A DNA stretch of 64,000 bases, taken from an uncultured Alphaproteobacteria bacterium. Lineage in GTDB: Bacteria; Pseudomonadota; Alphaproteobacteria; Rs-D84. Positions 1 to 64,000 of the stretch are shown piece by piece. The first letter of the stretch is position 1, and each line of letters starts with the position of its first letter. The stretch is taken from positions 214,178 through 278,177 of the forward strand of contig CALXMS010000001.1 in assembly GCA_944389535.1 (NCBI GenBank). Direction: 5' to 3'. A program made the translations under genes and the position numbers. The notes below the pieces were generated by a model. It saw only the letters and a program-made list of their open reading frames with translations. It did no database searches and was not told the DNA's origin.

Positions 1-1573
1 TACTTCTAACCTGTGAAGTTCCTGTTTTCCCGGCCATTCTGGCACCTTTTATATTTATTGCGCTGCCGGCAGCTGTACCACCAGGTTTTGTTACCTGTTC
101 TAGACCGCTCATTACAGATTTTATGTTTTTTTGTTGTAAACCAAGATTTGCAAATTGTGGTTTTTCGTCTGTTAAGATTAATCTTGGCATTACGACTTTG
201 TTAGAAACGGTTCTTGCCATCATTATGGCTAGCTGTAAACAATTAGTCAGGGTAAATCCTTGACCGATTCCAGAAATAATCGTATCACCATGAACCCACC
301 TATATCCGATCGCTTCTTCTTTCCAGTACCTGTCTGGAATTACACCAGCCATTTCACGCGACAATATTCCATCCATATATTTCTGAGTAAAACCAAGTTT
401 TATTGCCATATCTTTTATAGAATCTATACCTATCCGTAACGCTAATTGATAAAAATATATGTCGCAAGAATGTTTTAAAGCATCGGCCAACGTTACCCAT
501 CCATGACCTTCTGCTTCCCAGCAGTGGTATCGTCTATCACCATAGTCCCAATACCCAGGACAGAAAATTTTTTCATTAGCTGTTATAGCACCAGATTCTA
601 ATGCAGCTAAAGCAACAACGATTTTAAAAGTTGATCCGGGTGGATATAAACCTTCTATTGCTTTGTTCATAAAAGGCTTCATATAATCGTTACGTAGCGA
701 ATCTATATATTCTTCACCATCATCAGCACCAAACATATTAGGGTCAAAACTAGGAGCTGATACCATGGCAAGAATATCGCCCGTTTCTATATCAAGAGCG
801 ACGCCACAACCTGAACGATGCTGCATCAAAGCATCATACATTGCTTTTTGCGCTTCATAATGGATGGTTGTTTGAATGTTTTTGCCTGTAATAGCCTGGC
901 GAAACTGTGATTTATCTTCACCTGTAACTCTACCCACTGCATTTGCAATCATAACGGTTTGACCAAGCGTACCGGTTAATTCTTCGTTAAATCTTTTTTC
1001 TAGTCCTGTTATGCCGGTTGTCATAAACGGTGCGTTTGCAACAGGTTCACTTGGGGCACCGACATATCCAAAAATTTGTGCGCCAGCAGGTCCCATTTCA
1101 TATACACGTGTAAAACCGTTTCTGACGTGAAGCCCTGGTATATTCTTAGCCTGTAATTTTGCTAGTTCTTCCCAATTAGAATTTTCACTTATTAATACAG
1201 GTTGAAAATAAGCCTGCTTTTTTATTTGTTTATAAATTCTTTCTACACGTTTTTGTTTTAACTTTAATTCTTTGGCAACTGTAGAAATCGTAGCTTCTAA
1301 ATCTTTAGTTTCTTCTGGAATTATATATATTCTATAAGTTTGAGTGTCTCTAGATATTGGGGTACTAGACGAAGATAATATCTTTCCACGCTCTGGCATG
1401 TTTATCTGAATTCTGAATGAATTATTTTCGCTTTTTTTGGTATATTCACGATAATTAAATAACTGCATTTGTAACATACGTAAAATTAACGCAGAAGTTA
1501 AAACCGCACCAGCTGTTAAAAACAGTGCACTTCGTCTGTCAAAAAGGCGCGCAACTTCTTTATCTATCATCAT
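1..1573 (-). CDS. mrdA: Penicillin-binding protein 2 (3' end runs off the window)
   Basis: Not in the ORF track because it is truncated. Manual translation MMIDKEVARLFDRRSALFL... overlaps the mreD stop; contains YPPGSTFK (SxxK), SCD (SxN-position motif) and a transpeptidase layout; downstream of mreCD. Confidence 0.9.
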   Translation of the reverse strand, partial: MMIDKEVARLFDRRSALFLTAGAVLTSALILRMLQMQLFNYREYTKKSENNSFRIQINMPERGKILSSSSTPISRDTQTYRIYIIPEETKDLEATISTVAKELKLKQKRVERIYKQIKKQAYFQPVLISENSNWEELAKLQAKNIPGLHVRNGFTRVYEMGPAGAQIFGYVGAPSEPVANAPFMTTGITGLEKRFNEELTGTLGQTVMIANAVGRVTGEDKSQFRQAITGKNIQTTIHYEAQKAMYDALMQHRSGCGVALDIETGDILAMVSAPSFDPNMFGADDGEEYIDSLRNDYMKPFMNKAIEGLYPPGSTFKIVVALAALESGAITANEKIFCPGYWDYGDRRYHCWEAEGHGWVTLADALKHSCDIYFYQLALRIGIDSIKDMAIKLGFTQKYMDGILSREMAGVIPDRYWKEEAIGYRWVHGDTIISGIGQGFTLTNCLQLAIMMARTVSNKVVMPRLILTDEKPQFANLGLQQKNIKSVMSGLEQVTKPGGTAAGSAINIKGARMAGKTGTSQVRS

Positions 1574-2018
1574 ATACCTTCTTTATAAGAGCTGTGATCG
1601 GTATATATAGAGTTGAAACCCATGCGAACAACCATACGGCGCGCATAAGGTTAGCTAGGTTTAAATGAAACAAAGACAATATAAGCGTTGATAAACCAAA
1701 AAATATCATAAATTCGTTTAACGCGTTTCGATCGACTCTTGTAAGATCAAAAAAAGACTGAAAACCGTTTATCGCGTAAAATAAGCAATACATTATCGTC
1801 CAATAAAATAAAGTATCAAATCTGTAATCTATTAGAAAACAGAATAAAACAGCAATAGGAGAAAACCAAGGCACAGGTCTTACGAAAGAACAATAAAAAA
1901 TAGGAATAATCGCTAATATTCCCGCAGGATTCCAAAAAGGAATAGACAACCGCCATAACACAATAAGGACGATGAAAGGAAACGCATTACGTAAAAAAGT
2001 TATAAATTTATTTTCCAT
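1560..2018 (-). CDS. mreD: Rod shape-determining membrane protein MreD (divergent)
   Basis: 152 aa polytopic hydrophobic protein between mreC and mrdA. Confidence 0.7.
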   Translation of the reverse strand: MENKFITFLRNAFPFIVLIVLWRLSIPFWNPAGILAIIPIFYCSFVRPVPWFSPIAVLFCFLIDYRFDTLFYWTIMYCLFYAINGFQSFFDLTRVDRNALNEFMIFFGLSTLILSLFHLNLANLMRAVWLFAWVSTLYIPITALIKKVYDDR

Positions 2019-2839
2019 TATCTGTATTCATTTTGTGTATCAAATTGTAGCACTATTACGCGTGATAGTTTTTTGGGTTGTATAACTTTTACATCTGTTT
2101 CGTTTAACATTTCGCCGACAGGTACACCGTTTGGTAATACACCGCTTATGTTACTTGTTACCAACTTTATACCTTCTGATGATTGAAATTCAGGATCGCT
2201 GAAAAAACCCATGGTTGGTGTATCAGAACCATTTCCCTGAAGAAAACCATATACTTCTGAACCTGCTATACGAACGGCTATGTTTGAACTTGAATCGGTT
2301 AGCGATCGTACGCGTGAAAAATATGGGGCAACGTCGGTTACGGTTCCGACAAGCATTCCGTCCGTAGAAACGACAGCCATACCTTCTGCCAAACCATGTT
2401 TTACACCTTTGTTTATAAAAAACGTACTATGTTGAAATGCGGTATTATCGTATGTTACGTCGGCAATTATTGCTTTATTAGGTTGGTTTTCTACTATATC
2501 TAATTCACGAGATAACTTTTGGTTTTCCGCGATGGCAACTTCGCATATATTTTTATTTCGTAAGGCGTCGTCTAATCTTACGCGTAATTCTTCGTTTTCT
2601 GTGCGTAATTTAGATAATTCTCTTATGTTATCAACTGTTGAACCTACGACTCGTATCGGCCATGTTATGACGTCACCGACCCAATTTGCTACGGGTAAGA
2701 CAATATGAGCCAAACCATTCATGATGGCATAATCTGGTTTGGCAATCATTATGTATATAAATAATATAGGCAATACCGCTGCTGCGAATGCGGATTTAAT
2801 TATGGTACGTAATCTAGAAGATATTTTATTCTGGTTCAT
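2018..2839 (-). CDS. mreC: Rod shape-determining protein MreC
   Basis: TM + coiled coil (LRTENEELR), INKGxxHGL, SRVRSLTD, GVLPNGVPVG motifs. Confidence 0.92.
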   Translation of the reverse strand: MNQNKISSRLRTIIKSAFAAAVLPILFIYIMIAKPDYAIMNGLAHIVLPVANWVGDVITWPIRVVGSTVDNIRELSKLRTENEELRVRLDDALRNKNICEVAIAENQKLSRELDIVENQPNKAIIADVTYDNTAFQHSTFFINKGVKHGLAEGMAVVSTDGMLVGTVTDVAPYFSRVRSLTDSSSNIAVRIAGSEVYGFLQGNGSDTPTMGFFSDPEFQSSEGIKLVTSNISGVLPNGVPVGEMLNETDVKVIQPKKLSRVIVLQFDTQNEYR

Positions 2840-2978
2840 CGGGCATAAGTGTAAACGCTAAAAAGCAGATATTCAATAAAAACTTGATTTTTCATTTAAA
2901 TATGCCAAAATAAAGCCCGTATTAGGTAAACCGAAATGGCAAAGGCATTGCCATAAGGGGAATAGAAAGAGGTGAAAA

Positions 2979-3182
2979 ATGCCAAAATTAAAAACGAAGT
3001 CGTACTTGAAAAAGCGCGCATCTATGACTGCGACCGGTAAAATCCGTGTTGCCAGAAATGCCCACAAGAAGTTATTGCGTAATAAATCTAAGCGTGCAAA
3101 TAACGCTGGGTCAAAACCGCAGTATTTAAACGATAACATGGCAGGTCAGGCAAAAATCTTGGCCCCATATGGATTGAAATAA
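2979..3182 (+). CDS. rpmI: 50S ribosomal protein L35
   Basis: MPKLKTKS...KKR...TATGKI; SD GAGG; precedes rplT. Confidence 0.95.
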   Translation: MPKLKTKSYLKKRASMTATGKIRVARNAHKKLLRNKSKRANNAGSKPQYLNDNMAGQAKILAPYGLK

Positions 3183-3198
3183 GTAAGGGGGTAGATTT

Positions 3199-3567
3199 AT
3201 GGCAAGAGTTAAACGCGGAACAACCGTAAAACAAAAGCATAATAAGATTCTGGCCCGTGCCAAAGGGTATTTAGGGCGTCATAGCACAACATATCGTGCA
3301 GCACGTGAAAAAACGGAAAAAGCAGGACAATATGCATATCGTGATCGTCGCGTTAAAAAACGTGAATTTCGTGGTTTGTGGATTGTTCGTATAAACGCTG
3401 CGGTGCGTAATAATGGTATGACATACAGCCAATTTATGAACGGTCTAAAAAAGGCCGGGGTTGCATTAGACAGAAAAGTATTGGCGGAAATGGCCTATGC
3501 TGGTGATGCAAATTTTGCTAAATTGGTAGAAACTGCAAAACGATTTACTTCTGCTGATGCTAAATAA
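3199..3567 (+). CDS. rplT: 50S ribosomal protein L20
   Basis: [30 protein letters not shown]. Confidence 0.98.
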
Positions 3568-3599
3568 GCCTTGGCGGTAGGTGATTTATTTTGTATTAT

Positions 3600-3628
3600 A
3601 AAGCCGTCGTATGACGGCTTTTTGTTTT
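3600..3628 (+). terminator. Intrinsic terminator between rplT and pheS
   Basis: AAAGCCGTC-GTAT-GACGGCTTT then TTGTTTT. Confidence 0.8.
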
Positions 3629-3645
3629 AATTTAAGGTAAAAGTT

Positions 3646-4593
3646 ATGCAAGAACAAATTAAAAATGTTAATACTTTGGAAGATTTGCAGGCACTATATA
3701 CTGCGACGTTCGGAAAAAACGGTTCAATGACGCTGCGATTAAAAGAAATGAAAAATCTTGATAACGATGCGCGTGCCGAATTAAATCGTGAAAATACAGA
3801 ATTGCGCGAATTGTTTAAGCTTCGACAGATAGAGTTAGAAAATGCAGCTATGATGGCTGGTTTACAGAAACAGAAACTTGACGTTTCTTTGAACCCAGAA
3901 CCAGAAAATAAAGGAACGTTGCATCCTGTTACTCAGGCTTTGACGGATATTTCTTCTATTTTAGAATCGTTTGGTTATGAAATGTGGACTGGGCCAGAGG
4001 TTGAAGATGATTGGCATAATTTTACTGCTTTGAATACACCAGAATATCATCCGGCAAGAGATATGCAAGATACATTCTTTTTAGAAAACGGGAATGTAAT
4101 GCGTACTCAAACATCTGCAATACAGATTCGAAGCATGGAAAAACACGGTGCTCCAATAAAAATGTTTGGTATCGGTGCAACTTATCGTAAAGAAATGGAT
4201 GCAACGCATGGACCTATGTTCCATCAGATAGAAGGTTTATATGTAGACAAAAATATTACTATGACAGACTTGATAGGTGACGTTAAAGAATTTTTAAAAC
4301 GCTTTTTTGAAATGGATGAATTAGAATTGCGCATCCGTCCGTCATATTTCCCGTTTACAGAACCAAGTATTGAAATTGATATGAAATGGCATGGTAATAA
4401 GTGGTTGGAGTTAATGGGTGCAGGTATGGTTCATCCGAATGTTTTGCGTAACTGCGGTATAAACCCAGATGAATATCAGGGGTTTGCGTTCGGTTTTGGT
4501 TGGGACAGACTAGCAATGTTAAAATACGGTTTAAATGATTTACGTAAAATGTTTGATGGTGACATTCGTTGGTTAAAAAACACGGGTTTCTAA
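3646..4593 (+). CDS. pheS: Phenylalanyl-tRNA synthetase alpha subunit
   Basis: HPARDMQDTF, FHQIEG, YFPFTEPS, GFAFGFG. Confidence 0.98.
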   Translation: MQEQIKNVNTLEDLQALYTATFGKNGSMTLRLKEMKNLDNDARAELNRENTELRELFKLRQIELENAAMMAGLQKQKLDVSLNPEPENKGTLHPVTQALTDISSILESFGYEMWTGPEVEDDWHNFTALNTPEYHPARDMQDTFFLENGNVMRTQTSAIQIRSMEKHGAPIKMFGIGATYRKEMDATHGPMFHQIEGLYVDKNITMTDLIGDVKEFLKRFFEMDELELRIRPSYFPFTEPSIEIDMKWHGNKWLELMGAGMVHPNVLRNCGINPDEYQGFAFGFGWDRLAMLKYGLNDLRKMFDGDIRWLKNTGF

Positions 4594-4608
4594 TCACAGG
4601 GGTTTAAA

Positions 4609-6912
4609 ATGAAATGGACGTATGATTGGTTAAAAGATTATTTAAAAACTGAAGAATCGGCAAAACAAATAGCTGATACTTTGACACGTACTGGATTAGA
4701 AGTAGAAGATTTAATTATACCTATTTCTCCAATTGCTGCAAAGATAGTGGAATGTCAACCTATGGAAAATAGTGATCATTTACATGTTTTAAAAGTTGAT
4801 GATGGCAGCGGTACTTTGCGTCAGGTTGTTTGTGGGGCGCCAAATGTACGCGTTGGGTTAATATCTGCACTTGCTATACCGGGTTGCATAATAGAAGGTC
4901 ACGAAATAAAAAGTGGTAAATTGCGCGGTGTTTTATCTGATGGAATGATGTGCAGTGGTCGTGAACTTGGTATAAACGACGATCATAGCGGTATAATTGA
5001 ATTGCCTGCTGATACGAAAATAGGGTCAGGTGTTTTACAAACAGAAACGGTTTTTGATGCTGGTATTACACCAAATCGTCCAGATTATTTGGCCGTGCGC
5101 GGAATAGCACGTGATTTATCTGCATGCGGTCTTGGTGAGTACAGGGTTCCCGAAGATAACCAATTAAAACCGGTGTCTGGTTCTAGACAAGTAAACATAA
5201 AAACAGACAAATGCCCTGTATATCAATTTTGTGAAATTCATGATATAAATGTTACGCAAAGTTCTAAAAAAGTGAAATCACGTTTAGCGGCAATCGGCAT
5301 CAATCCAAAGAACGCACCTGTTGATACGACAAATTATATTTGTTATGACATGGGGCAACCAATGCATTGTTTTGATGCAGATGAAATCAAAGGTAATATA
5401 ACCGTTAGAATGGCATCTGATGGTGAAGAATTTACAGATTTATTTGGTAACAAGCATACATTAAAAGAAATAGATATGGTAATTGCTGATGATGCCGGTA
5501 TATTGGCCTTAGCCGGTGTTGTTGGTGGTGCGCGCGGTATGACGACAGAAAATACCAAAAATATTATTTTGGAAAGCGCGTATTTTAATCCGGTATCCGT
5601 TCGCAAAACGTCTAAACGTTTGGGTATATCGACTGATTCTTCATATAGATATGAACGTGGAATTGACCCAACGATAACTGGTTCTGCATTGGCTAATGCA
5701 GCAAGAATGATAATGGATGTGTGCGGTGGTAAAATAGTAGGAACAGGAATCGGTGGAAAAATACCGACGGAAGAAAGAAAAATAGAATATTCTCCGGATC
5801 TATTTTTACAGAAAACAGGAATAGAGATATCGGCGGATGTTCAACGTGAAATTCTTAAGAAGCTAGGTTTTAAAATCGTTGAACGTAATGGTAAATGGAT
5901 TGTAACGCCTACGCCTGCACGAGTTAACATTGAAATTCCAGAAAATATTGTATCTGAGTTAATTCGTATATATGGATATGATAATATTGCTAAGGCAGCA
6001 ATACATAAACCTACAGATTCTGCACCGCATCGTGATTTTTATATGAGTGTTAAACAGGAATTGGCGGCGCGTGGTTTAAATGAAACAAAAGCCTATGGTT
6101 TCGGCGATTCAAAAATTGAAGAGTTAATATCTGATAAGCAGATAATAAAGATTGCAAATCCTATTATAAATAATATGGATACCGCCAGAAACTGTTTATT
6201 AGAAACAATGTTGGGCTTTATCGCAGAAAACGAGAAACGTGGTTTCCCTGATTTGAATATGTTTGAACTGGGGACGGTATTTGATGGCGATAACCCTGGG
6301 CAACAACATACTCAGATTTGTATAGTTAGAACAGGCAATATGTCACCAAAACATTGGCAACATAGAAACAGATCAACGGATATTTATGATGTAAAAGCAG
6401 ATTTGATTTCTCTTATGCATGGGCAGAAGTTTACTATATCTACGGAAAATCCGCCTCGTTGGGCGCATCCGTTTAGATATGGTGCTATAATGCAAGGGAA
6501 AAAGAAAATTGCTGAGTTTGCAGAACTTCATCCTTCAATTGCGTATAAGTTAAAAATAAAAACTAACGTAAACATAGCAATCATAGATGACGTTGAAAAT
6601 TTACCAACGTCTAGAAAAGTAAAGGAACCAAACTTAAGCGATTTTCAACCGATTACTCGCGATTTTGCATTTATTGTTGATGTAAATGCAGCCGCAGAAA
6701 AATTGGTAAATACTGCTTTTGCGACGGATTCTCGTATAACAGACGTTGTTGTATTTGATGCTTTTGACATGGGTGACGGCAAAAAATCTATTGCTTTCAC
6801 AATAACAATAACGCCAACAGAAAATATGTCAGATGATGATTTGCAAAAATTGCAAAGTGCTGTAATAGCAAATGTTGAAAAGAAATGTGACGCAGAAATT
6901 CGCGATAGATAA
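4609..6912 (+). CDS. pheT: Phenylalanyl-tRNA synthetase beta subunit
   Basis: VVCGAPN, TPNRPD, YERGID, RDFAFIV. Confidence 0.98.
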   Translation: MKWTYDWLKDYLKTEESAKQIADTLTRTGLEVEDLIIPISPIAAKIVECQPMENSDHLHVLKVDDGSGTLRQVVCGAPNVRVGLISALAIPGCIIEGHEIKSGKLRGVLSDGMMCSGRELGINDDHSGIIELPADTKIGSGVLQTETVFDAGITPNRPDYLAVRGIARDLSACGLGEYRVPEDNQLKPVSGSRQVNIKTDKCPVYQFCEIHDINVTQSSKKVKSRLAAIGINPKNAPVDTTNYICYDMGQPMHCFDADEIKGNITVRMASDGEEFTDLFGNKHTLKEIDMVIADDAGILALAGVVGGARGMTTENTKNIILESAYFNPVSVRKTSKRLGISTDSSYRYERGIDPTITGSALANAARMIMDVCGGKIVGTGIGGKIPTEERKIEYSPDLFLQKTGIEISADVQREILKKLGFKIVERNGKWIVTPTPARVNIEIPENIVSELIRIYGYDNIAKAAIHKPTDSAPHRDFYMSVKQELAARGLNETKAYGFGDSKIEELISDKQIIKIANPIINNMDTARNCLLETMLGFIAENEKRGFPDLNMFELGTVFDGDNPGQQHTQICIVRTGNMSPKHWQHRNRSTDIYDVKADLISLMHGQKFTISTENPPRWAHPFRYGAIMQGKKKIAEFAELHPSIAYKLKIKTNVNIAIIDDVENLPTSRKVKEPNLSDFQPITRDFAFIVDVNAAAEKLVNTAFATDSRITDVVVFDAFDMGDGKKSIAFTITITPTENMSDDDLQKLQSAVIANVEKKCDAEIRDR

Positions 6913-6940
6913 AAAAAGCCGGTAAATACCGGCTTTTTTT
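6911..6940. terminator. Bidirectional terminator pheT/nth
   Basis: A7-GCCGGT-AAAT-ACCGGC-T tract between convergent genes. Confidence 0.85.
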
Positions 6941-7603
6941 TTATGTAGTTCTATCTGATGCATTACACCATTTTGCCACAGGACACTCTTTGCATTTTGG
7001 GTGTAATGCCTTGCATATATATCTTCCGTGAAGAACCATAACGTGATTTACAATCGGATGATATTTTTTCGGGATAATTTTTAATAATTGCTCTTCGACT
7101 TTTTCTGGTGTATTTGCATCTGTACCGACCCAACCATAACGATGGGAATTTCGAAATACGTGAGTATCAACACCGATATTCGGCGCATTCCATAATACGT
7201 TCATAATAACGTTTGCTGTTTTTTGCCCTATTCCTGGTAACTTCATCAATGCGTCACGATTGTGGTATTTTTTCGGAAATTTATAATGTTCGTCTTTACC
7301 GTTTTTATCATCCATTAATGCAGCAGAAAGTCCGATAATACTTTTTGCTTTGTTATTAAAAAAAGATAAAACCCGAATATATTTTTTTAACCCATCTTCA
7401 CCAAGAGCCAACATTTTTGCCGGTGATGGTGCCACGCGAAATAATGCTGGTGTAACCTCATTTACTTTTTTGTCTGTTGCTTGGGCAGATAAAATTACCG
7501 CCACGGCAAAAGTAAACTCGTTTGTATGGTAAAGCTCACTGCGTATCGTCATGTCGATTACGCTTGGAACGTGTTTAAAATAAATTTCTGGTGTTAAAGC
7601 CAT
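6941..7603 (-). CDS. nth: Endonuclease III
   Basis: LSAQATD, HhH LPGIGQKTA, VDTHV, C-x6-C-x2-C-x5-C Fe-S cluster. Confidence 0.96.
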   Translation of the reverse strand: MALTPEIYFKHVPSVIDMTIRSELYHTNEFTFAVAVILSAQATDKKVNEVTPALFRVAPSPAKMLALGEDGLKKYIRVLSFFNNKAKSIIGLSAALMDDKNGKDEHYKFPKKYHNRDALMKLPGIGQKTANVIMNVLWNAPNIGVDTHVFRNSHRYGWVGTDANTPEKVEEQLLKIIPKKYHPIVNHVMVLHGRYICKALHPKCKECPVAKWCNASDRTT

Positions 7604-7605
7604 TT

Positions 7606-7983
7606 TTATTCAGCAAAATTGAAGTTTTCTAAACGAGATTCGCATAACTTCTGGCAGTCTGAATTGCAAATGTTTTTGACTTCTTCTTCCGAATCACCGT
7701 ACATTTCAACAGTATCTACCCATAGGTTTTTATGTTCTGCATTTGATGCAAAGCACAAACATCTGGTTGTATATTTTTCAGACTTAGTTTGTTCGTCTTT
7801 TATTACTTCATCGCCAATACGTTCATAGTTTGCAGAAAAACTTTTTTCTACGCCGATACCCGTACATTGAGAAGTGATTTTTATTTTATGGTCGTTTGTA
7901 TCTAATGTGCCGATATAAAATCCCGCAAAGAATATAACAGCAGCACATACAACCCAGACACATAAGATTAAAAGTTTACGCAT
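7606..7983 (-). CDS. Hypothetical membrane-anchored Cys-rich protein
   Basis: N-terminal hydrophobic helix, strong SD (AAAGGAG), sits in operon between ileS and nth. Confidence 0.7.
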   Translation of the reverse strand: MRKLLILCVWVVCAAVIFFAGFYIGTLDTNDHKIKITSQCTGIGVEKSFSANYERIGDEVIKDEQTKSEKYTTRCLCFASNAEHKNLWVDTVEMYGDSEEEVKNICNSDCQKLCESRLENFNFAE

Positions 7984-8010
7984 AAGTTATCTCCTTTTCT
8001 TACCTTTTTC

Positions 8011-11000
8011 TTAGGCTTTTGTAATAGATATGGATAAATTATATCCTTCTATTTCTGTATTATACTCACCAGACGTATTTTGCGACATATTTTTTATTAA
8101 GGCTTCGCTCATAATACGTTCTTTGTGTTGCTCAATCGCATTTGCAAGCGCAGGATCTGCGCTGTATTCCATATTTATGCGATCAGAAACGTCCAGCCCC
8201 ATCGTCTTACGCGTGTCTTGGATGAAACGTAGAGCATCGTTTGCCAAACCTTCCGCAACCAGTTCGGAATTTATTTCCGTATCCAACACAACAACAGCAG
8301 TGTTGTCTGGTAGTGCAGTACCAGTGACACCGTCTTTTACAGTTAAACGCTTTTCAAATTCATCGCTATTTAAAGAATAAGAACCAACGTTTAATTTGCC
8401 ATCAGAGATTTCATATTTTCCCTGTTTAACAGCAGGTATGATTTCTTTTAATGCGCCACCTAATCTTGCACCGATTTTTGGTGTGATTAGATATACAAAA
8501 GAATCGGCAACTGCGGAAATATCATCTGTGAATTCTACGTGTTTTACATTTAATTCGTCACGAATTATGTTTGCATAATTTTCCAGATTTGCACCGGCAA
8601 CAGTAAGCTTTGCCAAAGGTAAACGATTGCGCAATTTATATTGTTCACGCAACTGTTTGCCAACAGATACAACAGATTGAACGCGGCGCATATCTTCTAC
8701 AATTTTATGGTCGTATTCTGTTTTGTCCGGGAAAGATTGTAGGTGTACACTTTCTGAACCTGTTAGATTTCTGTAGATATAGTCGCTAATAAACGGAGCA
8801 AATGGCGCCAATGCACGACATACCGTGGTCAGAACATAATACAGTGTATCAAATGCATCTTGATCTTCATCCCAGAACCGTTCACGACTGCGACGAATGT
8901 ACCAGTTGTTTAATACATCTAAGAATCTGATAAATTCTTTGATTGCAACATCTGGTTTGTATTCGTCCAATGCATTTCCAACAACAGAAACCAATTCACT
9001 TAATTCCGCAATGATGTATTTGTCTAATGCGCTTTCAGAAACTGCATTATCACGTGCAGTAATATTTCCTGCATTTGCATACAAAGTAAAGAAATGGTAC
9101 GCGTTCCACAAAGGCGTTAGAATCGTCTTTGTTGGTTCGGCAAAAACTTTACCTTCTTTATCAACAGGAACAGGTTCTGCCTTTAAAAAGTTAGAACCTT
9201 GGATGAACAAGCGAATTGCATCCGCACCGAATTGTTCAATCTGTTCTTCTGGATTAACAAAGTTCTTTAATGATTTAGAGAATTTCTTTTTATTTTCATC
9301 AACTACCATACCATTTGCAGACACGGCCTTGAAGGCAGGTTTATCAAACAAAGCAGTTGCTAAAACCATCAGTGAATAGAACCAACCGCGAGTCTGGTCT
9401 TGCCCTTCGATAATATAATCTGCAGGGAAAGTCGCTTTAAATTTATCCTGATTTTCAAACGGATAGTGTAAAGAAGCCCAAGGCATAGAACCTGATTCGA
9501 CCCAGCAGTCCAAAACGTCTGTAATACGTTTCCAACCGTCTTTTGTTAATTTATCCAAAGTCGGTCTATGCAGGTCTTCAACCTTTACCCCAAAGAAATC
9601 TTCCAGTTCTTTGATAGAACCGAATACTTTATATTCACCGTCTTTTTCCCATATTGGTAACGGTGTTCCCCAAAAACGATTTCTGGAAATAGACCATGGG
9701 CGTGCACCCTCTATCCAAGTACGGAAACGTTCGCCAGCAGATGTCCAATTTACTTTTTTATTATTGGCAATCAACATGTCGCGAATTTTTGGCACGTCAA
9801 TATACCAAGAATCCGTTGCACGATAGATTAACTTTTCTTTACTACGGTCACTATATGGATAACTATGCTTATATTGTTCTTTTTTTACCAAATGACCGTT
9901 ATCACGCAGATATTGAATAATTTTTGGGTTTGCTTCAAAAATATTTTCACCGGCCCAATCTTTTACTTCTTCTGTGAAATTACCATAATTATCAACGTTT
10001 AAAATAACCGGAAATTTTGGGTCTATATCTTTTGCTGCCCAAAAGTCATCAGCACCATATGCGGGCGCAATATGAACGATACCAGTACCGTCTTCGTCAG
10101 AAACATATTCTGCCGGTATTACTTGGTACAATAAATCAGATGTATTTTCATAATAATTAAATAAAGGCTTGTAGTGTAAACCCACTAAATCCTTACCGAC
10201 TACGTCACCGATTTTTTCAGCATTTGCAAATTGTTTTTCATAAGCTTTTAATCTAGATTCAGCGATGACATAAACTGCCCCATCACTATCTTTCATGCGC
10301 AAGTATTTCATATTTGGATTAACTGCCAACGCACTGTTTGCAGGCAACGTCCAAGGCGTTGTTGTCCACGCCAGAACACGGTCACCATTTTCTAGTTCAA
10401 ACCAAACTGTAACGGCATCGTCAACAACATCACGGTAATCTTGAGAGGCTTCTGAATTAGAAACAACAGTACCATTTACCCAGTCAAAAGGGTTTACACT
10501 ATAATCTTTATATAATAAGCCTTTTTCGTATAAAGATTTCAGCGTCCACAACATAGATTCCATGTAATTTTTATCCATGGTTTTGTAGCCATAACCTTCA
10601 CCAACATCAACCCAACGCCCCATACGTTCAATGAATTTTTCCCATTCTTTCGTATATGTCAAAACGTCTGTACGGCACATATCACAGAATGCATCAATAC
10701 CCTGCTCGGCCACGATATCTTTTGCTTGTTTACCCTGCTTTTTTTCAACCGAATTTTCAGCGGGCAGTCCATGGCAATCCCAACCAAGTTCACGCACAAC
10801 ATGTTTACCACGCATAGTCTGATAACGTCCAACCATATCTTTAATGGCAGAAACCCCCAAGTGCCCCCAATGTGGCAAACCGTTACCAAAAGGCGGACCA
10901 TCATAGAAAGAAAAAGGATGACCTAGTTTGGTTTTATTCAAAGATTTGTGAAAAGTATCGTCTTTACGCCAGAATTCTAGAACCTGATGTTCCAATTCTG

Positions 11001-11037
11001 GGAAATTAGCCTTTGGGTCTGTTTTTGGGTATGCCAT
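8011..11037 (-). CDS. ileS: Isoleucyl-tRNA synthetase, type 2 (eukaryote/archaea-like)
   Basis: FYDGPPF, HWGH, GWDCHGLP, WTTTPWTLP, WSISRNRFWG, EGQDQTRGWF, KFSKS; long type-2 C-terminus (DELNVK...SDRI) without a Zn finger. Confidence 0.97.
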   Translation of the reverse strand: MAYPKTDPKANFPELEHQVLEFWRKDDTFHKSLNKTKLGHPFSFYDGPPFGNGLPHWGHLGVSAIKDMVGRYQTMRGKHVVRELGWDCHGLPAENSVEKKQGKQAKDIVAEQGIDAFCDMCRTDVLTYTKEWEKFIERMGRWVDVGEGYGYKTMDKNYMESMLWTLKSLYEKGLLYKDYSVNPFDWVNGTVVSNSEASQDYRDVVDDAVTVWFELENGDRVLAWTTTPWTLPANSALAVNPNMKYLRMKDSDGAVYVIAESRLKAYEKQFANAEKIGDVVGKDLVGLHYKPLFNYYENTSDLLYQVIPAEYVSDEDGTGIVHIAPAYGADDFWAAKDIDPKFPVILNVDNYGNFTEEVKDWAGENIFEANPKIIQYLRDNGHLVKKEQYKHSYPYSDRSKEKLIYRATDSWYIDVPKIRDMLIANNKKVNWTSAGERFRTWIEGARPWSISRNRFWGTPLPIWEKDGEYKVFGSIKELEDFFGVKVEDLHRPTLDKLTKDGWKRITDVLDCWVESGSMPWASLHYPFENQDKFKATFPADYIIEGQDQTRGWFYSLMVLATALFDKPAFKAVSANGMVVDENKKKFSKSLKNFVNPEEQIEQFGADAIRLFIQGSNFLKAEPVPVDKEGKVFAEPTKTILTPLWNAYHFFTLYANAGNITARDNAVSESALDKYIIAELSELVSVVGNALDEYKPDVAIKEFIRFLDVLNNWYIRRSRERFWDEDQDAFDTLYYVLTTVCRALAPFAPFISDYIYRNLTGSESVHLQSFPDKTEYDHKIVEDMRRVQSVVSVGKQLREQYKLRNRLPLAKLTVAGANLENYANIIRDELNVKHVEFTDDISAVADSFVYLITPKIGARLGGALKEIIPAVKQGKYEISDGKLNVGSYSLNSDEFEKRLTVKDGVTGTALPDNTAVVVLDTEINSELVAEGLANDALRFIQDTRKTMGLDVSDRINMEYSADPALANAIEQHKERIMSEALIKNMSQNTSGEYNTEIEGYNLSISITKA

Positions 11038-11059
11038 ATTGTGTACTCCTTAGCATTAT

Positions 11060-11082
11060 AAAAAACGGGCGCCTATGCGCCC
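11060..11082 (-). terminator. Attenuator terminator upstream of ileS
   Basis: Minus strand GGGCGC-ATAG-GCGCCC-GTTTTTT. Confidence 0.8.
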
Positions 11083-11110
11083 CAGCCACGTGCAGAAGCG
11101 CAGTGCTGAG

Positions 11111-11143
11111 TTATTTTATAATAATTATCATTGCCTTTTTCAT
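11111..11143 (-). CDS. Ile-rich leader peptide MKKAMIIIIK (ileS attenuator)
   Basis: ATG AAA AAG GCA ATG ATA ATT ATT ATA AAA TAA: four tandem Ile codons directly upstream of antiterminator/terminator and ileS. Confidence 0.8.
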   Translation of the reverse strand: MKKAMIIIIK

Positions 11144-11153
11144 ATTAAATCTG

Positions 11154-11229
11154 TGGTGCCGGTTATAGGACTTGAACCTACGACCCCCTCATTACGAATG
11201 AGATGCTCTACCAGCTGAGCTAAACCGGC
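11154..11229 (-). tRNA. tRNA-Thr(CGT)
   Basis: GCCGGTT acceptor, anticodon loop TT-CGT-AA, TTCAA T-loop, encoded ACCA. Confidence 0.96.
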
Positions 11230-11356
11230 ATATGCGTGTTATCTTAATATATGTTTCCATGAATTTCCAGTATATTTTATTTATCTTATTTTATTGCTAA
11301 ATATGAATAAATTCATTAAGATATTTATGCATATTTGACTATAAAAAGGGAAAAAA

Positions 11357-11926
11357 ATGAAAAAAATATTTTTAACAACAATTTTAGCAATATTACCAAT
11401 ATCTGCGTTTGCAGAAATAGAATATAAAATTATAAAACCAAAATTTTTTGTAGAATATGGTGCCACTATATTATCAAGTAATGGCATAAAAACCAAAGCT
11501 AATGATACAGTTGTTTCAGATGTTGATACGTTAACTTTTAATGCAGGAAATGCATTATTTGTTGGTGGAGATTTTAATGGTGTTCAATTGGGTTTTTCAC
11601 CATCGTATACAGACCAAGAAGGAACATCAGAATTTGATTTGTTATTAAAGTTAGATATACCTTTTATGGAAGGTAATTTTCAACCGTATTTTTCTTTATC
11701 TGCTGGGTTGGGTATAATGAGTATGGATGATTTAAATATAGATAACGAGCTTAGTTTTGCATATGGTATAGGTGGTGGAGTGAAATATAGTTTCAGTGAA
11801 AATATTTATATGAAATTTGGCTTAGAATATGCAGGAATAAGTTTTTCTACATCAGTTGAAAATGTAGATATTGATTTAACATCTTCTGGATTTGGGCTAA
11901 CAGCTAATTTTGGATATGTGTTTTAA
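11357..11926 (+). CDS. Outer-membrane beta-barrel protein (OmpA/OmpW-like 8-stranded)
   Basis: Signal peptide (SAFA), PYFSLSAGLG, FAYGIGGGVKY, terminal GYVF; very AT-rich. Confidence 0.85.
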   Translation: MKKIFLTTILAILPISAFAEIEYKIIKPKFFVEYGATILSSNGIKTKANDTVVSDVDTLTFNAGNALFVGGDFNGVQLGFSPSYTDQEGTSEFDLLLKLDIPFMEGNFQPYFSLSAGLGIMSMDDLNIDNELSFAYGIGGGVKYSFSENIYMKFGLEYAGISFSTSVENVDIDLTSSGFGLTANFGYVF

Positions 11927-11927
11927 T

Positions 11928-11955
11928 AAAAAAGGGCGTATCTAGCGCCTTTTTT
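11928..11955. terminator. Bidirectional terminator
   Basis: A-tract GGGCG...CGCCT T-tract between convergent genes. Confidence 0.7.
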
Positions 11956-11957
11956 AT

Positions 11958-13610
11958 TTAGTTGTTTCCACATTTAATTTTACGCAAAACTACCATTATT
12001 CCTGCAGGTGTCATACCTGGTATTCTGGATAAGTCCGCTATGTTTTCAGGACGTGTTGCAGTTAGTTTTTCTATTAACTCATTAGTTAACCCCGGCAGAT
12101 TTTTATATTCAAAATTTACAGGTATTTTCATCGCAGCGTCGCGTTTATATGATGCGATTTCGCGTTCGTTTCTTTGAATGTAGCCAGCGTAAAATTTATC
12201 GTTTTCTTTTATCTTTTCTGCGCGAATTGCATATTTTCTATCAAAATCTTCTTCTGTAATAAGCCCCAGTTTTACGGCAATTTTCCCCAGACGTACAATC
12301 GCATTATCACTGCGTAATGATAACCTGTATTCCGCACGTGATGTAAACATGCGGTATGGTTCATCTACGCCTAGTGTTGTTATATCATCAATTAATACGC
12401 CGATCATAGAATTTGTTCTGTCCAGATTTAATGTATCCTTTCCTAATGCAAATGCAGCGGCATTAGCACCAGCTACAATACCCTGCGCTGCGGCTTCTTC
12501 ATAACCAGATGTTCCATTAATTTGACCTGCAAAGAACAAACCTGAGATATCTTTTGATTCCAAAGTTTCTTTTAACGCACGTGCGTCAATTGCGTCATAT
12601 TCAATTGCGTAACCATAGCGCACAATTTTGGCCTTTGCTAAACCAGGTATTGTACGAATCCATACGTCTTGAATGTCTGCGCCAAAACTTGTTGATATAC
12701 CGTTCGGGTAAATCAAATTACTGTTTAAACCTTCTGGTTCTAAGAAAACATGATGGGACAAGTGTTCTGGAAATCGCATAATTTTGTCTTCTAGTGATGG
12801 ACAATAACGTGGGCCAGTTCCTCGTATATCACCGTTATACATCGGTGCATTTGAAATGTTTTCGCGAATTATATCGTGCGTGCGCCGGGTCGTATGAGTT
12901 ATATAGCATACTGCGTCATAATTATTATCTGGATTTGGTGCAGAAAACCAATCGTGTGGATTGTCGCCTGGTTGCAGTTCGCATACAGAAAAATCTATTG
13001 ATGTTTTATCTATACGTGCCGGTGTTCCCGTTTTTAAGCGCATTATGTTAAACCCAGCATCTGATAAGATACAAGAAATATTTCTATCTGGTGCTTGGTA
13101 TTCGCCGCTATCAGTTATACGTCCTGAAGGAACTTTTTCGTCACCTCTTGTTACCAAACCATGTAAAAAAGTTCCTGTTGTTAAAATGAGGGCTTTTGCA
13201 GAATATTTATTGTTTACAACTTTATTTGCTATATCTAAATTTTCAACAGTTTCAAAAAGAACAGTTAGATTTTTATAATTTTTCAGAATTTTTACTATTT
13301 CGTTGTGGTAAAGTGAACGATCTATTTGTGCGCGTAACGCTTGCGTTGCGGCACCGTGGGACGCATTCAAAGTACGGAAATGAATACCAGATGCATCTGC
13401 AGCTATGCTCATGACGCCGCCCAATGCGTCAATTTCTGCAACCATTTGTGATTTGCCGGGACCACCAATACTTGGGTTACAAGACATTGCCCCTAAGTCC
13501 ATTTCGCACTGGGTAAGCAACAAAGTACGTGCACCACGTCGAGAAGACGCTGTTGCAGCCTCTACCCCGGCGTGACCACCACCAATAACGATTACATCGA
13601 ATTCTGTCAT
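11958..13610 (-). CDS. mnmG: tRNA uridine-5-carboxymethylaminomethyl modification enzyme MnmG (GidA)
   Basis: [64 protein letters not shown]. Confidence 0.98.
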
Positions 13611-13625
13611 TTTATATTAGTTATA

Positions 13626-14354
13626 TTAGAAACGCCCCATGCCACCGTTTATATGTAATACCTGACCGTTTATATAAGAAGCTTCATCTGAGGCCAAGAA
13701 TACACATGCGTTTGCAATGTCTTCTGGTTCACCAAAGCGTCCAGCCGGGATTTGTGCTAAGTATGATTTTTTTAATTCATCAGACAAAACATCTGTCATA
13801 GGTGTTTTAATAAAACCAGGAGCAATGCAGTTAGCCGTAATACCACGGGAACCTACTTCTGCAGCAATGGACTTAGTCATTGCAATCATACCGCCTTTTG
13901 AGGCAGCATAATTTGCCTGTCCTGGTCCACCGATTGTACCGATTATAGATGCCATGTTAATTATACGACCAAAGCGGTTTTTCATCATCGGCATAATGAC
14001 AGCGCGACACATTTTAAAGCATGAACGTAAGTTAGTGTTTATAACATCTTCAAATTGGTCGTCAGTCATACGCATTAACAAAGTATCTTTTGTGATACCA
14101 GCGTTGTTAACGACAATATCTATTTTACCGGCCGTATCAATTGTTGATTGAACCAAATCAATTGCACCGTTGTCAGACGCTAAATCAATCGGAATTTTAA
14201 TATATGAGTTGTCAAATTGAGCGTCTAGTTTATCTATACTGCGACCAGACACAACGACAGTTGCTCCCGCTTCTTTCATTTTTCTTGCGATTGCACCACC
14301 TATACCACCTGTTGCACCTGTGATTAATGCTACTTTACCTGTTAAATTAAACAT
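13626..14354 (-). CDS. fabG: 3-oxoacyl-ACP reductase
   Basis: TGATGGIG, NNAGITKD, YAASK; follows fabD. Confidence 0.96.
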   Translation of the reverse strand: MFNLTGKVALITGATGGIGGAIARKMKEAGATVVVSGRSIDKLDAQFDNSYIKIPIDLASDNGAIDLVQSTIDTAGKIDIVVNNAGITKDTLLMRMTDDQFEDVINTNLRSCFKMCRAVIMPMMKNRFGRIINMASIIGTIGGPGQANYAASKGGMIAMTKSIAAEVGSRGITANCIAPGFIKTPMTDVLSDELKKSYLAQIPAGRFGEPEDIANACVFLASDEASYINGQVLHINGGMGRF

Positions 14355-14356
14355 TT

Positions 14357-15232
14357 TTATATCTCCAATTTTTTAGATGTCATATCTGAGCAAATGCGCC
14401 CAGTTAAACCAGTTAAAACGTTGCCTGGTCCAACTTCAATTGTTTCTGTAATGCCAAGTTCGTGCATTTTTAGAACAGATTCACGCCAGTGAACGCCATG
14501 TGTAATTTGGTATACCAAAGCCTCTTTTATTTCTGCTGGATCAGACATAGGAGCCGCAGTTTTATTAGATATTAAAATTGCTTTTGGCGTTTTGATTTCT
14601 ATACTTTCTAACGCTGCGCGCATTTCGTCTGCGGCTGGTGCTTGAATGCGACAATGTACTGGTACAGATAACGCTAATGGCATAGCTCGTTTTGCACCAG
14701 ATTCTTTTGCCAATGCCATAGTTTTTTCTACGACATCTTTTGCACCAGATATAACTACCTGTCCGGGTGAATTATCATTCGCAACATCACAGTCTGTCTG
14801 TGTGCAAATTTCACGTATTTTCTCAATATCTAGACCTAATATAACGGCTGTTAATCCTTCGCCGACGGGAACAGCTCGTTGCATGGCGTCACCGCGTAAA
14901 CGTAACAATCTGGCGGTATCCGCTAAAGACAAAGCACCAGCTGCGCATAATGCAGTATATTCACCCAAACTGTGTCCGGCAACGTATTCTGTTAATTGTA
15001 CGCCACTTGCGCGTAACATAGCTATCGATACTGCCATAATTGCCGGTTGAACATTTGTTGTTAAAGTAAGGTCTTCCATCGGACCGTTAAATATAATATC
15101 AGATAGTTTTTGATTCAACGCATCATCAACCTCATCAAATACGGCGCGTGCGTCAGGATTGTTTTCATATAAGTCTTTTCCCATCCCAACGGTTTGCGAA
15201 CCTTGACCGGGGAAAACAAGTATAGATGCCAT
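14357..15232 (-). CDS. fabD: Malonyl-CoA:ACP transacylase
   Basis: FPGQGSQ, GHSLGEY; start moved to MASILV after SD GGAG. Confidence 0.96.
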   Translation of the reverse strand: MASILVFPGQGSQTVGMGKDLYENNPDARAVFDEVDDALNQKLSDIIFNGPMEDLTLTTNVQPAIMAVSIAMLRASGVQLTEYVAGHSLGEYTALCAAGALSLADTARLLRLRGDAMQRAVPVGEGLTAVILGLDIEKIREICTQTDCDVANDNSPGQVVISGAKDVVEKTMALAKESGAKRAMPLALSVPVHCRIQAPAADEMRAALESIEIKTPKAILISNKTAAPMSDPAEIKEALVYQITHGVHWRESVLKMHELGITETIEVGPGNVLTGLTGRICSDMTSKKLEI

Positions 15233-15288
15233 ATAAACTCCTTTAAACTTGAGTTCATTATAGAATTGAAAACCCACAATCGCAAATA

Positions 15289-15861
15289 TTATCTGACGGG
15301 AACTGTTTTAGATATTGTTTCGCCCTTTTCATTCGTTTCTTTGCGAATAGAAAATTCACAACCACAATAATTTTGGCGATAAAAGTTAAATTCATGACCT
15401 ATTTTTTGACGTAAAGCCTCATCCCAGTTTATTGGAATATATTGAGTACCAAGTGCCGATGTGCCCGCACGATCAACTTGAGACTGGTCCTTGTGACGAG
15501 ATACCCCAAACACAGATGTAATCGCATCATAACCGCGTTCTTGGGCCCATTTTTTTGCATATTCAAATCTAAACTGAAAACATTTACTGCAACGTGAACC
15601 GCGTTCTGGTTCTGATTCCAAACCTTTTATAGCGTTGCGCCATTCGTCGTGATTATATTCACCAATGGCATACTTTACGCCAAGTTTTTCACAATATTTA
15701 ATTTGTTCGTAAAGTCTTTTATCATATTCAGCAGCAGGGAAAATGTTTGGGTTAAAGAATAACACTATAAAATCTTCTACGCCAGATATTGCACCTTCTG
15801 CTAGTTGTTTTATTGCGCCTGCACTGCACGGCGCGCAACAAGACATAAGAACTAACTTCAT
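15289..15861 (-). CDS. queH: Epoxyqueuosine reductase QueH family
   Basis: CCAPC, NPNI, EPERGSRCSKC, YRQNYCGC. Confidence 0.9.
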   Translation of the reverse strand: MKLVLMSCCAPCSAGAIKQLAEGAISGVEDFIVLFFNPNIFPAAEYDKRLYEQIKYCEKLGVKYAIGEYNHDEWRNAIKGLESEPERGSRCSKCFQFRFEYAKKWAQERGYDAITSVFGVSRHKDQSQVDRAGTSALGTQYIPINWDEALRQKIGHEFNFYRQNYCGCEFSIRKETNEKGETISKTVPVR

Positions 15862-15862
15862 A

Positions 15863-16129
15863 TTATCTAGTAAATTTATAACTACGCAATCTTATTGCGC
15901 GTTTTACTACTGTTATGGCTTTGTTGTAATCTTTTGTATTTATTTGTATAACGTCATATTCGTTCAAAGTAGTATTCGGTAATCTTTGTTGTATATATTC
16001 GTATACTTTGCAATTGTCCATTTGATTGCAGTTCATAAAATTACGACATTCCACACACGTCATTCTATCTACAAATACAGTTTGGTTATCATTTGAAATA
16101 ACTATGTCTATTTTTTTATTAAATATCAT
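15863..16129 (-). CDS. Hypothetical protein with Cys cluster
   Basis: 88 aa, SD AAGG, C-x2-C-x5-C-x5-C; tightly packed between metG and queH. Confidence 0.65.
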   Translation of the reverse strand: MIFNKKIDIVISNDNQTVFVDRMTCVECRNFMNCNQMDNCKVYEYIQQRLPNTTLNEYDVIQINTKDYNKAITVVKRAIRLRSYKFTR

Positions 16130-16139
16130 TTTTTACCTT

Positions 16140-18137
16140 TTATATAACTTTACCTATTTGTACATCTGGGTCTAATTCCACTATATCATTAGAATTTTCA
16201 CCCTGCCCCAATTCAGCAGCACTGCACATCATACCATAAGATTCTATACTTGCAACTGTTCTTTGCATTATAGGTTTTTTCGCCCCGGGTAATACACAAC
16301 CTATGGGAGCAAGTACCCCAATCAGACCTATACGAACATTTGGTGCGCCACATACAATTTGTAATTCATGATTTGTACCGTCATCAACCGTTAAAATATG
16401 CAGATTTTCTTGGGTTGGATGACTTTTTATTGCGACGATTTTTGCAGCAATTGGTTTTGGTGCGTCATCCAACTTTGGCACGTACTTTTCTTTCAGCGCT
16501 GCAATGGTTTCTTCATCTATACGTGTGAACAAGTTTTCTGGAACAGTAAATTCGGTACCGTCCGCTATACGTGACGTATAAGTTTCTGGCCATGACAGGT
16601 TTAAATCTGCGCTAAAGATTTTTCTGATTTTTTCTGCGGTGTCTGGAATAAAAGGAGCAGATGCACGTGCATATAAATCTATCAGTTGAAAGCATTGATT
16701 TAATACAGCACCGGCCGCATCTGTTTTACCGCCTTTAACCAATGCCCATGGTTCTTTAATGGTCATAAATTCATTACCAAGTGCGTATAAAGAACGCAAC
16801 GCAACAACGGCTGCACGGAATTCACAAGCATCCAACGCAGTTGTCAGTTCAGATAACTTTTCGTTAATCTGTGTGATTAAATTATCATCAGCAGAACCTG
16901 CCTTTGGAACCTGCAAACCAAAGTTTTTTTCTGTCAGTTTGCAAACGCGTGAAACAAAGTTCCCCAACATACCGTTTAGGTCTTTATTTACGATATCGGC
17001 AAAGCGAGAGAAGGTAAAGTCGGTATCGTCTGTTTCTGGTGCAGATGCGATCAAAGCGTAGCGCCATGCATCTGCAGGTGCAATTTCAATAGCCTGGTCT
17101 AAAAACACACCACGATTTTCAGACTTAGAGAACTTTCCACCTTCAAAGTTTAAGAAATTCATAGCCTTTAATTGATCAACCGTTTTCCAGTTGTCTTGCA
17201 GTGCTAATTGTTGTTCAGGGAATAACACAGCATGGAATTTCACGTTATCTTTTCCCATAAACTGTGCATAATGTGTTTTTGGGTTTTTCCACCAAGATTC
17301 CCAATCTTTATTTGCCGCCTGTGAAATAGAAACGTAACCCCATGGTGCATCAAACCAAACATAGAAAACTTTATTTTCATACCCTGGTTTGTTTACAGGA
17401 ATACCCCAAGACAAATCACGGGTAATGGAATAATCTTGTAAACATGCTTTTGCCCACCCTTGCGCAATATTTATTGCCGTCTTTGACCAATCTTTCGAGT
17501 TGTTTGCCAACCAGTCTTCCCATAATTGTTGAGCTTTTGATGCCAAAAAGAACAAGTTTTTTGTCGGTCTCATTTCAATATTAGTACTACCAGAAATGGT
17601 ACTGCGTGGGTTTAGTAATTCTGTTGCTTCATAAGTTGCACTGCACTTATCACATTGGTCACCACGGGCTTTTTCATAACCGCACTTTGGACATGTTCCA
17701 ACCAACTGACGGTCCGCTAAGAACATATTGTCATCAACTGAAAAAGGCTGTAATGTTTCGCGTTCTTCAATCAAACCCTGTTCATCAAGACGGGTGAATA
17801 AATCTTGAACCAATTTTTCTTGTAATTTTGTATGCGTACGTCCATAAAGGTCAAATGACATATTAAAGTCTTTTACAGCGCGTAGATGCTTTTCATAATA
17901 TTTAGTTGAATAATCAAAAGGTTTCATGTTTTCCTTCATTGCGCCGACGACAACAGGGGTACCATGCTCATCAGCACCACAAACATACAAAACGTCACGT
18001 CCGCATGCACGGCAGAAACGGGCGTAAATGTCAGAAGGTAACCAACATCCGATTAAATGACCTAGGTGTAATTCACCGTTTACGTAGGGCAATGCGGATG
18101 TTATTAAATATTTTTGTTTTTTGTCGTTGTTTGTCAT
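16140..18137 (-). CDS. metG: Methionyl-tRNA synthetase with C-terminal tRNA-binding OB domain
   Basis: TSALPYVNG, HLGH, GADEHG, CPKC/CDKC knuckles, YVWFDA, KFSKS. Confidence 0.98.
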   Translation of the reverse strand: MTNNDKKQKYLITSALPYVNGELHLGHLIGCWLPSDIYARFCRACGRDVLYVCGADEHGTPVVVGAMKENMKPFDYSTKYYEKHLRAVKDFNMSFDLYGRTHTKLQEKLVQDLFTRLDEQGLIEERETLQPFSVDDNMFLADRQLVGTCPKCGYEKARGDQCDKCSATYEATELLNPRSTISGSTNIEMRPTKNLFFLASKAQQLWEDWLANNSKDWSKTAINIAQGWAKACLQDYSITRDLSWGIPVNKPGYENKVFYVWFDAPWGYVSISQAANKDWESWWKNPKTHYAQFMGKDNVKFHAVLFPEQQLALQDNWKTVDQLKAMNFLNFEGGKFSKSENRGVFLDQAIEIAPADAWRYALIASAPETDDTDFTFSRFADIVNKDLNGMLGNFVSRVCKLTEKNFGLQVPKAGSADDNLITQINEKLSELTTALDACEFRAAVVALRSLYALGNEFMTIKEPWALVKGGKTDAAGAVLNQCFQLIDLYARASAPFIPDTAEKIRKIFSADLNLSWPETYTSRIADGTEFTVPENLFTRIDEETIAALKEKYVPKLDDAPKPIAAKIVAIKSHPTQENLHILTVDDGTNHELQIVCGAPNVRIGLIGVLAPIGCVLPGAKKPIMQRTVASIESYGMMCSAAELGQGENSNDIVELDPDVQIGKVI

Positions 18138-18151
18138 TTGTTAACCTTTTA

Positions 18152-18183
18152 ATTAAATAATATAGGCGCCCAACGGGCGCCCA
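18152..18183 (-). terminator. GC-rich hairpin / putative attenuator terminator upstream of metG
   Basis: TGGGCGCCC-GTT-GGGCGCCTA followed by TATTATTT (imperfect U tract). Confidence 0.6.
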
Positions 18184-18212
18184 ATGAATCCCGTCAGAGT
18201 TTTTTATTAAAA

Positions 18213-18230
18213 TTAATTGTACATTCGCAT
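18213..18230 (-). CDS. Putative Met-containing leader peptide MRMYN
   Basis: ATG CGA ATG TAC AAT TAA preceded by GGAA, between tRNA-Val and the metG hairpin. Confidence 0.5.
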   Translation of the reverse strand: MRMYN

Positions 18231-18256
18231 AATTTTTATTTCCGTTTTTTCTTAAC

Positions 18257-18333
18257 TGGTGGGTGGTATTGGACTCGAACCAACGACCTTTACGATGTCA
18301 ACGTAACGCTCTAACCAACTGAGCTAACCACCC
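18257..18333 (-). tRNA. tRNA-Val(GAC)
   Basis: GGGTGGT acceptor, TTACG-TT-GAC-AT-CGTAA, TTCGA, ACCA. Confidence 0.96.
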
Positions 18334-18410
18334 AAAACTTTACGGATTATATCAAAGATATTCATGATTGCAATATTAAAGTAAAAGAAAACTAGTCTGT
18401 TTCCCCTAAA

Positions 18411-18439
18411 ATAAAACCGTACATGGCGTACGGTTTTAT
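18411..18439 (-). terminator. Terminator after accC
   Basis: AAAACCGTAC...GTACGGTTTT. Confidence 0.75.
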
Positions 18440-19851
18440 TTTTTTGTGTTTTTTTTCTTCTTTTCAGTTTTTTTAGGTGTATCTTCTTTATGTTCTTTTT
18501 TTTCTTGTTCAGATTTTAAATACGTTTCCAACCAATGATTGTCAAAATTTAAGGTTTTTACGTCACGATTGTTCAATAAACGTTGTTGTAAAGGTATAGT
18601 TGTTTTTATACCTTCAATAACGAATTCATCTAATGCACGGGTAGCGCGCATAAGACACGCAGGTCTGTTTGGGGCGTGCACAATTAGTTTTGCAATCATA
18701 GAATCGTACGTAGGCGGAATTGTATAACCTGTGTATACTGCGCTGTCCACGCGAACGCCCATACCACCAGATGGTGCGTATAAAGTTATTTTACCAGGAT
18801 TCGGTATAAATGTTTCTGGATCTTCTGCATTTATACGAAATTCTATTGCATGCCCATGTGGTATAACGTTAGATTGAGTATAACCCAACTTTTCGCCGGC
18901 AGCGATACGAATCTGTTCGCGTACCAAATCAACACCGTATACCATTTCCGTTACAGGGTGTTCTACCTGTAATCTGGTATTCATTTCTAGGAAATAGAAC
19001 TTACCGTCTTCAAACATAAATTCGAAGGTTCCTGCATTTACATAACCCATTTTTTTCGCAGCAGTTTTACATATTTCTATCATGTCATCGCGCTGTTTCT
19101 GGGTCAATATAGCTGCCGGACATTCTTCCATAACTTTTTGATTTTTACGTTGTAAAGAACAGTCGCGTTCCCCGAAAATAACGACGTTACCATGTGTGTC
19201 ACCCAATACTTGAAATTCTATGTGTCGTGGGCGCATAAGCAATTTTTCCATATAAAGGGTATCGTCACCAAAGCCGGATTTCGCTTCGTTTTTTGTCATT
19301 TGAAACGCTTCAGGCATTTGGTCCGGAGACATAACCGGACGAATTCCACGACCACCCCCACCGGCTGCGGCTTTTAGCATAACTGGATAACCGATTTTTT
19401 CTGCCCAATCTAACGCTTCTTCCAAAGAATTTACCGCCCCTTCTGAACCAGGAACCACGGGTAATCCGCACTTTATAGCGGTTTGTTTTGCGTTTACCTT
19501 GTCCCCCATCTTTTCTATCATTGCGGCAGACGGCCCAATCCAAATAAGCCCATGTTGTTCAACTTTTTGTGCAAAATCTGCTCGTTCTGATAAAAAACCA
19601 TATCCAGGATGAATCGCATCCGCGTTTGTCAGCAGCGCAGCCGTTAAAATGGCCGATTCATTTAAATATGAATCCTTAGACGGACCTGGACCAATACAAA
19701 CGGATTCATCCGCCAGTTGCACGTGCATAGCGTTTCTATCAACTGTTGAATAAACGGCCACAGTACGAATGCCCATATCACGACATGCACGAATTATACG
19801 CAGTGCAATTTCACCACGGTTTGCTATTAAAACTTTTTTTATCTGTGACAT
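18436..19851 (-). CDS. accC: Acetyl-CoA carboxylase biotin carboxylase
   Basis: ANRGEIA, HPGYGFLSE, GGGGRG, EMNTRLQVEH, YDSMIAK. Confidence 0.97.
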   Translation of the reverse strand: MSQIKKVLIANRGEIALRIIRACRDMGIRTVAVYSTVDRNAMHVQLADESVCIGPGPSKDSYLNESAILTAALLTNADAIHPGYGFLSERADFAQKVEQHGLIWIGPSAAMIEKMGDKVNAKQTAIKCGLPVVPGSEGAVNSLEEALDWAEKIGYPVMLKAAAGGGGRGIRPVMSPDQMPEAFQMTKNEAKSGFGDDTLYMEKLLMRPRHIEFQVLGDTHGNVVIFGERDCSLQRKNQKVMEECPAAILTQKQRDDMIEICKTAAKKMGYVNAGTFEFMFEDGKFYFLEMNTRLQVEHPVTEMVYGVDLVREQIRIAAGEKLGYTQSNVIPHGHAIEFRINAEDPETFIPNPGKITLYAPSGGMGVRVDSAVYTGYTIPPTYDSMIAKLIVHAPNRPACLMRATRALDEFVIEGIKTTIPLQQRLLNNRDVKTLNFDNHWLETYLKSEQEKKEHKEDTPKKTEKKKKNTKK

Positions 19852-19858
19852 TTTTCAA

Positions 19859-20314
19859 TTATTCAATAACAATTATTGGTTGATCAAATTCAACGGCTTG
19901 ACCGTCAGAAACTAAAATTTCTTTTACTATTCCGTCTTTGTCAGATTTTATCGGATTAAATGTTTTCATCGCTTCAATTAGTGCGACGGTATCACCGGTT
20001 TTTATTTGCGCACCAACGCTAGTAAATGGTTTTGCCCCTGGCTCTGGTGCAAGATATGCAACACCAACCATCGGGGACTTTAACGCGTAACCGTTTATCG
20101 CAGTTTCTGTATCTGCAGGTTCGCTGTTTGTGTTCTTTGATTCTGACGCCACAGGAAAATTCGGCATGGCAACAGCAGTTGTACCCTGTTGTTTAGATAA
20201 ATGAATGTGTTTGCGATATACGCCAAATAAAAACTGACGTTCTAAATCTAATTCTGTAATACCCATTTCGTCCATGATTTTTGACATAGATTCAACGGTT
20301 GCTCTAAAAGACAT
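19859..20314 (-). CDS. accB: Biotin carboxyl carrier protein
   Basis: SPMVG, EAMK biotinylation motif. Confidence 0.96.
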   Translation of the reverse strand: MSFRATVESMSKIMDEMGITELDLERQFLFGVYRKHIHLSKQQGTTAVAMPNFPVASESKNTNSEPADTETAINGYALKSPMVGVAYLAPEPGAKPFTSVGAQIKTGDTVALIEAMKTFNPIKSDKDGIVKEILVSDGQAVEFDQPIIVIE

Positions 20315-20400
20315 TTTTTAATCCTTTATATATAATCTTATATGAGTTCTTTAACTTTTCCTCAATGTGCCCAAAAATTTTACCACAATCACATCAGTTG

Positions 20401-20655
20401 TCAAGGGACAGGGTCATAACCAAAGCCACCACCTGGTCGACAGCGCATTATTCTGCGTAATCCAAGCCCCATACCGCGAAGTATTCCGTGCTTCTCTATT
20501 GCTTGGGCTGTATATTCGCTACAGGTAGGTATAAATCTGCACGCTGCCCGTCCGCCTGTGAATGGTGATATGCAAGTTTGGTACAATCTAACCAATTTTA
20601 ATGCGGCAATTTTTAAAAATGATGAAAAAAAGTTAGTCTTTTTTGGGGTTATCAT
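20401..20655 (-). CDS. yidD: Membrane protein insertion efficiency factor
   Basis: [23 protein letters not shown]. Confidence 0.95.
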
Positions 20656-20983
20656 GTAGTTTCTTTATATAATTTAAAGCCTTACGTATGGCTGTTCGAC
20701 CTTCTGTTCTTGTTGCTTTTAAAATTGCTTTACGAGCAATGAATATATAATCTAGATCTTCTGTCATGTATTTCTCGTTAAAAGCAATCCAGTCACGAAG
20801 CAGGCGTTTTGCCCGATTTCTGTCTACGGCAAGTTTAAATACTTTTTTTGTAACAACCAGACCATATTGTGGGTCATTTTGAAAACGTATCGGACAAGCC
20901 CGTACAAAAAAAAGAGAACAACGAGCGTTTAAGTCGTTTTCTTCGATTATAAAATTACGATGTTTTTTAATTGTCGTCCTCAT
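20633..20983 (-). CDS. rnpA: Ribonuclease P protein component
   Basis: [19 protein letters not shown]; start moved to MRTTIKKH. Confidence 0.93.
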
Positions 20984-21077
20984 AACTTGATATATAATAT
21001 CACAATATGTTAATAAGCAAATAAAAAACATAAAAATATGTAAGGTTACTTGATTTTTTGTTCATCAGGCTTTATAG

Positions 21078-22156
<1,079 letters not shown>

Positions 22157-22157
<1 letters not shown>

Positions 22158-22185
22158 AAAAACCGGTTTAAAAACCGGTTTTTTA
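22157..22185. terminator. Bidirectional terminator
   Basis: AAAAAACCGGTT...AACCGGTTTTT. Confidence 0.8.
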
Positions 22186-22665
22186 TTGATTTTTTTTCTT
22201 TCTAAATTCGTCCAAAGATACAATGCGTCCGGCATCTGGTATACTGCCTGGTTTTTCATCCAACGGTAATTCCATGTCATTATCTGCAGCGGCAGCGCCC
22301 TTTGGATGAAAGGACAGCATAAAATCAACAGAAGGGTCTTTGAATTCAACCAGCGCAGAAAACGGGACACGAATAAAAAATGGTCTGCCATCAAAAGTCA
22401 GCTGAACGCCAAATTCTTTATCTGAAACATGAAGGTTATTATAAGAGTATTGTAATACAATTGTCATTATGTCTGGATAACGGATGCGCAGAAAATCCGG
22501 CAGGACAACACCAGCAGCGCGGGTTTTGAAAGTAATATAAAAATGTGCACCGTCCCCCAAACCATTAACCTGTGCCTGTATAAGAGCCTCTTTTACAACG
22601 GATTTCAAGGCGTTATCTAATAATGTTTGATAATCAATTTTATTCATTTTTATTTCCTGCAACAA
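22183..22665 (-). CDS. sspB: Alphaproteobacterial SspB-family ClpXP adaptor
   Basis: HFYITFKT, YPDIMTIVLQ, DPSVDF, C-terminal VSLDEFRKK. Confidence 0.88.
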   Translation of the reverse strand: MLQEIKMNKIDYQTLLDNALKSVVKEALIQAQVNGLGDGAHFYITFKTRAAGVVLPDFLRIRYPDIMTIVLQYSYNNLHVSDKEFGVQLTFDGRPFFIRVPFSALVEFKDPSVDFMLSFHPKGAAAADNDMELPLDEKPGSIPDAGRIVSLDEFRKKKNQ

Positions 22666-23731
22666 CTATATTACTTATTTCACCATTCTTGCAAGTGACA
22701 AATATTGCATCTGGTATTTCTAAGAAAACGTCCGCATCTAATCCCGTTGCCCAGACTTGCGCATCTGTTTTTCCTAATTCGCTGAACAAGCGCTTTCTGG
22801 AATCTTTGTCCAGATGTGCTGCGGCTTCGTCCAGTAATATTATTGGTCTGCGGTTGGTTTTCGCGTGTATAAGTTTTGCGTGAGCAAGAATTAAATCTAG
22901 TAAAACTGTTTTTTGTTGTCCCGTGCTTGTAAGTGACGCCGGTAAATTTAAAATTTTATTAAAAACACCGAAATCTGATTTGTGAGGCCCGTCTAATATC
23001 ATTTTATCGCCGATTAATTCTCGGTTATTTTGCAAATATAATAGATAGTTTCTTTCAGTTTCACTTATTGTGGTTCCGTCTATTATCTGCTTTTCAATTT
23101 CACCGGATACTGTTACAGCACAATCGTTTAAAAAATAATTTAATTCGCCGGCGTATTGGATTCTAGATGCGGCAATTGCAACTGCTGTTCCTGCAATTTG
23201 TTCGTCTAAGGCGTTTAACCATTTCGAATCGTTGCCGTTTTTAATTGCGAAGGCTCTTTCAGATAATAACTTGGAAAGCTTTACCACCCGGCCCCCATGC
23301 AACGGATCAAAACTGGATATAAGTCTATCAAAAAAAGCCCTACGTTCTACGGCGCTGTCTACGAATAATCTATCTTCACGGGGGGTAAACCATATCATAC
23401 GAAGTTTTCCGTTTAAATCGCTAAGCGTTGCGGCATCACCGTCAATACGAACCCGACGGTTGTTATCATTGTGCATAAAATATACGTTTATTTCGCTGTC
23501 GTCATTTAATTCTGCCGTAACAGAAAAACCGCCGTCACCATTGAATTTAGCAATGTCTGTCATGGGGGCACTACGTAAACCTCGATCACCCGATAGCATT
23601 GATATAGCTTCTAGTATTGCAGTTTTACCTGCACCGTTTGGCCCAGTTATTATAATATTATGGTGTCCGTAGGTTCGGACTCTACAGGACGCATGATTTC
23701 GAAAATTATAAAGAGTGATTTTTTCTATCAT
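22640..23731 (-). CDS. recF: DNA replication/repair protein RecF
   Basis: NFRN, GPNGAGKT, RRAFFD, GPHKSD, STGQQK, LLDEAAAHLD; true start MIEKITL (the track ORF runs through tRNA-Cys). Confidence 0.95.
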   Translation of the reverse strand: MIEKITLYNFRNHASCRVRTYGHHNIIITGPNGAGKTAILEAISMLSGDRGLRSAPMTDIAKFNGDGGFSVTAELNDDSEINVYFMHNDNNRRVRIDGDAATLSDLNGKLRMIWFTPREDRLFVDSAVERRAFFDRLISSFDPLHGGRVVKLSKLLSERAFAIKNGNDSKWLNALDEQIAGTAVAIAASRIQYAGELNYFLNDCAVTVSGEIEKQIIDGTTISETERNYLLYLQNNRELIGDKMILDGPHKSDFGVFNKILNLPASLTSTGQQKTVLLDLILAHAKLIHAKTNRRPIILLDEAAAHLDKDSRKRLFSELGKTDAQVWATGLDADVFLEIPDAIFVTCKNGEISNIVVAGNKNE

Positions 23732-23772
23732 AGTCCGATAATACAACGTTTGTATAAGAATTACAACGTTCA

Positions 23773-23798
23773 AAACAAAACGCCCATTCATTGGGCGT
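23773..23798 (-). terminator. Terminator after tRNA-Cys
   Basis: ACGCCCA-ATGAA-TGGGCGT-TTTGTTTT. Confidence 0.75.
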
Positions 23799-23805
23799 AT
23801 GATTT

Positions 23806-23879
23806 TGGAGGCCTGGGTCGGAATCGAACCGGCATACAAGGATTTGCAGTCCTCTGCATAACCACTCTGCCACCAGGCC
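23806..23879 (-). tRNA. tRNA-Cys(GCA)
   Basis: GGCCTGG acceptor, CT-GCA-AA loop, TTCGA, TCCA end. Confidence 0.96.
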
Positions 23880-23973
23880 ATTAATTTGTGTTGTTATACT
23901 AAGCAAAAAAAAATTGTAATTCAACAGAAAAATTGTATTATGTAATATATTTGTTAGGAGAAAAGAGAGTTTG

Positions 23974-25302
23974 ATGAAAAAGTTTTTTTTAGTTTTATGT
24001 TTATTGCCAACAAGCGTTTTTGCGGCAACCGATAATTGTCGCACTATGGAAACAGTGCCAGAAGGAGAATTGACTCTTCAGCAGGTTATAGAACTTGGTT
24101 TATGCAGAAACCCAGAAACCGCGTCTGCATATTTATCATTGGAATCGGCGCGCTTTAATAAAAACGCTGGTTATTCACAGTATTTGCCAAGCGTTAGCGC
24201 ATCTGGTTCCGCAAGTTTACCTTATCGTAATAAAGAATGGTCAGATTGGTCTTATGGTGCTTCTATTTCAGCGTCTTATTTAATATTTGATTTCGGCAAA
24301 AGGTTGTCCGATGTTAATCAGTTAATTGATACTTGGCGGGCAACCGGCTTTGATTATAGTGAATCTGTTCAAAATTATGTTTACGGAATTATAGGTGCAT
24401 ACTATGCGTTACTAAATGCGGATGCAGACGTTATTACAGCAAAGGCTGTAATGGAAGTTTCTCAAACCGCAAAAAATACAGCGGATACTAAATTTAAAGC
24501 GGGGGCTGTGGCGAAGGCCGACGTTTTGAAAGCAGACGTTACGTTATCAAGTAGTATATTGGATCTAGAAAGAGCTAAAAACAACCGTGAAATCGCCAAA
24601 GGAAACTTATTGGCAAAATTATCTTTTCCGGCAGATCAAGAGATTAAAATTGCAGATATGTCATCAGATTTCGGTTCAGAATCAGAAAACAAAAGCATTG
24701 ACGACTTAATTGCAACTGCTCGTGAAAAACGCCCTGACTTGTTAAGAGCATCTGCAAATAAAGACGCTGCTTGGCATAAAAGAAATAGTGCTTTTTTATC
24801 CAATTTACCAAGTATTTCTGCAAGTGGCAGCTTGTCTTGGAATAATATTCCTTCGGATGTATTTAATGCTGGTCAAGATGAATGGAGCGGCAGCATAGGA
24901 ATACGCGCTTCTATGCCAATTTTTGCTGGTTTCGCAAATATGTATAATGTACGTTCAGCGCAGGCAAATTATGAGCGGGCAAAAGAACAAGAACGTTTGA
25001 CAACAGATAACGCGATGCTAGACGTTTTTACCGCGTATCAAAATTATAAAACTGCGCAAATGGTATTAAAGCAAACATCTACTTTGTTAAAGTCGGCTCA
25101 AGAATCTGAAAACGTTACTGCCGGTATGTATAAAGTCGGGAAAGCAACAATGTTAGATTGGCAGACGTCTTTGGCGGATTTAGCGGATGCTCATAAACAA
25201 AATAATGCGGCAAAATATGATTTGTTTACAAAACGTGCCGCACTTGCTTTAGCAATAGGAGACATAAAAGAAGGTTTAATGGAGGGAGAACTAGATGAAT
25301 AA
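23974..25302 (+). CDS. TolC-family outer-membrane efflux protein
   Basis: Signal peptide, two OEP repeats (LPSVSASGS / LPSISASGS), YKVGKATMLD. Confidence 0.92.
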   Translation: MKKFFLVLCLLPTSVFAATDNCRTMETVPEGELTLQQVIELGLCRNPETASAYLSLESARFNKNAGYSQYLPSVSASGSASLPYRNKEWSDWSYGASISASYLIFDFGKRLSDVNQLIDTWRATGFDYSESVQNYVYGIIGAYYALLNADADVITAKAVMEVSQTAKNTADTKFKAGAVAKADVLKADVTLSSSILDLERAKNNREIAKGNLLAKLSFPADQEIKIADMSSDFGSESENKSIDDLIATAREKRPDLLRASANKDAAWHKRNSAFLSNLPSISASGSLSWNNIPSDVFNAGQDEWSGSIGIRASMPIFAGFANMYNVRSAQANYERAKEQERLTTDNAMLDVFTAYQNYKTAQMVLKQTSTLLKSAQESENVTAGMYKVGKATMLDWQTSLADLADAHKQNNAAKYDLFTKRAALALAIGDIKEGLMEGELDE

Positions 25303-26479
25303 AGACGAAAAGAAAAAGAAAGGTTTTTGGTCGTGGGTAAAGCGCCGTAAATGGTGGATTATATTATTTATAATAATTGCCGGAATATTTGTATATTTTA
25401 TGGGCGATAACGGTAAAAGCCAAGGAACCGGTTTTGCAACCGCGACGGTTACTCGTGGTGATATAAGCCAGGTCGTAACGGCTACTGGTGAAATTCAGCC
25501 TTTAAACACGATCAACGTTGGGTCTCAGGTTAGTGGTACGATTGAATCCATTTATGTGGATTATAATTCTAAGGTAAAAAAGGGTGACGTATTGCTGGAG
25601 ATAGAACCTTCTGTTTTACAAGCCTCCGTAGATGAAGCATATGCGTCGCTGGTAAGTTCTGAATCTCAACGTAATTACGCCAAAAGCGAATATGAGCGGA
25701 ATAAGACATTGTTTGACGCTGGTTTTATATCACGTGCTGAACTAGAACAGTCTCAGACAACATATGAACAAGCGGAACAGAATGTAAATAAAATGCAGTC
25801 TCAATATGACCGAGCAGTTACAAATCTGGGTTATGCAACTATTACATCACCGGTTGACGGTACGGTAATTTCCCGTCAGGTTGACGTCGGGCAGACCGTA
25901 GCCGCGTCGTTTCAAACGCCAGATTTGTTTGAAATAGCAGAAGATCTGTCTCAGATGCAAATAGAAACTGCTGTATCAGAAGCTGATATTGGTATGATTG
26001 CAGAGGGGCAATCTGTTACATTTACTGTTGACGCATATCCTACACAAACGTTTGAAGGGAAAGTACGGCAGGTTCGTTTGTCGCCAACGATTACCTCTAA
26101 CGTTGTTGTATACACTGTGGTAATAGACGTTGATAATAGTGATTTACGTTTAAAACCAGGTATGACAGCATTCGTTACAATTTTAATTTCTGAAAAAAGT
26201 GATATATGGAAAGTTCAAAATTCTGCGCTTATCTTACGTAGTTTTGATGGTATAGTTGCTGATGCAGGTGACGCAACGCCAAGTACTCATCTGGCGATTC
26301 AACGTATGGTAGACGGGGAACCAACCGTTGTTTTAATTCCTTATAAAAAAGGACTTGTTACTGCGACAGAGACAGAAATTATCTCTGATGAAATTCAAGA
26401 AGGTGATAGGGTTATATTCGGCAAATATGGTATGACGTCGTCTGGATCATCAAATATGCGTATGGGACCTCCAATGTAA
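25295..26479 (+). CDS. MacA-like efflux periplasmic adaptor
   Basis: VGSQVSG, ITSPVDGTV, VSEADIG, LKPGMTA. Confidence 0.93.
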   Translation: MNKDEKKKKGFWSWVKRRKWWIILFIIIAGIFVYFMGDNGKSQGTGFATATVTRGDISQVVTATGEIQPLNTINVGSQVSGTIESIYVDYNSKVKKGDVLLEIEPSVLQASVDEAYASLVSSESQRNYAKSEYERNKTLFDAGFISRAELEQSQTTYEQAEQNVNKMQSQYDRAVTNLGYATITSPVDGTVISRQVDVGQTVAASFQTPDLFEIAEDLSQMQIETAVSEADIGMIAEGQSVTFTVDAYPTQTFEGKVRQVRLSPTITSNVVVYTVVIDVDNSDLRLKPGMTAFVTILISEKSDIWKVQNSALILRSFDGIVADAGDATPSTHLAIQRMVDGEPTVVLIPYKKGLVTATETEIISDEIQEGDRVIFGKYGMTSSGSSNMRMGPPM

Positions 26480-26513
26480 AAAAGTGGGGGGGCGTAAATC
26501 GCCCCCTTTTTTT
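26478..26513 (+). terminator. Terminator after adaptor gene
   Basis: GGGGGCG...CGCCCCC-T7. Confidence 0.7.
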
Positions 26514-26566
26514 ATGATTTTTGTTTCATAAATGATATAATATTATGGTTACAGAGAGAATATGAT

Positions 26567-27310
26567 ATGAAAAAAAACAAAGAAAAAAAATCAGATATTA
26601 ATATAATCTCCATGAATAAAATCTGTAAGAGCTTTCCTGTTGAAATGGGTGGCGAACAGCAGGTTTTGTTTGATATAACGTTTGACGTCAATCAGGGAGA
26701 ATTCGTTTCTATTATGGGACCATCTGGCAGCGGTAAATCAACGTGTATGAATATAATCGGAGCCTTAGATACCCCCACAAGCGGTACGTATAAATTGTAC
26801 GGAAATGATATAACACATCTTTCTTCAGACGAATTGGCGGTCGTAAGAAACGAATATATCGGTTTCGTTTTTCAACAGTTTAATTTATTGTCTAAACGAA
26901 GCGTATTAGATAATGTAATGATGCCGTTAATGTATCGAGGCTTTCCTATGTCCGAAAGAATCAGGAAGGCTCGTGAAATGTTAAAACGTGTCGGATTGGA
27001 AAAGTTTGAATCTTATTTACCTACACAATTGTCTGGTGGAATGAAACAGCGTGTTGCGATCGCACGTGCTTTGGTGGGAAACCCAAAGTTAATTTTAGCA
27101 GACGAACCGACGGGCGCGTTGGATAGTAAAATGGGTAACGATATTTTACAATTTTTTAAGCAATTGAACCAAGAAATGGGGATAACAATCGTAATGATTA
27201 CTCATGAATTTGAAATTGCTCAATATTCTAATCGTCTAATTCATATATACGACGGAAGAATAACATATGACGGAAAAGTTCCAAAAGATGAAAAAGTGTT
27301 ACAGAAATAA
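26567..27310 (+). CDS. MacB/LolD-type ABC ATPase
   Basis: GPSGSGKS, LSGG, LADEPTGALD, ITH. Confidence 0.95.
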   Translation: MKKNKEKKSDINIISMNKICKSFPVEMGGEQQVLFDITFDVNQGEFVSIMGPSGSGKSTCMNIIGALDTPTSGTYKLYGNDITHLSSDELAVVRNEYIGFVFQQFNLLSKRSVLDNVMMPLMYRGFPMSERIRKAREMLKRVGLEKFESYLPTQLSGGMKQRVAIARALVGNPKLILADEPTGALDSKMGNDILQFFKQLNQEMGITIVMITHEFEIAQYSNRLIHIYDGRITYDGKVPKDEKVLQK

Positions 27311-27336
27311 AATATATAATACAAATGGATTAAAGA

Positions 27337-28554
27337 ATGACATTAAATGACATTTTAAAAGAATCATGGCTGTCTATAAGCGGAAATAAAATTCGTTCGT
27401 TTTTGACGGTCTTGGGTATAGTTATTGGTGTAATGGCCGTTGTTATAATGGTTGCAGTGGGTGAAACCGTTTCAAAGCAGATTAGCGATCAATTTTCTTC
27501 TCTTGGAACGAATACCATAATGATACGTGCCGGCGCCGCACAAAGCGCTGGTGTCAGAACAGGAAATAGACAAACTTTGACAATACAGGATGCCGAATTC
27601 ATAGGTAAATTACCGGATGTTGCCTCATACAGTCCTGTTCAAAATGCTGCTGTCCAAGTTATTTATGGAAATCAAAACTGGGCAACATCAATGGTCGGCG
27701 CTTATCCCGGTTATGAACAAGTTCAAAACTTAGAAATGAAATATGGTACATTTTTTAATCAATCGGCAGTCAGAAATGCTTCTACATATGCTATAATTGG
27801 CCCACAGACTGCAGAAGAACTTAATATGCCGGAAAACCCAGTCGGTGAAATAATTCGCGTTCAGAATACACCTTTGACTGTTATAGGGGTTACTAAAGAA
27901 CGTGGGGATTCCGCTATGGGAAGCCAAGATGATATGCTAATAGTTCCCATAACCACGCTTAAAAAGCGTCTACAGGGAAGTCGCTTTCCAAATTCTGTAA
28001 GCATGGTCACGTTAAAACTAGTAGAAGGGGCAGATAATGCGCTGGTGATAGAGCAGATAACTGCGTTACTTCGAGAACGCCATAACTTAGCAGATGACGC
28101 AGCAGATGATTTCCAGATTATGGATATGAAACAGGTTATGGAAGCTATGGACACTGTGACTGGTTATATGACATTGTTATTAGTCGCAATTGCTGCGGTT
28201 TCTTTGTTGGTCGGTTCTATTGGAATTATGAACATGATGTTAGTATCCGTGGCAGAACGTACCCGTGAAATAGGTATTCGAAAAGCGATAGGCGCCCGTG
28301 AAAGACATATTATAACCCAGTTCTTATCAGAGGCGATTTTAATATCCTTCATCGGTTCTATGGCTGGTTTAATACTTGGTGTGGGGCTATCACAGGGAAT
28401 CGGACGTTTTGTGTTGGGGTATGATGTACCTTTTAGCGCTTGGCCTGTTGTGGTATCAGTTACAGTTGCCGTAGTTGTTGGGTTGGCTTCCGGCGTTATG
28501 CCTGCGATGAAAGCGGCCAAACTTAACCCAATAGATAGTTTAAGATACGAATAA
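27337..28554 (+). CDS. MacB-type ABC permease
   Basis: RSFLTVLGIVIG, VAERTREIGIRKAIGA, LNPIDSLRYE. Confidence 0.95.
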   Translation: MTLNDILKESWLSISGNKIRSFLTVLGIVIGVMAVVIMVAVGETVSKQISDQFSSLGTNTIMIRAGAAQSAGVRTGNRQTLTIQDAEFIGKLPDVASYSPVQNAAVQVIYGNQNWATSMVGAYPGYEQVQNLEMKYGTFFNQSAVRNASTYAIIGPQTAEELNMPENPVGEIIRVQNTPLTVIGVTKERGDSAMGSQDDMLIVPITTLKKRLQGSRFPNSVSMVTLKLVEGADNALVIEQITALLRERHNLADDAADDFQIMDMKQVMEAMDTVTGYMTLLLVAIAAVSLLVGSIGIMNMMLVSVAERTREIGIRKAIGARERHIITQFLSEAILISFIGSMAGLILGVGLSQGIGRFVLGYDVPFSAWPVVVSVTVAVVVGLASGVMPAMKAAKLNPIDSLRYE

Positions 28555-28555
28555 T

Positions 28556-28579
28556 AAAAACCCGCATTTGCGGGTTTTT
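28556..28579. terminator. Bidirectional terminator
   Basis: AAAAACCCGCA-TT-TGCGGGTTTTT. Confidence 0.8.
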
Positions 28580-28580
28580 G

Positions 28581-29447
28581 TTATGACAAGTTCATCTTAT
28601 TTTGCATTTCGATTAGCATCGGTGTTTCTACACCAAGGTTTTTGGCACGTCTTATTAAACCAGATAAAGCAAAAATACCTTCTACGGTGCCAACTAATTC
28701 TTCTCCTTTTGCTATTGCCATACCCCCTGCGAAATTACGACTTGTGGCAGAAGTTGCAGATAAAAACAAATCCCCTATTCCGCATAAATCTAAGAAAGTA
28801 GATAGATTTGCACCACTTTTTAAACCTATTTCGACAACCTCATTCCATGTGCGGGTAAATAACAATGCCCGTTCGTTTTCTCCTTTTGCGGAAATTGAAT
28901 TATAACCGCATATAAGCGCAACAGCATTTTTCCCAACACCACATATTTCTGTACCTATTACGTCATTGCTGGTATGAATATATAATAAATTTAATATTTT
29001 CTTACCTACCTCAAGAGCCTTCGGGGTACCGGCAAGCGTACTTCCTGTTGGAACCCCACGTGCAACTTCTGCCGCAAATTGTGGACCAGATAAAACACCG
29101 TAATCTTTAGCCTCTGGTAACTCTGCGGCCATTATTTCTGACATAAAACACCCAGTTGAGCTTTCTGCACCCTTTGTACATATTATTATAGGCTGATTTG
29201 CATATGTTGGTTTCGCTTTTTTTAACGTTTCACGAAAGTACGCGGCCGGAGTTACAATTAACCATGCGTCACATTTTGCAATATCTTTCATATCTTTTGT
29301 TATTTGCAGCGTACTTGGCGTTTCTATACCATCAAATTTTTTAAATTCCCCGTCATAAGACCATAGAATAACATCCGCACCACCGCGTGCAGATATAATA
29401 GATAGCGCAGTTCCCCATGCGCCAGCCCCTATTACACCGATTTTCAT
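28581..29447 (-). CDS. gpsA: NAD(P)H-dependent glycerol-3-phosphate dehydrogenase
   Basis: GAGAWGTAL, CTKG, SGPQFAAEV, GDLFL, SRN. Confidence 0.95.
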   Translation of the reverse strand: MKIGVIGAGAWGTALSIISARGGADVILWSYDGEFKKFDGIETPSTLQITKDMKDIAKCDAWLIVTPAAYFRETLKKAKPTYANQPIIICTKGAESSTGCFMSEIMAAELPEAKDYGVLSGPQFAAEVARGVPTGSTLAGTPKALEVGKKILNLLYIHTSNDVIGTEICGVGKNAVALICGYNSISAKGENERALLFTRTWNEVVEIGLKSGANLSTFLDLCGIGDLFLSATSATSRNFAGGMAIAKGEELVGTVEGIFALSGLIRRAKNLGVETPMLIEMQNKMNLS

Positions 29448-31057
29448 TTTACTTCCCTTAATTTTTCCTGAATTTTTGGGACAATAACTAAACCATCATC
29501 TGATAATTCAATGGCTCGCAAATATGCGTCGCGTGCCAATTTTTTGTCCCCAATGGCGACATATAAATCGCCAAGTTGTTCAAATAGTGACGAACAAGAC
29601 ACAGAAATCTCGCCCACGCGGGCTAAGACCTCAATAGCAGGTTCGACACCTTCTCGCACGGTTATAACATGTGCAAGGGTATCCCATGCCAGTATGTCTG
29701 TGGGATCTTGTTTTACAAGCGTCATGGCATAGTCATATGCATTTTCAATTTCTCGCCCTTCTGATGCCCATATCTTGGCCTGTAATGCTAATATTTCACC
29801 GTCTAAGGGTAACGTCTTAGCGGCTTCGTGTAAATCATCTTGGGCTTTTTTGATATCGCCAAACATGTAATAAATATGCGCCCTGCTCTTTAAAAAGAAC
29901 GCTTTTCCAAGATCCGTTAATTTTTCGTCTTCTAATGCTATGTTTATAACGCGTAAGGCAGAACGACGATTCCCTTGCTGGATGTTGTAAGCGATAAGCC
30001 TGTTTATAGCTGGTACGAATAATGGGTTTTCTTTGGTTGCTTTTTCTAATAGTTTTATATCCCCGCTTTTTTCTGCCTGTCTTAATACCGCGAAAAGATA
30101 GAATGGGCTATCTGTTTTAATATTATTGAAATATTCTGCATAATTGCCGACGTTATTATAGAAAAATTGACCTAAATAGTAATTTATCGCATCACTTTTT
30201 TTACCAATGTCGGGACTTGTTATTTGCGCAAAACGTAGCAATAAAATAGATAAGTCTGAATACATCATTATCTGCGTGTGTGATACCGTTTGAATCAAGC
30301 TGAAAGCCAGTTCGTTTTTTAACCCAGAAAACATAGACCAATCTGGAACGTTGTCATAATCTAACATATACATTCCGCCAGGTCGTGCTGTGAATTCATC
30401 ATGAAGTTTATGGGCAGAATCCATAAGATTGTTATGATTATAGAAAGACATTAAATATAAATAATCATTTATATTCATAAAATCTACGCGAACGTTCGAA
30501 AAGGATTCTGTTGCTTTTTTTATATCGCCCTTCTCTGCATAGATTTGACCGCTGATGAAATTTTTCCAAGAATCATTGGTAGGCAAGTTTTTAATAAATT
30601 TTAATGCATCCTTTTCCTTATCTACTGCCACAGACGCCCATACACGCAATGGCGCCGCTAAGGCGGACTCATCTTTTTTGTGCCGTTGATATAACGCATC
30701 CCAGTCATCTTTTTGAACAAGATATGCGTCATAAATTAAGCGAGAAGCAGCATTTTTTTCTTCTTCTAAAATAATCGCCTGCTCTGGCATTTCACCGCTT
30801 AAAAACTGGGATAAAAATTTTGTAGATTGAACCACGGGATAATCCGTATCGGTCAGCATTTCAGAGAATTTAGAGGCGTTTTTAAAGTCATTAACATAAA
30901 TAGCATGTTGTGCCGCAAGAAAAGCACCATATTTGCTATCCGGATAAATATGATTGTTTGGTAAATTATGCGCATTATGATACCATATTCCACCGGCAGT
31001 TATGATAATAACCGCCATAAGTAAAACGCCTATAAATAATGTTTCTGCTTTTTTCAT
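29444..31057 (-). CDS. Tetratricopeptide-repeat membrane-anchored protein
   Basis: N-terminal TM, YGAFLAA, C-terminal DTLA / LGDLY...A...Y..A TPR motifs. Confidence 0.8.
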   Translation of the reverse strand: MKKAETLFIGVLLMAVIIITAGGIWYHNAHNLPNNHIYPDSKYGAFLAAQHAIYVNDFKNASKFSEMLTDTDYPVVQSTKFLSQFLSGEMPEQAIILEEEKNAASRLIYDAYLVQKDDWDALYQRHKKDESALAAPLRVWASVAVDKEKDALKFIKNLPTNDSWKNFISGQIYAEKGDIKKATESFSNVRVDFMNINDYLYLMSFYNHNNLMDSAHKLHDEFTARPGGMYMLDYDNVPDWSMFSGLKNELAFSLIQTVSHTQIMMYSDLSILLLRFAQITSPDIGKKSDAINYYLGQFFYNNVGNYAEYFNNIKTDSPFYLFAVLRQAEKSGDIKLLEKATKENPLFVPAINRLIAYNIQQGNRRSALRVINIALEDEKLTDLGKAFFLKSRAHIYYMFGDIKKAQDDLHEAAKTLPLDGEILALQAKIWASEGREIENAYDYAMTLVKQDPTDILAWDTLAHVITVREGVEPAIEVLARVGEISVSCSSLFEQLGDLYVAIGDKKLARDAYLRAIELSDDGLVIVPKIQEKLREVK

Positions 31058-31083
31058 AGTTAAAATATGCTACAATAATCTTT

Positions 31084-31641
31084 ATGAATAATAAAGAAAA
31101 ATTTAATCGATACGCAGAACTATTACGAAATTGGTCTGTTCGTATGAATCTGGTTGCCCCAAGCACGTTAAACGATATAGAAAATCGTCATTTTGCAGAT
31201 AGTGCACAGTTGGCAGACGTTTTACCAAAAGACGCACACGTTATTGATTTAGGCAGTGGTGCCGGTTTTCCTGGGGTTGTTTTGGCAATTCTTGGCTGGC
31301 AAGTTGTGTGCATAGAATCTATAGGTAAAAAAGTTACGTTTTTAAAAGAAGTAAAAAAAGAACTAAAATTGAATAATTTGACGGTATATCATGGCAGAGT
31401 CGAAAATTTTATTTCTGCCCTGCCCCAAGATGATAAAATTGTTTTTACGGCACGGGCTTTCGCACCGCTTGTAAAAATATTAGATTATGTATCGGGTACA
31501 CATTATCCGTTGGTTTTATTAAAAGGCCGGGAAATACCGGCAGAAATATCAATTGCGCAAACAAAATATAAGTTTGATTACGATTTGATTCCGTCAAAAA
31601 CAGGAGACGGTTTTATAACTATAATAAAAAACGACCGGTAG
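31084..31641 (+). CDS. rsmG: 16S rRNA m7G527 methyltransferase RsmG (GidB)
   Basis: RHFADS, DLGSGAGFPG, ARAFA, LKG. Confidence 0.96.
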   Translation: MNNKEKFNRYAELLRNWSVRMNLVAPSTLNDIENRHFADSAQLADVLPKDAHVIDLGSGAGFPGVVLAILGWQVVCIESIGKKVTFLKEVKKELKLNNLTVYHGRVENFISALPQDDKIVFTARAFAPLVKILDYVSGTHYPLVLLKGREIPAEISIAQTKYKFDYDLIPSKTGDGFITIIKNDR

Positions 31642-31655
31642 TTTCATATGAAACA
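31640..31655. promoter_or_regulatory. parS-like palindrome 1 (AGTTTCATATGAAACA)
   Basis: Perfect 14-bp palindrome GTTTCATATGAAAC; differs from canonical GTTTCACGTGAAAC only at the central dinucleotide; next to rsmG-parAB. Confidence 0.7.
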
Positions 31656-31673
31656 ACAAATATTATATTGATA

Positions 31674-32573
31674 TTAGTGTGTTTTTTGGTTGGTAAAAAA
31701 TACTAAATTTGGTTGAACGGACTGGCATACAACGGAATCGACAGTGTTTAATAATTTTTGTTTTTGTGTTTGGCTTGCCGCATTCCATATGTTTGCGTTA
31801 CCGTTTTTTGATGTGAATTGCCATAATGGCGCCCATTTGCCCTGCTCTGGAATGAATGTCCAATAATCTGGTTTGTTGTGCAGGTCATAGAAAAAGAATT
31901 TATTTGTAGATTTGTTTTGTACCGCGTTTAATATTGTTGTTTTGTATATTCCTCTGCTTATTTCTTTTAAAAAATGCTCTGTTGCGCACTCTATTATTAT
32001 GTCGGCAATTTGTTGATTGTTAAAATCCAAAGGCCAAGTTAAATTTTGTTTTGTTGCTATTTCTGTTATTTGTTTTTCGGCTTTTTTTATAAAAAGTCGA
32101 TTCGTTGGAATAGAGACGCCTTTTTCATATTTATAGTCCAAGGCTTCGATTATTTCTGCAGCAGGGGCGATTATTTCATTTTGTGCCGCGATTGCGCCAC
32201 GCGTCATAGGTGGGTGACGCCATGTATCTTTGGTTAAATATGATTTAATAGCGTGTTCTTTTTCGTGACGTAATGTTAGCCTAAGTTGATTGTTATTGAT
32301 TGCACAAAACTGTTGTGTTTTGTTGTTTGTGCTGTTGGTTTTAAAGTATTTTAATATTATTTTATTAGAATTTGGTAAATACACGCCTGATGCAACCGGC
32401 CTGTTTTCTTTAACTATCTCGTCTGTTATTATAACCGTATCGGTTTTAATAGATAATTCTATAATTTTTTTATCTAATTTTTTTTCTTTGGGTAAAGTAT
32501 GACGCATTTGAGTGTTTGCGCAAAAATAAAGCACACAAAAAGACGCTAAATAATATATTTTTTTAAACTTCAT
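31674..32573 (-). CDS. Hypothetical exported protein with HExxH motif (putative zinc metallopeptidase)
   Basis: N-terminal hydrophobic segment, LRHEKEH, downstream NE...AE; own TTGACA promoter. Confidence 0.6.
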   Translation of the reverse strand: MKFKKIYYLASFCVLYFCANTQMRHTLPKEKKLDKKIIELSIKTDTVIITDEIVKENRPVASGVYLPNSNKIILKYFKTNSTNNKTQQFCAINNNQLRLTLRHEKEHAIKSYLTKDTWRHPPMTRGAIAAQNEIIAPAAEIIEALDYKYEKGVSIPTNRLFIKKAEKQITEIATKQNLTWPLDFNNQQIADIIIECATEHFLKEISRGIYKTTILNAVQNKSTNKFFFYDLHNKPDYWTFIPEQGKWAPLWQFTSKNGNANIWNAASQTQKQKLLNTVDSVVCQSVQPNLVFFTNQKTH

Positions 32574-32622
32574 GATATATACATATAATCAAAATAAAAG
32601 ATTTGTCAACTAGCGTGGTTTT

Positions 32623-32638
32623 TATTTCATATGAAACT
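32623..32638. promoter_or_regulatory. parS-like palindrome 2 (TATTTCATATGAAACT)
   Basis: Shares the 13-mer TTTCATATGAAAC with site 1; ~120 bp upstream of parA. Confidence 0.6.
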
Positions 32639-32757
32639 AAAAGTAATATTTTGTTTTTAGTTGTTTTTTTATGTTTTGTTTTATAATTGTCTTGACTGGA
32701 TTTGTTTTTTTATTCTATTCTTGGAATGTTAAATAAGATTATTAAGCAGGATTGATA

Positions 32758-33528
32758 ATGGTACAAATAATTGCTTTTGCAAATCAAAAAGGTGGTGTTG
32801 GGAAAACGACAACGGCGATAAATATTGCTGCGTCTTTGGCCACGATAAAAAAACGGGTTTTATTGGTTGATCTTGATCCTCAAGGTAATGCAGGAACAGG
32901 GCTTGGTTTTGTACGTGCAGCACATCCGCAAAGCGTTTATGGTGTTATTATGGGAACGGCCAAGGCCGCGGATAATGTTTTATCGACAGCGGTGCCGGGG
33001 CTGCATATAATGCCTTCTTCTATGGCACTTGCTGGGGCAGAGGTTGATTTGTTAGATATGGAAAATAGGGAATATCGTTTACGTAATGCATTGATGCCGT
33101 TGTACGAATATTATGATTATATTTTATTAGATTGCCCGCCAGCTATGGGTTTTTTAACTTTAAACGCACTTACAACTGCAAATAATGTGATTATACCTTT
33201 GCAATGCGAATTTTATGCTTTGGAAGGTATCAGTCATCTGGTTCGTTCTATCGGCGAGATAAAAAATAAGTGGAACCCGGAATTAGAAATTTTAGGTGTG
33301 TTATTAACGATGTATGATAAACGTTACGGTATTACGCGCGTCGTAGAAGAAGATATTAGAAAAACTTTCGGTGATGCCGTGTTTCAGACAGTAATTCCGA
33401 GAAATATTCGTGTATCTGAGGCACCAAGTCACGGTAAACCTGCATTGTTCTATGATTTTAATTCTAGTGGTGCGCAGGCTTATTTACGAGTTGCAACAGA
33501 AGTTATACAGAAAGTACAGGGAGAATAA
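32758..33528 (+). CDS. parA: Chromosome partition ATPase ParA
   Basis: NQKGGVGKTT, DLDPQGN, DCPP, PLQCEFYALEG, EAPSHG. Confidence 0.97.
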   Translation: MVQIIAFANQKGGVGKTTTAINIAASLATIKKRVLLVDLDPQGNAGTGLGFVRAAHPQSVYGVIMGTAKAADNVLSTAVPGLHIMPSSMALAGAEVDLLDMENREYRLRNALMPLYEYYDYILLDCPPAMGFLTLNALTTANNVIIPLQCEFYALEGISHLVRSIGEIKNKWNPELEILGVLLTMYDKRYGITRVVEEDIRKTFGDAVFQTVIPRNIRVSEAPSHGKPALFYDFNSSGAQAYLRVATEVIQKVQGE

Positions 33529-33529
33529 A

Positions 33530-34405
33530 ATGTCTAAATTTGGTTTAGGGCGCGGTTTGGCGGACTTAAATAAAGAAATGGGGACGATTCCAGATATTTC
33601 CATTTTGACCGGTGCAGAACGCGTAGTTGTAAAAAAAATACCTTTATCGCAGATTGGTGCTAATCCCGACCAACCCCGTAAAAAATTTACAGAGGCTGAA
33701 TTATCGGATTTAGCAGCTTCCATAAAAGAAAAAGGTGTTTTACAGCCAATTTTATTAAGAACTGTTTCTGGTCAGCCTTATATATATGAAATTGTTGCAG
33801 GTGAACGGCGTTTTCGTGCCAGTAAATTAGCTGGACTAACTGAAATACCGGCGCTGGTAAAGCAGATTACACCGGAAAACGCAATGGAAATAGCTTTGAT
33901 AGAAAACGTTCAAAGGGAAAATTTAAATCCGATAGAAGAGGGTAACGCATATAAAAATATAATGGAACGTTGCGGGTACGAATTACCTGATGTGGCTCGT
34001 TTAATCGGTAAATCTGAAAGTTATATAAAAAATATTATGCGATTAGAACCTTTGCCGAACGATGTTAAGCAAATGGTGGAAAACGGCGAACTATCTGCTT
34101 CACATGCCAGGGTAATTGTGGTTGCGGAAAACCCGTCTGAATTGGCCAGAATAATTCTTAATAAGAAGTTATCTGTTGCCGAAACAGAAAAAATGGTTAA
34201 GGGCGTTGCAAGAAAAACAACAAGTCGTGCATATGTTGCAAAGACGATAGATAGCGATGCTGTAAAAAATATTGAAACGAAAATATCAAAGGCTTTAAAC
34301 GTTAAAGTCAAGTTACAGGAAAAACGCGGTGGGGCAGGCAATATTATTTTATCTTTTTCTACGCGTCTTCAGTTACAAGAGTTGGTTGATAAATTAACAA
34401 GATAA
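33530..34405 (+). CDS. parB: Chromosome partition CTPase ParB
   Basis: LGRGL, NPDQPRK, AGERRFRA, IENVQRENLNPIEE; start MSKFGLG after SD GGAG. Confidence 0.97.
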   Translation: MSKFGLGRGLADLNKEMGTIPDISILTGAERVVVKKIPLSQIGANPDQPRKKFTEAELSDLAASIKEKGVLQPILLRTVSGQPYIYEIVAGERRFRASKLAGLTEIPALVKQITPENAMEIALIENVQRENLNPIEEGNAYKNIMERCGYELPDVARLIGKSESYIKNIMRLEPLPNDVKQMVENGELSASHARVIVVAENPSELARIILNKKLSVAETEKMVKGVARKTTSRAYVAKTIDSDAVKNIETKISKALNVKVKLQEKRGGAGNIILSFSTRLQLQELVDKLTR

Positions 34406-34437
34406 AAAAAATACCGGTAAAAACCGGTATTTTTTTT
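34404..34437. terminator. Bidirectional terminator parB/pal
   Basis: A8-TACCGGT-AAAA-ACCGGTA-T8. Confidence 0.85.
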
Positions 34438-34449
34438 ACAATTAAATAA

Positions 34450-34866
34450 TTATTTAACTGTTGTTGTGGCGTTACGATTCCATTTCCATACTTCTTCGCC
34501 AGTACCTTGAACTAATGGACGTTCTTTACCATAAGAAATCGTGGAAATACGAGATGAATCTATACCATCTTTTACCAATACTTCTTTAGCAGCGTTTGCA
34601 CGACGTGCACCTAATGCTAAATTGTATTCTGTGGAACCACGTTCGTCGCAGTTACCGGCAATTTGGATTTTTACATCACCATGATTCTTCATGTACAAAG
34701 ACTGACCCAGCAAGTTATCACGTGCTTCATCAGAAATTTCAGAAGAATTGAACGCGAAGAATACGCGCTGATCATTTAAATCGGCAGGTTCAACGATCGA
34801 TGAGCCACCGCACGCGGCCAATAGACCTGCAACACCAGCCAACATAGCAAAGTTTTTAATTTTCAT
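34450..34866 (-). CDS. pal: Peptidoglycan-associated lipoprotein
   Basis: Lipobox LAAC, GNCDERGSTEYNLALGARRA, ISYGKERP. Confidence 0.95.
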   Translation of the reverse strand: MKIKNFAMLAGVAGLLAACGGSSIVEPADLNDQRVFFAFNSSEISDEARDNLLGQSLYMKNHGDVKIQIAGNCDERGSTEYNLALGARRANAAKEVLVKDGIDSSRISTISYGKERPLVQGTGEEVWKWNRNATTTVK

Positions 34867-34944
34867 GAAAATACTCCCTTGAGTTTCTGTTGCTCGTGTT
34901 CTATTTTAGAATAAAAGGTTTGGAAAATCAAGGGAAAACAAGTT

Positions 34945-35751
34945 ATGAACGATTATGATTTAAGAGATTTGGTTTTGTCGGGCGTTAAATGGGAAATAAA
35001 TGATATGCCTATGAATCTGGATGCCTGTGTTCAAGGTGCTTTGATGCACCAAACGCCAGATAAAAAAAGTGCAGAAATAAAGAATTCTTCTATTAGCAAT
35101 TTAAAAAATGAGGGGCGTACTCATACTTCTATAGTACCGCCAATAGATCCTAAACAATCTATATCTGTTGATACTGCGGCGGCAATGGCGGCAAGACCAG
35201 TTGATATAGAATCTTTATGCAGAATGATTTCTGAATTTAATCATCCGTTACGTGGTGGGGTGACAAATGTTGTGTTACCTCATATTGCTATCAAACCAAA
35301 TGGGTTGCTTATAATTACTGATGTGCCTGGTGGGGAAGACGATGCATCAGGACATATTCTTTCGGGTGCTGCTGGTGATTTGCTGGATAAAATGCTGGCA
35401 GCAATTGGTATGACGCGTGAAAATGTATCTATTGTTCCACTAGTGTTTTGGCGAACGCCCGGTGGTCGAACGCCATCGCGAGAGGAACTGGATTTAGCGC
35501 GCCCGTTTGTAAACCGTATTATAGGTATGCTTAAACCCTGCATGATTTTAACGTTGGGAACGTTGACAGCCACAGAATTTGCAAACGTTTCTTTACCAAG
35601 AGGGCATGGTTTAACTGTTACTTTGGCGTCTGGTGTAACGGTTATGCCGATTTATCATCCTAATTATTTAATACTGAAACCGGCAGCAAAAAAAGATGCT
35701 TGGGATGCGTTGCAAATCGTTCAAAATTTGTTGAAAAACGCTGGTAAATAG
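34945..35751 (+). CDS. Uracil-DNA glycosylase family-4-like protein (active-site motifs altered)
   Basis: GAAGDLLDKML, WRTPGGRTP, YHPNYL, K..AW..L. Confidence 0.8.
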   Translation: MNDYDLRDLVLSGVKWEINDMPMNLDACVQGALMHQTPDKKSAEIKNSSISNLKNEGRTHTSIVPPIDPKQSISVDTAAAMAARPVDIESLCRMISEFNHPLRGGVTNVVLPHIAIKPNGLLIITDVPGGEDDASGHILSGAAGDLLDKMLAAIGMTRENVSIVPLVFWRTPGGRTPSREELDLARPFVNRIIGMLKPCMILTLGTLTATEFANVSLPRGHGLTVTLASGVTVMPIYHPNYLILKPAAKKDAWDALQIVQNLLKNAGK

Positions 35752-35787
35752 ATAATAATTTCCACATGACTTTAAAAGGAGCGTAAA

Positions 35788-36336
35788 ATTAAAACATCTT
35801 TTAACCGTGATAATCGCCGGGATACGGGCCCGCGCACGAATAATCGGATTTTTGCTAAATCCGTTCAGGTAATTAGTTCAACCGGGCAAAATCTTGGGAT
35901 AATGCCGACGGCGCAGGCGTTGCAATTGGCAACGGATGAGGGTTTAGATCTTGTCGAAATAAGTTCAAATGGGGACGTTACAATAGCAAAAATTATGGAT
36001 TTCGGTAAGTTCAAATATGAACAAAAGAAACGCGCTTCTGAAGCACGTAAAAACCAAAAAACTATAGAAATGAAAGAGGTTTGGGTAAAACCTTTCATTG
36101 AAGAAAACGATTTGAACATTAAAATGAAAAAAGTTTTTGAGTTTTTAGGTGAAGGCAATAAAGTAAAAATTTCTGTTATGACAAGAGGTTCTAAGAAGGT
36201 TTTAGCGCGCGGTAAAGATGCTATTCCTGAGTTATTTGCTAAAATTATGGAAATAGTAGGCGATAAGGGGACTTTGGAATCAAAATCTAAACCAGACGAG
36301 AGAACGAAGTCCATAATAATTGCCCCAGTAAAATAA
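35788..36336 (+). CDS. infC: Translation initiation factor IF-3 (ATT start)
   Basis: SD AAAGGAG then in-frame ATT AAA ACA...; NNRI, LDLVEI, KIMDFGKFKYE. Confidence 0.95.
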   Translation: MKTSFNRDNRRDTGPRTNNRIFAKSVQVISSTGQNLGIMPTAQALQLATDEGLDLVEISSNGDVTIAKIMDFGKFKYEQKKRASEARKNQKTIEMKEVWVKPFIEENDLNIKMKKVFEFLGEGNKVKISVMTRGSKKVLARGKDAIPELFAKIMEIVGDKGTLESKSKPDERTKSIIIAPVK

Positions 36337-36360
36337 AAGCCGCCGTATGGCGGTTTTTTT
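36335..36360 (+). terminator. Terminator after infC
   Basis: AAGCCGCC-GTAT-GGCGGTTTTTT. Confidence 0.8.
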
Positions 36361-36435
36361 AATCAAATAACGTAAAAAATCTTTGCCTTTTTATATTTCT
36401 TTTTGTATGGTTTCTTTATAATAAAAAGGTTTTAA

Positions 36436-36639
36436 ATGGACGAAAAAAAACTATCCTTTGAAGAGGCTTATAAGCAATTAACAGATTTAGTAAAAAAAAT
36501 GGAATCTGGTGAGTTACCTTTGTCGGATTCTGTTGCTGCATATGAACAAGGTATTAAACTGAAAGCATATTGCGAACAATTGTTAAAAGAAGCAGAATTA
36601 AAAATAGAGACTTTAAAAGTTACACCAACGCAAGCATAA
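36436..36639 (+). CDS. xseB: Exodeoxyribonuclease VII small subunit
   Basis: SFEEA...L..LV..MESGELPL..S...YEQG..L...C...L..AE. Confidence 0.95.
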   Translation: MDEKKLSFEEAYKQLTDLVKKMESGELPLSDSVAAYEQGIKLKAYCEQLLKEAELKIETLKVTPTQA

Positions 36640-36649
36640 TGGATTTATC

Positions 36650-39205
36650 GTGGCTGACAAAAGTAAATTGACACCAGTTATGCAACAATATGTTGATATG
36701 AAGGAAGAAAATCCTGATGCGCTGTTGATGTTTCGTCTGGGCGATTTTTACGAGGCTTTTTTTGATGATGCAAAAATAATCAGTCAAAATTTAGGTTTGG
36801 TATTGACTCAGCGCGGTACAGATGCCGATGGTGATAACATACCTATGTGCGGGATACCGTGGCATGCGGCGGATAATTATTTTGGACGATTAGTAAAGGC
36901 CGGTTTTCGTGTTGCGCTGGTGGAACAAATGGAAACACCCGCAGAAGCAAAAGCACGCGGACACAAATTTATAGATAGAAAAATTATTCGTGTTTTAACC
37001 CCAGGTACATTAACAGACGAAAACCTTTTAACGCCGAAGAATTCAAATTTTTTAATTTCCGTCGTAATGTTAAAAAATGGGCAGTTTGATATAGCGGGCT
37101 GTGATATTTCTACAGGGGAATTTTTTGTCGGTAAAACATCAGATATGATTGATGATTTAGTTCGAATAAACCCAGCAGAAGTAATATATCCAGAATCATT
37201 GGCAGAAAACGAAACGATTATAAAGGTAAGAAATACTTTTAAGACAACGCCTGTATACGAGAAACTATATCATCGTACGGATATAGATAAAATCGTTTAT
37301 AGTGTTTTTGGCGGCATAATTTCTGCGGATGTTGAAAAGGTTGATGATAATTATGATAGCGCCATAAAATTATTAGCTGGTTATTTATTTAATACCCAAC
37401 GTGGGGCGTCTATTACTTTTCGTGCGCCATACGTATATAAATCTGGGCGTCAATTGTTGATAGATTCTGCAACATGGAAAAGTTTGGAAATTGATGCACC
37501 TTTAAACGATGGCGGAATATGTCTTACGGATGTTTTAGACAATACGAAAACTGCTGCTGGTGCACGTAAGTTACGTGCGTATTTGCGTACATTGTCCGGT
37601 GATATAGAGGAGATAAAACGTCGTCAAGGTCATATAGGTCACTTAATGTTAAATAGTGATGTTATGGGGCTTGTTTCATCGACTTTGGCATCTGTGCCAG
37701 ACGTGGGACGCAGTCTATCTCGTTTGTTGTCAGGAAGGGGGACGCCGCGTGATATGCGTCATATTACAGACTTCTTGATAGAGTTACCTAATGCAAAAAT
37801 GTTGGGAACGCGGTTGGATGCTTTTTTATCGAATAAATTTGAAAAAATTAACACTCATGATGCGTTGGCGCTTGAATTAAGTTCCGCGTTAAGCGACGAA
37901 TTACCAACTTTTTTCCGTGACGGTAATGTAATTCGTTCAGGTTTTGATATATCTTTGGATCATATGCGAGGTCTTGCACACGGAGCAAAAGAGACAATTG
38001 CAGGGATGCAGGCTGAATATGCATCTTCTACTGGGGTTCATAATTTAAAGATTAAATATAATAATATTTTGGGGTATTTTATAGAAGTTCCAAGTGCGCG
38101 GGCAGAAGCTATGATGAAACCTGATTCTGGTTTCATACATCGTCAGACTATGGCTGGGAATATGCGCTTTACCACTGCGAAACTGATCGAACTGGATAAC
38201 GATGTGCGTAGTGCCGCAGAAAAATCTGATGCCATAGAGGCAGAAATTATATCAAAGCTTATTGAAAAAATTCGTGGTATTGCGGATGATTTACTTGCAA
38301 CAGCAGAATTGTTAGCTGATTTAGATGTATGGTATTCTTTAGCAGTTACGGCCGATAAATATTCTTGGGTTCGCCCAAGTATAACAGATGATGTGTCTTT
38401 CGATGTCGTTGGGGGAAAGCACCCCGTAATTGATTTTGTGTTGCGGAGTAGGGGGGATAACTTCGTTAAAAATGACTGCAATTTAAACGTTACATCCATT
38501 GCTCTTTTAACTGGTCCAAATATGGCGGGTAAGTCTACATATTTAAGACAAAACGCATTGTTGGTAGTATTGGCTCATTTGGGATCTTTTGTGCCGGCTG
38601 TACGTGCGACAATCGGTATTTGTGATCAGCTGTTCAGTCGTGTTGGGGCGTCGGATAATTTGGCCGCAGGGCAATCTACATTTATGGTGGAAATGAGTGA
38701 AACAGCAAATATATTACGTCGGGCCACAAGATCTTCTTTTATAATATTTGATGAAATAGGACGTGGAACATCGACTTATGATGGTATGGCCATTGCTCAG
38801 GCTGTTTTAGAGTATTTAAATGAATTACAACCAAGAACGCTTTTTGCAACCCATTATCATGAGTTAACTTCACTGGTCGGGTGTAAAGCAGGGCAATTAC
38901 AAAACGTTTCTTGTCTGACAATAGATGTGCGTGAACATAATAATGAAATCATCTTTATGCATAAAATTGTTGCAGGGGTGGCAAATCGTTCTTATGGGAT
39001 ACAGGTCGCTAAAATGGCTGGTATGCCGGCGTCTGTCGTGTCGCGTGCAGAAGATGTTTTGGCAGCTTTGGAATCTAATGATGAAAGATTATGTGAAGAG
39101 ATTAAACCATTTATAAATAAAAGCGAGGGAGCAACGGGGAACAAAAAAGAAACAAAAGTGTCGCAATCGCAAAATGCAAAGACGCAATTAAATTTATTTG
39201 GATAA
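36650..39205 (+). CDS. mutS: DNA mismatch repair protein MutS
   Basis: TPVMQQY, FRLGDFYE, TGPNMAGKST, STFMVEM, DEIGRGT, ATHYHEL. Confidence 0.98.
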   Translation: MADKSKLTPVMQQYVDMKEENPDALLMFRLGDFYEAFFDDAKIISQNLGLVLTQRGTDADGDNIPMCGIPWHAADNYFGRLVKAGFRVALVEQMETPAEAKARGHKFIDRKIIRVLTPGTLTDENLLTPKNSNFLISVVMLKNGQFDIAGCDISTGEFFVGKTSDMIDDLVRINPAEVIYPESLAENETIIKVRNTFKTTPVYEKLYHRTDIDKIVYSVFGGIISADVEKVDDNYDSAIKLLAGYLFNTQRGASITFRAPYVYKSGRQLLIDSATWKSLEIDAPLNDGGICLTDVLDNTKTAAGARKLRAYLRTLSGDIEEIKRRQGHIGHLMLNSDVMGLVSSTLASVPDVGRSLSRLLSGRGTPRDMRHITDFLIELPNAKMLGTRLDAFLSNKFEKINTHDALALELSSALSDELPTFFRDGNVIRSGFDISLDHMRGLAHGAKETIAGMQAEYASSTGVHNLKIKYNNILGYFIEVPSARAEAMMKPDSGFIHRQTMAGNMRFTTAKLIELDNDVRSAAEKSDAIEAEIISKLIEKIRGIADDLLATAELLADLDVWYSLAVTADKYSWVRPSITDDVSFDVVGGKHPVIDFVLRSRGDNFVKNDCNLNVTSIALLTGPNMAGKSTYLRQNALLVVLAHLGSFVPAVRATIGICDQLFSRVGASDNLAAGQSTFMVEMSETANILRRATRSSFIIFDEIGRGTSTYDGMAIAQAVLEYLNELQPRTLFATHYHELTSLVGCKAGQLQNVSCLTIDVREHNNEIIFMHKIVAGVANRSYGIQVAKMAGMPASVVSRAEDVLAALESNDERLCEEIKPFINKSEGATGNKKETKVSQSQNAKTQLNLFG

Positions 39206-39216
39206 AAGGAAAACAA

Positions 39217-39714
39217 ATGTACGTACGCCCCATCTTCGTATTTAAGACACATTTTTATGAACCATCGTATTGCGAGTTTAAAAGTTTTATTTCTTTAAAG
39301 AATTTTTTGAAAAATTTTGACTTTATGCACCCGCATGAAGTTAGTCGTTTATCAACCGGACTTCCCGTGTTTCAATTAGGCGTTAAATATGAATGCTTTT
39401 TGGAAGGTTACGTTTTTAGGTCTGATGTTAAATGGATTAGTGCTTTTTTGTGTGGACGTTATTGTAGAAAAGACCAAAACGGTAAAATGTTCGTAAGCGT
39501 TCCTTTTGATAAGGTTATAAATAATACAAACTCAGAAATTGTGTATAGAGAATATAAGGAAATACCATTCCATAAAAACATGGCAGATGCTGTAATTAAT
39601 ATTGATAAAATGCGCCAAGTTTGGCCAAAAAATTATACCACATCAGAAATGAAAAAATTTCTTGCGTCTGTTGAAAAAATTAAACGCAAAATAAGAAGAA
39701 CAAGGGTTCATTAA
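39217..39714 (+). CDS. Hypothetical protein
   Basis: 165 aa, SD AAGGA, fills the mutS-truB gap exactly; no motif recognised. Confidence 0.65.
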   Translation: MYVRPIFVFKTHFYEPSYCEFKSFISLKNFLKNFDFMHPHEVSRLSTGLPVFQLGVKYECFLEGYVFRSDVKWISAFLCGRYCRKDQNGKMFVSVPFDKVINNTNSEIVYREYKEIPFHKNMADAVINIDKMRQVWPKNYTTSEMKKFLASVEKIKRKIRRTRVH

Positions 39715-39719
39715 AATTG

Positions 39720-40595
39720 ATGTCTGGTTGGGTGATTTTAGATAAACCGTCGGGCATGTTTAGTCGTACAGCAGGTGCGCGCGTTGCACGTATGTTCGGA
39801 GTTAAAAAGTTCGGACATATTGGAACCCTTGACCCGATGGCGTCTGGTGTTTTGCCCATTGCGATTGGTGCGGCAACAAAAATGATACCTTTTGTTGAAA
39901 ATGCGTGTTCTTTGCAAAAAGAATATTTGTTTTCGGTACAATTCGGGTTTGAGACAGATACTTTGGATATAACGGGAAAGGAAATATTACGAACAGGCGT
40001 TATACCAAATAAAGAAACTGTTTTGTCGGTATTGTCAAATTTAGTTGGTGATATAGAGCAAATTCCTCCTATGTATAGCGCTGTACACATAAACGGGAAA
40101 CGTGCATATGATTTAGCTCGTCAGGGAAGGGTGATGACGGAAAACATTCCAAGTCGTAGTGTACATATAGATGAATTGACGTTGGTCGGTATAGATGAAA
40201 GCGTTTGGACGTTTAAAGTTAGTTGCAGTCGTGGCACTTACGTTCGATCTCTTGCACGGGATATAGCAAAAATGTGCGGGACCGTCGCAACTGTTAGTAT
40301 GATAATGCGTACAGAAAGCATTGGTTTAAAAATAAAAGATGCTGTAAAACTTGATTTTTTAGAAAATCTGTTTAATAATGGTGCAGATTTCAAGCAGTTC
40401 TTGAAACCAATTGATTTCGGACTGGGGGACATTCCGGTTCAGAAATTAAACGATGAACAAGCAATTTCGTATAGAAATGGCGGTTTTATCGAAATTAATG
40501 GGCATGCAGGTCTGCGTCGCGTTTATACTGATTCTGAGTTCGTCGGAATAGGGGATGTAGCAGACGGTATTTTACGCCCGAAAAGAACAATTTAA
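39720..40595 (+). CDS. truB: tRNA pseudouridine-55 synthase
   Basis: [36 protein letters not shown]. Confidence 0.97.
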
Positions 40596-40612
40596 TAAAA
40601 AAAGGAAATATA

Positions 40613-40885
40613 ATGTCCATTACAAAAGAAAAAAAGAATGAACTGATTCAGGCCTATAAAACAACCGAAAAAGATAACGGTGGTTCTGCCGCATCTCAGG
40701 TTGCGGTATTAACTGAACGCATTCGTAATCTTACAGAACACATGAAGAACAACCACAAAGATGAACATTCTAAACGTGGTTTGTTGTTGATGGTAAATCG
40801 CCGTAAGAAGTTGTTGGGATACATAAAAAAACGTAATCCTGCAGAATATGAAGATCTGATTAAAAAATTAGGTCTGCGTAAATAA
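40613..40885 (+). CDS. rpsO: 30S ribosomal protein S15
   Basis: [24 protein letters not shown]. Confidence 0.98.
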
Positions 40886-40887
40886 AT

Positions 40888-40912
40888 AAAACCGGCTGTT
40901 GCCGGTTTTTTA
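40888..40912 (+). terminator. Terminator after rpsO
   Basis: AAACCGGC-TGTT-GCCGGTTTTTT. Confidence 0.85.
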
Positions 40913-40919
40913 TTTTTAT

Positions 40920-41025
40920 TTGCAAAGATATAAATATCTTTTATAATCAACCAAGTGCGAAGGGGAAATTGTTCATTCTTGCATTTGTATGGAATGCAAA
41001 AACGAATAATTTTTCTTCGCTTTGG
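40920..41025 (+). promoter_or_regulatory. pnp promoter and long 5'-UTR stem-loop (RNase III-type site)
   Basis: TTGCAA-N16-TATAAT then a ~75-nt imperfect hairpin CCAAG..GCGAAG..AAATTGTTC..TTGCATT / AATGCAA..GAATAATTT..CTTCGC..TTTGG. Confidence 0.75.
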
Positions 41026-41049
41026 TAAAACTAAAAAATGGAGAAATAA

Positions 41050-43218
41050 ATGTTATTTGGTTTATTTAATAAAGAAGAAAAGGCTCATTTGAATAATCCT
41101 GTTGCTGTTGAAATACAATATGGTGATGAAACTTTGCGATTGGAAACAGGACGCATGGCAAAACAAGCAAATGGTTCTGTTTTAGCAACAATGGGCGGAA
41201 CAATGGTATTGGCAACTGTGTGTGCAGAAAAGACCGCTGTTGAAGGGCAAGATTTTTTTCCTTTAACGGTTGATTACCAAGAAAAGTTTGCTTCAGCGGG
41301 TCGTATTCCTGGGTCGCGCGATAGACGTGAAGGTAAGGCGTCAACTGGTGAAACGTTGATTGCTCGTTTGATAGATCGTCCTATTCGTCCGTTGTTCCCA
41401 GAAACATTTAAGAATAAAGTTCAGATTATCGCACAGGTGTTTTCTTATGATAAGAAAAACCAACCGGATATCTTGGCTATGATTGCTTCTTCTGCTGCGC
41501 TGGCTTTGTCTGGTGTTCCTTTTGCAGGACCGATTGGTGCGGCACGTGTTGGTTACGTTGATGGAAAGTACATTTTAAATCCTTCGAAAAAAATGACCGA
41601 AGATTCAGAAATGGATTTGGTTGTTGCGGCTACGAAAGACGGGGTGCTGATGGTCGAATCAGAAATCGGTGAATTAGACGAAGCAACGACTTTAGGTGCG
41701 GTAAAATTCGGTTTTGACGCACAGCAGGACGTTATCAAAGCAATTAATGAATTTGCGGAAAAAGCCGGTAAAGAACGTTGGGCGGTTCCGGAAAAATCTG
41801 TTGAATACGTTGCCATGGAAAAAGATTTTGAATCTTTTGCTGGTGAAGTAGAATCTGCGTTGCAAATTAAAGAAAAACTGGTGCGTTTGGAAACTTTGGG
41901 TAATATTCATGCTGAGGCAAAGGCACGTATTCCAGAATTGTTCCCAGAAACGCTAACTGCAACTTCTACTTTGGAGTCTTGGGCAGATGAAATAATAGAA
42001 AATCTGACAGCACGTATAATGCGCGGTAATATTTTGGCTGGTAAACCACGTATTGACGGTCGTGATAATAAAACCGTTCGGCCGATTGAAATTGAATTGG
42101 GCGTTCTGCCACGCGCACACGGTTCTGCTTTGTTTACACGTGGAGAAACTCAGGCTTTGGTTTCTTTAACGCTTGGTGGCGGTAAAGATGCGTTGCCTAT
42201 TGAATCTTTGGACGGGGACGAAGAACGTGACTTCATTTTAAACTATAATTTCCCAGGTTATTCCGTTGGAGAATGCAAAGGTTTAAAGTCACCTGGACGT
42301 CGTGAAATAGGGCACGGTAATTTGGCATGGCGTGCATTACATCCAATGGTACCGACGCGTTCAGAATTTGATTATGTAATTCGCGTTGTATCCGATATAT
42401 TAGAATCAAATGGTTCGTCTTCTATGGCGACAACTTGCGGTGCAACATTGGCAATGATGGACGGCGGTGTGCCGCTGAAACGTCCTGTCGCCGGTATCGC
42501 AATGGGTTTGATAAAAGAAGGTAACGATTATGCGATTTTGACGGATATCTTAGGGGATGAAGATCATTTAGGTGATATGGACTTTAAGGTAACTGGTACA
42601 GACCGTGGTATTACCGCGTTGCAGATGGATATTAAAATCACATCTATAACGTTTGAAATCATGGAACATGTGTTGGCACAGGCAAAAGAAGGGCGTATGC
42701 ATATATTGGGTAAAATTGAAAAAGCCATCAAAGCACCACGTAAGCATTTGTCAGAATTTGCCCCACAGGCGTATACCATGAAAATAAACCCTGATAAAGT
42801 TCGTGATGTGATAGGTAAGGGCGGTGCTGTAATTCAAGCTCTTACGCGTGAAACAAATACTCAAATCGATTTGTCAGACGATGGATCTATAAAAATTATG
42901 GCTACGTCAAAAGAAGATGCGGATGCAGCAATTTCTCGTATAAAGGATATTGTTGCGGAACCAGAAGTGGGCGTAATTTATCCAGGCGTTGTATCTGGTA
43001 TTAAAGATTTCGGGCTGTTTGTAAAAATATTGAACGGTTTTGAATCTATGGTTCATATTTCTGAAATTACCGGTGAAAGAATCGCAAAAATTGAAGACAC
43101 AAAAATCAAAGAAGGCGATAAAGTATTCGTAAAATATCTTGGTGCAGACAAACGTGGTAAAACGCGGATGTCTATGGTAGATATTGATCAGAAAACCGGT
43201 AAAGAAATCGAAAAATAA
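41050..43218 (+). CDS. pnp: Polyribonucleotide nucleotidyltransferase
   Basis: DFFPLTVDY, FTRGETQ, RREIGHG, SNGSSSMA, GDMDFK, KH and S1 domains. Confidence 0.98.
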   Translation: MLFGLFNKEEKAHLNNPVAVEIQYGDETLRLETGRMAKQANGSVLATMGGTMVLATVCAEKTAVEGQDFFPLTVDYQEKFASAGRIPGSRDRREGKASTGETLIARLIDRPIRPLFPETFKNKVQIIAQVFSYDKKNQPDILAMIASSAALALSGVPFAGPIGAARVGYVDGKYILNPSKKMTEDSEMDLVVAATKDGVLMVESEIGELDEATTLGAVKFGFDAQQDVIKAINEFAEKAGKERWAVPEKSVEYVAMEKDFESFAGEVESALQIKEKLVRLETLGNIHAEAKARIPELFPETLTATSTLESWADEIIENLTARIMRGNILAGKPRIDGRDNKTVRPIEIELGVLPRAHGSALFTRGETQALVSLTLGGGKDALPIESLDGDEERDFILNYNFPGYSVGECKGLKSPGRREIGHGNLAWRALHPMVPTRSEFDYVIRVVSDILESNGSSSMATTCGATLAMMDGGVPLKRPVAGIAMGLIKEGNDYAILTDILGDEDHLGDMDFKVTGTDRGITALQMDIKITSITFEIMEHVLAQAKEGRMHILGKIEKAIKAPRKHLSEFAPQAYTMKINPDKVRDVIGKGGAVIQALTRETNTQIDLSDDGSIKIMATSKEDADAAISRIKDIVAEPEVGVIYPGVVSGIKDFGLFVKILNGFESMVHISEITGERIAKIEDTKIKEGDKVFVKYLGADKRGKTRMSMVDIDQKTGKEIEK

Positions 43219-43273
43219 CTTTTAAAGTAGCCCCATTAACGTGGGGCGCTTTTACAACACGGTGGAGAATAAA

Positions 43274-43573
43274 ATGGATATGGAAGCCTTAATGGCGCAG
43301 GCCAGTGAGTTACAAGATAAAGTTACGGCCGCACAGGAAAAATTATCTTTAATGCATGTTAAAGGCATATCAGGTAATGGTTCCGTTATTATTGATATGA
43401 ATGGTAAATACGATATTGCTAATATAACCATAAGTGACGATCTGGCTTTAAAAGGTGGTAAGGCTGTTGCGGAAATGGTTGCGTTAGCTTATAACGATGC
43501 AAAGGCTAAGGCTGATGAATTAATAGATAACGTAATGGGAGAAGCAACGGCAAGCATTCCGATGCCGGAATAA
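43274..43573 (+). CDS. ybaB: YbaB/EbfC nucleoid-associated protein
   Basis: LMAQA..LQ, GISGNGSV, AYNDA; SD GGAG before MDMEAL. Confidence 0.88.
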   Translation: MDMEALMAQASELQDKVTAAQEKLSLMHVKGISGNGSVIIDMNGKYDIANITISDDLALKGGKAVAEMVALAYNDAKAKADELIDNVMGEATASIPMPE

Positions 43574-43621
43574 AAAACTGGACAAGCGCAAAAAAATGAT
43601 TTATTATTTGGCCACTGTTTG

Positions 43622-43698
43622 GGATGTTTAGCTCAGTTGATTAGAGCATCTCGTTTACACCGAGAGGGTCGGGGGTTTGAGTCCCTCAACATCCACCA
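43622..43698 (+). tRNA. tRNA-Val(TAC)
   Basis: GGATGTT acceptor, TCTCG-TT-TAC-AC-CGAGA, ACCA; promoter TGGACA-N17-TATTAT upstream. Confidence 0.95.
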
Positions 43699-43708
43699 AG
43701 TCATAATG

Positions 43709-43735
43709 AACCGCCCGTAAAGGGCGGTTTCGTTT
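43709..43735. terminator. Terminator after tRNA-Val
   Basis: AACCGCCC-GTAAA-GGGCGGTT. Confidence 0.75.
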
Positions 43736-43737
43736 AG

Positions 43738-44466
43738 TTATCTAGCATTCTTTTCATGCCATTTTATGGCATTTTTTATATATGCTTTGGCTAATTCCGC
43801 ATCAAATTTTGTTGTCCCGGGAGTTTTTAAATTATGTTCTGCATCAATCCAAATTTGATAAGAACTCGGTACGATTAAAGATATTTCTGTTAAGTTATCG
43901 TATACGTTTTCTGCATCTAACCCACCAGAATACCCGTGCTTATATCCACATGAATATGGGATTTCCCAACGTTTAGGTAAAATACTTGATTCATAAGATG
44001 AGTTATAAAGAAGTGAAATTTTTAAACCCGACTTATATAATTTATTTATAAACGATAGTATTATCGGATTTCTATTACAAGAAAATATGAATTCTTTGTC
44101 TGGGTTGTTTTTTATTATATTTTGTATGTTATTTGTATCATTTAAGTACATGTTACTGGTAATATTAAGTTGCCATCTGCGTATTAGTGATCCGCCTTTT
44201 TTATCTTTTTTATGCATTAATCTGTTTGCATCCGGGTCAATTTTTCCTGCACAGAAATCTGAACAAAGTTTACCGTTTATATGTAACGCAAGATTCATGG
44301 TTTCAGAATCTTTTAGTGATAATAATTGTTCAAGCCATTTATATGTAGTACTTGTATTTGCTGTAACCCCGATTTCTACAAGTGGCGATTGTTTGGACAA
44401 ATCAATAAGCTTATCATAAGATAGTTCTTCGTTTACTCCGGAACAGGTGATATAACGTAGTTTCAT
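43738..44466 (-). CDS. TrpF/PRAI-like TIM-barrel protein, paralogue 3 (most diverged)
   Basis: LRYITCS, RRWQLN, GYSGGL..ENV, WIDAE shared with the two neighbours. Confidence 0.65.
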   Translation of the reverse strand: MKLRYITCSGVNEELSYDKLIDLSKQSPLVEIGVTANTSTTYKWLEQLLSLKDSETMNLALHINGKLCSDFCAGKIDPDANRLMHKKDKKGGSLIRRWQLNITSNMYLNDTNNIQNIIKNNPDKEFIFSCNRNPIILSFINKLYKSGLKISLLYNSSYESSILPKRWEIPYSCGYKHGYSGGLDAENVYDNLTEISLIVPSSYQIWIDAEHNLKTPGTTKFDAELAKAYIKNAIKWHEKNAR

Positions 44467-44619
44467 TTTATGCCTTTAGTATTTGTAATGTGATATAATG
44501 CTAGTACAAATGATAAAATGTTGTCAATCATTCAAAACTAAAGAAATATTTGCGTCTTTAATTGCAGATTTAAATTATTATGTTTATAATAGTTTACGTT
44601 ATTAAATAAGGAGAAATGT

Positions 44620-45267
44620 ATGAAAAATTTTTTTAGTGTTATGGCTATGATTTCTTTATTAAGCGCGTGTGCGACTGTAAATCCATATACTGGCGAAGCG
44701 CAAACGTCAAAAGCGGTATGGGGAACGGCTATTGGTGCCGCAACTGGTGCCGCAACAGGTGCGTTGGTTGCAAAAAATAGCGGGGCAGGGGCCTTGGTTG
44801 GTGGTTTGGCTGGGGCCGCACTTGGTGGCGGGGTCGGTTATTATCTGGACGCACAAGAGGCAGAATTGCGTCAAGAACTGGCTTCTACGGGTGTAAGCGT
44901 TGTTCGTGACGGAGATAGCATTCGTTTGATTATGCCGGGTAACATCACTTTTAAAACAGATTCTTCTGATATAAATGCAGGTTTTTATGCAACCTTAAAT
45001 TCTGTGGCGAAGGTATTAAATAAATACGATAATTCAACTGTAATGGTTCTGGGGTATACGGATAGTACCGGCAGCGCAGAATATAATCAGACTTTGTCTC
45101 AGCAACGTGCGAACGCTGTGGCAGCATATTTACAGGGGCAGGGTGTAAAATCGTCAAGGTTTGAAATAATGGGGCTTGGGTCTTCAAATCCTATTGCGTC
45201 GAATACGACGGCTGAAGGACGTCAGCAAAACCGTAGAGTGGAAATAAAAATTATACCGAATAAGTAA
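44620..45267 (+). CDS. OmpA-family lipoprotein with glycine zipper (YiaD-like)
   Basis: Lipobox LSAC, Gly zipper, GYTDSTG..YNQ.LS.QRA, NRRVEI. Confidence 0.92.
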   Translation: MKNFFSVMAMISLLSACATVNPYTGEAQTSKAVWGTAIGAATGAATGALVAKNSGAGALVGGLAGAALGGGVGYYLDAQEAELRQELASTGVSVVRDGDSIRLIMPGNITFKTDSSDINAGFYATLNSVAKVLNKYDNSTVMVLGYTDSTGSAEYNQTLSQQRANAVAAYLQGQGVKSSRFEIMGLGSSNPIASNTTAEGRQQNRRVEIKIIPNK

Positions 45268-45270
45268 AAT

Positions 45271-45294
45271 AAAAACCCGCAAACGCGGGTTTTT
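45271..45294. terminator. Bidirectional terminator
   Basis: AAAAACCCGC-AAAC-GCGGGTTTTT. Confidence 0.8.
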
Positions 45295-46045
45295 ATTTTT
45301 GTTTTTGTTCCCAAATTAATGCAGCTTTTATATATTTTTCCGCACGATATAAGTCAAATACACGGGTCCCAGGTTTCATTAATCGTCCTTCTGCGTCAAT
45401 CCATATGTCTCTTCTGTTGCCGGCAACCTTTGCGATTTTATCAAGATTTTCTGTTACGTTTTCAGGTGATAATCCGCCGGCATACCCTTGATAGTGTTCA
45501 AAGTAAACAGGTCTTTGCCATGAAACAGGTGTGATGCCGTTGCCATATGACGCATCAAATAATAAAGAAAATCTTACCCCTGTGTTATTAAGTTTATCAA
45601 TGAATTTTTGTAACTGAGCATTAGTATTATAAGGAAAAATGAACTCATAACCTGGGTATGATGATATTATTTTAGCGACTTGTTTAGCTTTAGGGGTTAT
45701 GGTATTATCTCCTATATTTAGTTGCCAGCGTTTAATTAACGGAGTTCCTGTTATTTTATGTTTACGGTTTAATAACATTTGTAGTTCTGGCGGAATTCTG
45801 CCAGTACAGAAAGCATTACACCAATCATAATTTACATGTAATGCAATATTTAATGGGGTATATAAAGAATTTGATGTATCTAAAATTTTATTTAACCAAG
45901 CATTTCTAGGTTTTCCGTTGGCCATATTAGAACTATGTGCCTGGACGCCTATTTCTACCTTTGGTGATATTTTTAACAAATTAATAACATCGTTGACCAG
46001 TATGTTTTCTCTGATGTCTGAACAAGTTATATAGCGTAGGTTCAT
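45293..46045 (-). CDS. TrpF/PRAI-like TIM-barrel protein, paralogue 2
   Basis: ITCS, LLFDASYGNG, GYAGGLSPENV, WIDAE. Confidence 0.7.
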   Translation of the reverse strand: MNLRYITCSDIRENILVNDVINLLKISPKVEIGVQAHSSNMANGKPRNAWLNKILDTSNSLYTPLNIALHVNYDWCNAFCTGRIPPELQMLLNRKHKITGTPLIKRWQLNIGDNTITPKAKQVAKIISSYPGYEFIFPYNTNAQLQKFIDKLNNTGVRFSLLFDASYGNGITPVSWQRPVYFEHYQGYAGGLSPENVTENLDKIAKVAGNRRDIWIDAEGRLMKPGTRVFDLYRAEKYIKAALIWEQKQK

Positions 46046-46059
46046 TTATTACCCTTTTA

Positions 46060-46821
46060 TTATTTAGAATTTTGCCATTTTAAGGCGGCGCTTATGTATT
46101 GTTTAGCCCTATTTATATCAAATTTTTTTGTTTCGGGATTTTTTAGTTTACTTTCTGCATCAATCCATACATCTGTTCTATCTTTGGTAACGAGCTTGAT
46201 TTTATCAAGGTTTTCCGTAACGTTTTCTGGTGACAAACCGCCTGCATAACCTTGGGGGTGATTTGTATATAAAGGCGCGGCCCAATTTTTGTTTGTTTTT
46301 CCTGTACCGCAAGATACATCATATAATAACGAGAATTTTGATCCCGTTTCATTTAAACGCTTTATGTTATAGCATTCTGATGGTCCATATTGAAAAATAA
46401 ACTCGTTATCAGAAAATGATTTTAATAATTTAGCGATTTCTTCTGGATTAAAAATTTTAGTTTTACTGCCATAAACATTTATTTGCCAGCGACGTATTAC
46501 TGGGGTACCGTCTGTACGAGTTAATGATAACCAATTTTTTATCTCTGGTGCCAAGATTCCTTGGCAGAAATTATCACACCATTCCATGTTTACATGAACT
46601 GCCAGATTTGGGGCCTTTGGCATATATAAACTTTCTTTTAAAAGTCTATTAAACCATTGGTTACGTGGCATACCGTCCGACATTTTAGATGGGTGTGCCT
46701 GTACGGCTATTTCTACAATCGGTGCAGTTTGAGATAATCGTAACACTGCTTCTACGGCAACGGTTTCTCTTGGATCTGAACAGGTTATGTAACGTAGTCT
46801 CATTTTATTCTCCTTTTGCAT
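46060..46821 (-). CDS. TrpF/PRAI-like TIM-barrel protein, paralogue 1
   Basis: ITCS, LLYDVSCGTG, GYAGGLSPENV, WIDAE; start may be the second Met (46803). Confidence 0.7.
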   Translation of the reverse strand: MQKENKMRLRYITCSDPRETVAVEAVLRLSQTAPIVEIAVQAHPSKMSDGMPRNQWFNRLLKESLYMPKAPNLAVHVNMEWCDNFCQGILAPEIKNWLSLTRTDGTPVIRRWQINVYGSKTKIFNPEEIAKLLKSFSDNEFIFQYGPSECYNIKRLNETGSKFSLLYDVSCGTGKTNKNWAAPLYTNHPQGYAGGLSPENVTENLDKIKLVTKDRTDVWIDAESKLKNPETKKFDINRAKQYISAALKWQNSK

Positions 46822-47908
46822 TATTTAAACGCAATTGACCGCAAGCACTCCCTATGTCCTGACCGCGTTCCCGTCTAATTCGTGTATGAATTCCGTTTTT
46901 AATTAAAATATCCTGAAATTTATGGACTGCGTTACCAGATGGTGATGCAAAATCACGTTCATCAACGGCATTCCATGGTATCAAATTTACCATACAGTTT
47001 TTGTTTTTTAGTAACTCAGATAATTTTTCTGCAAGTTCTGAAGTACAGTTGAATAATTCTACTTCGCCAGAAGAATTCTTTTTACCCAGTAATATATATT
47101 CTATCATCAGTTGACGATTATGCAGGTCAGAAAATTCAAAAGCTGCATTTAATACTTCTTCCAGTTTATACTTATTGTTTATCGGCATAATCTGGCTGCG
47201 TAATTCATTTATCGGTGCGTGCAAAGATATTGCTAAGTTTATAGGACGTCCCCATTCTGTAAGTTTCTTTATCCCAGGAACTATACCACACGTAGAAAGC
47301 GTTATTTTGCGCCAACCTATGCCCATATCAGAATTTGCACGTTCAACGAAGCCAATAACATTTTCAACGTTTTGTAATGGTTCACCGGTTCCCATGATTA
47401 CAATATGAGATACGTCATCGTTATTGGCATCACCGTTTGGGCGAATTGGTTTGTTCGATAATTTGTCGTTACGTAATTCCCATTGTGCGACTAAAATCTG
47501 GGAATAAATTTCATTTACTGTCAAATTTCTTTTTAACCCCAGCAATGTGCTTGCACAGAACTTACAACCCATTGCACAACCTGCCTGAGAGCTGACGCAA
47601 ACACTATTTCCATAACTTGTGCGCATTAGTACGCATTCTATTTGTTCTGTATCGTTTAACTCTAATAAAAATTTAGTTGTCTGACCGTCAGAAGATTCCA
47701 GTTTTTTTACTATTCGTACCGGTAAAGTTTGGGCACAGGCATCCAAGTCTTGACGTAATTGTTCCGGCAGGTTTTTCATAGATTGAAAATTTGGTGCACC
47801 GCGGTTCAGCCAATCTTTGATTTGTTTCGCACGAAACTTTGGTTGCCCAAGTTTAGCAACGAATTCATTTAGTTCTGTTTCTGTAAAATTAAATAATATG
47901 GGCTTCAT
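46805..47908 (-). CDS. rlmN: Dual-specificity RNA methyltransferase RlmN
   Basis: CVSSQAGCAMGCKFC, MGTGEP, ISLHA, ACGQL. Confidence 0.97.
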   Translation of the reverse strand: MKPILFNFTETELNEFVAKLGQPKFRAKQIKDWLNRGAPNFQSMKNLPEQLRQDLDACAQTLPVRIVKKLESSDGQTTKFLLELNDTEQIECVLMRTSYGNSVCVSSQAGCAMGCKFCASTLLGLKRNLTVNEIYSQILVAQWELRNDKLSNKPIRPNGDANNDDVSHIVIMGTGEPLQNVENVIGFVERANSDMGIGWRKITLSTCGIVPGIKKLTEWGRPINLAISLHAPINELRSQIMPINNKYKLEEVLNAAFEFSDLHNRQLMIEYILLGKKNSSGEVELFNCTSELAEKLSELLKNKNCMVNLIPWNAVDERDFASPSGNAVHKFQDILIKNGIHTRIRRERGQDIGSACGQLRLNNAKGE

Positions 47909-48726
47909 AATTTATATCTATCATCGTTTATTACGACAACTGCTTTACGCCTTAATTGCTTTAATTGCTGGTCGGCAACGAACATTGCCTGCTTGAATTG
48001 AGCGTTTTGTTCTATCATATCATCAAGCTTTCCATATTCAGACGTTTTTTTCGTGTCACAAACAAGTATAACTGACCTATCAACAACCGGAGACCACGTT
48101 AATTTCGGTAAGGTTGCGACTCTTTCACGAATGTCTTCTGCCAGTTCATATTGTAATGCAGTAAATTTTTGCGGCGCACCGCCTAAGTTACGTGCCATTT
48201 GCATGGCGTCATCGCAACTGGACGGTTTCGTAAGTTTCGTTGCCACATCGGCTGGAATATCGACTAGTCTTATCAGCGTCATTTCAATTGGTAAACCTTG
48301 TTCTCGTGCGATTTCTGCGCGTTCTGCCGCTATGTCGGCATCAGTTATATCAACTGTCGGTAAAATGGTTCTGGCAACAATTATCTGCCACGCAATTTCT
48401 GCACGCATGGCGGATAAAGCCATTTCTCGTTCTGTTTCAGATAAACTGCCTAAGTTCATTTTTTTTAATTCTTTTTCTACGGTCTTGTCATCTGGCACGA
48501 CATTGAAATTCTTGGCATAGGCAAGTTTTACATTGTCATCAATTATGTTTTGTAGCGCTATTCTGCGATTGTCTGTAGATGCATTACCTTGTTTGGCCAT
48601 TAAAGTTGTTCGGGCTGTGATATCTGCATCTGTTATCGGCGTGCCGTTTACAGATGCAATTACAGATACGGCATACGTTGGTATTGTAAACATTATTGAA
48701 AAAAGTACTGTAAACAGTTTTTTCAT
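47905..48726 (-). CDS. surA: SurA-like periplasmic chaperone
   Basis: Signal peptide, ASVNGTPIT..DI..R, QLRRKAVV; downstream of lptD. Confidence 0.8.
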   Translation of the reverse strand: MKKLFTVLFSIMFTIPTYAVSVIASVNGTPITDADITARTTLMAKQGNASTDNRRIALQNIIDDNVKLAYAKNFNVVPDDKTVEKELKKMNLGSLSETEREMALSAMRAEIAWQIIVARTILPTVDITDADIAAERAEIAREQGLPIEMTLIRLVDIPADVATKLTKPSSCDDAMQMARNLGGAPQKFTALQYELAEDIRERVATLPKLTWSPVVDRSVILVCDTKKTSEYGKLDDMIEQNAQFKQAMFVADQQLKQLRRKAVVVINDDRYKL

Positions 48727-48747
48727 GTAAATCTTTCCTTTGCTTTT

Positions 48748-50760
48748 TTAGTATTGTTGACCGTTTATGCTCATTCCGAATTTAAATTGAATTGTCGTGT
48801 TACCCACGTAATCATATTTTATAGCGTTATCTTTACGATATTGCAAAGATAAGTAATAACATGGGTGAGTATAAAAGATACCACCAGAATGTCGCTGAAA
48901 TCTATCATATGTTGCGTTATATACAGCATTAAATTGTACCGACCACCTGTCTGTTATTTGTACCCCTATGCCGCCGTTAATTTCATTTATGTTTTCCCCC
49001 ATTGTATATTCGTCAATAAATTGCTGAGACCACATATGACTAATATTAATGAAATTTTTTGACTTCCATATATATGCAGATGTCTCTATGTGGCGTAAAG
49101 AAAGGTCTTCCTGATCAAATCTAAAGCGCGAAGTTATATTTAACCATTTTGAGTTATTATATCCTATTCTACCTACATAATCTGATGCACCATTATGAAA
49201 TCCGCTGTTTGGATTTATGTCTATTTTAGCATCAAAATCGTATGTTTGCCCCAGAAATAATTCAAATGTTTTTCCTTGGTTGTTAAAAGCAGAATATCGT
49301 ACACCATAGTCTGCGTATGTACCGTTTTCCCATAAGTCATAACCAGCAAAACGATTATCAGAAAATAAAGTAGTGTCTGACAAAAAAGTTCCTGCCGAAT
49401 CGTTGTTTAAAGTGAACTGATCTTCGTCAGTTTGTCTCATGACGGTTAATCTTGCGCGAGGTTCTATTATTTGTGTCCAATTGTTCGTAGGTTTAAATAA
49501 AGGCAGTCCCCATTCAACATAACCACTTGGCAGGAATCTGTCTTTTAATCCAGAAAAATCTGATGTATCTACCATTTCTGAGTTATTAAAATTATATACG
49601 TCGTAACGAGTAGATATGCTGGCGGTTAATCTGTTACCACCCCACAAAGTCCAAGGAGATACAATTCTTGCATCACCAATTAAACGCTGCGATGATGTAC
49701 CGTCACCTGATATGCCTAGAACGTCGGCATCAAAAACAAGGTATGTTTCTTTGAATAGTGGCGCGGTCTGGTAGGTTCCTCGTATATTCGGTAAAATATT
49801 ACCTGATGGTGACGCATATATGCCAGTTGATTGACGTAATTCTTGGAATATGTGTGCGTCTGCAACAACATAACTTGATTGCCCGAATAATTCTACTTTT
49901 GCACCAGAATCTAAATATGGTTGATCATCGTAAAAACCATATTTCTGCATAAAGGTTTTATCAGAAGCCCTTTCTAAAAATACTGTTGCACGGGCATACT
50001 CACCTAATGCAATAAGATCATTGTTAAATATGTACCAACGGTTTTCACCTGCCTGATTATGGGTAAATGCACCATGTGTTCGATATTCTGAATGATCCAT
50101 ATTTAGACGATGCTCTAACTTAAATAATGGATTTTCTTGCGTTAAATATGATGTTGTTACTGTTAAATCATGGGTGTCAGAAAAATTAATGTAAATAGGT
50201 ATATTTATTTGAGTCCCCATATTATTTGTAGACTCAAAGTCAGGCATTAAAAGCCCCGTTTTATATTTGACGCTTGGATCAGGCATTTCATAAAACGGTA
50301 ACCAAAAAACAGGTATGTCATAAGTCCATAACACAGGGTTAAAAAACAATAACATGTGTTCATTCATGTTGTGAATGATTTTTGATGCCCTTATTTCCCA
50401 TGCGTCTCCATATGCATCGCAGTCATCACATGCTGTAAACATGGCTTTGTATGCAATAGTTGTATCTTCATCATGAACTATGTGGTCTGATTCTATATAA
50501 ACATGATCACCCAACCACAGCTTTATGTCATTACCAGATAAATTATTACCGTTTTGTGATAAATATGAATCTGTTAGCGTCATGCGCTGACCGGTTTGAT
50601 TCGTTATTTCTGTGCTACCAGATGTTTTTATTGTGTCTGTTTTCGTGTCATATTCTATTTTATCTGATACAATTGTTTTCGGCGTTTCTATATCAACAGA
50701 CGCACCGTAAGCAAAATACGGTACGAAACAAAGCATAAAAAAGGGGTTAATTTTTTTCAT
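48748..50760 (-). CDS. lptD: LPS assembly protein LptD
   Basis: FTAC..C, WEIRA, PDPSVK.KTG.L.P, IEPR, LFSDNRF.G.D..E.G, HPC. Confidence 0.92.
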   Translation of the reverse strand: MKKINPFFMLCFVPYFAYGASVDIETPKTIVSDKIEYDTKTDTIKTSGSTEITNQTGQRMTLTDSYLSQNGNNLSGNDIKLWLGDHVYIESDHIVHDEDTTIAYKAMFTACDDCDAYGDAWEIRASKIIHNMNEHMLLFFNPVLWTYDIPVFWLPFYEMPDPSVKYKTGLLMPDFESTNNMGTQINIPIYINFSDTHDLTVTTSYLTQENPLFKLEHRLNMDHSEYRTHGAFTHNQAGENRWYIFNNDLIALGEYARATVFLERASDKTFMQKYGFYDDQPYLDSGAKVELFGQSSYVVADAHIFQELRQSTGIYASPSGNILPNIRGTYQTAPLFKETYLVFDADVLGISGDGTSSQRLIGDARIVSPWTLWGGNRLTASISTRYDVYNFNNSEMVDTSDFSGLKDRFLPSGYVEWGLPLFKPTNNWTQIIEPRARLTVMRQTDEDQFTLNNDSAGTFLSDTTLFSDNRFAGYDLWENGTYADYGVRYSAFNNQGKTFELFLGQTYDFDAKIDINPNSGFHNGASDYVGRIGYNNSKWLNITSRFRFDQEDLSLRHIETSAYIWKSKNFINISHMWSQQFIDEYTMGENINEINGGIGVQITDRWSVQFNAVYNATYDRFQRHSGGIFYTHPCYYLSLQYRKDNAIKYDYVGNTTIQFKFGMSINGQQY

Positions 50761-51815
50761 TTTTTACATAGTATGAATAGTGTTATACCCAAGGTTGTCA
50801 AGATTAATAATGTTAGTAATAAAAATTGACTTACGCTATCAATCATATTTGAAGTAGACATAAACAACGACATTACAACAGCCATGGCTGCAACGGCAAT
50901 TGCAGGGGCAAAACTTGCTCTTCTTCGCAATAAAGAAGACCGTAGTAATATTGCAGCGCATAATGCCGCTAGTATTAAGTTCATTATTGGACCCAAAAAT
51001 CTGGAACTTAATTCTGCCAGTACCATTTTGTGTTGTTTTTCTGATGGAGAATCTAATACAGATTTGATCAATATCGTTGTTGGTACTCTGCGAACCTTAA
51101 ACGAATTCTCGCCTTCTTTATCGGCGACGTTTAGATCCATATCAAAATTATCGAAAGTACCTGTGGTAAGTGTGTCACCTTTTGTTTGTAAAGAACCGTT
51201 TGTCATAACTAAAGACAGACCCCTAGGGGTAGAAACAAGCTTCCCTTTTTCGGCAAATATAGTTATAGGAGAGGCTTTGTCGCGCATATCAGATAACATT
51301 ACTTGGCTTAAATCGTGACCAGATACTTTATCAACATATACAACCAGACCATCTGCCAGTTCTGTAAAAGCAGATTCTTGTAACTTTAGATGAGCCAGCC
51401 CATAACGTAAATTCCACTGTGTTGAATAGAACATTGCTTGAGTTTGCGGTACAATCCAAACGTTTAAAACAAAGTGTAAAACGGTAAGAACAAGTGCCAT
51501 CGTTAAAGCGGGGCGAGCCAATTGCTTAGGCGACAAACCAGATGCCGTCATTACTGTTATTTCGTTATCTGATATAAGCTTATTATATATAAAAATAACT
51601 GAAATAAATGTTACGAATGGTATTATGATAGACATGATAAATGGTATCATAAGCATCGTCATGCCTAAAAAATTTGATAAATTTACGCCATAATTTAATA
51701 AAAACTTCATCATGGACATTATTTGTAACATCCATGCCAGACCTGTTAACACCAGTAACAGCATTACAAAAATCACGACCAATTGACGCGTAAAATATTT
51801 ATTAAGGATTTTCAT
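50757..51815 (-). CDS. lptF: LPS export permease LptF (LptF/G family)
   Basis: 3 TM + DNEITVMTASGLS...LARP + periplasmic domain + 3 TM. Confidence 0.88.
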   Translation of the reverse strand: MKILNKYFTRQLVVIFVMLLLVLTGLAWMLQIMSMMKFLLNYGVNLSNFLGMTMLMIPFIMSIIIPFVTFISVIFIYNKLISDNEITVMTASGLSPKQLARPALTMALVLTVLHFVLNVWIVPQTQAMFYSTQWNLRYGLAHLKLQESAFTELADGLVVYVDKVSGHDLSQVMLSDMRDKASPITIFAEKGKLVSTPRGLSLVMTNGSLQTKGDTLTTGTFDNFDMDLNVADKEGENSFKVRRVPTTILIKSVLDSPSEKQHKMVLAELSSRFLGPIMNLILAALCAAILLRSSLLRRRASFAPAIAVAAMAVVMSLFMSTSNMIDSVSQFLLLTLLILTTLGITLFILCKK

Positions 51816-51944
51816 ATTTTTAAAGTATAAAGCCCAAAACCCATAGCGTCAAATCTTATTTATAGTATGCTTACATTAAGTGTATATTTTTCTTGCATTT
51901 ATTCGATTCGACGTTAATAATAAGAATGTTCTTAAAAAGTTTTT

Positions 51945-51974
51945 AAGAGCGGGGTTGAAAAACCCCGCTCTTTC
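51945..51974 (+). promoter_or_regulatory. Terminator-like hairpin in nusA leader
   Basis: Perfect 12-bp stem AAGAGCGGGGTT-GAAA-AACCCCGCTCTT with a short U tract. Confidence 0.7.
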
Positions 51975-52012
51975 AGTAAAGAGACAAAAAAACAAATCGA
52001 AGGAGAAAGCAA

Positions 52013-53551
52013 ATGTCTTTTGTTTCTATGCCTCGTCAAGATTTGCTGCTGGCGATTGATTCATTGGCTCAGGAAAAGCAGATTGACCGTGAAATAGTTA
52101 TAGATTCTTTGGAAGCCGCGATTGCAAAAATTGCTAAACATAAATATGGTGAAGAATTTAATATAACAGCAGAAATAGACCGTAAAAATGGTTCTATTCA
52201 TGTAAAGCGCTTGTTTGAAGTAATTGATTCTCCGGAATCAAAGGGTGACGAATATGACGCTAATACAATGTTGACCGTAGAAAAGGCAAAAAAATACGCA
52301 AAGGATCCAAAGGTTGGTGACGTTGTTGAAGACCCTTTACCAGAACCAGAATTCGGTCGTATGGCATTTCAGACGGCAAAACAAATTATGACTGCACGTG
52401 TTCGTGACGCAGAAAAGGGTCGTCAATACGAAGAATTTAAAGATAATATCGGTGATATAGTAAGTGGCGTTGTTAAACGTATTGAATTCGGTAATGTTTT
52501 TGTTGATATTAACGGTAAAGCAGAAGGGTATATTAAAAGTACAGAACTGATACCAGGTGAACGCTTGGCGGTTGGCGATCGTGTTCGTGCGTTGATAATG
52601 GATGTTGCTCGTTCTAATTCTGGACCTCAAATATTTTTAACTCGTACACATCCGATGTTTATGGAAAAACTTTTCGTGCAAGAAGTTCCAGAAATTTATG
52701 AAGGGATAATTAAGATTAAATCTGTTGCTCGTGCCCCTGGAAGTCATGCAAAAATAGCCGTAGAAACACAAGATCCATCTATTGATGCAGTTGGTATGAC
52801 AGTGGGTATAAAGGGAACCAGAATTCAGCCGGTTATAAATGAATGTCATGGGGAAAAGATTGACGTAATTTTATATTCTGAAGACCCTGCTGTGTTCATT
52901 GTAAACGCTATGCAGCCGGCAAAAGTTGCAAAAATTATCGTAGATGAAGATACGCGCAGTGCGGCAGTTGTGGTAAACGAAGATCAGCAGTCTTTGGCAA
53001 TTGGACGTCGCGGTCAGAACGTTCGTTTGGCTTCTCAATTAACGGGTTGGAACATAGACGTTATGAACGAAGCAGAAGAACAAGAACGTCGTGCAAAAGA
53101 AGTTAAAGAAAAGACTGAATTGTTCATAAGTGCTTTAGATGTTGATGAAATGTTGGCGCATCTATTGATTACAGAAGGCTTTAGAACCATTGAAGAAATT
53201 GCTTTTGTTGATGTATCCGAATTACAGGGTATCGAAGGCTTTAACGTTGAATTGGCAACTGAATTACAGAATAGAGCAAAAAATTATCTGGCTCGTCAGG
53301 AAGAGAAATATAAAGAAGATGGACATAAGCTTGGTATGAAGGATGATTTGTTAAACTTTGATTTTATTAAACGTCCGATTATAATGCAGTTAGGTAATGC
53401 GGGAATAAAGTCTTTGGAAGATTTGGCAGACTTATCTACGGATGAGTTAATTGAAATCTTAGGTGAAGATACGATGAGTTCTCGTTTAGCCGGTCGCGTT
53501 ATAATGAAAGCGCGAGAACTGGCATATGGCATCACGCAGGGTGAAGAATAA
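52013..53551 (+). CDS. nusA: Transcription termination factor NusA
   Basis: FGR.AFQTAKQ, GEKID, SLAIGRRGQNVRLAS, acidic C-terminal repeats. Confidence 0.97.
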   Translation: MSFVSMPRQDLLLAIDSLAQEKQIDREIVIDSLEAAIAKIAKHKYGEEFNITAEIDRKNGSIHVKRLFEVIDSPESKGDEYDANTMLTVEKAKKYAKDPKVGDVVEDPLPEPEFGRMAFQTAKQIMTARVRDAEKGRQYEEFKDNIGDIVSGVVKRIEFGNVFVDINGKAEGYIKSTELIPGERLAVGDRVRALIMDVARSNSGPQIFLTRTHPMFMEKLFVQEVPEIYEGIIKIKSVARAPGSHAKIAVETQDPSIDAVGMTVGIKGTRIQPVINECHGEKIDVILYSEDPAVFIVNAMQPAKVAKIIVDEDTRSAAVVVNEDQQSLAIGRRGQNVRLASQLTGWNIDVMNEAEEQERRAKEVKEKTELFISALDVDEMLAHLLITEGFRTIEEIAFVDVSELQGIEGFNVELATELQNRAKNYLARQEEKYKEDGHKLGMKDDLLNFDFIKRPIIMQLGNAGIKSLEDLADLSTDELIEILGEDTMSSRLAGRVIMKARELAYGITQGEE

Positions 53552-53571
53552 TACTTAACGGAGTAGATTTT

Positions 53572-55959
53572 ATGGCGACATTAACACTTGGTAAATCTGT
53601 AACTATTGACGCAGTACAAAGTAAAAAAGGTGATGCGGTCTTTGTTGAACGCCGTCGGCGCGTTGTAGCCCCGGGTAGCAAGGAATTGCGCGAAGAACCG
53701 GTACAACCAACTGCGCCTAAGAATGCTGCTGATGAAAAATTACGTGCCGTATTAGAAGCAGCGCGTGCGCGCGAAGAAGAACGTCAAAAACGTGCCGCAG
53801 AAGAGGCGGCTCAGCGCGCAGCGCGCGAAGCAGAGATTGCACGTGAAACGCGTGAATATGAGCAAGTTAAAGAGCAATTAGCAGCACGTGAAAATGTCGC
53901 AGATGAAACGCCAGATGCTTCTGTTGAAGCAGTTGTCGCCGAACAAAGAAAACATTCTGCACCCCAATCAAGATCAAAGCAAAATCGGGATGAAGACGAC
54001 TTAGGACTTGGAAGGCCTTCTAAATTCACTAATTATAAAAAAGAATTTAAAAAAAACGGTAAGATATCTCTGCATGATATCGTAATCGGTAGTGAAGACG
54101 ATGATGAAGAAATAGGTTTACGTGGTGCCAATCGTCGGCGCTCTGAAGCTTCATTAAAGCGTTTCCGGGAAAAGGCCAGGGCCATATTTACAGCGCCACA
54201 GAAGGTTGAACATGTTGTAACTCTTGGTGATACGATTATTGTAAAAGATCTTGCTGCTGCTATGGCGGAAAAGGTTGGCAATGTAATTAAAAAATTGATG
54301 GAAATGGGCATGATGGTATCACAGAATCAATCAATTGATGCCGATACTGCTGAGTTGATCGCCGAGGAATTTGGGGCAAAGGTTAAAAGAGTAGATGTAA
54401 AACCTTATGCTGATCAATTAGAACGTCAACCTGATCCTGAACACTTACAGCCTCGGTCGCCTGTTGTAACGGTTGTTGGTCATGTTGATCACGGTAAAAC
54501 ATCGTTATTAGATGCTTTTCGTCATGCGAACGTTGCTGCTCGTGAAGCCGGAGGAATTACACAACATGTTTCTGCCTATGAAGTTAAAACAAAATCCGGA
54601 GAAATGATAACTTTCTTGGATACACCTGGGCACGAAACGTTTACTGCTATGCGCGCTCGTGGTGCACAGATGGCGGATATTGTTGTATTGGTGGTTGCCG
54701 CAAACGATTCTATTATGCCGCAAACAATAGAAGCGATAAATCATATTCGTGCGGCTAAGGTACCTTTTATAGTTGCAATAAATAAAATTGATTTGCCGGA
54801 TGCAGATCCGCAACGTGTTAAAACAGACTTACTACAACAAGAAGTACAAGTTGAAGAATTGGGCGGTGATGTTCAATGCGTTGAAATTTCTGCTACCAAA
54901 CATATTGGTTTGGATAAATTGGAAGAAGCCATTTTGCTACAGGCTGGTATAATGGATTTAAAGGCGGATCCAGACATGCCAGCGGTTGCATATGTTGTTG
55001 AAGCAAAAATGGAACGTGGTTTGGGTGCAACGGCAACTGTGTTAATGCGTCAAGGAACTTTAGCAATAGGTGATGTTTTCGTTGTTGGTGAAACATTTGG
55101 TCGTGTTCGCGGTTTGATAAATTCTGCGGGTGAACGGGTAAAATCTGTAAAGCCGGGACAACCTGTGGTTGTCTTAGGATTAGATACAGTTCCAAGTGCA
55201 GGAGATGAATTACATGTAATGGAAACAGAAGCTCAGGCTCGTGAAGTTGCGTCTTATAGAGCACAAAAGGTGCGCGATAAAGCCAATGCGGTTAAACGTT
55301 CTTCATTACAAGAATTGTTTGCAAAGCGTGATGCCGATAAGAAGTTAACTTTACCTATCGTTTTGCGGGCCGATGTACAAGGCAGCGTTGAAGCCATTAA
55401 TGATATGCTTAAAGAAATAAACTCAGATAAGGTAGCTGTTGATGTTTTATCTTCTGGGGTTGGACAGATTACAGAAGGCGATGTTCGATTGGCGGCTGCA
55501 TCTGGGGCTGTAATAATTGCTTTTAACGTACGCGCAGATTCTGCGGTTCGTGATATGGCTCGTGCTTCTGGTGTTGATATTCGTTATCATAGCGTCGTGT
55601 ATAGAATTACTGATGAAATAAAAGAAATTTTATCCGGTAAACTTGCACCGGAAAAGAAAGAAAACTTTATCGGTTATGCCGACGTCATAGCTTTGTTTAC
55701 AGTCGGCAAAGGAATTAAAGTTGCAGGATGTCGCGTAAGTGAGGGCGTTATAAAGAAAGATGCTTTTGTTCGCTTGTTACGCAATAACGTAGTTATCTAT
55801 GACGGTAAAATCGGAGAGTTGCGTCGTGAGAAAAACGAAGTTAAGGAAGTGTCCGGTGCAGGAGTTGAATTCGGTATGTCTTTTGATAAATATAATGATT
55901 TAAAAGAAGGTGATCGAGTCGAATGTTATGAAGTTGAAGAAGTTCGCGCAAAGTTGTAA
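53572..55959 (+). CDS. infB: Translation initiation factor IF-2
   Basis: [28 protein letters not shown]. Confidence 0.98.
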
Positions 55960-55972
55960 TGTTCTTCTACAT

Positions 55973-56003
55973 AAAAAACACCGGTATTTACCGGTGTTTT
56001 TTT
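55973..56003. terminator. Bidirectional terminator infB/der
   Basis: AAAAAACACCGGT-ATTT-ACCGGTGTTTTTT. Confidence 0.85.
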
Positions 56004-57345
56004 AATTAAAAGGATTATCTTCTTTTTTGTATTCAATCACTATTGGTAAATGTTCCCAATGTAAAGCTTCTGCCAAACCACGCCTTAAATAACGTGTATA
56101 TGATTCTGGGATGTCTGAAGCGCCCCCAACGTTGATGGTTATCTTCATAGGGTGTCTTCCTGTTTGGCGTGCAAATTTGATTTTCATTGGACGTTTTAAC
56201 CTAGACATTGGTGGTTGGCGTGCCTCTATTAGCTTTTCAACTATACGATTTAGTAAACTGGTCGGTGCGTCACTATTCGATATGTCCCATTGTTCGTATA
56301 TGCGCTTAAACATGTTTTGTACACCAGAACCCGTTTCAGCAGATATTGCCAATATCATTGGTTTTATTATTTGATGAAAAGAATTTGTGAATTGGTGTTT
56401 TAATTTTAATAATTTTTCATCGCGAATAGCCGGTTCTACTAAATCCCATTTGTTTAGCGCAACGCATAATATTTTACCAGATTCATATATTCGTGCAGCA
56501 ATACCAAGAGCCTGATTTTCTATGTTTTTTGTGGCGTCCACAACTAATATTACTATATCTGCTTTTTCTATTGCATCGAGTGATTTTAGCGCGGATAAAG
56601 TTTCTACGTCGTCTTTTACCCCCGATTTACGGCGCAAACCCGCCGTGTCCATTAGAACGATATCACGACCATAAAAAGAAGTCGGTATTTTTACTGTATC
56701 CCTTGTTATACCAGGAGCATCAATAACTATCTGACGTTTATGACCTAATATCTTGTTCACTAACGTTGACTTACCAACGTTTGGCTGCCCCATTATTGCA
56801 ATATTGATTCTTTGCTTTGATTGTTCTTCTTCGGTTTTTTGGTGTACATCAGGAGAAATCTTATCTAAAAATTCATATATTCTATTAAAACCAGATTTAT
56901 GTTCTGCTGAAATCAGTACCGGTTCACCGAAGCCCAGTTTGTAAAATTCGCTTATGTCGGCAAGTTTTTTACCGGATTCTGTTTTGTTAGCTATTAATAA
57001 TACCGGTGCACGTGTCTTTTTGCGAATGTTTCTTGCCCAATCGATATCTGCCGAAGTTAAACCAACGCGACCGTCTACAACAAATAGAATTGCATCAGAA
57101 TTACTAATAGCGTCAAAAGCCATATTGGTTGAATCTGCCGCAATCCCGGATTTAGCGTTTTCTAAACCAGCAGTATCATATACTTCCCATGCACGATCGC
57201 GAATGGTTCCGCTGATGGTGTCACGTGTTACCCCGGGTCTATCGTGTACCAATGCATCACGAGTCCCCGTAAGAGCATTAAACAAAGTTGATTTGCCTGT
57301 GTTAGGACGACCGGCAATTGTAAGTTTTAACATTACTTTTTCCAT
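56002..57345 (-). CDS. der: Ribosome biogenesis GTPase Der (EngA)
   Basis: Two G domains (GRPNTGKS, GQPNVGKS; DTAG; NKxE/NKWD), SAEH; exact start uncertain. Confidence 0.96.
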   Translation of the reverse strand: MEKVMLKLTIAGRPNTGKSTLFNALTGTRDALVHDRPGVTRDTISGTIRDRAWEVYDTAGLENAKSGIAADSTNMAFDAISNSDAILFVVDGRVGLTSADIDWARNIRKKTRAPVLLIANKTESGKKLADISEFYKLGFGEPVLISAEHKSGFNRIYEFLDKISPDVHQKTEEEQSKQRINIAIMGQPNVGKSTLVNKILGHKRQIVIDAPGITRDTVKIPTSFYGRDIVLMDTAGLRRKSGVKDDVETLSALKSLDAIEKADIVILVVDATKNIENQALGIAARIYESGKILCVALNKWDLVEPAIRDEKLLKLKHQFTNSFHQIIKPMILAISAETGSGVQNMFKRIYEQWDISNSDAPTSLLNRIVEKLIEARQPPMSRLKRPMKIKFARQTGRHPMKITINVGGASDIPESYTRYLRRGLAEALHWEHLPIVIEYKKEDNPFN

Positions 57346-57399
57346 TGATTTTTTTTTATTATAAAGCAAAAATATAAATAATCAAATCGGGGGTAAAAA

Positions 57400-57996
57400 A
57401 TGATGAAAAAAATTAAAAAGGGTTTAAATCGCTTAAAAAATTTGTTGATAAATCCGAAACGTTATTTTACCAAAATCGTTGCTGACGGTAATATGGAAGA
57501 GGCAATGTTAAAAGCCTTTATATATGGTTTAATAGGCGGATGCTTGGTGTTGTTACTACATCTGATGGGTGGGGCAACTATTACTATAGGTTCTGTGTTT
57601 ACGGCTTTAATAATTGTGCCTGTTTTAGCGGTTGCTTTATTGTTCGTGTTTGGTGGTTTAATGATGCTGGTTTCTGAAATTACAGGTGGAGAAAGAGATT
57701 GGGAAATAGCAATTAAGGGATTGGCTTCTGTATTTTTCGTATACCCGTTGGTTTTGGTATTAAACGCACTAGCATTTAACTGTACGTCAATATGGATAAT
57801 AAGCTTGCTTGTTGACGCATATGTTTTATACTTGTTTTATAATATTGCTTTATATTGTATGCGCGGAAAACGCAGCAATGTAATAATTGTCATTGCTATA
57901 TTAGCGTTGTTCCTGATAACTATTTATGCGACTGATTATCGTATAGGATGGTTTATGTTGAAAAACACAAGTGCAACTTTAGCGTGCCTATTATAA
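57400..57996 (+). CDS. Yip1-family membrane protein
   Basis: LLINPKRYF N-terminal motif, about 5 TM helices, ITGG turn. Confidence 0.7.
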   Translation: MMKKIKKGLNRLKNLLINPKRYFTKIVADGNMEEAMLKAFIYGLIGGCLVLLLHLMGGATITIGSVFTALIIVPVLAVALLFVFGGLMMLVSEITGGERDWEIAIKGLASVFFVYPLVLVLNALAFNCTSIWIISLLVDAYVLYLFYNIALYCMRGKRSNVIIVIAILALFLITIYATDYRIGWFMLKNTSATLACLL

Positions 57997-58005
57997 TTTG
58001 CATGC

Positions 58006-58110
58006 TTGATTTACGACGCTTTTTGTGATATAATAGTATCACGTTAAGATTTTAAGTCCGTCATTGACGGGCTTTTTTTTACCTCATACAAATTTGTATG
58101 GGGTATTTTT
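58006..58110 (+). promoter_or_regulatory. Tail-fibre gene leader: sigma70 promoter, operator-like palindrome, two tandem hairpins
   Basis: TTGATT-N17-TATAAT; GTGATA-N6-TATCAC over the -10; AAGTCCGTC-ATT-GACGGGCTT-T tract; ACCTCATACA-AATT-TGTATGGGGT-ATTTTT. Confidence 0.7.
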
Positions 58111-58134
58111 ATAAATAAACCAAAAGGGAAATCA

Positions 58135-59925
58135 ATGTATATGATAAAATATACTGGTGACGGGGCAACAACTGAATTTGAGTTTGAGTTCCCGTTTTTT
58201 AAATTTGCTGATATAAAAATTTCTGTAAATTCTGTAATTTTAACAGACGGAAGTTTTTCTATAATTACTTCAGATACCCCAAAGTATGACGGAATGTATA
58301 CTGGTGGTAGAGTTGTGTTTACCGTTGCCCCTGTATCCGGTGCAGAAATTCGTATATGGAGAAAAATAGATCTGTCTCGTACAATTGATTATCAACCGAC
58401 TTTACCGATAACGCCAGATAACTTAAACGCGGATTTTAATTTCTTATTAGAATATTTAAAAGATTTGTATGAGTTAGACGGGGATGTGGCAAATATCGAA
58501 AATGCACTAGAGTTTCTGGATACTATAGCAGAACAAATAGAAGCGCTTGGTGATATCGGAGAATTAGCAAAAAAAGATGAAATTCCGGACGTAAGTAATT
58601 TCGCTTTAAAAAACCATACTCATGATATGTCTGAGTATGCCGTAAATAGCGTCGTTTCAGAAGAACTTGCTAATAAGTTGAATAAAAATCAGGGTATTGC
58701 AAATTATGGTAAGGTAATGCAAGTTGGTGCAGATGGTAATTTATTTCCGTCGTCCGAAGCCAATGGTCTGATATACGTAAATCATGACAATACACTGAAC
58801 GGAACTGGTACAAATTCTCAACCTTTAAGCGTTGCAGAAGAAGAGAAAATAAGTAATAAAATTACTAATTGTATATTAAATGTACCACAGAACATAGACT
58901 TAAGTTTAGAAAACGGGGTTTTGAAATTAAAAGCAGGAAGTACCGTATATGTTCCAAATGGGGTCGGGGTATATAATAAAAATACATTGGTTTCTGACGG
59001 GGTTTTTCAGTTACAAAACTTTGGCCAATCCAAAGGTGTTTTGGTATATGGTTTACAGGATGATTATTTCCCGTTTGAAAGAACTTGGGCCGGACCAACT
59101 GAACCAACAAACTTATCCGGAAATACGCATATTTGGTATGATACCGCAAATAATGTAATAAAATATACAAGTAATGCTGGAACGACATGGAACACATATA
59201 ATATTTCTTTACCGATTGCCGTTGTTTCAATGGATTCTAGTGGCACAATAACAAGTATAGACCAAGTTTTTAACGGTTTTGGTTTTATAGGGAATCTGGT
59301 TTATGCTCTGCCCGATTTAAGAGTGTCGGAACCAAATGGTAGAAATACCAATGGTACCAATAAAAGCATTGTAGAATCTGTAAATAACGTCATAACGTTT
59401 TTGGTTCAAGATAATAATAGAACGGAAGTTTATGCAAATGCTAATTACATTGTTTGTGTGCCTAAAAAAACCTATACATATAATGCCGAGAAGAATATAT
59501 TTTTATATCCCGACGGAACGCAAAGATTTTATGCTAAAATTGCTGATATAAAAATAGAAAACTCAAAAATAATAGATATGTACCAAAAGTTGAGTTTCCA
59601 GGCAACTGATTATAATGAAGCGGATTTTGTGACGGAATACCAGTTGCCAACGTCAGATAATAATTATACGTGGTATAGGTTATATAAATCTGGCTGGGTA
59701 GAACAAGGTGGAAAATATACGAATTTAACCAATCAAAGCATAACATTACCCATAGAACTTGTGGATGCAAATTATACACCTGTGCTTGGTTACGATACGT
59801 CGTCTGCAAATAACGCACAATATTCAGGATTATCATATTCTAATAAAACGACAACTGGATTTGTTATATCAAATGCAGGGCAGATTAACGGTGGTTGGGT
59901 CGTATGCTATAAATCTAAAAAATAG
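58135..59925 (+). CDS. Phage tail fibre protein (T7 gp17-like N-terminal anchor)
   Basis: YTGDGATTEFEFEFPF...I.V...I.I.R...LNADF N-terminus; WYDTANN; C-terminal WYRLYKSGWVEQGG. Confidence 0.85.
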   Translation: MYMIKYTGDGATTEFEFEFPFFKFADIKISVNSVILTDGSFSIITSDTPKYDGMYTGGRVVFTVAPVSGAEIRIWRKIDLSRTIDYQPTLPITPDNLNADFNFLLEYLKDLYELDGDVANIENALEFLDTIAEQIEALGDIGELAKKDEIPDVSNFALKNHTHDMSEYAVNSVVSEELANKLNKNQGIANYGKVMQVGADGNLFPSSEANGLIYVNHDNTLNGTGTNSQPLSVAEEEKISNKITNCILNVPQNIDLSLENGVLKLKAGSTVYVPNGVGVYNKNTLVSDGVFQLQNFGQSKGVLVYGLQDDYFPFERTWAGPTEPTNLSGNTHIWYDTANNVIKYTSNAGTTWNTYNISLPIAVVSMDSSGTITSIDQVFNGFGFIGNLVYALPDLRVSEPNGRNTNGTNKSIVESVNNVITFLVQDNNRTEVYANANYIVCVPKKTYTYNAEKNIFLYPDGTQRFYAKIADIKIENSKIIDMYQKLSFQATDYNEADFVTEYQLPTSDNNYTWYRLYKSGWVEQGGKYTNLTNQSITLPIELVDANYTPVLGYDTSSANNAQYSGLSYSNKTTTGFVISNAGQINGGWVVCYKSKK

Positions 59926-59934
59926 GGGAAAGAT

Positions 59935-60276
59935 ATGTTTGAAGCAGGACAAATAATAGACAAAGAACAACACATTATGTTTGCTAATTGGAAGGCTATG
60001 AATCCTTGTAATTTATATAGCGTGCCAGTTGGTGACGGAATGTATCGTTTAGAAGAAACTATAATATCAGAATTAGACATTTCTGTATCTATTAAGCGGG
60101 CGGAAAGAGACTTGATATTGGCTAACACCGATAAATATATGATATCAGATTTTCCAATATGCGAAGAAGAAAGGCAAAAGATGATCTCATATCGTCAATA
60201 TTTACGTGACGTACCGCAATCTAAAGATTTTCCGAATATAGAGATAAAAAAATTTGAACAATTCGAAATAATTTAA
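59935..60276 (+). CDS. Phage tail fibre assembly chaperone
   Basis: RAERD.IL..TD.YM..DFP...YRQYLRDVPQ..DFP. Confidence 0.8.
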   Translation: MFEAGQIIDKEQHIMFANWKAMNPCNLYSVPVGDGMYRLEETIISELDISVSIKRAERDLILANTDKYMISDFPICEEERQKMISYRQYLRDVPQSKDFPNIEIKKFEQFEII

Positions 60277-60287
60277 GTGATAAAATT

Positions 60288-60312
60288 AAGCCCGTATATT
60301 TACGGGCTTTTT
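60288..60312. terminator. Bidirectional terminator
   Basis: AAGCCCGTA...TACGGGCTTTTT. Confidence 0.8.
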
Positions 60313-61039
60313 ATTTATCAATTTTTTCACCGGTTTCTGCGTTTATTTTTTCTTTTTTTATAATTATTGTTTTATTCTCGTAACGTGGCGCATCTTGTTC
60401 TTTTATTTCTGTTTTCCAGTATACCGCACCGTCAGATTTTCTGACCGCGTATAAATAATTATCTGTTCCGACTATAAATATGGCATTATCTGTAATTATA
60501 AATGGTAGAGAGGTACTGATTGCTGTGCACCATTTTTTTGCCCCAGATGTTGAATTTATTCGGCAAAATGCGTCACCCAAACCACCCGCATAAACATTAC
60601 CATTTTCTACAATTAATGGAGCCACTATATCAACAATTGAAGCACCACCAGTCATATTACTTGTCCGGAAAACGTCAGCTATCCACATGATTTTTTTGCT
60701 TTTTGGTGCTATTTTTATAACTTCACCGGTCGTTAGCCCCGCATACACATATCCGTCTTTACAAACCGGTTTTTGTGTGCTTTCAACCGCGTTACTAGTC
60801 GGAAAACCGCTGAAAATTTTTCTGTCCCCGTCACGTATAACGTTTGAAGAGTCCTGGGTATAAGGACATTCTTCGTAATTATACATATCAATGCTTTCTG
60901 GCAGACCGTCAATGGTTTGATTGATTATTGTCAGGTTTTGTGTTTCAAAAATAGGCGTGCGTTCGCCGGGTAATATAGGGTCATGCTCTGCACAGCTGCA
61001 TAAGAGAAGTAAACAACAAAATCCTGCAATTTTTCGCAT
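60311..61039 (-). CDS. BamB-like PQQ-repeat lipoprotein (short)
   Basis: Lipobox LCSC, LPGER motif, W-ending propeller blades (G.K.W, DGAVYW); yfgM-bamB-der synteny. Confidence 0.75.
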   Translation of the reverse strand: MRKIAGFCCLLLLCSCAEHDPILPGERTPIFETQNLTIINQTIDGLPESIDMYNYEECPYTQDSSNVIRDGDRKIFSGFPTSNAVESTQKPVCKDGYVYAGLTTGEVIKIAPKSKKIMWIADVFRTSNMTGGASIVDIVAPLIVENGNVYAGGLGDAFCRINSTSGAKKWCTAISTSLPFIITDNAIFIVGTDNYLYAVRKSDGAVYWKTEIKEQDAPRYENKTIIIKKEKINAETGEKIDK

Positions 61040-61055
61040 GTTTTTATCTTTCCGA

Positions 61056-61706
61056 TTATCTTAAAGATTGCGCAGCTGCAGATATGCCTGCAGGAGCCGC
61101 TTCGTCGTTTATTATAATGTCTAACCATTTAAGCGCGTGTTCACGATCGCCACTTGATAAGTATTTTTCAGCAATTTTTAGACGGCTTGTATAATAATAA
61201 GGTGACTTTTTAGTATTCAATGGTTTTAAATATTCTTCCATTTCTGCCGCCGTCATATCATCACCGCGTAAAGATACTATATGTAATCTGGCTAAATCAC
61301 GAAAATCACGTGAATTACCATCGTTGGCCAGTTTTTCTAATTTTTCTATATCGTTATCTAAAAGATATGACTGAAGAAGGGCTAAATCTGCCGTCGCGCC
61401 ACCAGCGTTTTCCGCAACAGATGTTAACATATTTGTGTCTAATTTTTGAATTGCTAGCTCATAATTTTCAGCTATTGCCATTTTGTTGGCGCGGTGAGTT
61501 CTTACGCCGATTACTACGGCTGTTGCTATAATCATTATAATTAAGGCGGCAGATATTATATATTTGTAATATTTTTTTATAAATGCCAAGGTCTTATCAT
61601 TATTTACTTCTTCCCACACTTCGCGATATAAAGCGTCTTCTGCGTATTCTTCGCGTGTTTTCTTCGTGGGTTTTAACTTTTTATTTCTTTCCAGAATGGA
61701 TGCCAT
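61056..61706 (-). CDS. YfgM-like TPR membrane protein
   Basis: REVWEEV..D....F.KKY + TM + helical repeats; upstream of the bamB-like gene. Confidence 0.7.
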   Translation of the reverse strand: MASILERNKKLKPTKKTREEYAEDALYREVWEEVNNDKTLAFIKKYYKYIISAALIIMIIATAVVIGVRTHRANKMAIAENYELAIQKLDTNMLTSVAENAGGATADLALLQSYLLDNDIEKLEKLANDGNSRDFRDLARLHIVSLRGDDMTAAEMEEYLKPLNTKKSPYYYTSRLKIAEKYLSSGDREHALKWLDIIINDEAAPAGISAAAQSLR

Positions 61707-61770
61707 TTGAAAAATCTCCTCTATTATGGTGGCTTGATAATTCTTATTTTATTGGTATACTATAAAAGTT

Positions 61771-62682
61771 ATGAAAAAGCAAATCAAGAACGCTTTACCG
61801 GTAGCACAAAATCAAAGCTTGGTTGCGGTTCGTGGTGTAAACGACGAAACCAGCCTGGCTCAATATATTCAAAATATTCAAAAATTCCCTATTCTATCGG
61901 CAGAAGAGGAATATGAATATGCAACCAAATGGGTGCGTGATAAAGATGCAACTGCCGCAGAAAAGTTGGTTGCCAGCCATTTGCGTATGGTTGTTTCTGT
62001 TGCATATGATTTTAGAAATTATGGCGTGCCTTTTGCAGAACTTATTGCCAGTGGTAATATGGGGTTAATGCAGGCTTTACAGAAATTTGATCCGGAAAAG
62101 GGTTTCAGATTTTCTACGTATGCTATGTTTTGGATAAAGGCTGAAATATACGAAACTATTTTAGATAATTGGTCAATTGTAAAAATCGGCACATCAGCTA
62201 ATCAAAAACGTGTTTTCTTTAATCTGAATAGAGCAAAACGCGCTTTGGGTATTATGGACGGTAATTTGTCGGACGACCAGACGAAACAAATTGCCGACTA
62301 TTTGAACGTGCCGGAAAACGATGTAAAAAGAATGTCTACTCGTTTATCGGCGCGTGATGTTTCTTTAAATGCTCCGGCGCATTCAGATGATGATGCGCGT
62401 GACGTTTTATCTAATATGCCAGATGACAAAGGCAGCATGGAAGACGATTTGGAAAAAATGGAATTTCGTCGCCGCGGTTATGAATTGCTAAGAAAACATT
62501 TAGAACAATTACCAGAAAGGGATAGAGATATATTACGGGCGCGACGTTTGTCTGAACCTGTTGCAACTTTGGAATCATTGTCACAGAAATATGGTATATC
62601 ACGTGAACGTGTCCGTCAGATAGAAGAACGAGCGTATAATAAATTACGTGACGCCATACTTAAAGAAGCTAAGGACGCATAA
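61771..62682 (+). CDS. rpoH: RNA polymerase sigma-32 factor
   Basis: SHLR.V, FDPEKGFRFSTYA, RpoH box WSIVKIGTSANQKRVFFNL, SRERVRQIE. Confidence 0.95.
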   Translation: MKKQIKNALPVAQNQSLVAVRGVNDETSLAQYIQNIQKFPILSAEEEYEYATKWVRDKDATAAEKLVASHLRMVVSVAYDFRNYGVPFAELIASGNMGLMQALQKFDPEKGFRFSTYAMFWIKAEIYETILDNWSIVKIGTSANQKRVFFNLNRAKRALGIMDGNLSDDQTKQIADYLNVPENDVKRMSTRLSARDVSLNAPAHSDDDARDVLSNMPDDKGSMEDDLEKMEFRRRGYELLRKHLEQLPERDRDILRARRLSEPVATLESLSQKYGISRERVRQIEERAYNKLRDAILKEAKDA

Positions 62683-62685
62683 TAA

Positions 62686-63708
62686 ATGAGATTATATATA
62701 CCAGTAATTTTAACTGTCGGTACGTTTGTTTTTTCAACTTCTGCAGATGCTTTACAATATGATAACGGGCGGTTTGGATTAAAATTAACGGGGTACGGTA
62801 CTGCCGGTATCTTAGAACCAGATTTTGAAACACCTGATTTTATAGGAGATTGGCGCGTTCGCGGTGAAATGGACTATCTGGTAACAGACGGTAATAAGTT
62901 GGGATTGGTATATGCCATAGACGCTGCCGCCGTGGATGAAGATAAATTTATGCGTGAAGCTTTTACGTACTGGCAAAACAATACATATGGTCGGGCAGAG
63001 CTTGGTTTTACAGATTCCATTGCGCGTAAATTAGGTGTGGGATTACCAGACGTTGGCGGTTTGCGCGTAAACGATAAACCATTATTTTATAAAAAAATTC
63101 ATCCGGCAGGTCCCGTCATTTCTGATACTACGTTAACAACCGGACGCAGCGCTTTGCGGTTAAATTTAGCAACCATGCCTATTGGCGCAACGCAGTATGG
63201 GTTGTCTGTATCAGGAATAACAGATGATTATGATTATGCTGTTGATGCGGCATTAAAAATACGTCAACCGACAGGTAAGGTAAAGGCCGCTTATACGGTT
63301 GGGGCATCTTTTATGTCACGTCCTGATGGTTATCGTACTGATGCCTATACGCCGTATGTTTACGCTGATTGGCGCGCCCAAGTTTCTGGTGGAATGAATT
63401 TACAATATAATAGTTGGATGTGGGGACTTACCGCAAGATTGATATACGACGAGAATCCCGTTGGGCCCATTTCAGATGGATTGGCCGTTGGTACAGGCGT
63501 TAGTTACGATATTTTAAATTATAGCATATCTTTAACATATATTTTCTCTGATACGGGCGTTTGGAACAGGGACGTTAAAGATTATATGGATCATACCGCG
63601 ATTGCGTCGTTTAGGTATAAGTATAGCGAAAACGTAGACGGTTGGATGTCGCTGGGTGTAACTACAGAAACGCCATTCTTAGCAGTTGGTATGAGATTAA
63701 CGTTCTAA
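62686..63708 (+). CDS. Porin (Gram-negative general porin-like)
   Basis: Signal peptide (ADA), YGRAELG motif, amphipathic strands, terminal GMRLTF. Confidence 0.8.
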   Translation: MRLYIPVILTVGTFVFSTSADALQYDNGRFGLKLTGYGTAGILEPDFETPDFIGDWRVRGEMDYLVTDGNKLGLVYAIDAAAVDEDKFMREAFTYWQNNTYGRAELGFTDSIARKLGVGLPDVGGLRVNDKPLFYKKIHPAGPVISDTTLTTGRSALRLNLATMPIGATQYGLSVSGITDDYDYAVDAALKIRQPTGKVKAAYTVGASFMSRPDGYRTDAYTPYVYADWRAQVSGGMNLQYNSWMWGLTARLIYDENPVGPISDGLAVGTGVSYDILNYSISLTYIFSDTGVWNRDVKDYMDHTAIASFRYKYSENVDGWMSLGVTTETPFLAVGMRLTF

Positions 63709-63744
63709 AAAAATAACACCAGAAAAATCTGGTGTTATTTTTTT
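63708..63744. terminator. Bidirectional terminator
   Basis: AAAAAATAACACCAGA...TCTGGTGTTATTTTTT. Confidence 0.8.
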
Positions 63745-64000
63745 ATGGGTTCAAGTTCCTTCGTTTCTTTCGTCTGAGGAATATAAATACGTGGGTTGCC
63801 AGAATAACCTAAGGCGGCATGGTGCGCTGGAATTAAGAATTCTGGCAGCGGACTGCATGCACCCATTGCCATAAAACCTGCAAGACGTGGATCTGCAAAT
63901 GCCATTTGTTTGTCTGCTTCTATCGGTCTGTGATACCAACCTTGGAATATTACAAGTTGTTTTTTGTCGTCTAATTTCATTATGTCCATCGGTGAATATA
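63735..64000 (-). CDS. Hypothetical protein (probably 5'-truncated by the window edge)
   Basis: Frame open to the window end; stop lies in the terminator. Confidence 0.5.
   Translation of the reverse strand, partial: YSPMDIMKLDDKKQLVIFQGWYHRPIEADKQMAFADPRLAGFMAMGACSPLPEFLIPAHHAALGYSGNPRIYIPQTKETKELEPIKK

Follow-up and report, generated by a model that had tools for sequence, protein, structure and literature searches.

A candidate isoleucine-codon leader-peptide attenuator upstream of ileS in the alphaproteobacterial lineage Rs-D84

The pheM leader peptide, with its run of cognate codons and a choice between antiterminator and terminator, controls pheST. The candidate element described here, upstream of the isoleucine-tRNA ligase gene ileS, likewise places a cognate-codon leader peptide and an antiterminator/terminator choice before an aminoacyl-tRNA synthetase operon. 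It differs in amino acid and gene (Ile, ileS), in its much shorter ORF (10 codons), in having no Shine-Dalgarno sequence and probably being leaderless in most relatives, and in regulatory codons that lie entirely upstream of the RNA structure; no sequence relation to pheM is detectable. In the enterobacterial ilvL / ivbL, trpL, hisL, leuL and thrL leaders, too, the position of a ribosome on a short ORF selects a 2:3 or a 3:4 hairpin before an intrinsic terminator. Those leaders serve biosynthetic operons and hold their regulatory codons inside region 1 of a 1:2 hairpin, whereas here there is no Ile biosynthesis, the target is a synthetase, and the 1:2-like hairpin (P1) has no overlap with the codons and does not covary.

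Passages of Seliverstov 2005 (PMC1262725) cite E. coli pheST as the model for synthetase attenuators. The Streptomyces leuS and trpS attenuators outlined there (PMC1262725) are, like the present element, computationally predicted, with cognate-codon leader peptides and antiterminator and terminator hairpins before synthetase genes; they differ from it in phylum, amino acids and sequences. T-box ileS leaders of Firmicutes, with a translational variant in Actinobacteria according to the same passages (PMC1262725), share the gene, tRNA-Ile charging as the signal and a terminator/antiterminator output. They bind tRNA directly through a ~200-nt RNA with a specifier codon and need no translation, whereas the element described here comprises ~85 nt and an ORF. 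Within the Alphaproteobacteria, an 'ileS leader CDS' of Caulobacter crescentus, CCNA_03934, is reported as translated from ribosome profiling (Schrader et al. 2014, PMC4117421). Like our ORF, it is a small CDS that precedes ileS in a member of the Alphaproteobacteria; the paper names it in passing as a negative control, and we liken the two by description alone, not by sequence (PMC4117421). Within the literature covered, the locus tag occurred in no other paper. Our literature search, which had supplements and the survey of Lopatovskaya et al. 2010 outside its scope, found no description of an ileS leader-peptide attenuator besides this Caulobacter mention. That survey of synthetase operons (Mol Biol 44:128) may already include ileS attenuators. 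We propose that the element is probably a ribosome-mediated (leader-peptide) transcription attenuator that would couple ileS transcription to the supply of charged tRNA-Ile. The attenuation principle is textbook, and the value of the case is incremental.

Anatomy and genomic setting of the leader

The window, the whole 64,000-nt stretch of Rs-D84 DNA that was analysed, carries the element on its minus strand (Table 1). The original prediction had placed three parts there: an ORF MKKAMIIIIK* with the codons ATA ATT ATT ATA, a pairing of 11102-11095 with 11083-11076 that sequesters the terminator 5' arm, and the terminator GGGCGC-ATAG-GCGCCC-GTTTTTT. All are present at those positions, and the last was called by a terminator scan. 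The ORF reads ATG (11143-11141), AAA AAG GCA ATG, the four Ile codons, AAA and TAA (11113-11111). Eight nt past its stop, TGCGCTTC (11102-11095) is complementary to GGGGCGCA (11083-11076) over 8 pairs, 2 of them G-U. The terminator consists of a 6-bp all-GC stem with a 4-nt loop (11082-11067) and a T6 tract (11065-11060), and 22 nt separate it from ileS, whose product scores 787.7 bits against TIGR00392 (cut-off 621.4). The spacer past the leader stop is GC-rich in a genome of 38% GC. The remark that the codons sample both Ile isoacceptor classes (AUU and lysidine-dependent AUA) is plausible, since the genome has tilS and three CAU tRNAs and uses ATA more than any other Ile codon.

Table 1. 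Features of the ileS leader region, with positions in the window
Feature	Position	Strand	Basis or detail
Promoter-like stretch 5' of tRNA-Thr	11241..11270	-	CTGGAA-type -35-like box 11270-11265; TAAGAT -10-like box 11246-11241
tRNA-Thr (anticodon CGU)	11154..11229	-	ARAGORN; Rfam tRNA 69.2 bits
Leader ORF MKKAMIIIIK*, including TAA stop	11111..11143	-	Read from sequence
ATA ATT ATT ATA, four consecutive Ile codons (proposed regulatory codons)	11117..11128	-	Read from sequence
P1 hairpin (5' arm 11108-11100, 3' arm 11093-11083)	11083..11108	-	Full-length minimum-free-energy fold
Antiterminator 5' arm (region 2), includes TGCGCTTC	11092..11102	-	Minimum-free-energy fold of cut transcript
Antiterminator 3' arm (region 3), spans entire terminator 5' arm	11076..11086	-	Fold and alignment
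Intrinsic terminator, GGGCGC-ATAG-GCGCCC then G and T6	11060..11082	-	Terminator scan
Shine-Dalgarno-like AAGGAG of ileS	11046..11051	-	Read from sequence
ileS, isoleucine-tRNA ligase, 1008 aa, long MupA-like type (proposed regulated gene)	8011..11037	-	ORF; TIGR00392

A tRNA-Thr(CGU) gene, which the first description did not include, ends 10 nt before the leader ATG. The promoter-like stretch 5' of this tRNA has 8 of 12 consensus matches and was not flagged by a consensus scan. It may mark the start of a transcript running through tRNA-Thr, the leader and ileS, and relatives without the tRNA have a like arrangement, ACTGGAAAT ... TA..AT, directly before the leader ATG.

Judged from the window alone, nothing in the element exceeds chance. 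The window has 13 occurrences of four consecutive ATH codons; shuffled versions have 4.69 +/- 2.6, and 13 is reached in 2 of 100. With the 28 nt from the stop to the terminator shuffled, the terminator 5' arm was still sequestered in 1250 of 2000 cases, and at least as stably as observed in 288/2000; the fold z-score of the window element is -1.95. We take the element to be real because it is conserved among relatives, and that conservation is the sole proof of its reality.

Conservation of the element among relatives

All 24 protein-anchored ileS upstream regions from the same genus carry the element, whether a tRNA-Thr, a promoter or both lie further upstream. A covariance model (R1) found exactly one copy in 144/151 genus genomes (106/109 of the high-quality ones). 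In a second draw it matched 116 of 121 family genomes, the window's own excluded, including 10/14 genomes from 5 other genera. Of the family's other genera, 9 were sampled and 5 were positive, against 0/29 genomes of five sister families. Pattern hits lay before ileS in 119/120 cases. The 131-sequence set is biased, as Ile codons, along with portions of regions 2 and 3, are fixed by the search pattern, and pairing counts were repeated on 41 sequences found via protein or model.

The leader ORF starts with an ATG 15 nt upstream of the Ile run in 21 of the 24 protein-anchored relatives, with a GTG at the same distance in one and an ATG at 12 nt and at 18 nt in one each; among pattern hits, the nearest in-frame ATG is 15 nt before the run in 109/119. 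The pattern hits include 70 distinct leader peptides, every one of the form M-x(3-4)-IIII-K/R. At least three consecutive Ile codons occur in 43/43 sequences not chosen via the Ile pattern, which holds both for the 24/24 protein-anchored relatives and for family members found by the covariance model. The run varies in length by whole codons (3 or 5 Ile), and the leader stop is TAA or TAG. Within the last three codons of the run only third positions vary, a pattern partly forced by the way the run was extracted, and no sequence examined has a non-Ile codon within the core run. As read from these alignments, start, frame, stop and an Ile run of at least three codons are kept while other residues vary. 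The conserved start position, frame and stop and the whole-codon indels are indirect signs that the leader may be translated. Its ATG has no Shine-Dalgarno sequence; among relatives without the tRNA there was one hit resembling such a sequence before the leader ATG. A search of sequencing runs for the stretch listed 20 of DNA type and no RNA run.

Genus g16 (L208) has a leader MSIREIIIIKI* followed by an antiterminator/terminator pair of unrelated sequence. At L215, a locus from a different alphaproteobacterial family, ileS is preceded by MKYLKINSVIIIKI* and then by such a pair. In both variants the two hairpins still overlap. Among 28 loci of other alphaproteobacterial families, L215 was the one clear analogue, alongside a different, Ile-Pro type leader; an Ile-containing ORF in the GC-rich L218, considered as a leader, looked like chance. 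A 181-aa ORF in genus g12 had been guessed to encode an acetyltransferase, a guess given up with 0 NCBIfam hits at 1e-10. Within the window's own genus, lysS is preceded by an analogous leader.

These distributions bear on one alternative, in which there is no switch: the hairpin and T-tract would be the terminator of the upstream tRNA-Thr, or one that acts constitutively and partially, and the Ile ORF would be a chance product of AT-rich DNA or a small peptide gene in its own right. The closeness of the tRNA to the ORF in the window and the frequency there of ATH x4 strings and antiterminator-like pairings by chance speak for this explanation. In only 25 of 130 distinct upstream regions, however, is a tRNA-Thr 3' end found 30 nt or less from the start of the leader, and the element is kept before ileS in the other 105. 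In relative L006, a tRNA-Thr with its own terminator is followed by a promoter and then by the leader. These two observations, together with the single copy per genome, already contradict the explanation, and the conserved ORF features also speak against it; we regard it as very improbable.

A second alternative accepts the RNA switch as real and has it set by another factor (IleRS, another protein or uncharged tRNA), with the ORF incidental or serving only to load ribosomes. Synthetase genes can be controlled by the binding of their own product, as at the thrS operator. The element varies least between the leader stop codon and its T-tract, and RNA-based tRNA sensing may exist in the lineage: the only T-box-like hit in the genome, a sub-threshold one, lies before aspS. 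Against this, Rfam 15 (4227 models) returned only the tRNA as significant in 10000-12500, with no cis-regulatory leader, and the T-box covariance model (RF00230) had no match there at E up to 10. The terminator loop is variable among relatives and thus offers no fixed anticodon mimic. The ORF has preserved its start, frame, stop and Ile identity through whole-codon indels and variation of a synonymous type, which would not be expected of an incidental one, and g16 and L215 retain the Ile ORF though their RNA sequence differs. We give this alternative a small chance of being right.

The original prediction of an Ile-codon leader-peptide attenuator before ileS is supported, to the extent that sequences can show it, by the comparison: ORF features are kept, terminator and antiterminator are conserved, and there is a single copy before ileS. 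The taxon that it assumed, Alphaproteobacteria, is correct. Aligning upstream regions of relatives, the check that it had proposed, yielded conserved Ile runs and covarying stems, the latter modest.

Alternative folds and ribosome geometry

The fold of a transcript cut before the terminator 3' arm has the antiterminator as its minimum-free-energy structure (-14.4 kcal/mol), and in the same fold the terminator 5' arm is sequestered in 112/131 sequences. This antiterminator is longer than first described, a hairpin of 11102-11092 paired with 11086-11076. Pairing of its 11-bp helix across 41 relatives is 93.1%, 3 pairs having changed on both sides, and is 27-52% in registers slid by 1-3 columns. 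Its covariation score on these 41 sequences is 0.153 versus 0.131 in shuffles (reached by 11/500); on the 131-sequence set it was not above shuffles. Terminator pairing holds in 92.7% of cells for the 131 sequences and 98.4% for the 41, where 2 pairs are changed on both sides (compensatory C-G to U-A), and the mean hairpin energy is -11.7 kcal/mol (131 sequences). Relative L023 has a linked triple change across regions 2, 3 and 4. Covariation of terminator and antiterminator is modest, and most columns never vary. Barriers between the alternative folds are ~10-12 kcal/mol, and the choice between them would therefore be under kinetic control.

In the attenuation model that we prefer, transcription would start upstream of the leader, in this genome before tRNA-Thr. 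In most relatives the -10 box of the putative promoter comes to an end 7-8 nt short of the leader ATG, which would make the leader ORF leaderless or nearly so. A ribosome would then translate the 10-codon ORF. With Ile-tRNA plentiful, a ribosome at the stop would open the base of the antiterminator and free those nucleotides of the terminator 5' arm that lie nearest the loop. With the terminator (11082-11060) formed, transcription would end 22 nt before ileS. With Ile-tRNA scarce, the ribosome would pause at the four Ile codons, all of which precede the RNA switch. Once region 3 leaves the polymerase the antiterminator would form, the terminator could not nucleate, and ileS would be transcribed, which would restore charging in a cell unable to make isoleucine.

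The original prediction called this geometry that of classical attenuation. The Ile codons lie 6-17 nt before the leader stop and all RNA structure is 3' of the stop. Masking from the stop codon holds only weakly: the antiterminator 5' arm begins 12-13 nt after the first base of the stop in 100/131 sequences, and a ribosome there with a 13-nt footprint covers only 2-3 nt of the 11-bp arm. Under a 13-nt mask the terminator arm is still sequestered in 78/131 sequences, and under a 16-nt mask in 4/131. The geometry of the element appears not to be classical. In genus g14 the leader stop is one codon earlier, and a terminating ribosome would not reach the antiterminator. In g16 and L215 the antiterminator 5' arm begins 5-8 nt after the first base of the stop, within the footprint of a terminating ribosome.

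The P1 hairpin complicates the picture. It is compatible with the terminator, excludes the antiterminator, and together with the terminator makes up the full-length minimum-free-energy fold. The pairing CTCAGC/GCTGGG, proposed as a second alternative, does exist, as the outer part of P1; it is better read as part of a competing hairpin compatible with the terminator. Folding predicts P1 for most of the sequences (mean z -2.3). We rejected it as a helix conserved in a fixed register: no such register covaries, pairing is 67.1% and equal in slid registers, and the score is below all 500 shuffles. Its function is uncertain.

P1 is also a point against our main reading. It excludes the antiterminator, with a barrier of ~12 kcal/mol, and would stay unmasked when a ribosome stalls on the Ile codons; starvation would lead to termination if P1 forms in vivo. 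The sign could be reversed, in a translation-dependent antitermination. With no ribosome near the ORF end, P1 and then the terminator would form; only a ribosome past the Ile codons, on the Lys codon or the stop, would melt the P1 5' arm and leave region 2 free for the antiterminator, and ileS would be read. Ile limitation or a lack of translation would then lower ileS transcription. The predicted energetics suit such a scheme: the full-length minimum is P1 plus terminator, all P1 pairs cross antiterminator pairs (findpath barrier from P1 to antiterminator 12.2-12.5 kcal/mol), and masking 10 nt makes the full antiterminator the minimum-free-energy structure even for the full-length transcript. 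The reach of the ribosome suits it as well. Counted from the first base of the stop, the P1 5' arm lies at 5-13 nt, where the footprint of a ribosome at the stop would include it; the footprint of a ribosome on any of the Ile codons would extend no further than 7 nt beyond the same base, and the arm lies outside it. So does the GC-rich spacer in this 38% GC genome, where the native order of the P1 flanks adds ~1.8 kcal/mol over shuffled flanks. That signal is only weak, however, since flanks swapped between species fold nearly as well (-9.32 vs the native -9.94 kcal/mol), and the missing fixed-register covariation likewise tells against this scheme. The reversed sign would moreover amount to positive feedback on a synthetase, less charging giving less IleRS, and we know of no aminoacyl-tRNA synthetase control that works in this way. 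Nothing comparable to P1 is present in the g16 and L215 variants or in the lysS leaders, all of which fit the classical sign. We hold the reversed sign to be unlikely. For the attenuation model, the case for a rise of ileS transcription on Ile limitation draws on functional logic and on variants whose geometry is cleaner, not on the window sequence, and the sign is unproven.

Wider meaning and other candidate leaders

If the attenuation model is right, ileS and probably lysS would join the short list of synthetase genes under leader-peptide attenuation, rather than under T-boxes or protein operators. Such control would be placed in a metagenome-only lineage with genomes <1 Mb and no amino-acid synthesis, among its few recognisable regulatory devices, and such reduced cells would still measure charged tRNA-Ile. 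Candidatus Enterousia, the window's lineage, is described in PMC12306168 as an amino-acid auxotroph without amino-acid biosynthesis. Model R1 would stand for an RNA family absent from Rfam, present in one copy per genome and usable for annotation, and the odd geometry would offer a compact natural test of the control that a terminating or stalled ribosome has over downstream RNA folding. More speculatively, and with a modest chance of being correct, the Rs-D84 gut Alphaproteobacteria may have a per-amino-acid sensing layer at synthetase genes, made up of tiny, probably leaderless attenuators at ileS and lysS and the T-box-like aspS leader. With the ileS codons upstream of a bistable switch, timing or dwell at the ORF end, not masking of region 1, would decide the outcome, and a timing-window or reversed-sign response could result.

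A genome-wide search for further attenuators considered 122 terminators within 150 nt before long ORFs and found a convincing codon run only at ileS. Synthetase genes were located by BLAST, which covered class Ia and IIb paralogues only, not all synthetase genes. The terminators before pheS, tyrS and glyS, considered as attenuators and rejected, belong to the ends of upstream genes.

The ileS leader in the window and its genus

The sequence immediately upstream of ileS (isoleucyl-tRNA synthetase gene) is best explained as a predicted leader-peptide attenuator of this gene; the hallmarks of the class, an ORF with cognate codons, a terminator and an overlapping antiterminator, are all present. 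On re-reading the window sequence, every coordinate and pairing of the original prediction proved correct, and the tRNA-Thr gene upstream of the leader had been overlooked. This tRNA was the sole match in an Rfam search of 10000-12500 (E up to 10). On its 3' side, ileS is flanked by a 125-aa ORF that has no match in Pfam and by a HhH-GPD glycosylase; upstream of it are mnmG and a divergent gene for an outer-membrane beta-barrel.

Features of the ileS leader region in the window
Feature	Position	Strand	Details
Promoter-like stretch	11270-11241	minus	proposed by us
tRNA-Thr(CGU)	11229-11154	minus	tRNA gene call; followed by a 10-nt spacer to the leader ORF
Leader ORF	11143-11111	minus	MKKAMIIIIK, then stop (ATG AAA AAG GCA ATG ATA ATT ATT ATA AAA TAA)
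GC-rich spacer, 8 nt		minus	between leader stop and TGCGCTTC
P1 hairpin	11108-11083	minus	competes with the antiterminator
TGCGCTTC	11102-11095	minus	partner of GGGGCGCA
GGGGCGCA	11083-11076	minus	partner of TGCGCTTC
Antiterminator hairpin	11102-11092 with 11086-11076	minus	11 bp, 4-5 nt loop
Terminator hairpin	11082-11067	minus	GGGCGC-ATAG-GCGCCC, then G and T6
AAGGAG	11051-11046	minus	between terminator and ileS ATG
ileS	11037-8011	minus	1008-aa ORF; isoleucine-tRNA ligase, TIGR00392, 787.7 bits (cut-off 621.4)

Taken alone, the window does not lift the element beyond chance. Four consecutive ATH codons occurred 13 times in the 64 kb (4.69 ± 2.6 in shuffles), and the leader fold had a z-score of -1.95. 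When the 28 nt between stop codon and terminator were shuffled, the terminator 5' arm was still sequestered in 1250 of 2000 cases, 288 of them with a stability at least that of the real fold; such antiterminator-like pairings are frequent because the GC-rich composition of the spacer alone suffices. The case therefore rests on comparison.

We compared 24 same-genus genomes, anchored on the IleRS N-terminus, with that of the window (0.88 Mb, 37.7% GC). The same arrangement stood immediately upstream of ileS in all 24. Comparison of ileS upstream regions, the check named in the original prediction, showed the Ile run kept in 24/24 of these relatives and, in larger sets, some compensatory change in the stems. 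The run comprises 3 to 5 codons (ATA ATT ATT ATT or ATA), followed by Lys or Arg and TAA or TAG; it changes length by whole codons only, and the residues preceding it are variable. The start codon lies 15 nt ahead of the run (ATG 21/24, GTG 1/24), or is an ATG at 12 or 18 nt (1/24 each). After the stop come a 7-8 nt spacer and a near-invariant switch and terminator, 67-81 nt upstream of the ileS ATG. A degenerate pattern scan over 185,579 species genomes, with the start-codon position outside the pattern, found at least 120 loci; among the matches listed, all were by title Candidatus Enterousia or unnamed Alphaproteobacteria, Rickettsiales or proteobacteria of animal guts. The IleRS N-terminus directly followed the leader in 119 of the 120 matches listed, the remaining one ending at a contig end. 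In these 119, which held at least 70 distinct leader peptides, the nearest in-frame ATG was 15 nt ahead of the Ile run in 109, 12 nt in 7, and 9 and 3 nt in one each, with a GTG at 15 nt in one.

Further upstream, 5 of the 24 relatives carried tRNA-Thr and most a promoter-like sequence; one locus (L006) combined tRNA-Thr, its own terminator and a promoter, all ahead of the leader. We rejected the reading of the leader hairpin as a mere tRNA-Thr terminator, because these upstream features vary among relatives (tRNA, promoter or both), L006 included. Among 130 distinct upstream regions, a TTGnnn-N16-19-TAnnnT match ended within 15 nt of the leader start in 47 (gap of 7 or 8 nt in 38), and most remaining regions showed, by eye, two further promoter-like types at the same spacing. 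Since promoter-like sequences abut the leader start and an SD-like sequence occurred upstream in only 1 of the 130 regions, most species probably transcribe the leader ORF with little or no untranslated 5' leader. In the window genome, tRNA-Thr and the leader ORF probably share a transcript. Apparently the ileS leader transcript has either gained the tRNA-Thr gene by insertion or lost it, because the gene sits between promoter-like sequence and leader in 25/130 regions (3' end ≤30 nt from the leader ATG), and in relatives lacking it there a promoter of this kind directly adjoins the ATG.

Distribution beyond the genus

R1, a covariance model of the element built from 131 distinct leaders, gave exactly one match in 144/151 genus genomes (106/109 high-quality ones); inspection of one missed locus, L204, revealed a leader truncated by the contig end. 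In an order-level draw, R1 matched 116/121 genomes of the window's own family (its own genome left out) and 0/29 in five sister families. Among other genera of the family, matches were found in g11 (1/1), g12 (3/3), g13 (1/1), g14 (4/4) and g18 (1/1), and none in g15, g16, g17 and g19 (one genome each). Divergent leader peptides, each given up to its stop, included MATKTIIIIE, MYNKNIIIRG, MKNTKVIIIA, MQIKNIIII and MATQTVIIIE. The antiterminator 5' arm (region 2) of g13 had changed in sequence, with complementarity to the 3' arm (region 3) retained. R1 failed in g16, yet here MSIREIIIIKI and a stop precede an antiterminator and a terminator that overlap in the same way, although their sequences are unrelated to those of the element. 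The ileS upstream regions of g15 and g17 lacked the leader. In g19 (L205, genome G228), the leader reads MTTIIIF up to its stop. The stop codon is also where the 5' arm of a long-range terminator stem begins, with a further hairpin inside this stem; an antiterminator of the kind typical for the element was not seen at this locus, and the arm covered by a terminating ribosome would here be that of the terminator. Two of the three g12 genomes (L195; L240, 3169-3714, minus strand, G198) have a 181-aa ORF between attenuator and ileS (755.6 bits), which directly follows it; our guess of an acetyltransferase was dropped after NCBIfam gave no match at 1e-10.

A wider comparison covered 28 loci of other families within the Alphaproteobacteria. 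Among them, L215 (G301) alone carried MKYLKINSVIIIKI and a stop, an antiterminator and a terminator upstream of ileS. The antiterminator of L215 (GCCUGG / CCGGGC) overlaps its terminator, CCGGGCA ... UGUCCGG and T7, which lies 27 nt upstream of ileS; this leader is analogous to the Enterousia element and either arose independently or has diverged greatly. A second, different type of small ORF was seen upstream of ileS in L181 and L185 (family f6), L211 and L214 (other alphaproteobacterial families). These ORFs carry Ile-Ile ... Ile-Pro close to their end (MFQINQEIIFRIPVWGN, MFNQKIIYRIPCGGQ, MSDIRSISIIISIIIP and ...DIIP, each before the stop); an AUCCCC-loop-GGGGAU hairpin overlaps the Ile-Pro codons, with no strong terminator.

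Competing RNA structures and the sign of the proposed response

The terminator was 92.7% paired over 131 sequences, with C-G replaced by U-A in 7. In 41 sequences not selected by pattern it was 98.4% paired, and at two of its base pairs both partners had changed; its covariation was attained by 4/500 shuffles. The 8-nt antiterminator pairing originally proposed is present, within a longer helix of 11 bp; this extension accounts for the conservation of the supposed loop. In the 41-sequence set the antiterminator was 93.1% paired with three pairs changed on both sides (27-52% in slid registers), and its covariation score (0.153 versus 0.131 ± 0.010) was attained by 11/500 shuffles; on the pattern-selected set, covariation was not above shuffles. 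Locus L023 showed a linked change across regions 2, 3 and 4 (region 4 being the terminator 3' arm).

In transcripts cut ahead of the terminator 3' arm, the minimum-free-energy fold sequestered the terminator 5' arm in 112/131; for the full-length transcript it comprised P1 and the terminator. P1 and the antiterminator are mutually exclusive. Whichever forms first should persist on the transcription time scale, because the estimated barriers are high (P1 to antiterminator ~12 kcal/mol; antiterminator to P1 plus terminator 10.5-11 kcal/mol). Against shuffles, the P1 region gave more stable folds (mean z -2.3, n = 102). In fixed register, P1 was 67-82% paired with zero covariation and paired equally when slid three columns; with its spacer swapped between species it folded nearly as stably (-9.32 kcal/mol) as with the native one (-9.94), and shuffled spacers gave -8.16.

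A ribosome on any Ile codon reaches ≤7 nt beyond the stop codon's first base; stalled there, it leaves the entire switch free. A ribosome at the stop was originally proposed to mask the antiterminator. With a 13-nt reach it covers the P1 5' arm and 2-3 nt of the antiterminator arm, which begins at nt 12-13 in 100/131 sequences, but the remainder of the arm is exposed. Under this mask the residual 8-bp antiterminator was weak (about -10 kcal/mol) and the full-length fold was the terminator; a 10-nt mask let the full antiterminator win, and a 16-nt mask abolished it. In the classical reading, the terminating ribosome would unzip the pairs hiding the loop-proximal nucleotides of the terminator arm and so let the terminator nucleate, and a ribosome stalled on Ile codons would let the antiterminator form first. 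With reversed sign, P1 would trap region 2 unless a ribosome reached the end of the ORF. However, the classical sign gives negative feedback and P1 lacks comparative support; moreover, counted from the first base of the stop, the antiterminator 5' arm begins at 5-8 nt in g16 and L215 and lies at ~6-9 nt in lysS leaders of the window's genus, within the footprint of a terminating ribosome. For these reasons we favour the classical sign, though the sign is not readable from sequence. The g14 leaders, with a stop one codon earlier and a degraded T-tract, fit neither reading neatly.

Host context and other synthetase leaders

The window's genome is assigned to Candidatus Enterousia (Alphaproteobacteria). 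This genus is described as belonging to GTDB order Rs-D84, with genomes <1 Mb and no amino-acid biosynthesis (PMC12306168, 2025). The window's genome uses Ile codons in the order ATA (7910), ATT (7139), ATC (1949). ARAGORN predicted 44 tRNAs in its assembly (G000), three with a CAU anticodon, and no tRNA-Ile(GAU), perhaps lost with an unassembled rRNA operon. The original remark on two Ile decoding routes is plausible, since tilS is present (193 bits).

For pheST, control of a synthetase operon by leader-peptide attenuation is an established mechanism, and for leuS and trpS in Streptomyces it has been predicted, as stated in PMC1262725; the ileS element, as predicted here, would resemble pheST in this respect. 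The same source places ileS under T-box control in Streptomyces and Firmicutes, whereas Rfam returned no T-box match in 10000-12500. A figure legend in PMC4117421 names a Caulobacter 'ileS leader CDS', a tag for which we found no other paper. In our literature search, which covered papers outside their supplements, none described such an attenuator of ileS. We regard the element as robustly real. It is undescribed for this lineage, and Rfam has no family for it; in principle it is textbook.

Upstream of lysS in the same genome (L151, 270-390, G000:C2; lysS 411-1889), a tRNA-Gly(GCC) gene comes first, then a small ORF reading MKFNFKKIFN up to its stop, a GUGCGACC / GGACGCAC antiterminator, an overlapping terminator with T6, and lysine-tRNA ligase (549 bits). 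This layout was kept in the 17 relatives from the genus in which the ORF could be identified; their peptides, M-x(3-4)-K-K/R-x(2-3)-stop (e.g. MKLFIKRFN), hold only 2-3 Lys codons, which makes Lys-specificity putative. To our knowledge, T-boxes are unusual in Alphaproteobacteria. A T-box-like leader with motif AGGGUGGCACCGCG lies upstream of aspS (L239, 1501-1693, minus strand; G000:C1:179040-179232), scoring 31 bits (E = 1.5e-5), below the 93-bit gathering score; the following gene encodes aspartate-tRNA ligase (578.8 bits). Of 31 relatives in the order, 17 gave sub-threshold T-box matches, with a top score of 90.4 bits.

Follow-up and report, generated by a model that had tools for sequence, protein, structure and literature searches.

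The short frames and hairpins 5' of ileS and metG in the DNA analysed here (the window, 64,000 nucleotides from the gut alphaproteobacterium Candidatus Enterousia, whose genome measures about 0.9 Mb) are probably 5' leaders of synthetase mRNAs which act by ribosome-mediated transcription attenuation; we give this explanation a probability of about 0.75. It is based on the conservation of the leaders, the coding-type variation of their frames, the terminators and a covarying ileS antiterminator, in genus genomes that are metagenome-assembled throughout. The device type is already known, since it corresponds to classical leader-peptide attenuation as in pheST, and the gene set is unusually broad here: of 18 synthetase genes surveyed, eight carry predicted attenuation, which a nearby tRNA gene would often drive. 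According to the accessible part of a report, Enterousia lacks amino-acid biosynthesis (PMC12306168).

Organization of the ileS and metG loci

An earlier note on this DNA had described the order tRNA gene, mini-frame, terminator, synthetase gene at two loci. We found this order at both, with all features on the minus strand:

8011..11037, minus strand: ileS, 1008 aa, long MupA-like form (NCBIfam TIGR00392, 787.7 bits, cut-off 621.4)
11060..11082, minus strand: ileS intrinsic terminator, GGGCGC-AUAG-GCGCCC then G U6 (hairpin 11082..11067 plus T run)
11076..11102, minus strand: ileS antiterminator hairpin, UGCGCUUC... with ...GGGGCGCA, the latter in the terminator 5' arm (from covariation)
11083..11108, minus strand: P1 hairpin, CAGCACUGC / GCACGUGGCUG (from folds), proposed anti-antiterminator and possible pause hairpin
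11111..11143, minus strand: ileS leader frame MKKAMIIIIK*, genus-conserved
11154..11229, minus strand: tRNA-Thr(CGT), non-cognate (ARAGORN; Rfam tRNA, 69.2 bits)
11241..11270, minus strand: putative tRNA-Thr promoter region CTGGAAA ... TAAGAT, below the consensus-scan threshold
16140..18137, minus strand: metG, 665 aa (NCBIfam TIGR00398, 477.1 bits, cut-off 336.35)
18163..18183, minus strand: metG terminator, UGGGCGCC-CGU-UGGGCGCCUA, then the weak tail UAUUAUUU (covarying stem)
18190..18194, minus strand: ACGGG box, proposed 5' strand of a metG antiterminator, able to pair with CCCGU at 18177..18173 (from invariance)
18213..18230, minus strand: metG leader frame ATG CGA ATG TAC AAT TAA (MRMYN*), conserved in 17/30 loci
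18257..18333, minus strand: tRNA-Val(GAC), non-cognate, 5' of the metG leader (ARAGORN)
18346..18373, minus strand: predicted tRNA-Val promoter TTGCAA-16-TATAAT with an upstream TG (consensus scan, 10/12 matches)

The distances given in the note are correct: the spacers measure 116 nt from tRNA-Thr to ileS and 119 nt from tRNA-Val to metG, and the frames start 10 and 26 nt, respectively, after the tRNA CCA. Both tRNAs are indeed non-cognate to the synthetase that follows. The ileS frame reads ATG AAA AAG GCA ATG ATA ATT ATT ATA AAA TAA, with the Ile codons ATA ATT ATT ATA at 11128..11117 and the stop TAA at 11113..11111; P1 begins 3 nt past this stop, and the ileS SD, AAGGAG, lies at 11051..11046.

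The ileS leader frame is under coding constraint

Among 87 distinct ileS upstream regions of the genus, 86 contain a frame of the form M-x4-IIII-[K/R/Q/G]-stop, starting with ATG in 84 cases and with GTG in two; the frame is absent in one region. Its length is 10 codons in 74 of the 84 aligned leaders. Residues 2-5 vary freely, the Ile codons vary synonymously between ATA, ATT and ATC, and the stop alternates between TAA, TGA and TAG. These synonymous changes, the three stops, the free residues and the fixed length together indicate a coding constraint, and we infer that the short frames are translated. A search of the ileS and metG leaders against Rfam returned no family, T-box included, at E up to 1.

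Competing RNA structures in the ileS leader

The RNAalifold consensus structure of the ileS leaders is the antiterminator. Pairing in this hairpin reaches 93.4% of the cells and falls to 30-62% if the partner strand is slid; four pairs have changed on both sides and the covariation score is higher than in all of 500 shuffles. We also observed compensatory changes that involve three strands at once (upstream strand / terminator 5' arm / terminator 3' arm): the class TACGC/GGGGCGTA/ACGCCCC occurs once and the class CGCAC/GGGGTGCA/GCACCC three times. The terminator hairpin was found in 84/84 leaders, and two of its positions show GC-to-UA compensations.

Over these 84 leaders the mean fold z-scores are -3.35 for the antiterminator, -3.11 for the terminator and -1.87 for P1; the stop codon and the start of P1 are 1-5 nt apart in 76 leaders. 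In the sequence-based alignment the covariation of P1 is not significant (75.4% of the cells paired, a score reached by 387 of 500 shuffles). Equilibrium folds of the full leader favour P1 and the terminator at every ribosome placement, whereas folds of truncated transcripts favour the antiterminator at every placement, so that thermodynamics alone does not discriminate between the two states.

The metG leader

At metG, a frame with an invariant ATG CGA ATG is held by 17 of the 30 genus loci. Codons 4 and 5 vary (NAN AAN), mostly at first and third positions, the TAA is kept and all 5' extensions of the frame are multiples of three. The frame, MRMYN, contains no Met run, and its invariant CGA points to a constraint at the RNA level or on that particular codon. 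Six of the eight terminator stem pairs have changed on both sides in the 17 leaders, while the ACGGG box (once GCGGG) and the loop CCCGUU are kept in all 17; because the ACGGG and CCCGU columns are invariant, no covariation is possible for the proposed antiterminator. A candidate P1 (AAUCUU:GGGAUU) is 90.2% paired, a value that 59 of 500 shuffles reach, and is suggestive only. With a mini-frame, an ACGGG box and a covarying terminator, metG has the parts list of ileS and is a putative sensor.

Cognate leaders on other synthetase genes

The note had proposed a scan of the synthetase genes for leaders with cognate codons. Leaders were found on eight of 18 genes, ileS and metG included, and no leader with cognate codons at the other 10. 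In the window genome, genus-conserved cognate leaders precede thrS (TTTTT), hisS (HH), cysS (CC), lysS (K-K/R), serS (SSS) and trpS (W), and frames with cognate runs recur at the orthologous loci genus-wide; no convincing Phe leader was seen at pheS of this genome. For six of the eight genes, runs of the cognate residue outnumber all others in the upstream short frames, with counts of 84/87 for Ile (at least three), 29/29 for Thr (at least three), 23/28 for HisHis, 23/28 for CysCys, 13/29 for SerSer and 14/27 for LysLys. The Rfam search of the thrS, serS, hisS, lysS, trpS and cysS loci gave no family at E up to 0.1.

In the lysS leader the frame stop lies 2-8 nt (mode 4) 5' of the antiterminator strand GUGCGACC, and the majority of the folds listed (26 foldable loci of 27 scored) join this strand to the terminator arm GGACGCAC; as modelled, this is the textbook classical geometry. 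In the hisS leader HH is directly fused to the hairpin in 23/28 loci. Judged from sequence, all six genes are predicted to run on the same principle as ileS and metG in Enterousia. The genome-wide control put forward in the note is thus supported by the six further conserved cognate leaders and limited by the 10 of 18 genes that carry none.

Upstream tRNA genes and promoters

A tRNA gene is located upstream at 36/87 ileS, 19/30 metG (counted as a tRNA-Val 3' end on the same strand as metG), 5/27 lysS and 7/28 cysS genus loci; in the window genome, lysS stands behind a non-cognate tRNA-Gly and cysS behind a non-cognate tRNA-Ser. No upstream tRNA was found at any thrS, hisS, serS or trpS locus. 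The tRNA-Thr 3'-end motif lies upstream at 27 of the 86 ileS loci with a frame and is missing from the other 59. In 32 of these 59 there is a match to TTGnnn-N16-18-TAnnnT whose end is 3-10 nt (mode 7-8) 5' of the frame start, a position that would leave the frame nearly leaderless. Another 27 of the 86 match neither pattern. The tRNA, which the note had made part of the device, is therefore optional, as the frame is kept without it. The note's idea that the tRNA terminator doubles as an amino-acid gate survives in that a covarying antiterminator and the ileS terminator are in competition; the tRNA itself does not belong to the device.

The sigma70-like promoters ascribed to both tRNA genes fared unequally. 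That of tRNA-Val is a scan match and the second-best promoter-like site in 7500-20500, whereas that of tRNA-Thr falls below the scan threshold and only its motif is visible; CTGGAAA...TAnnnT is also seen 5' of tRNA-Thr in several relatives. Because only 10 and 26 nt part the tRNA from the frame, transcription of the leaders from the tRNA promoter is the simplest reading for the window genome: tRNA and leader would be co-transcribed, and tRNA-Thr(CGT) is the likely source of the ileS leader promoter. In general, upstream non-cognate tRNA genes may serve as interchangeable promoter donors. In the RNA runs searched, matches cover the tRNA part alone and the contigs diverge from the window beyond the tRNA.

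Proposed mechanism, regulatory sign and alternative explanations

In the mechanism that we propose for ileS, the frame with its four Ile codons, probably near-leaderless, would be translated while the polymerase, presumably with pausing in the leader, makes three overlapping hairpins. The 11-bp antiterminator would take part of P1 together with the 5' arm of the terminator; P1 plus terminator would yield a short transcript, and the antiterminator would let the polymerase read into ileS. A shortage of Ile-tRNA would hold the ribosome at the last Ile codons, loosening P1 and freeing the antiterminator strand, so that ileS is transcribed. A ribosome that reaches the stop would either mask the base of the antiterminator or leave and allow P1 to re-form, with termination as the outcome. 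We consider this classical logic, in which Ile-tRNA shortage switches ileS on, the most likely one. Footprint modelling covered 84 ileS leaders, with 15 nt or 12 nt masked. With the 15-nt mask and the A site on Ile4, P1 weakens from a mean of -9.9 to -5.6 kcal/mol while the antiterminator is unchanged at -15.0; with the ribosome on the stop the antiterminator falls to -5.0, weaker than the terminator (-11.3). With the 12-nt mask, a ribosome on the stop abolishes P1 (-3.0) and keeps the antiterminator at -13.6; a stall at Ile1-3 leaves P1 intact. The sign is model-dependent, since the 12-nt footprint would give the opposite one from the 15-nt footprint, and sequence alone cannot fix it.

In a switch of that opposite sign, licensed by translation, naked RNA or an early Ile stall would leave P1 in place and cause termination, whereas a ribosome reaching the Lys codon or the stop would melt P1 in favour of the antiterminator; ileS output would then track the reading of Ile codons in a stringent-like manner. 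The distance of P1 from the stop fits this proposal, as a ribosome on the stop would cover its 5' strand, and so does the 12-nt model, in which the antiterminator outweighs the terminator. The all-A/U Ile codons cannot join a stem, and P1 is made before the 3' strand of the antiterminator, so on kinetic grounds it might form first and lock the terminating state. However, such a switch amounts to positive feedback, less IleRS giving less ileS, which is hard to square with cognate leaders on at least six synthetase genes; within this lineage, lysS has a leader of classical geometry, and a 15-nt exclusion zone yields the classical sign. We know of no precedent for cognate-codon leaders of translation-licensed sign and regard this version as unlikely.

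Less probable still, and concerning mainly metG, is a switch made of RNA only, with untranslated frames and a conserved sequence bound by a protein (e.g. the synthetase), a tRNA or a small molecule; in E. coli, thrS is controlled by its own product, which binds the leader, a case touched on in PMC2965389. The metG leader suits this idea in several respects: no nucleotide of ATGCGAATG, the Arg codon CGA included, varies in 17/17 leaders, a Met run is absent from the frame, and the ACGGG box follows the stop at a distance of 17-19 nt, too far for a terminating ribosome to reach. Yet the metG frame itself varies as a coding sequence would, in codons 4-5, stop and in-frame extensions, the ileS frame does so in its synonymous Ile codons, three stops, free residues 2-5 and fixed length, each gene has its own cognate residue, and no known RNA family was matched in the Rfam searches. 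That the loci show ordinary tRNA terminators and chance short frames, with ileS and metG transcribed from their own downstream promoters, we hold to be extremely improbable and at odds with the comparative data. Such a reading would agree with the similar GC-rich hairpins that follow tRNA-Cys and tRNA-Val-TAC in the window, with a TATAAT after the ileS T run, and with four metG loci and one ileS locus (L114) that consist of a tRNA and a plain terminator without a frame. The ileS terminator stem, however, ends only 29 nt before the start codon, and a start after this TATAAT would remove the SD; frame and hairpins persist in ileS loci that lack the tRNA motif, and at 32 of these loci the promoter pattern is matched just 5' of the frame; the ileS antiterminator covaries, and cognate specificity holds across genes. 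Both frames and both hairpins form conserved, non-chance regulatory leaders (86/87 ileS and 17/30 metG loci).

Comparison with known systems

In E. coli, pheM encodes a Phe-rich leader peptide before the phenylalanyl-tRNA synthetase genes pheST. This attenuator, cited as a reference case in the accessible text of PMC1262725, likewise places a leader of cognate codons and a terminator/antiterminator on a synthetase gene of a proteobacterium. Unlike pheM, to which they have no sequence relation, the Enterousia leaders target ileS and metG together with six or more further synthetase genes. The 10 codons of the ileS frame are almost purely A/U, all of the structure is 3' of the stop, and numerous copies seem to be near-leaderless or joined to a preceding tRNA gene. 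The Firmicutes T-box regulon, a functional analogue, also covers many synthetase genes per genome with cognate-specific terminator/antiterminator switches that respond to tRNA charging. T-boxes act by direct binding of uncharged tRNA, with no need for translation. The Enterousia leaders, in contrast, have no Rfam match (E up to 1 for ileS and metG, up to 0.1 for the six other loci) and, with about 70 nt after the frame, are far too short for a T-box.

Classical attenuators with a leader ORF, an antiterminator and a terminator 5' of the synthetase gene were predicted by comparative genomics for leuS and trpS2 of Streptomyces (Seliverstov et al. 2005, PMC1262725), in another phylum, on other genes and, as far as the accessible text goes, on one or two genes per genome compared with eight here; a link to tRNA genes is not mentioned in that text. 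In bacilli, a His leader peptide precedes a hisS paralog and hisZ, and the same source, in its accessible part, emphasizes how sensing systems are swapped from one lineage to another (Naville and Gautheret 2010, PMC2965389). In both cases a short frame with consecutive His codons precedes a member of the hisS family, whereas in Enterousia, an alphaproteobacterial lineage, hisS itself carries the leader. Ribosome-dependent attenuation is also described in the alphaproteobacterium Sinorhizobium meliloti, where, in the accessible text, trpL controls the biosynthetic trpE(G) (PMC6614838) and not, as here, synthetase genes.

Terminator-like sites and the shared 10-mer

Between 7500 and 20500 of the window we counted 17 terminator-like sites, against 10.5 (sd 3.5) in shuffles; the metG hairpin is listed first and the ileS hairpin second among them. 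The 10-mer GGCGCCCGTT which the note had found in both hairpins is present there, and these two exact copies are the only ones in the window and also in the whole genome (0.06 expected; two copies reached in 0 of 100 shuffles). Its sharing appears to be coincidental terminator vocabulary: in ileS it spans the 3' arm and runs into the T run, its place in metG is the 5' arm and the loop, and other tRNA terminators in the window have similar GCCC/GGGC stems.

Layout of the ileS and metG loci

Two loci of the window, both read on the minus strand, carry the same order of elements.

Features of the two loci
11154-11229, minus: tRNA-Thr(cgt), found by ARAGORN
11143..11111, minus: ileS leader frame ATG AAA AAG GCA ATG ATA ATT ATT ATA AAA TAA (MKKAMIIIIK, stop), starting 10 nt past the tRNA-Thr CCA
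between this frame and ileS, minus: GC-rich hairpins, a U6 run and an AAGGAG SD, read from the sequence
11082..11060, minus: ileS terminator, GC stem and U6, found by the scan for terminator-like sites
11037..8011, minus: ileS ORF of 1008 codons (NCBIfam TIGR00392, 787.7 bits)
18257-18333, minus: tRNA-Val(gac), found by ARAGORN
18230..18213, minus: metG leader frame ATG CGA ATG TAC AAT TAA (MRMYN, stop), starting 26 nt past the tRNA-Val CCA
between this frame and metG, minus: A/U-rich spacer, ACGGG and hairpin UGGGCGCC-CGU-UGGGCGCCUA
18137..16140, minus: metG, identified with NCBIfam

The earlier note had described, at both places, a tRNA gene followed by a minute leader peptide, a terminator and a synthetase gene, and this was borne out in every detail: the tRNAs by ARAGORN, ileS and metG by NCBIfam, and the frames and hairpins at their place. 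Between window positions 7500 and 20500 we found 17 terminator-like sites versus 10.5 expected, with the ileS and metG hairpins listed first and second. In the scan for promoter-like sites, tRNA-Val has a good promoter (TTGCAA-16-TATAAT) and that of tRNA-Thr is weaker; a CTGGAAA...TAnnnT motif upstream of the latter is visible also before tRNA-Thr in several relatives.

The 10-mer GGCGCCCGTT has two copies in the window and in the genome, both in these two hairpins. We considered it as a mark of common descent and rejected this idea, since its structural role differs between the ileS and metG hairpins; the ileS copy is also lost in relatives where CCC precedes A, T or C, and terminators of this genome often have GCCC/GGGC stems.

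The assembly has 882 kb in six contigs. Genomes of Candidatus Enterousia (order Rs-D84), which are uncultured gut alphaproteobacteria, are described, in the part of the source available to us, as smaller than 1 Mb and devoid of amino-acid synthesis pathways (PMC12306168). Each public RNA run listed had only 0.04-0.06 of the sampled words in common with the window. Matches in four RNA runs were confined to the tRNA-Thr gene (11153-11229), the contigs diverging beyond it, and are uninformative on expression, transcript ends and co-transcription.

Conservation of the ileS leader frame

We gathered ileS loci from 18 genomes of the genus and 80 named records, that is 98 loci with 90 distinct upstream regions, 87 of which have at least 200 nt. 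The short frames noted in a single genome recur at orthologous loci: a frame M-x4-I-I-I-I-[K/R/Q/G]-stop is present in 86 of the 87 distinct ileS upstream regions of the genus (84 with ATG, two with GTG), and the metG frame in 17/30 genus loci. At L114, the sole ileS locus without the frame, a plain terminator stands between tRNA-Thr and ileS. Such a frame is absent from all 10 ileS loci of other genera in the order.

In the 84 aligned distinct leaders, the length is 10 codons in 74, residues 2-5 vary freely, the stop codon is TAA, TGA or TAG, and ATA, ATT and ATC interchange at the Ile positions, the first being almost always ATA. The ileS leader is conserved and, by this pattern of substitution, reads like a coding frame; it has the short ORF, rich in cognate codons and maintained as a reading frame, that characterizes an attenuator.

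Alternative hairpins of the ileS leader

The terminator hairpin is found in 84/84 leaders, with compensatory pairs and a mean z of -3.11, so that an intrinsic terminator separates the leader ORF from the structural gene. When RNAalifold was applied to the alignment of the 84 leaders (A1), the consensus was not this terminator; it was a helix of UGCGCUUU with GGGGCGCA, the latter being the 5' arm of the terminator. In folds of individual sequences, this antiterminator is lengthened to an 11-bp hairpin, UGCGCUUUGGC-GGUG-GCUGGGGCGCA, of about -15 kcal/mol. It is paired in 93.4% of cells versus 30-62% with slid partners, four of its pairs have changed on both sides, and its covariation score is higher than those of all 500 shuffles. 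We also observed a three-way compensation, in which a change in the 5' arm of the terminator is matched both in its 3' arm and in the upstream strand (GGGGCGU once, GGGGUGC three times). The antiterminator and the terminator are mutually exclusive, as in an attenuator.

A further hairpin, P1 (GGCACUGC/GCGGUGGCU), is present in every ileS leader and starts 1-5 nt past the stop codon in 76/84 of them. Its mean energy is -9.9 kcal/mol and its mean z -1.87, with 61/84 leaders below -1.5 versus shuffles; its covariation is not significant on the sequence-based MAFFT alignment of the 84 leaders. P1 has UGC in common with the antiterminator strand. It is compatible with the terminator, and the antiterminator excludes both. 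As P1 begins past the stop codon, it can be reached only by a ribosome at Ile4, Lys or stop.

Direction of the proposed ileS switch

With a ribosome footprint masked, equilibrium folding gave no separation of the states, whether the leaders were full or ended after the antiterminator. We then considered the hairpins in a footprint model of the 84 leaders, with 12 or 15 nt masked from the first A-site base. With 15 nt masked and the A site on Ile4, P1 falls to -5.6 (from -9.9) and the antiterminator keeps -15.0 kcal/mol; with the same mask on the stop codon, the values are -1.6 and -5.0 kcal/mol, to be set beside a mean of -11.3 kcal/mol for the terminator alone. In such conditions the model yields the classical sign, with read-through when the ribosome is stalled at the last Ile codons and termination when it is on the stop codon. 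The opposite sign comes out of the 12-nt mask, with which P1 is lost (-3.0 kcal/mol) and the antiterminator stays strong (-13.6 kcal/mol) when the ribosome sits on the stop codon, and P1 is intact when it stalls at Ile1-3; efficient decoding of Ile would then be the condition for ileS read-through.

We favour the classical sign for ileS over the reverse, because cognate-specific leaders on many synthetase genes make sense only as negative feedback, and because the lysS leader of the same lineage shows the textbook geometry. Here, 2-8 nt (mode 4) lie between the end of the lysS frame and the antiterminator strand GUGCGACC; of 26 folded loci, most show this strand paired with the terminator arm GGACGCAC. 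A classical ileS switch would need P1 as a pause hairpin, which would keep RNA polymerase waiting for the ribosome.

The metG leader

In the 17 loci with a metG frame, ATGCGAATG is invariant and CGAATG is unchanged (17/17); the following two codons are variable (NAN AAN), TAA is retained, and the 5' extensions (ATG, ATGATA-type, ATGCCC) are all in frame. The Met content is the start and one internal AUG in 5-6 codons, with no run. The terminator stem has compensatory changes in 6/8 pairs. The loop of this stem, CCCGUU, is complementary to the upstream ACGGG and both are fixed, an ACGGG:CCCGU pairing being possible in 17/17 leaders; this suggests an antiterminator for metG, whose columns are invariant and thus give no covariation support. 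AAUCUU, which overlaps the stop codon, pairs in 90.2% of cells with GGGAUU, which overlaps the ACGGG box, and this pairing is a candidate, only suggestive, for a P1 of metG. Inspecting the leaders by eye, we also considered that CGAAUG might pair with the GGGAUUC region and dropped the idea, as this pairing is lost in the GGGAAUC and GGGUUUC variants.

Among the metG loci without the frame, four have tRNA-Val and a plain terminator directly before metG, and nine have neither the frame nor the tRNA with terminator, most of these showing a plain promoter. In our view the metG element is a genuine, attenuator-like leader, for which Met-tRNA, initiator tRNA or a bound factor are candidate inputs.

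Leaders of the other synthetase genes

By Pfam searches of the genome we located 18 synthetase genes. NCBIfam confirmed 11 of them (ileS, metG, thrS, serS, hisS, lysS, trpS, tyrS, aspS, glyS and proS); gltX, argS, cysS, pheS and alaS, and valS and leuS as an undistinguished PF00133 pair, are named on a Pfam basis alone. The earlier note had envisaged control of this kind at synthetase genes in general. Examination of the other synthetase genes in this and related genomes yielded cognate leaders at thrS, serS, hisS, cysS, lysS and trpS, so that the finding is broader than that note saw.

Leaders found outside the window, with their occurrence in loci of the genus
thrS (L141): MMNKNVVFFIITTTTTPTGV, stop; TTTTT; Thr run of at least 3 in 29/29
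serS (L142): MIKLFLSFCLSSSPFGVLI, stop; SSS; SerSer in 13/29
hisS (L143): MKFENNFFTAFHHFHHSDCL, stop; HHFHH; HisHis in 23/28
cysS (L269): MTIKFINFYCCR, stop; CC; behind tRNA-Ser; CysCys in 23/28
lysS (L144): MKFNFKKIFN, stop; K..KK; behind tRNA-Gly; frame in 27/27, LysLys in 14/27
trpS (L145): MIEMYSYFDFVIYWRR, stop; W; W-R and hairpin in about 10/26, by eye

When all short upstream frames are counted, runs of the cognate residue are more frequent than those of any other in 6/8 genes. A scan of short frames for three identical residues gave 37 hits, of which only those of ileS, thrS and serS are leaders; the hisS, cysS and lysS leaders were missed by it and were found by reading each synthetase upstream region. 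A genome-wide scan for terminators before genes returned mostly ordinary gene-end terminators.

A second architecture is common to thrS, serS and hisS: a hairpin of the form CCCC-loop-GGGG or GCCC-loop-GGGC lies within the frame, immediately after the cognate codons, and A/U-rich sequence and a TATAAT-like box come next. The thrS form is also found in 3/10 genomes of other genera in the order. At three thrS loci of other genera (L330, L335 and L337), the leader ends in ...T-T-(T)-P-stop, with the stop codon in the loop of the CCCC-loop-GGGG hairpin; at four others (L332, L333, L338 and L339), ThrRS is apparently N-terminally extended and there is no leader.

In this genome, no leader was found upstream of the two PF00133 genes (valS, leuS), gltX, argS, proS, glyS, aspS and alaS, and the upstream regions of pheS and tyrS show nothing convincing. 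The pheS gene (Pfam match, window 3877-4581) lies downstream of the presumed rplT and its terminator. It has no pheM-like leader: the only upstream frame, near window 3600-3644, is GTG ATT TAT TTT GTA TTA TAA (VIYFVL, stop), with a single Phe codon.

tRNA genes as probable promoter donors

A same-strand tRNA gene lies upstream of ileS in 36/87 loci (tRNA-Thr), of metG in 19/30 (tRNA-Val), of lysS in 5/27 (tRNA-Gly(GCC)) and of cysS in 7/28 (tRNA-Ser(GCU)); no genus locus of thrS, hisS, serS or trpS has one. When the 86 ileS loci holding the frame were searched for motifs, 27 showed a tRNA-Thr 3' end, 32 a TTGnnn-N16-18-TAnnnT pattern and 27 neither. In those 32 loci, 3-10 nt (mode 7-8) separate the end of the promoter pattern from the frame start, so that the RNA would begin at the frame or close to it. 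In 19/29 thrS leaders this pattern is likewise found, ending 6-10 nt ahead of the frame, and the two metG leaders that lack a tRNA (L041 and L046) show it too. From this distribution, the tRNA gene is apparently a facultative promoter donor for the leaders. In the window genome, the gaps of 10 and 26 nt are too small for a promoter, and co-transcription of the leader with the upstream tRNA is therefore likely.

At the loci without a frame where the synthetase gene stands straight behind a tRNA and a plain terminator (L114 for ileS; L042, L043, L052 and L055 for metG), expression must depend on read-through of the terminator or on an unseen promoter; this arrangement may represent the attenuator in an ancestral or a degenerate form. 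In two relatives (L034 and L049), two to three tandem GC-rich repeats (CCTTCGCCAAGGCTTCGGGTGGCAAGCCA-like) lie straight after the tRNA-Val CCA, before the metG leader or promoter.

Comparison with known systems

Attenuation of a synthetase gene by a leader peptide is known from E. coli pheST. To our knowledge, the regulation of synthetase genes is poorly known beyond E. coli (pheST, thrS) and the T-box world. In the portions of two papers available to us, leader-peptide attenuators are predicted before leuS and trpS2 of Streptomyces (PMC1262725) and before a hisS paralog in bacilli (PMC2965389). The accessible literature, subscription journals and supplementary files aside, reports no leader peptides before ileS, thrS, serS, cysS or lysS, and no such leaders for Enterousia.

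No Rfam family, the T-box and the amino-acid leaders among them, gave a match to the ileS and metG leaders (window 7000-20000, E up to 1), nor at the thrS, serS, hisS, lysS, trpS and cysS leader loci (E up to 0.1). Unlike a T-box riboswitch, with its specifier loop and T-box sequence, neither the ileS and metG leaders nor the six others match that model, and none of them reaches the gathering threshold of Thr_leader, His_leader, Leu_leader, Trp_leader and the like; the only Leu_leader matches were at an unrelated locus, L328 (29.8 and 26.3 bits versus 50). Judged from their sequences, these elements probably belong to the class of classical leader-peptide attenuators. The mechanism is a known one and its deployment is new and unusually broad.

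Taking these observations together, we give a probability of about 0.5 to the following reading. Leader-peptide attenuation would have become the general regulator of synthetase genes in Candidatus Enterousia, where at least seven synthetases would sense their own charged tRNA via tiny, mostly leaderless frames; the whole would be an analogue, based on translation, of the T-box regulon known from Firmicutes. The modules would have been shuffled between promoters of their own and the ends of non-cognate tRNA genes, so that a tRNA terminator would have become a gate for sensing. Two architectures at least would coexist, one in which the frame is followed by the antiterminator and the terminator (ileS, lysS, metG) and one in which the cognate codons are fused to a hairpin inside the frame (thrS, serS, hisS), and one of them may use an unconventional sign or ribosome-polymerase coupling.

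Eight small putative sensors that can be read from the sequence are kept on synthetase genes in a lineage reported to lack amino-acid biosynthesis; charged-tRNA homeostasis therefore seems to be what selection retains in this reduced symbiont. Being both short, at about 100 nt, and diverse (ileS has about 90 natural variants, with compensatory changes), the leaders make a good natural data set on how the position of the ribosome sets the choice of the terminator, its sign included. The interchange of versions apparently driven by a tRNA promoter with self-promoted leaderless versions illustrates how a tRNA terminator can give rise to an attenuator or have one grafted onto it. All these leader frames are missed by annotation pipelines.

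Other elements

We also observed a structured leader (GGTGTGGWAACC ... CCACC-loop-GGTGG-Tn), about 170 nt long, in five copies, before genes of 144-383 aa.

Copies of the structured leader
L326:1-300
L327:1-300
L328:500-760, minus
L328:2100-2430, plus
L329:100-325

The five products have no Pfam match, two of them having been searched as their first 171 and 184 residues. The leader itself gave in Rfam only sub-threshold matches to sRNA-Xcc1, for two copies (34-37 bits versus 53), and it may be an undescribed family of cis-regulatory RNA.

At window 58000-58134 (plus strand), two hairpins in tandem, with T runs, lie downstream of a strong promoter (TTGATT ... TGTGATATAAT). The ORF at 58135-59925 (596 aa) has a weak match, below the cut-off, to the N-terminal domain of the phage T7 tail fibre (E 1.6e-4). 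Similar leaders, with a promoter and then two hairpins, are found on contigs C6 and C2.
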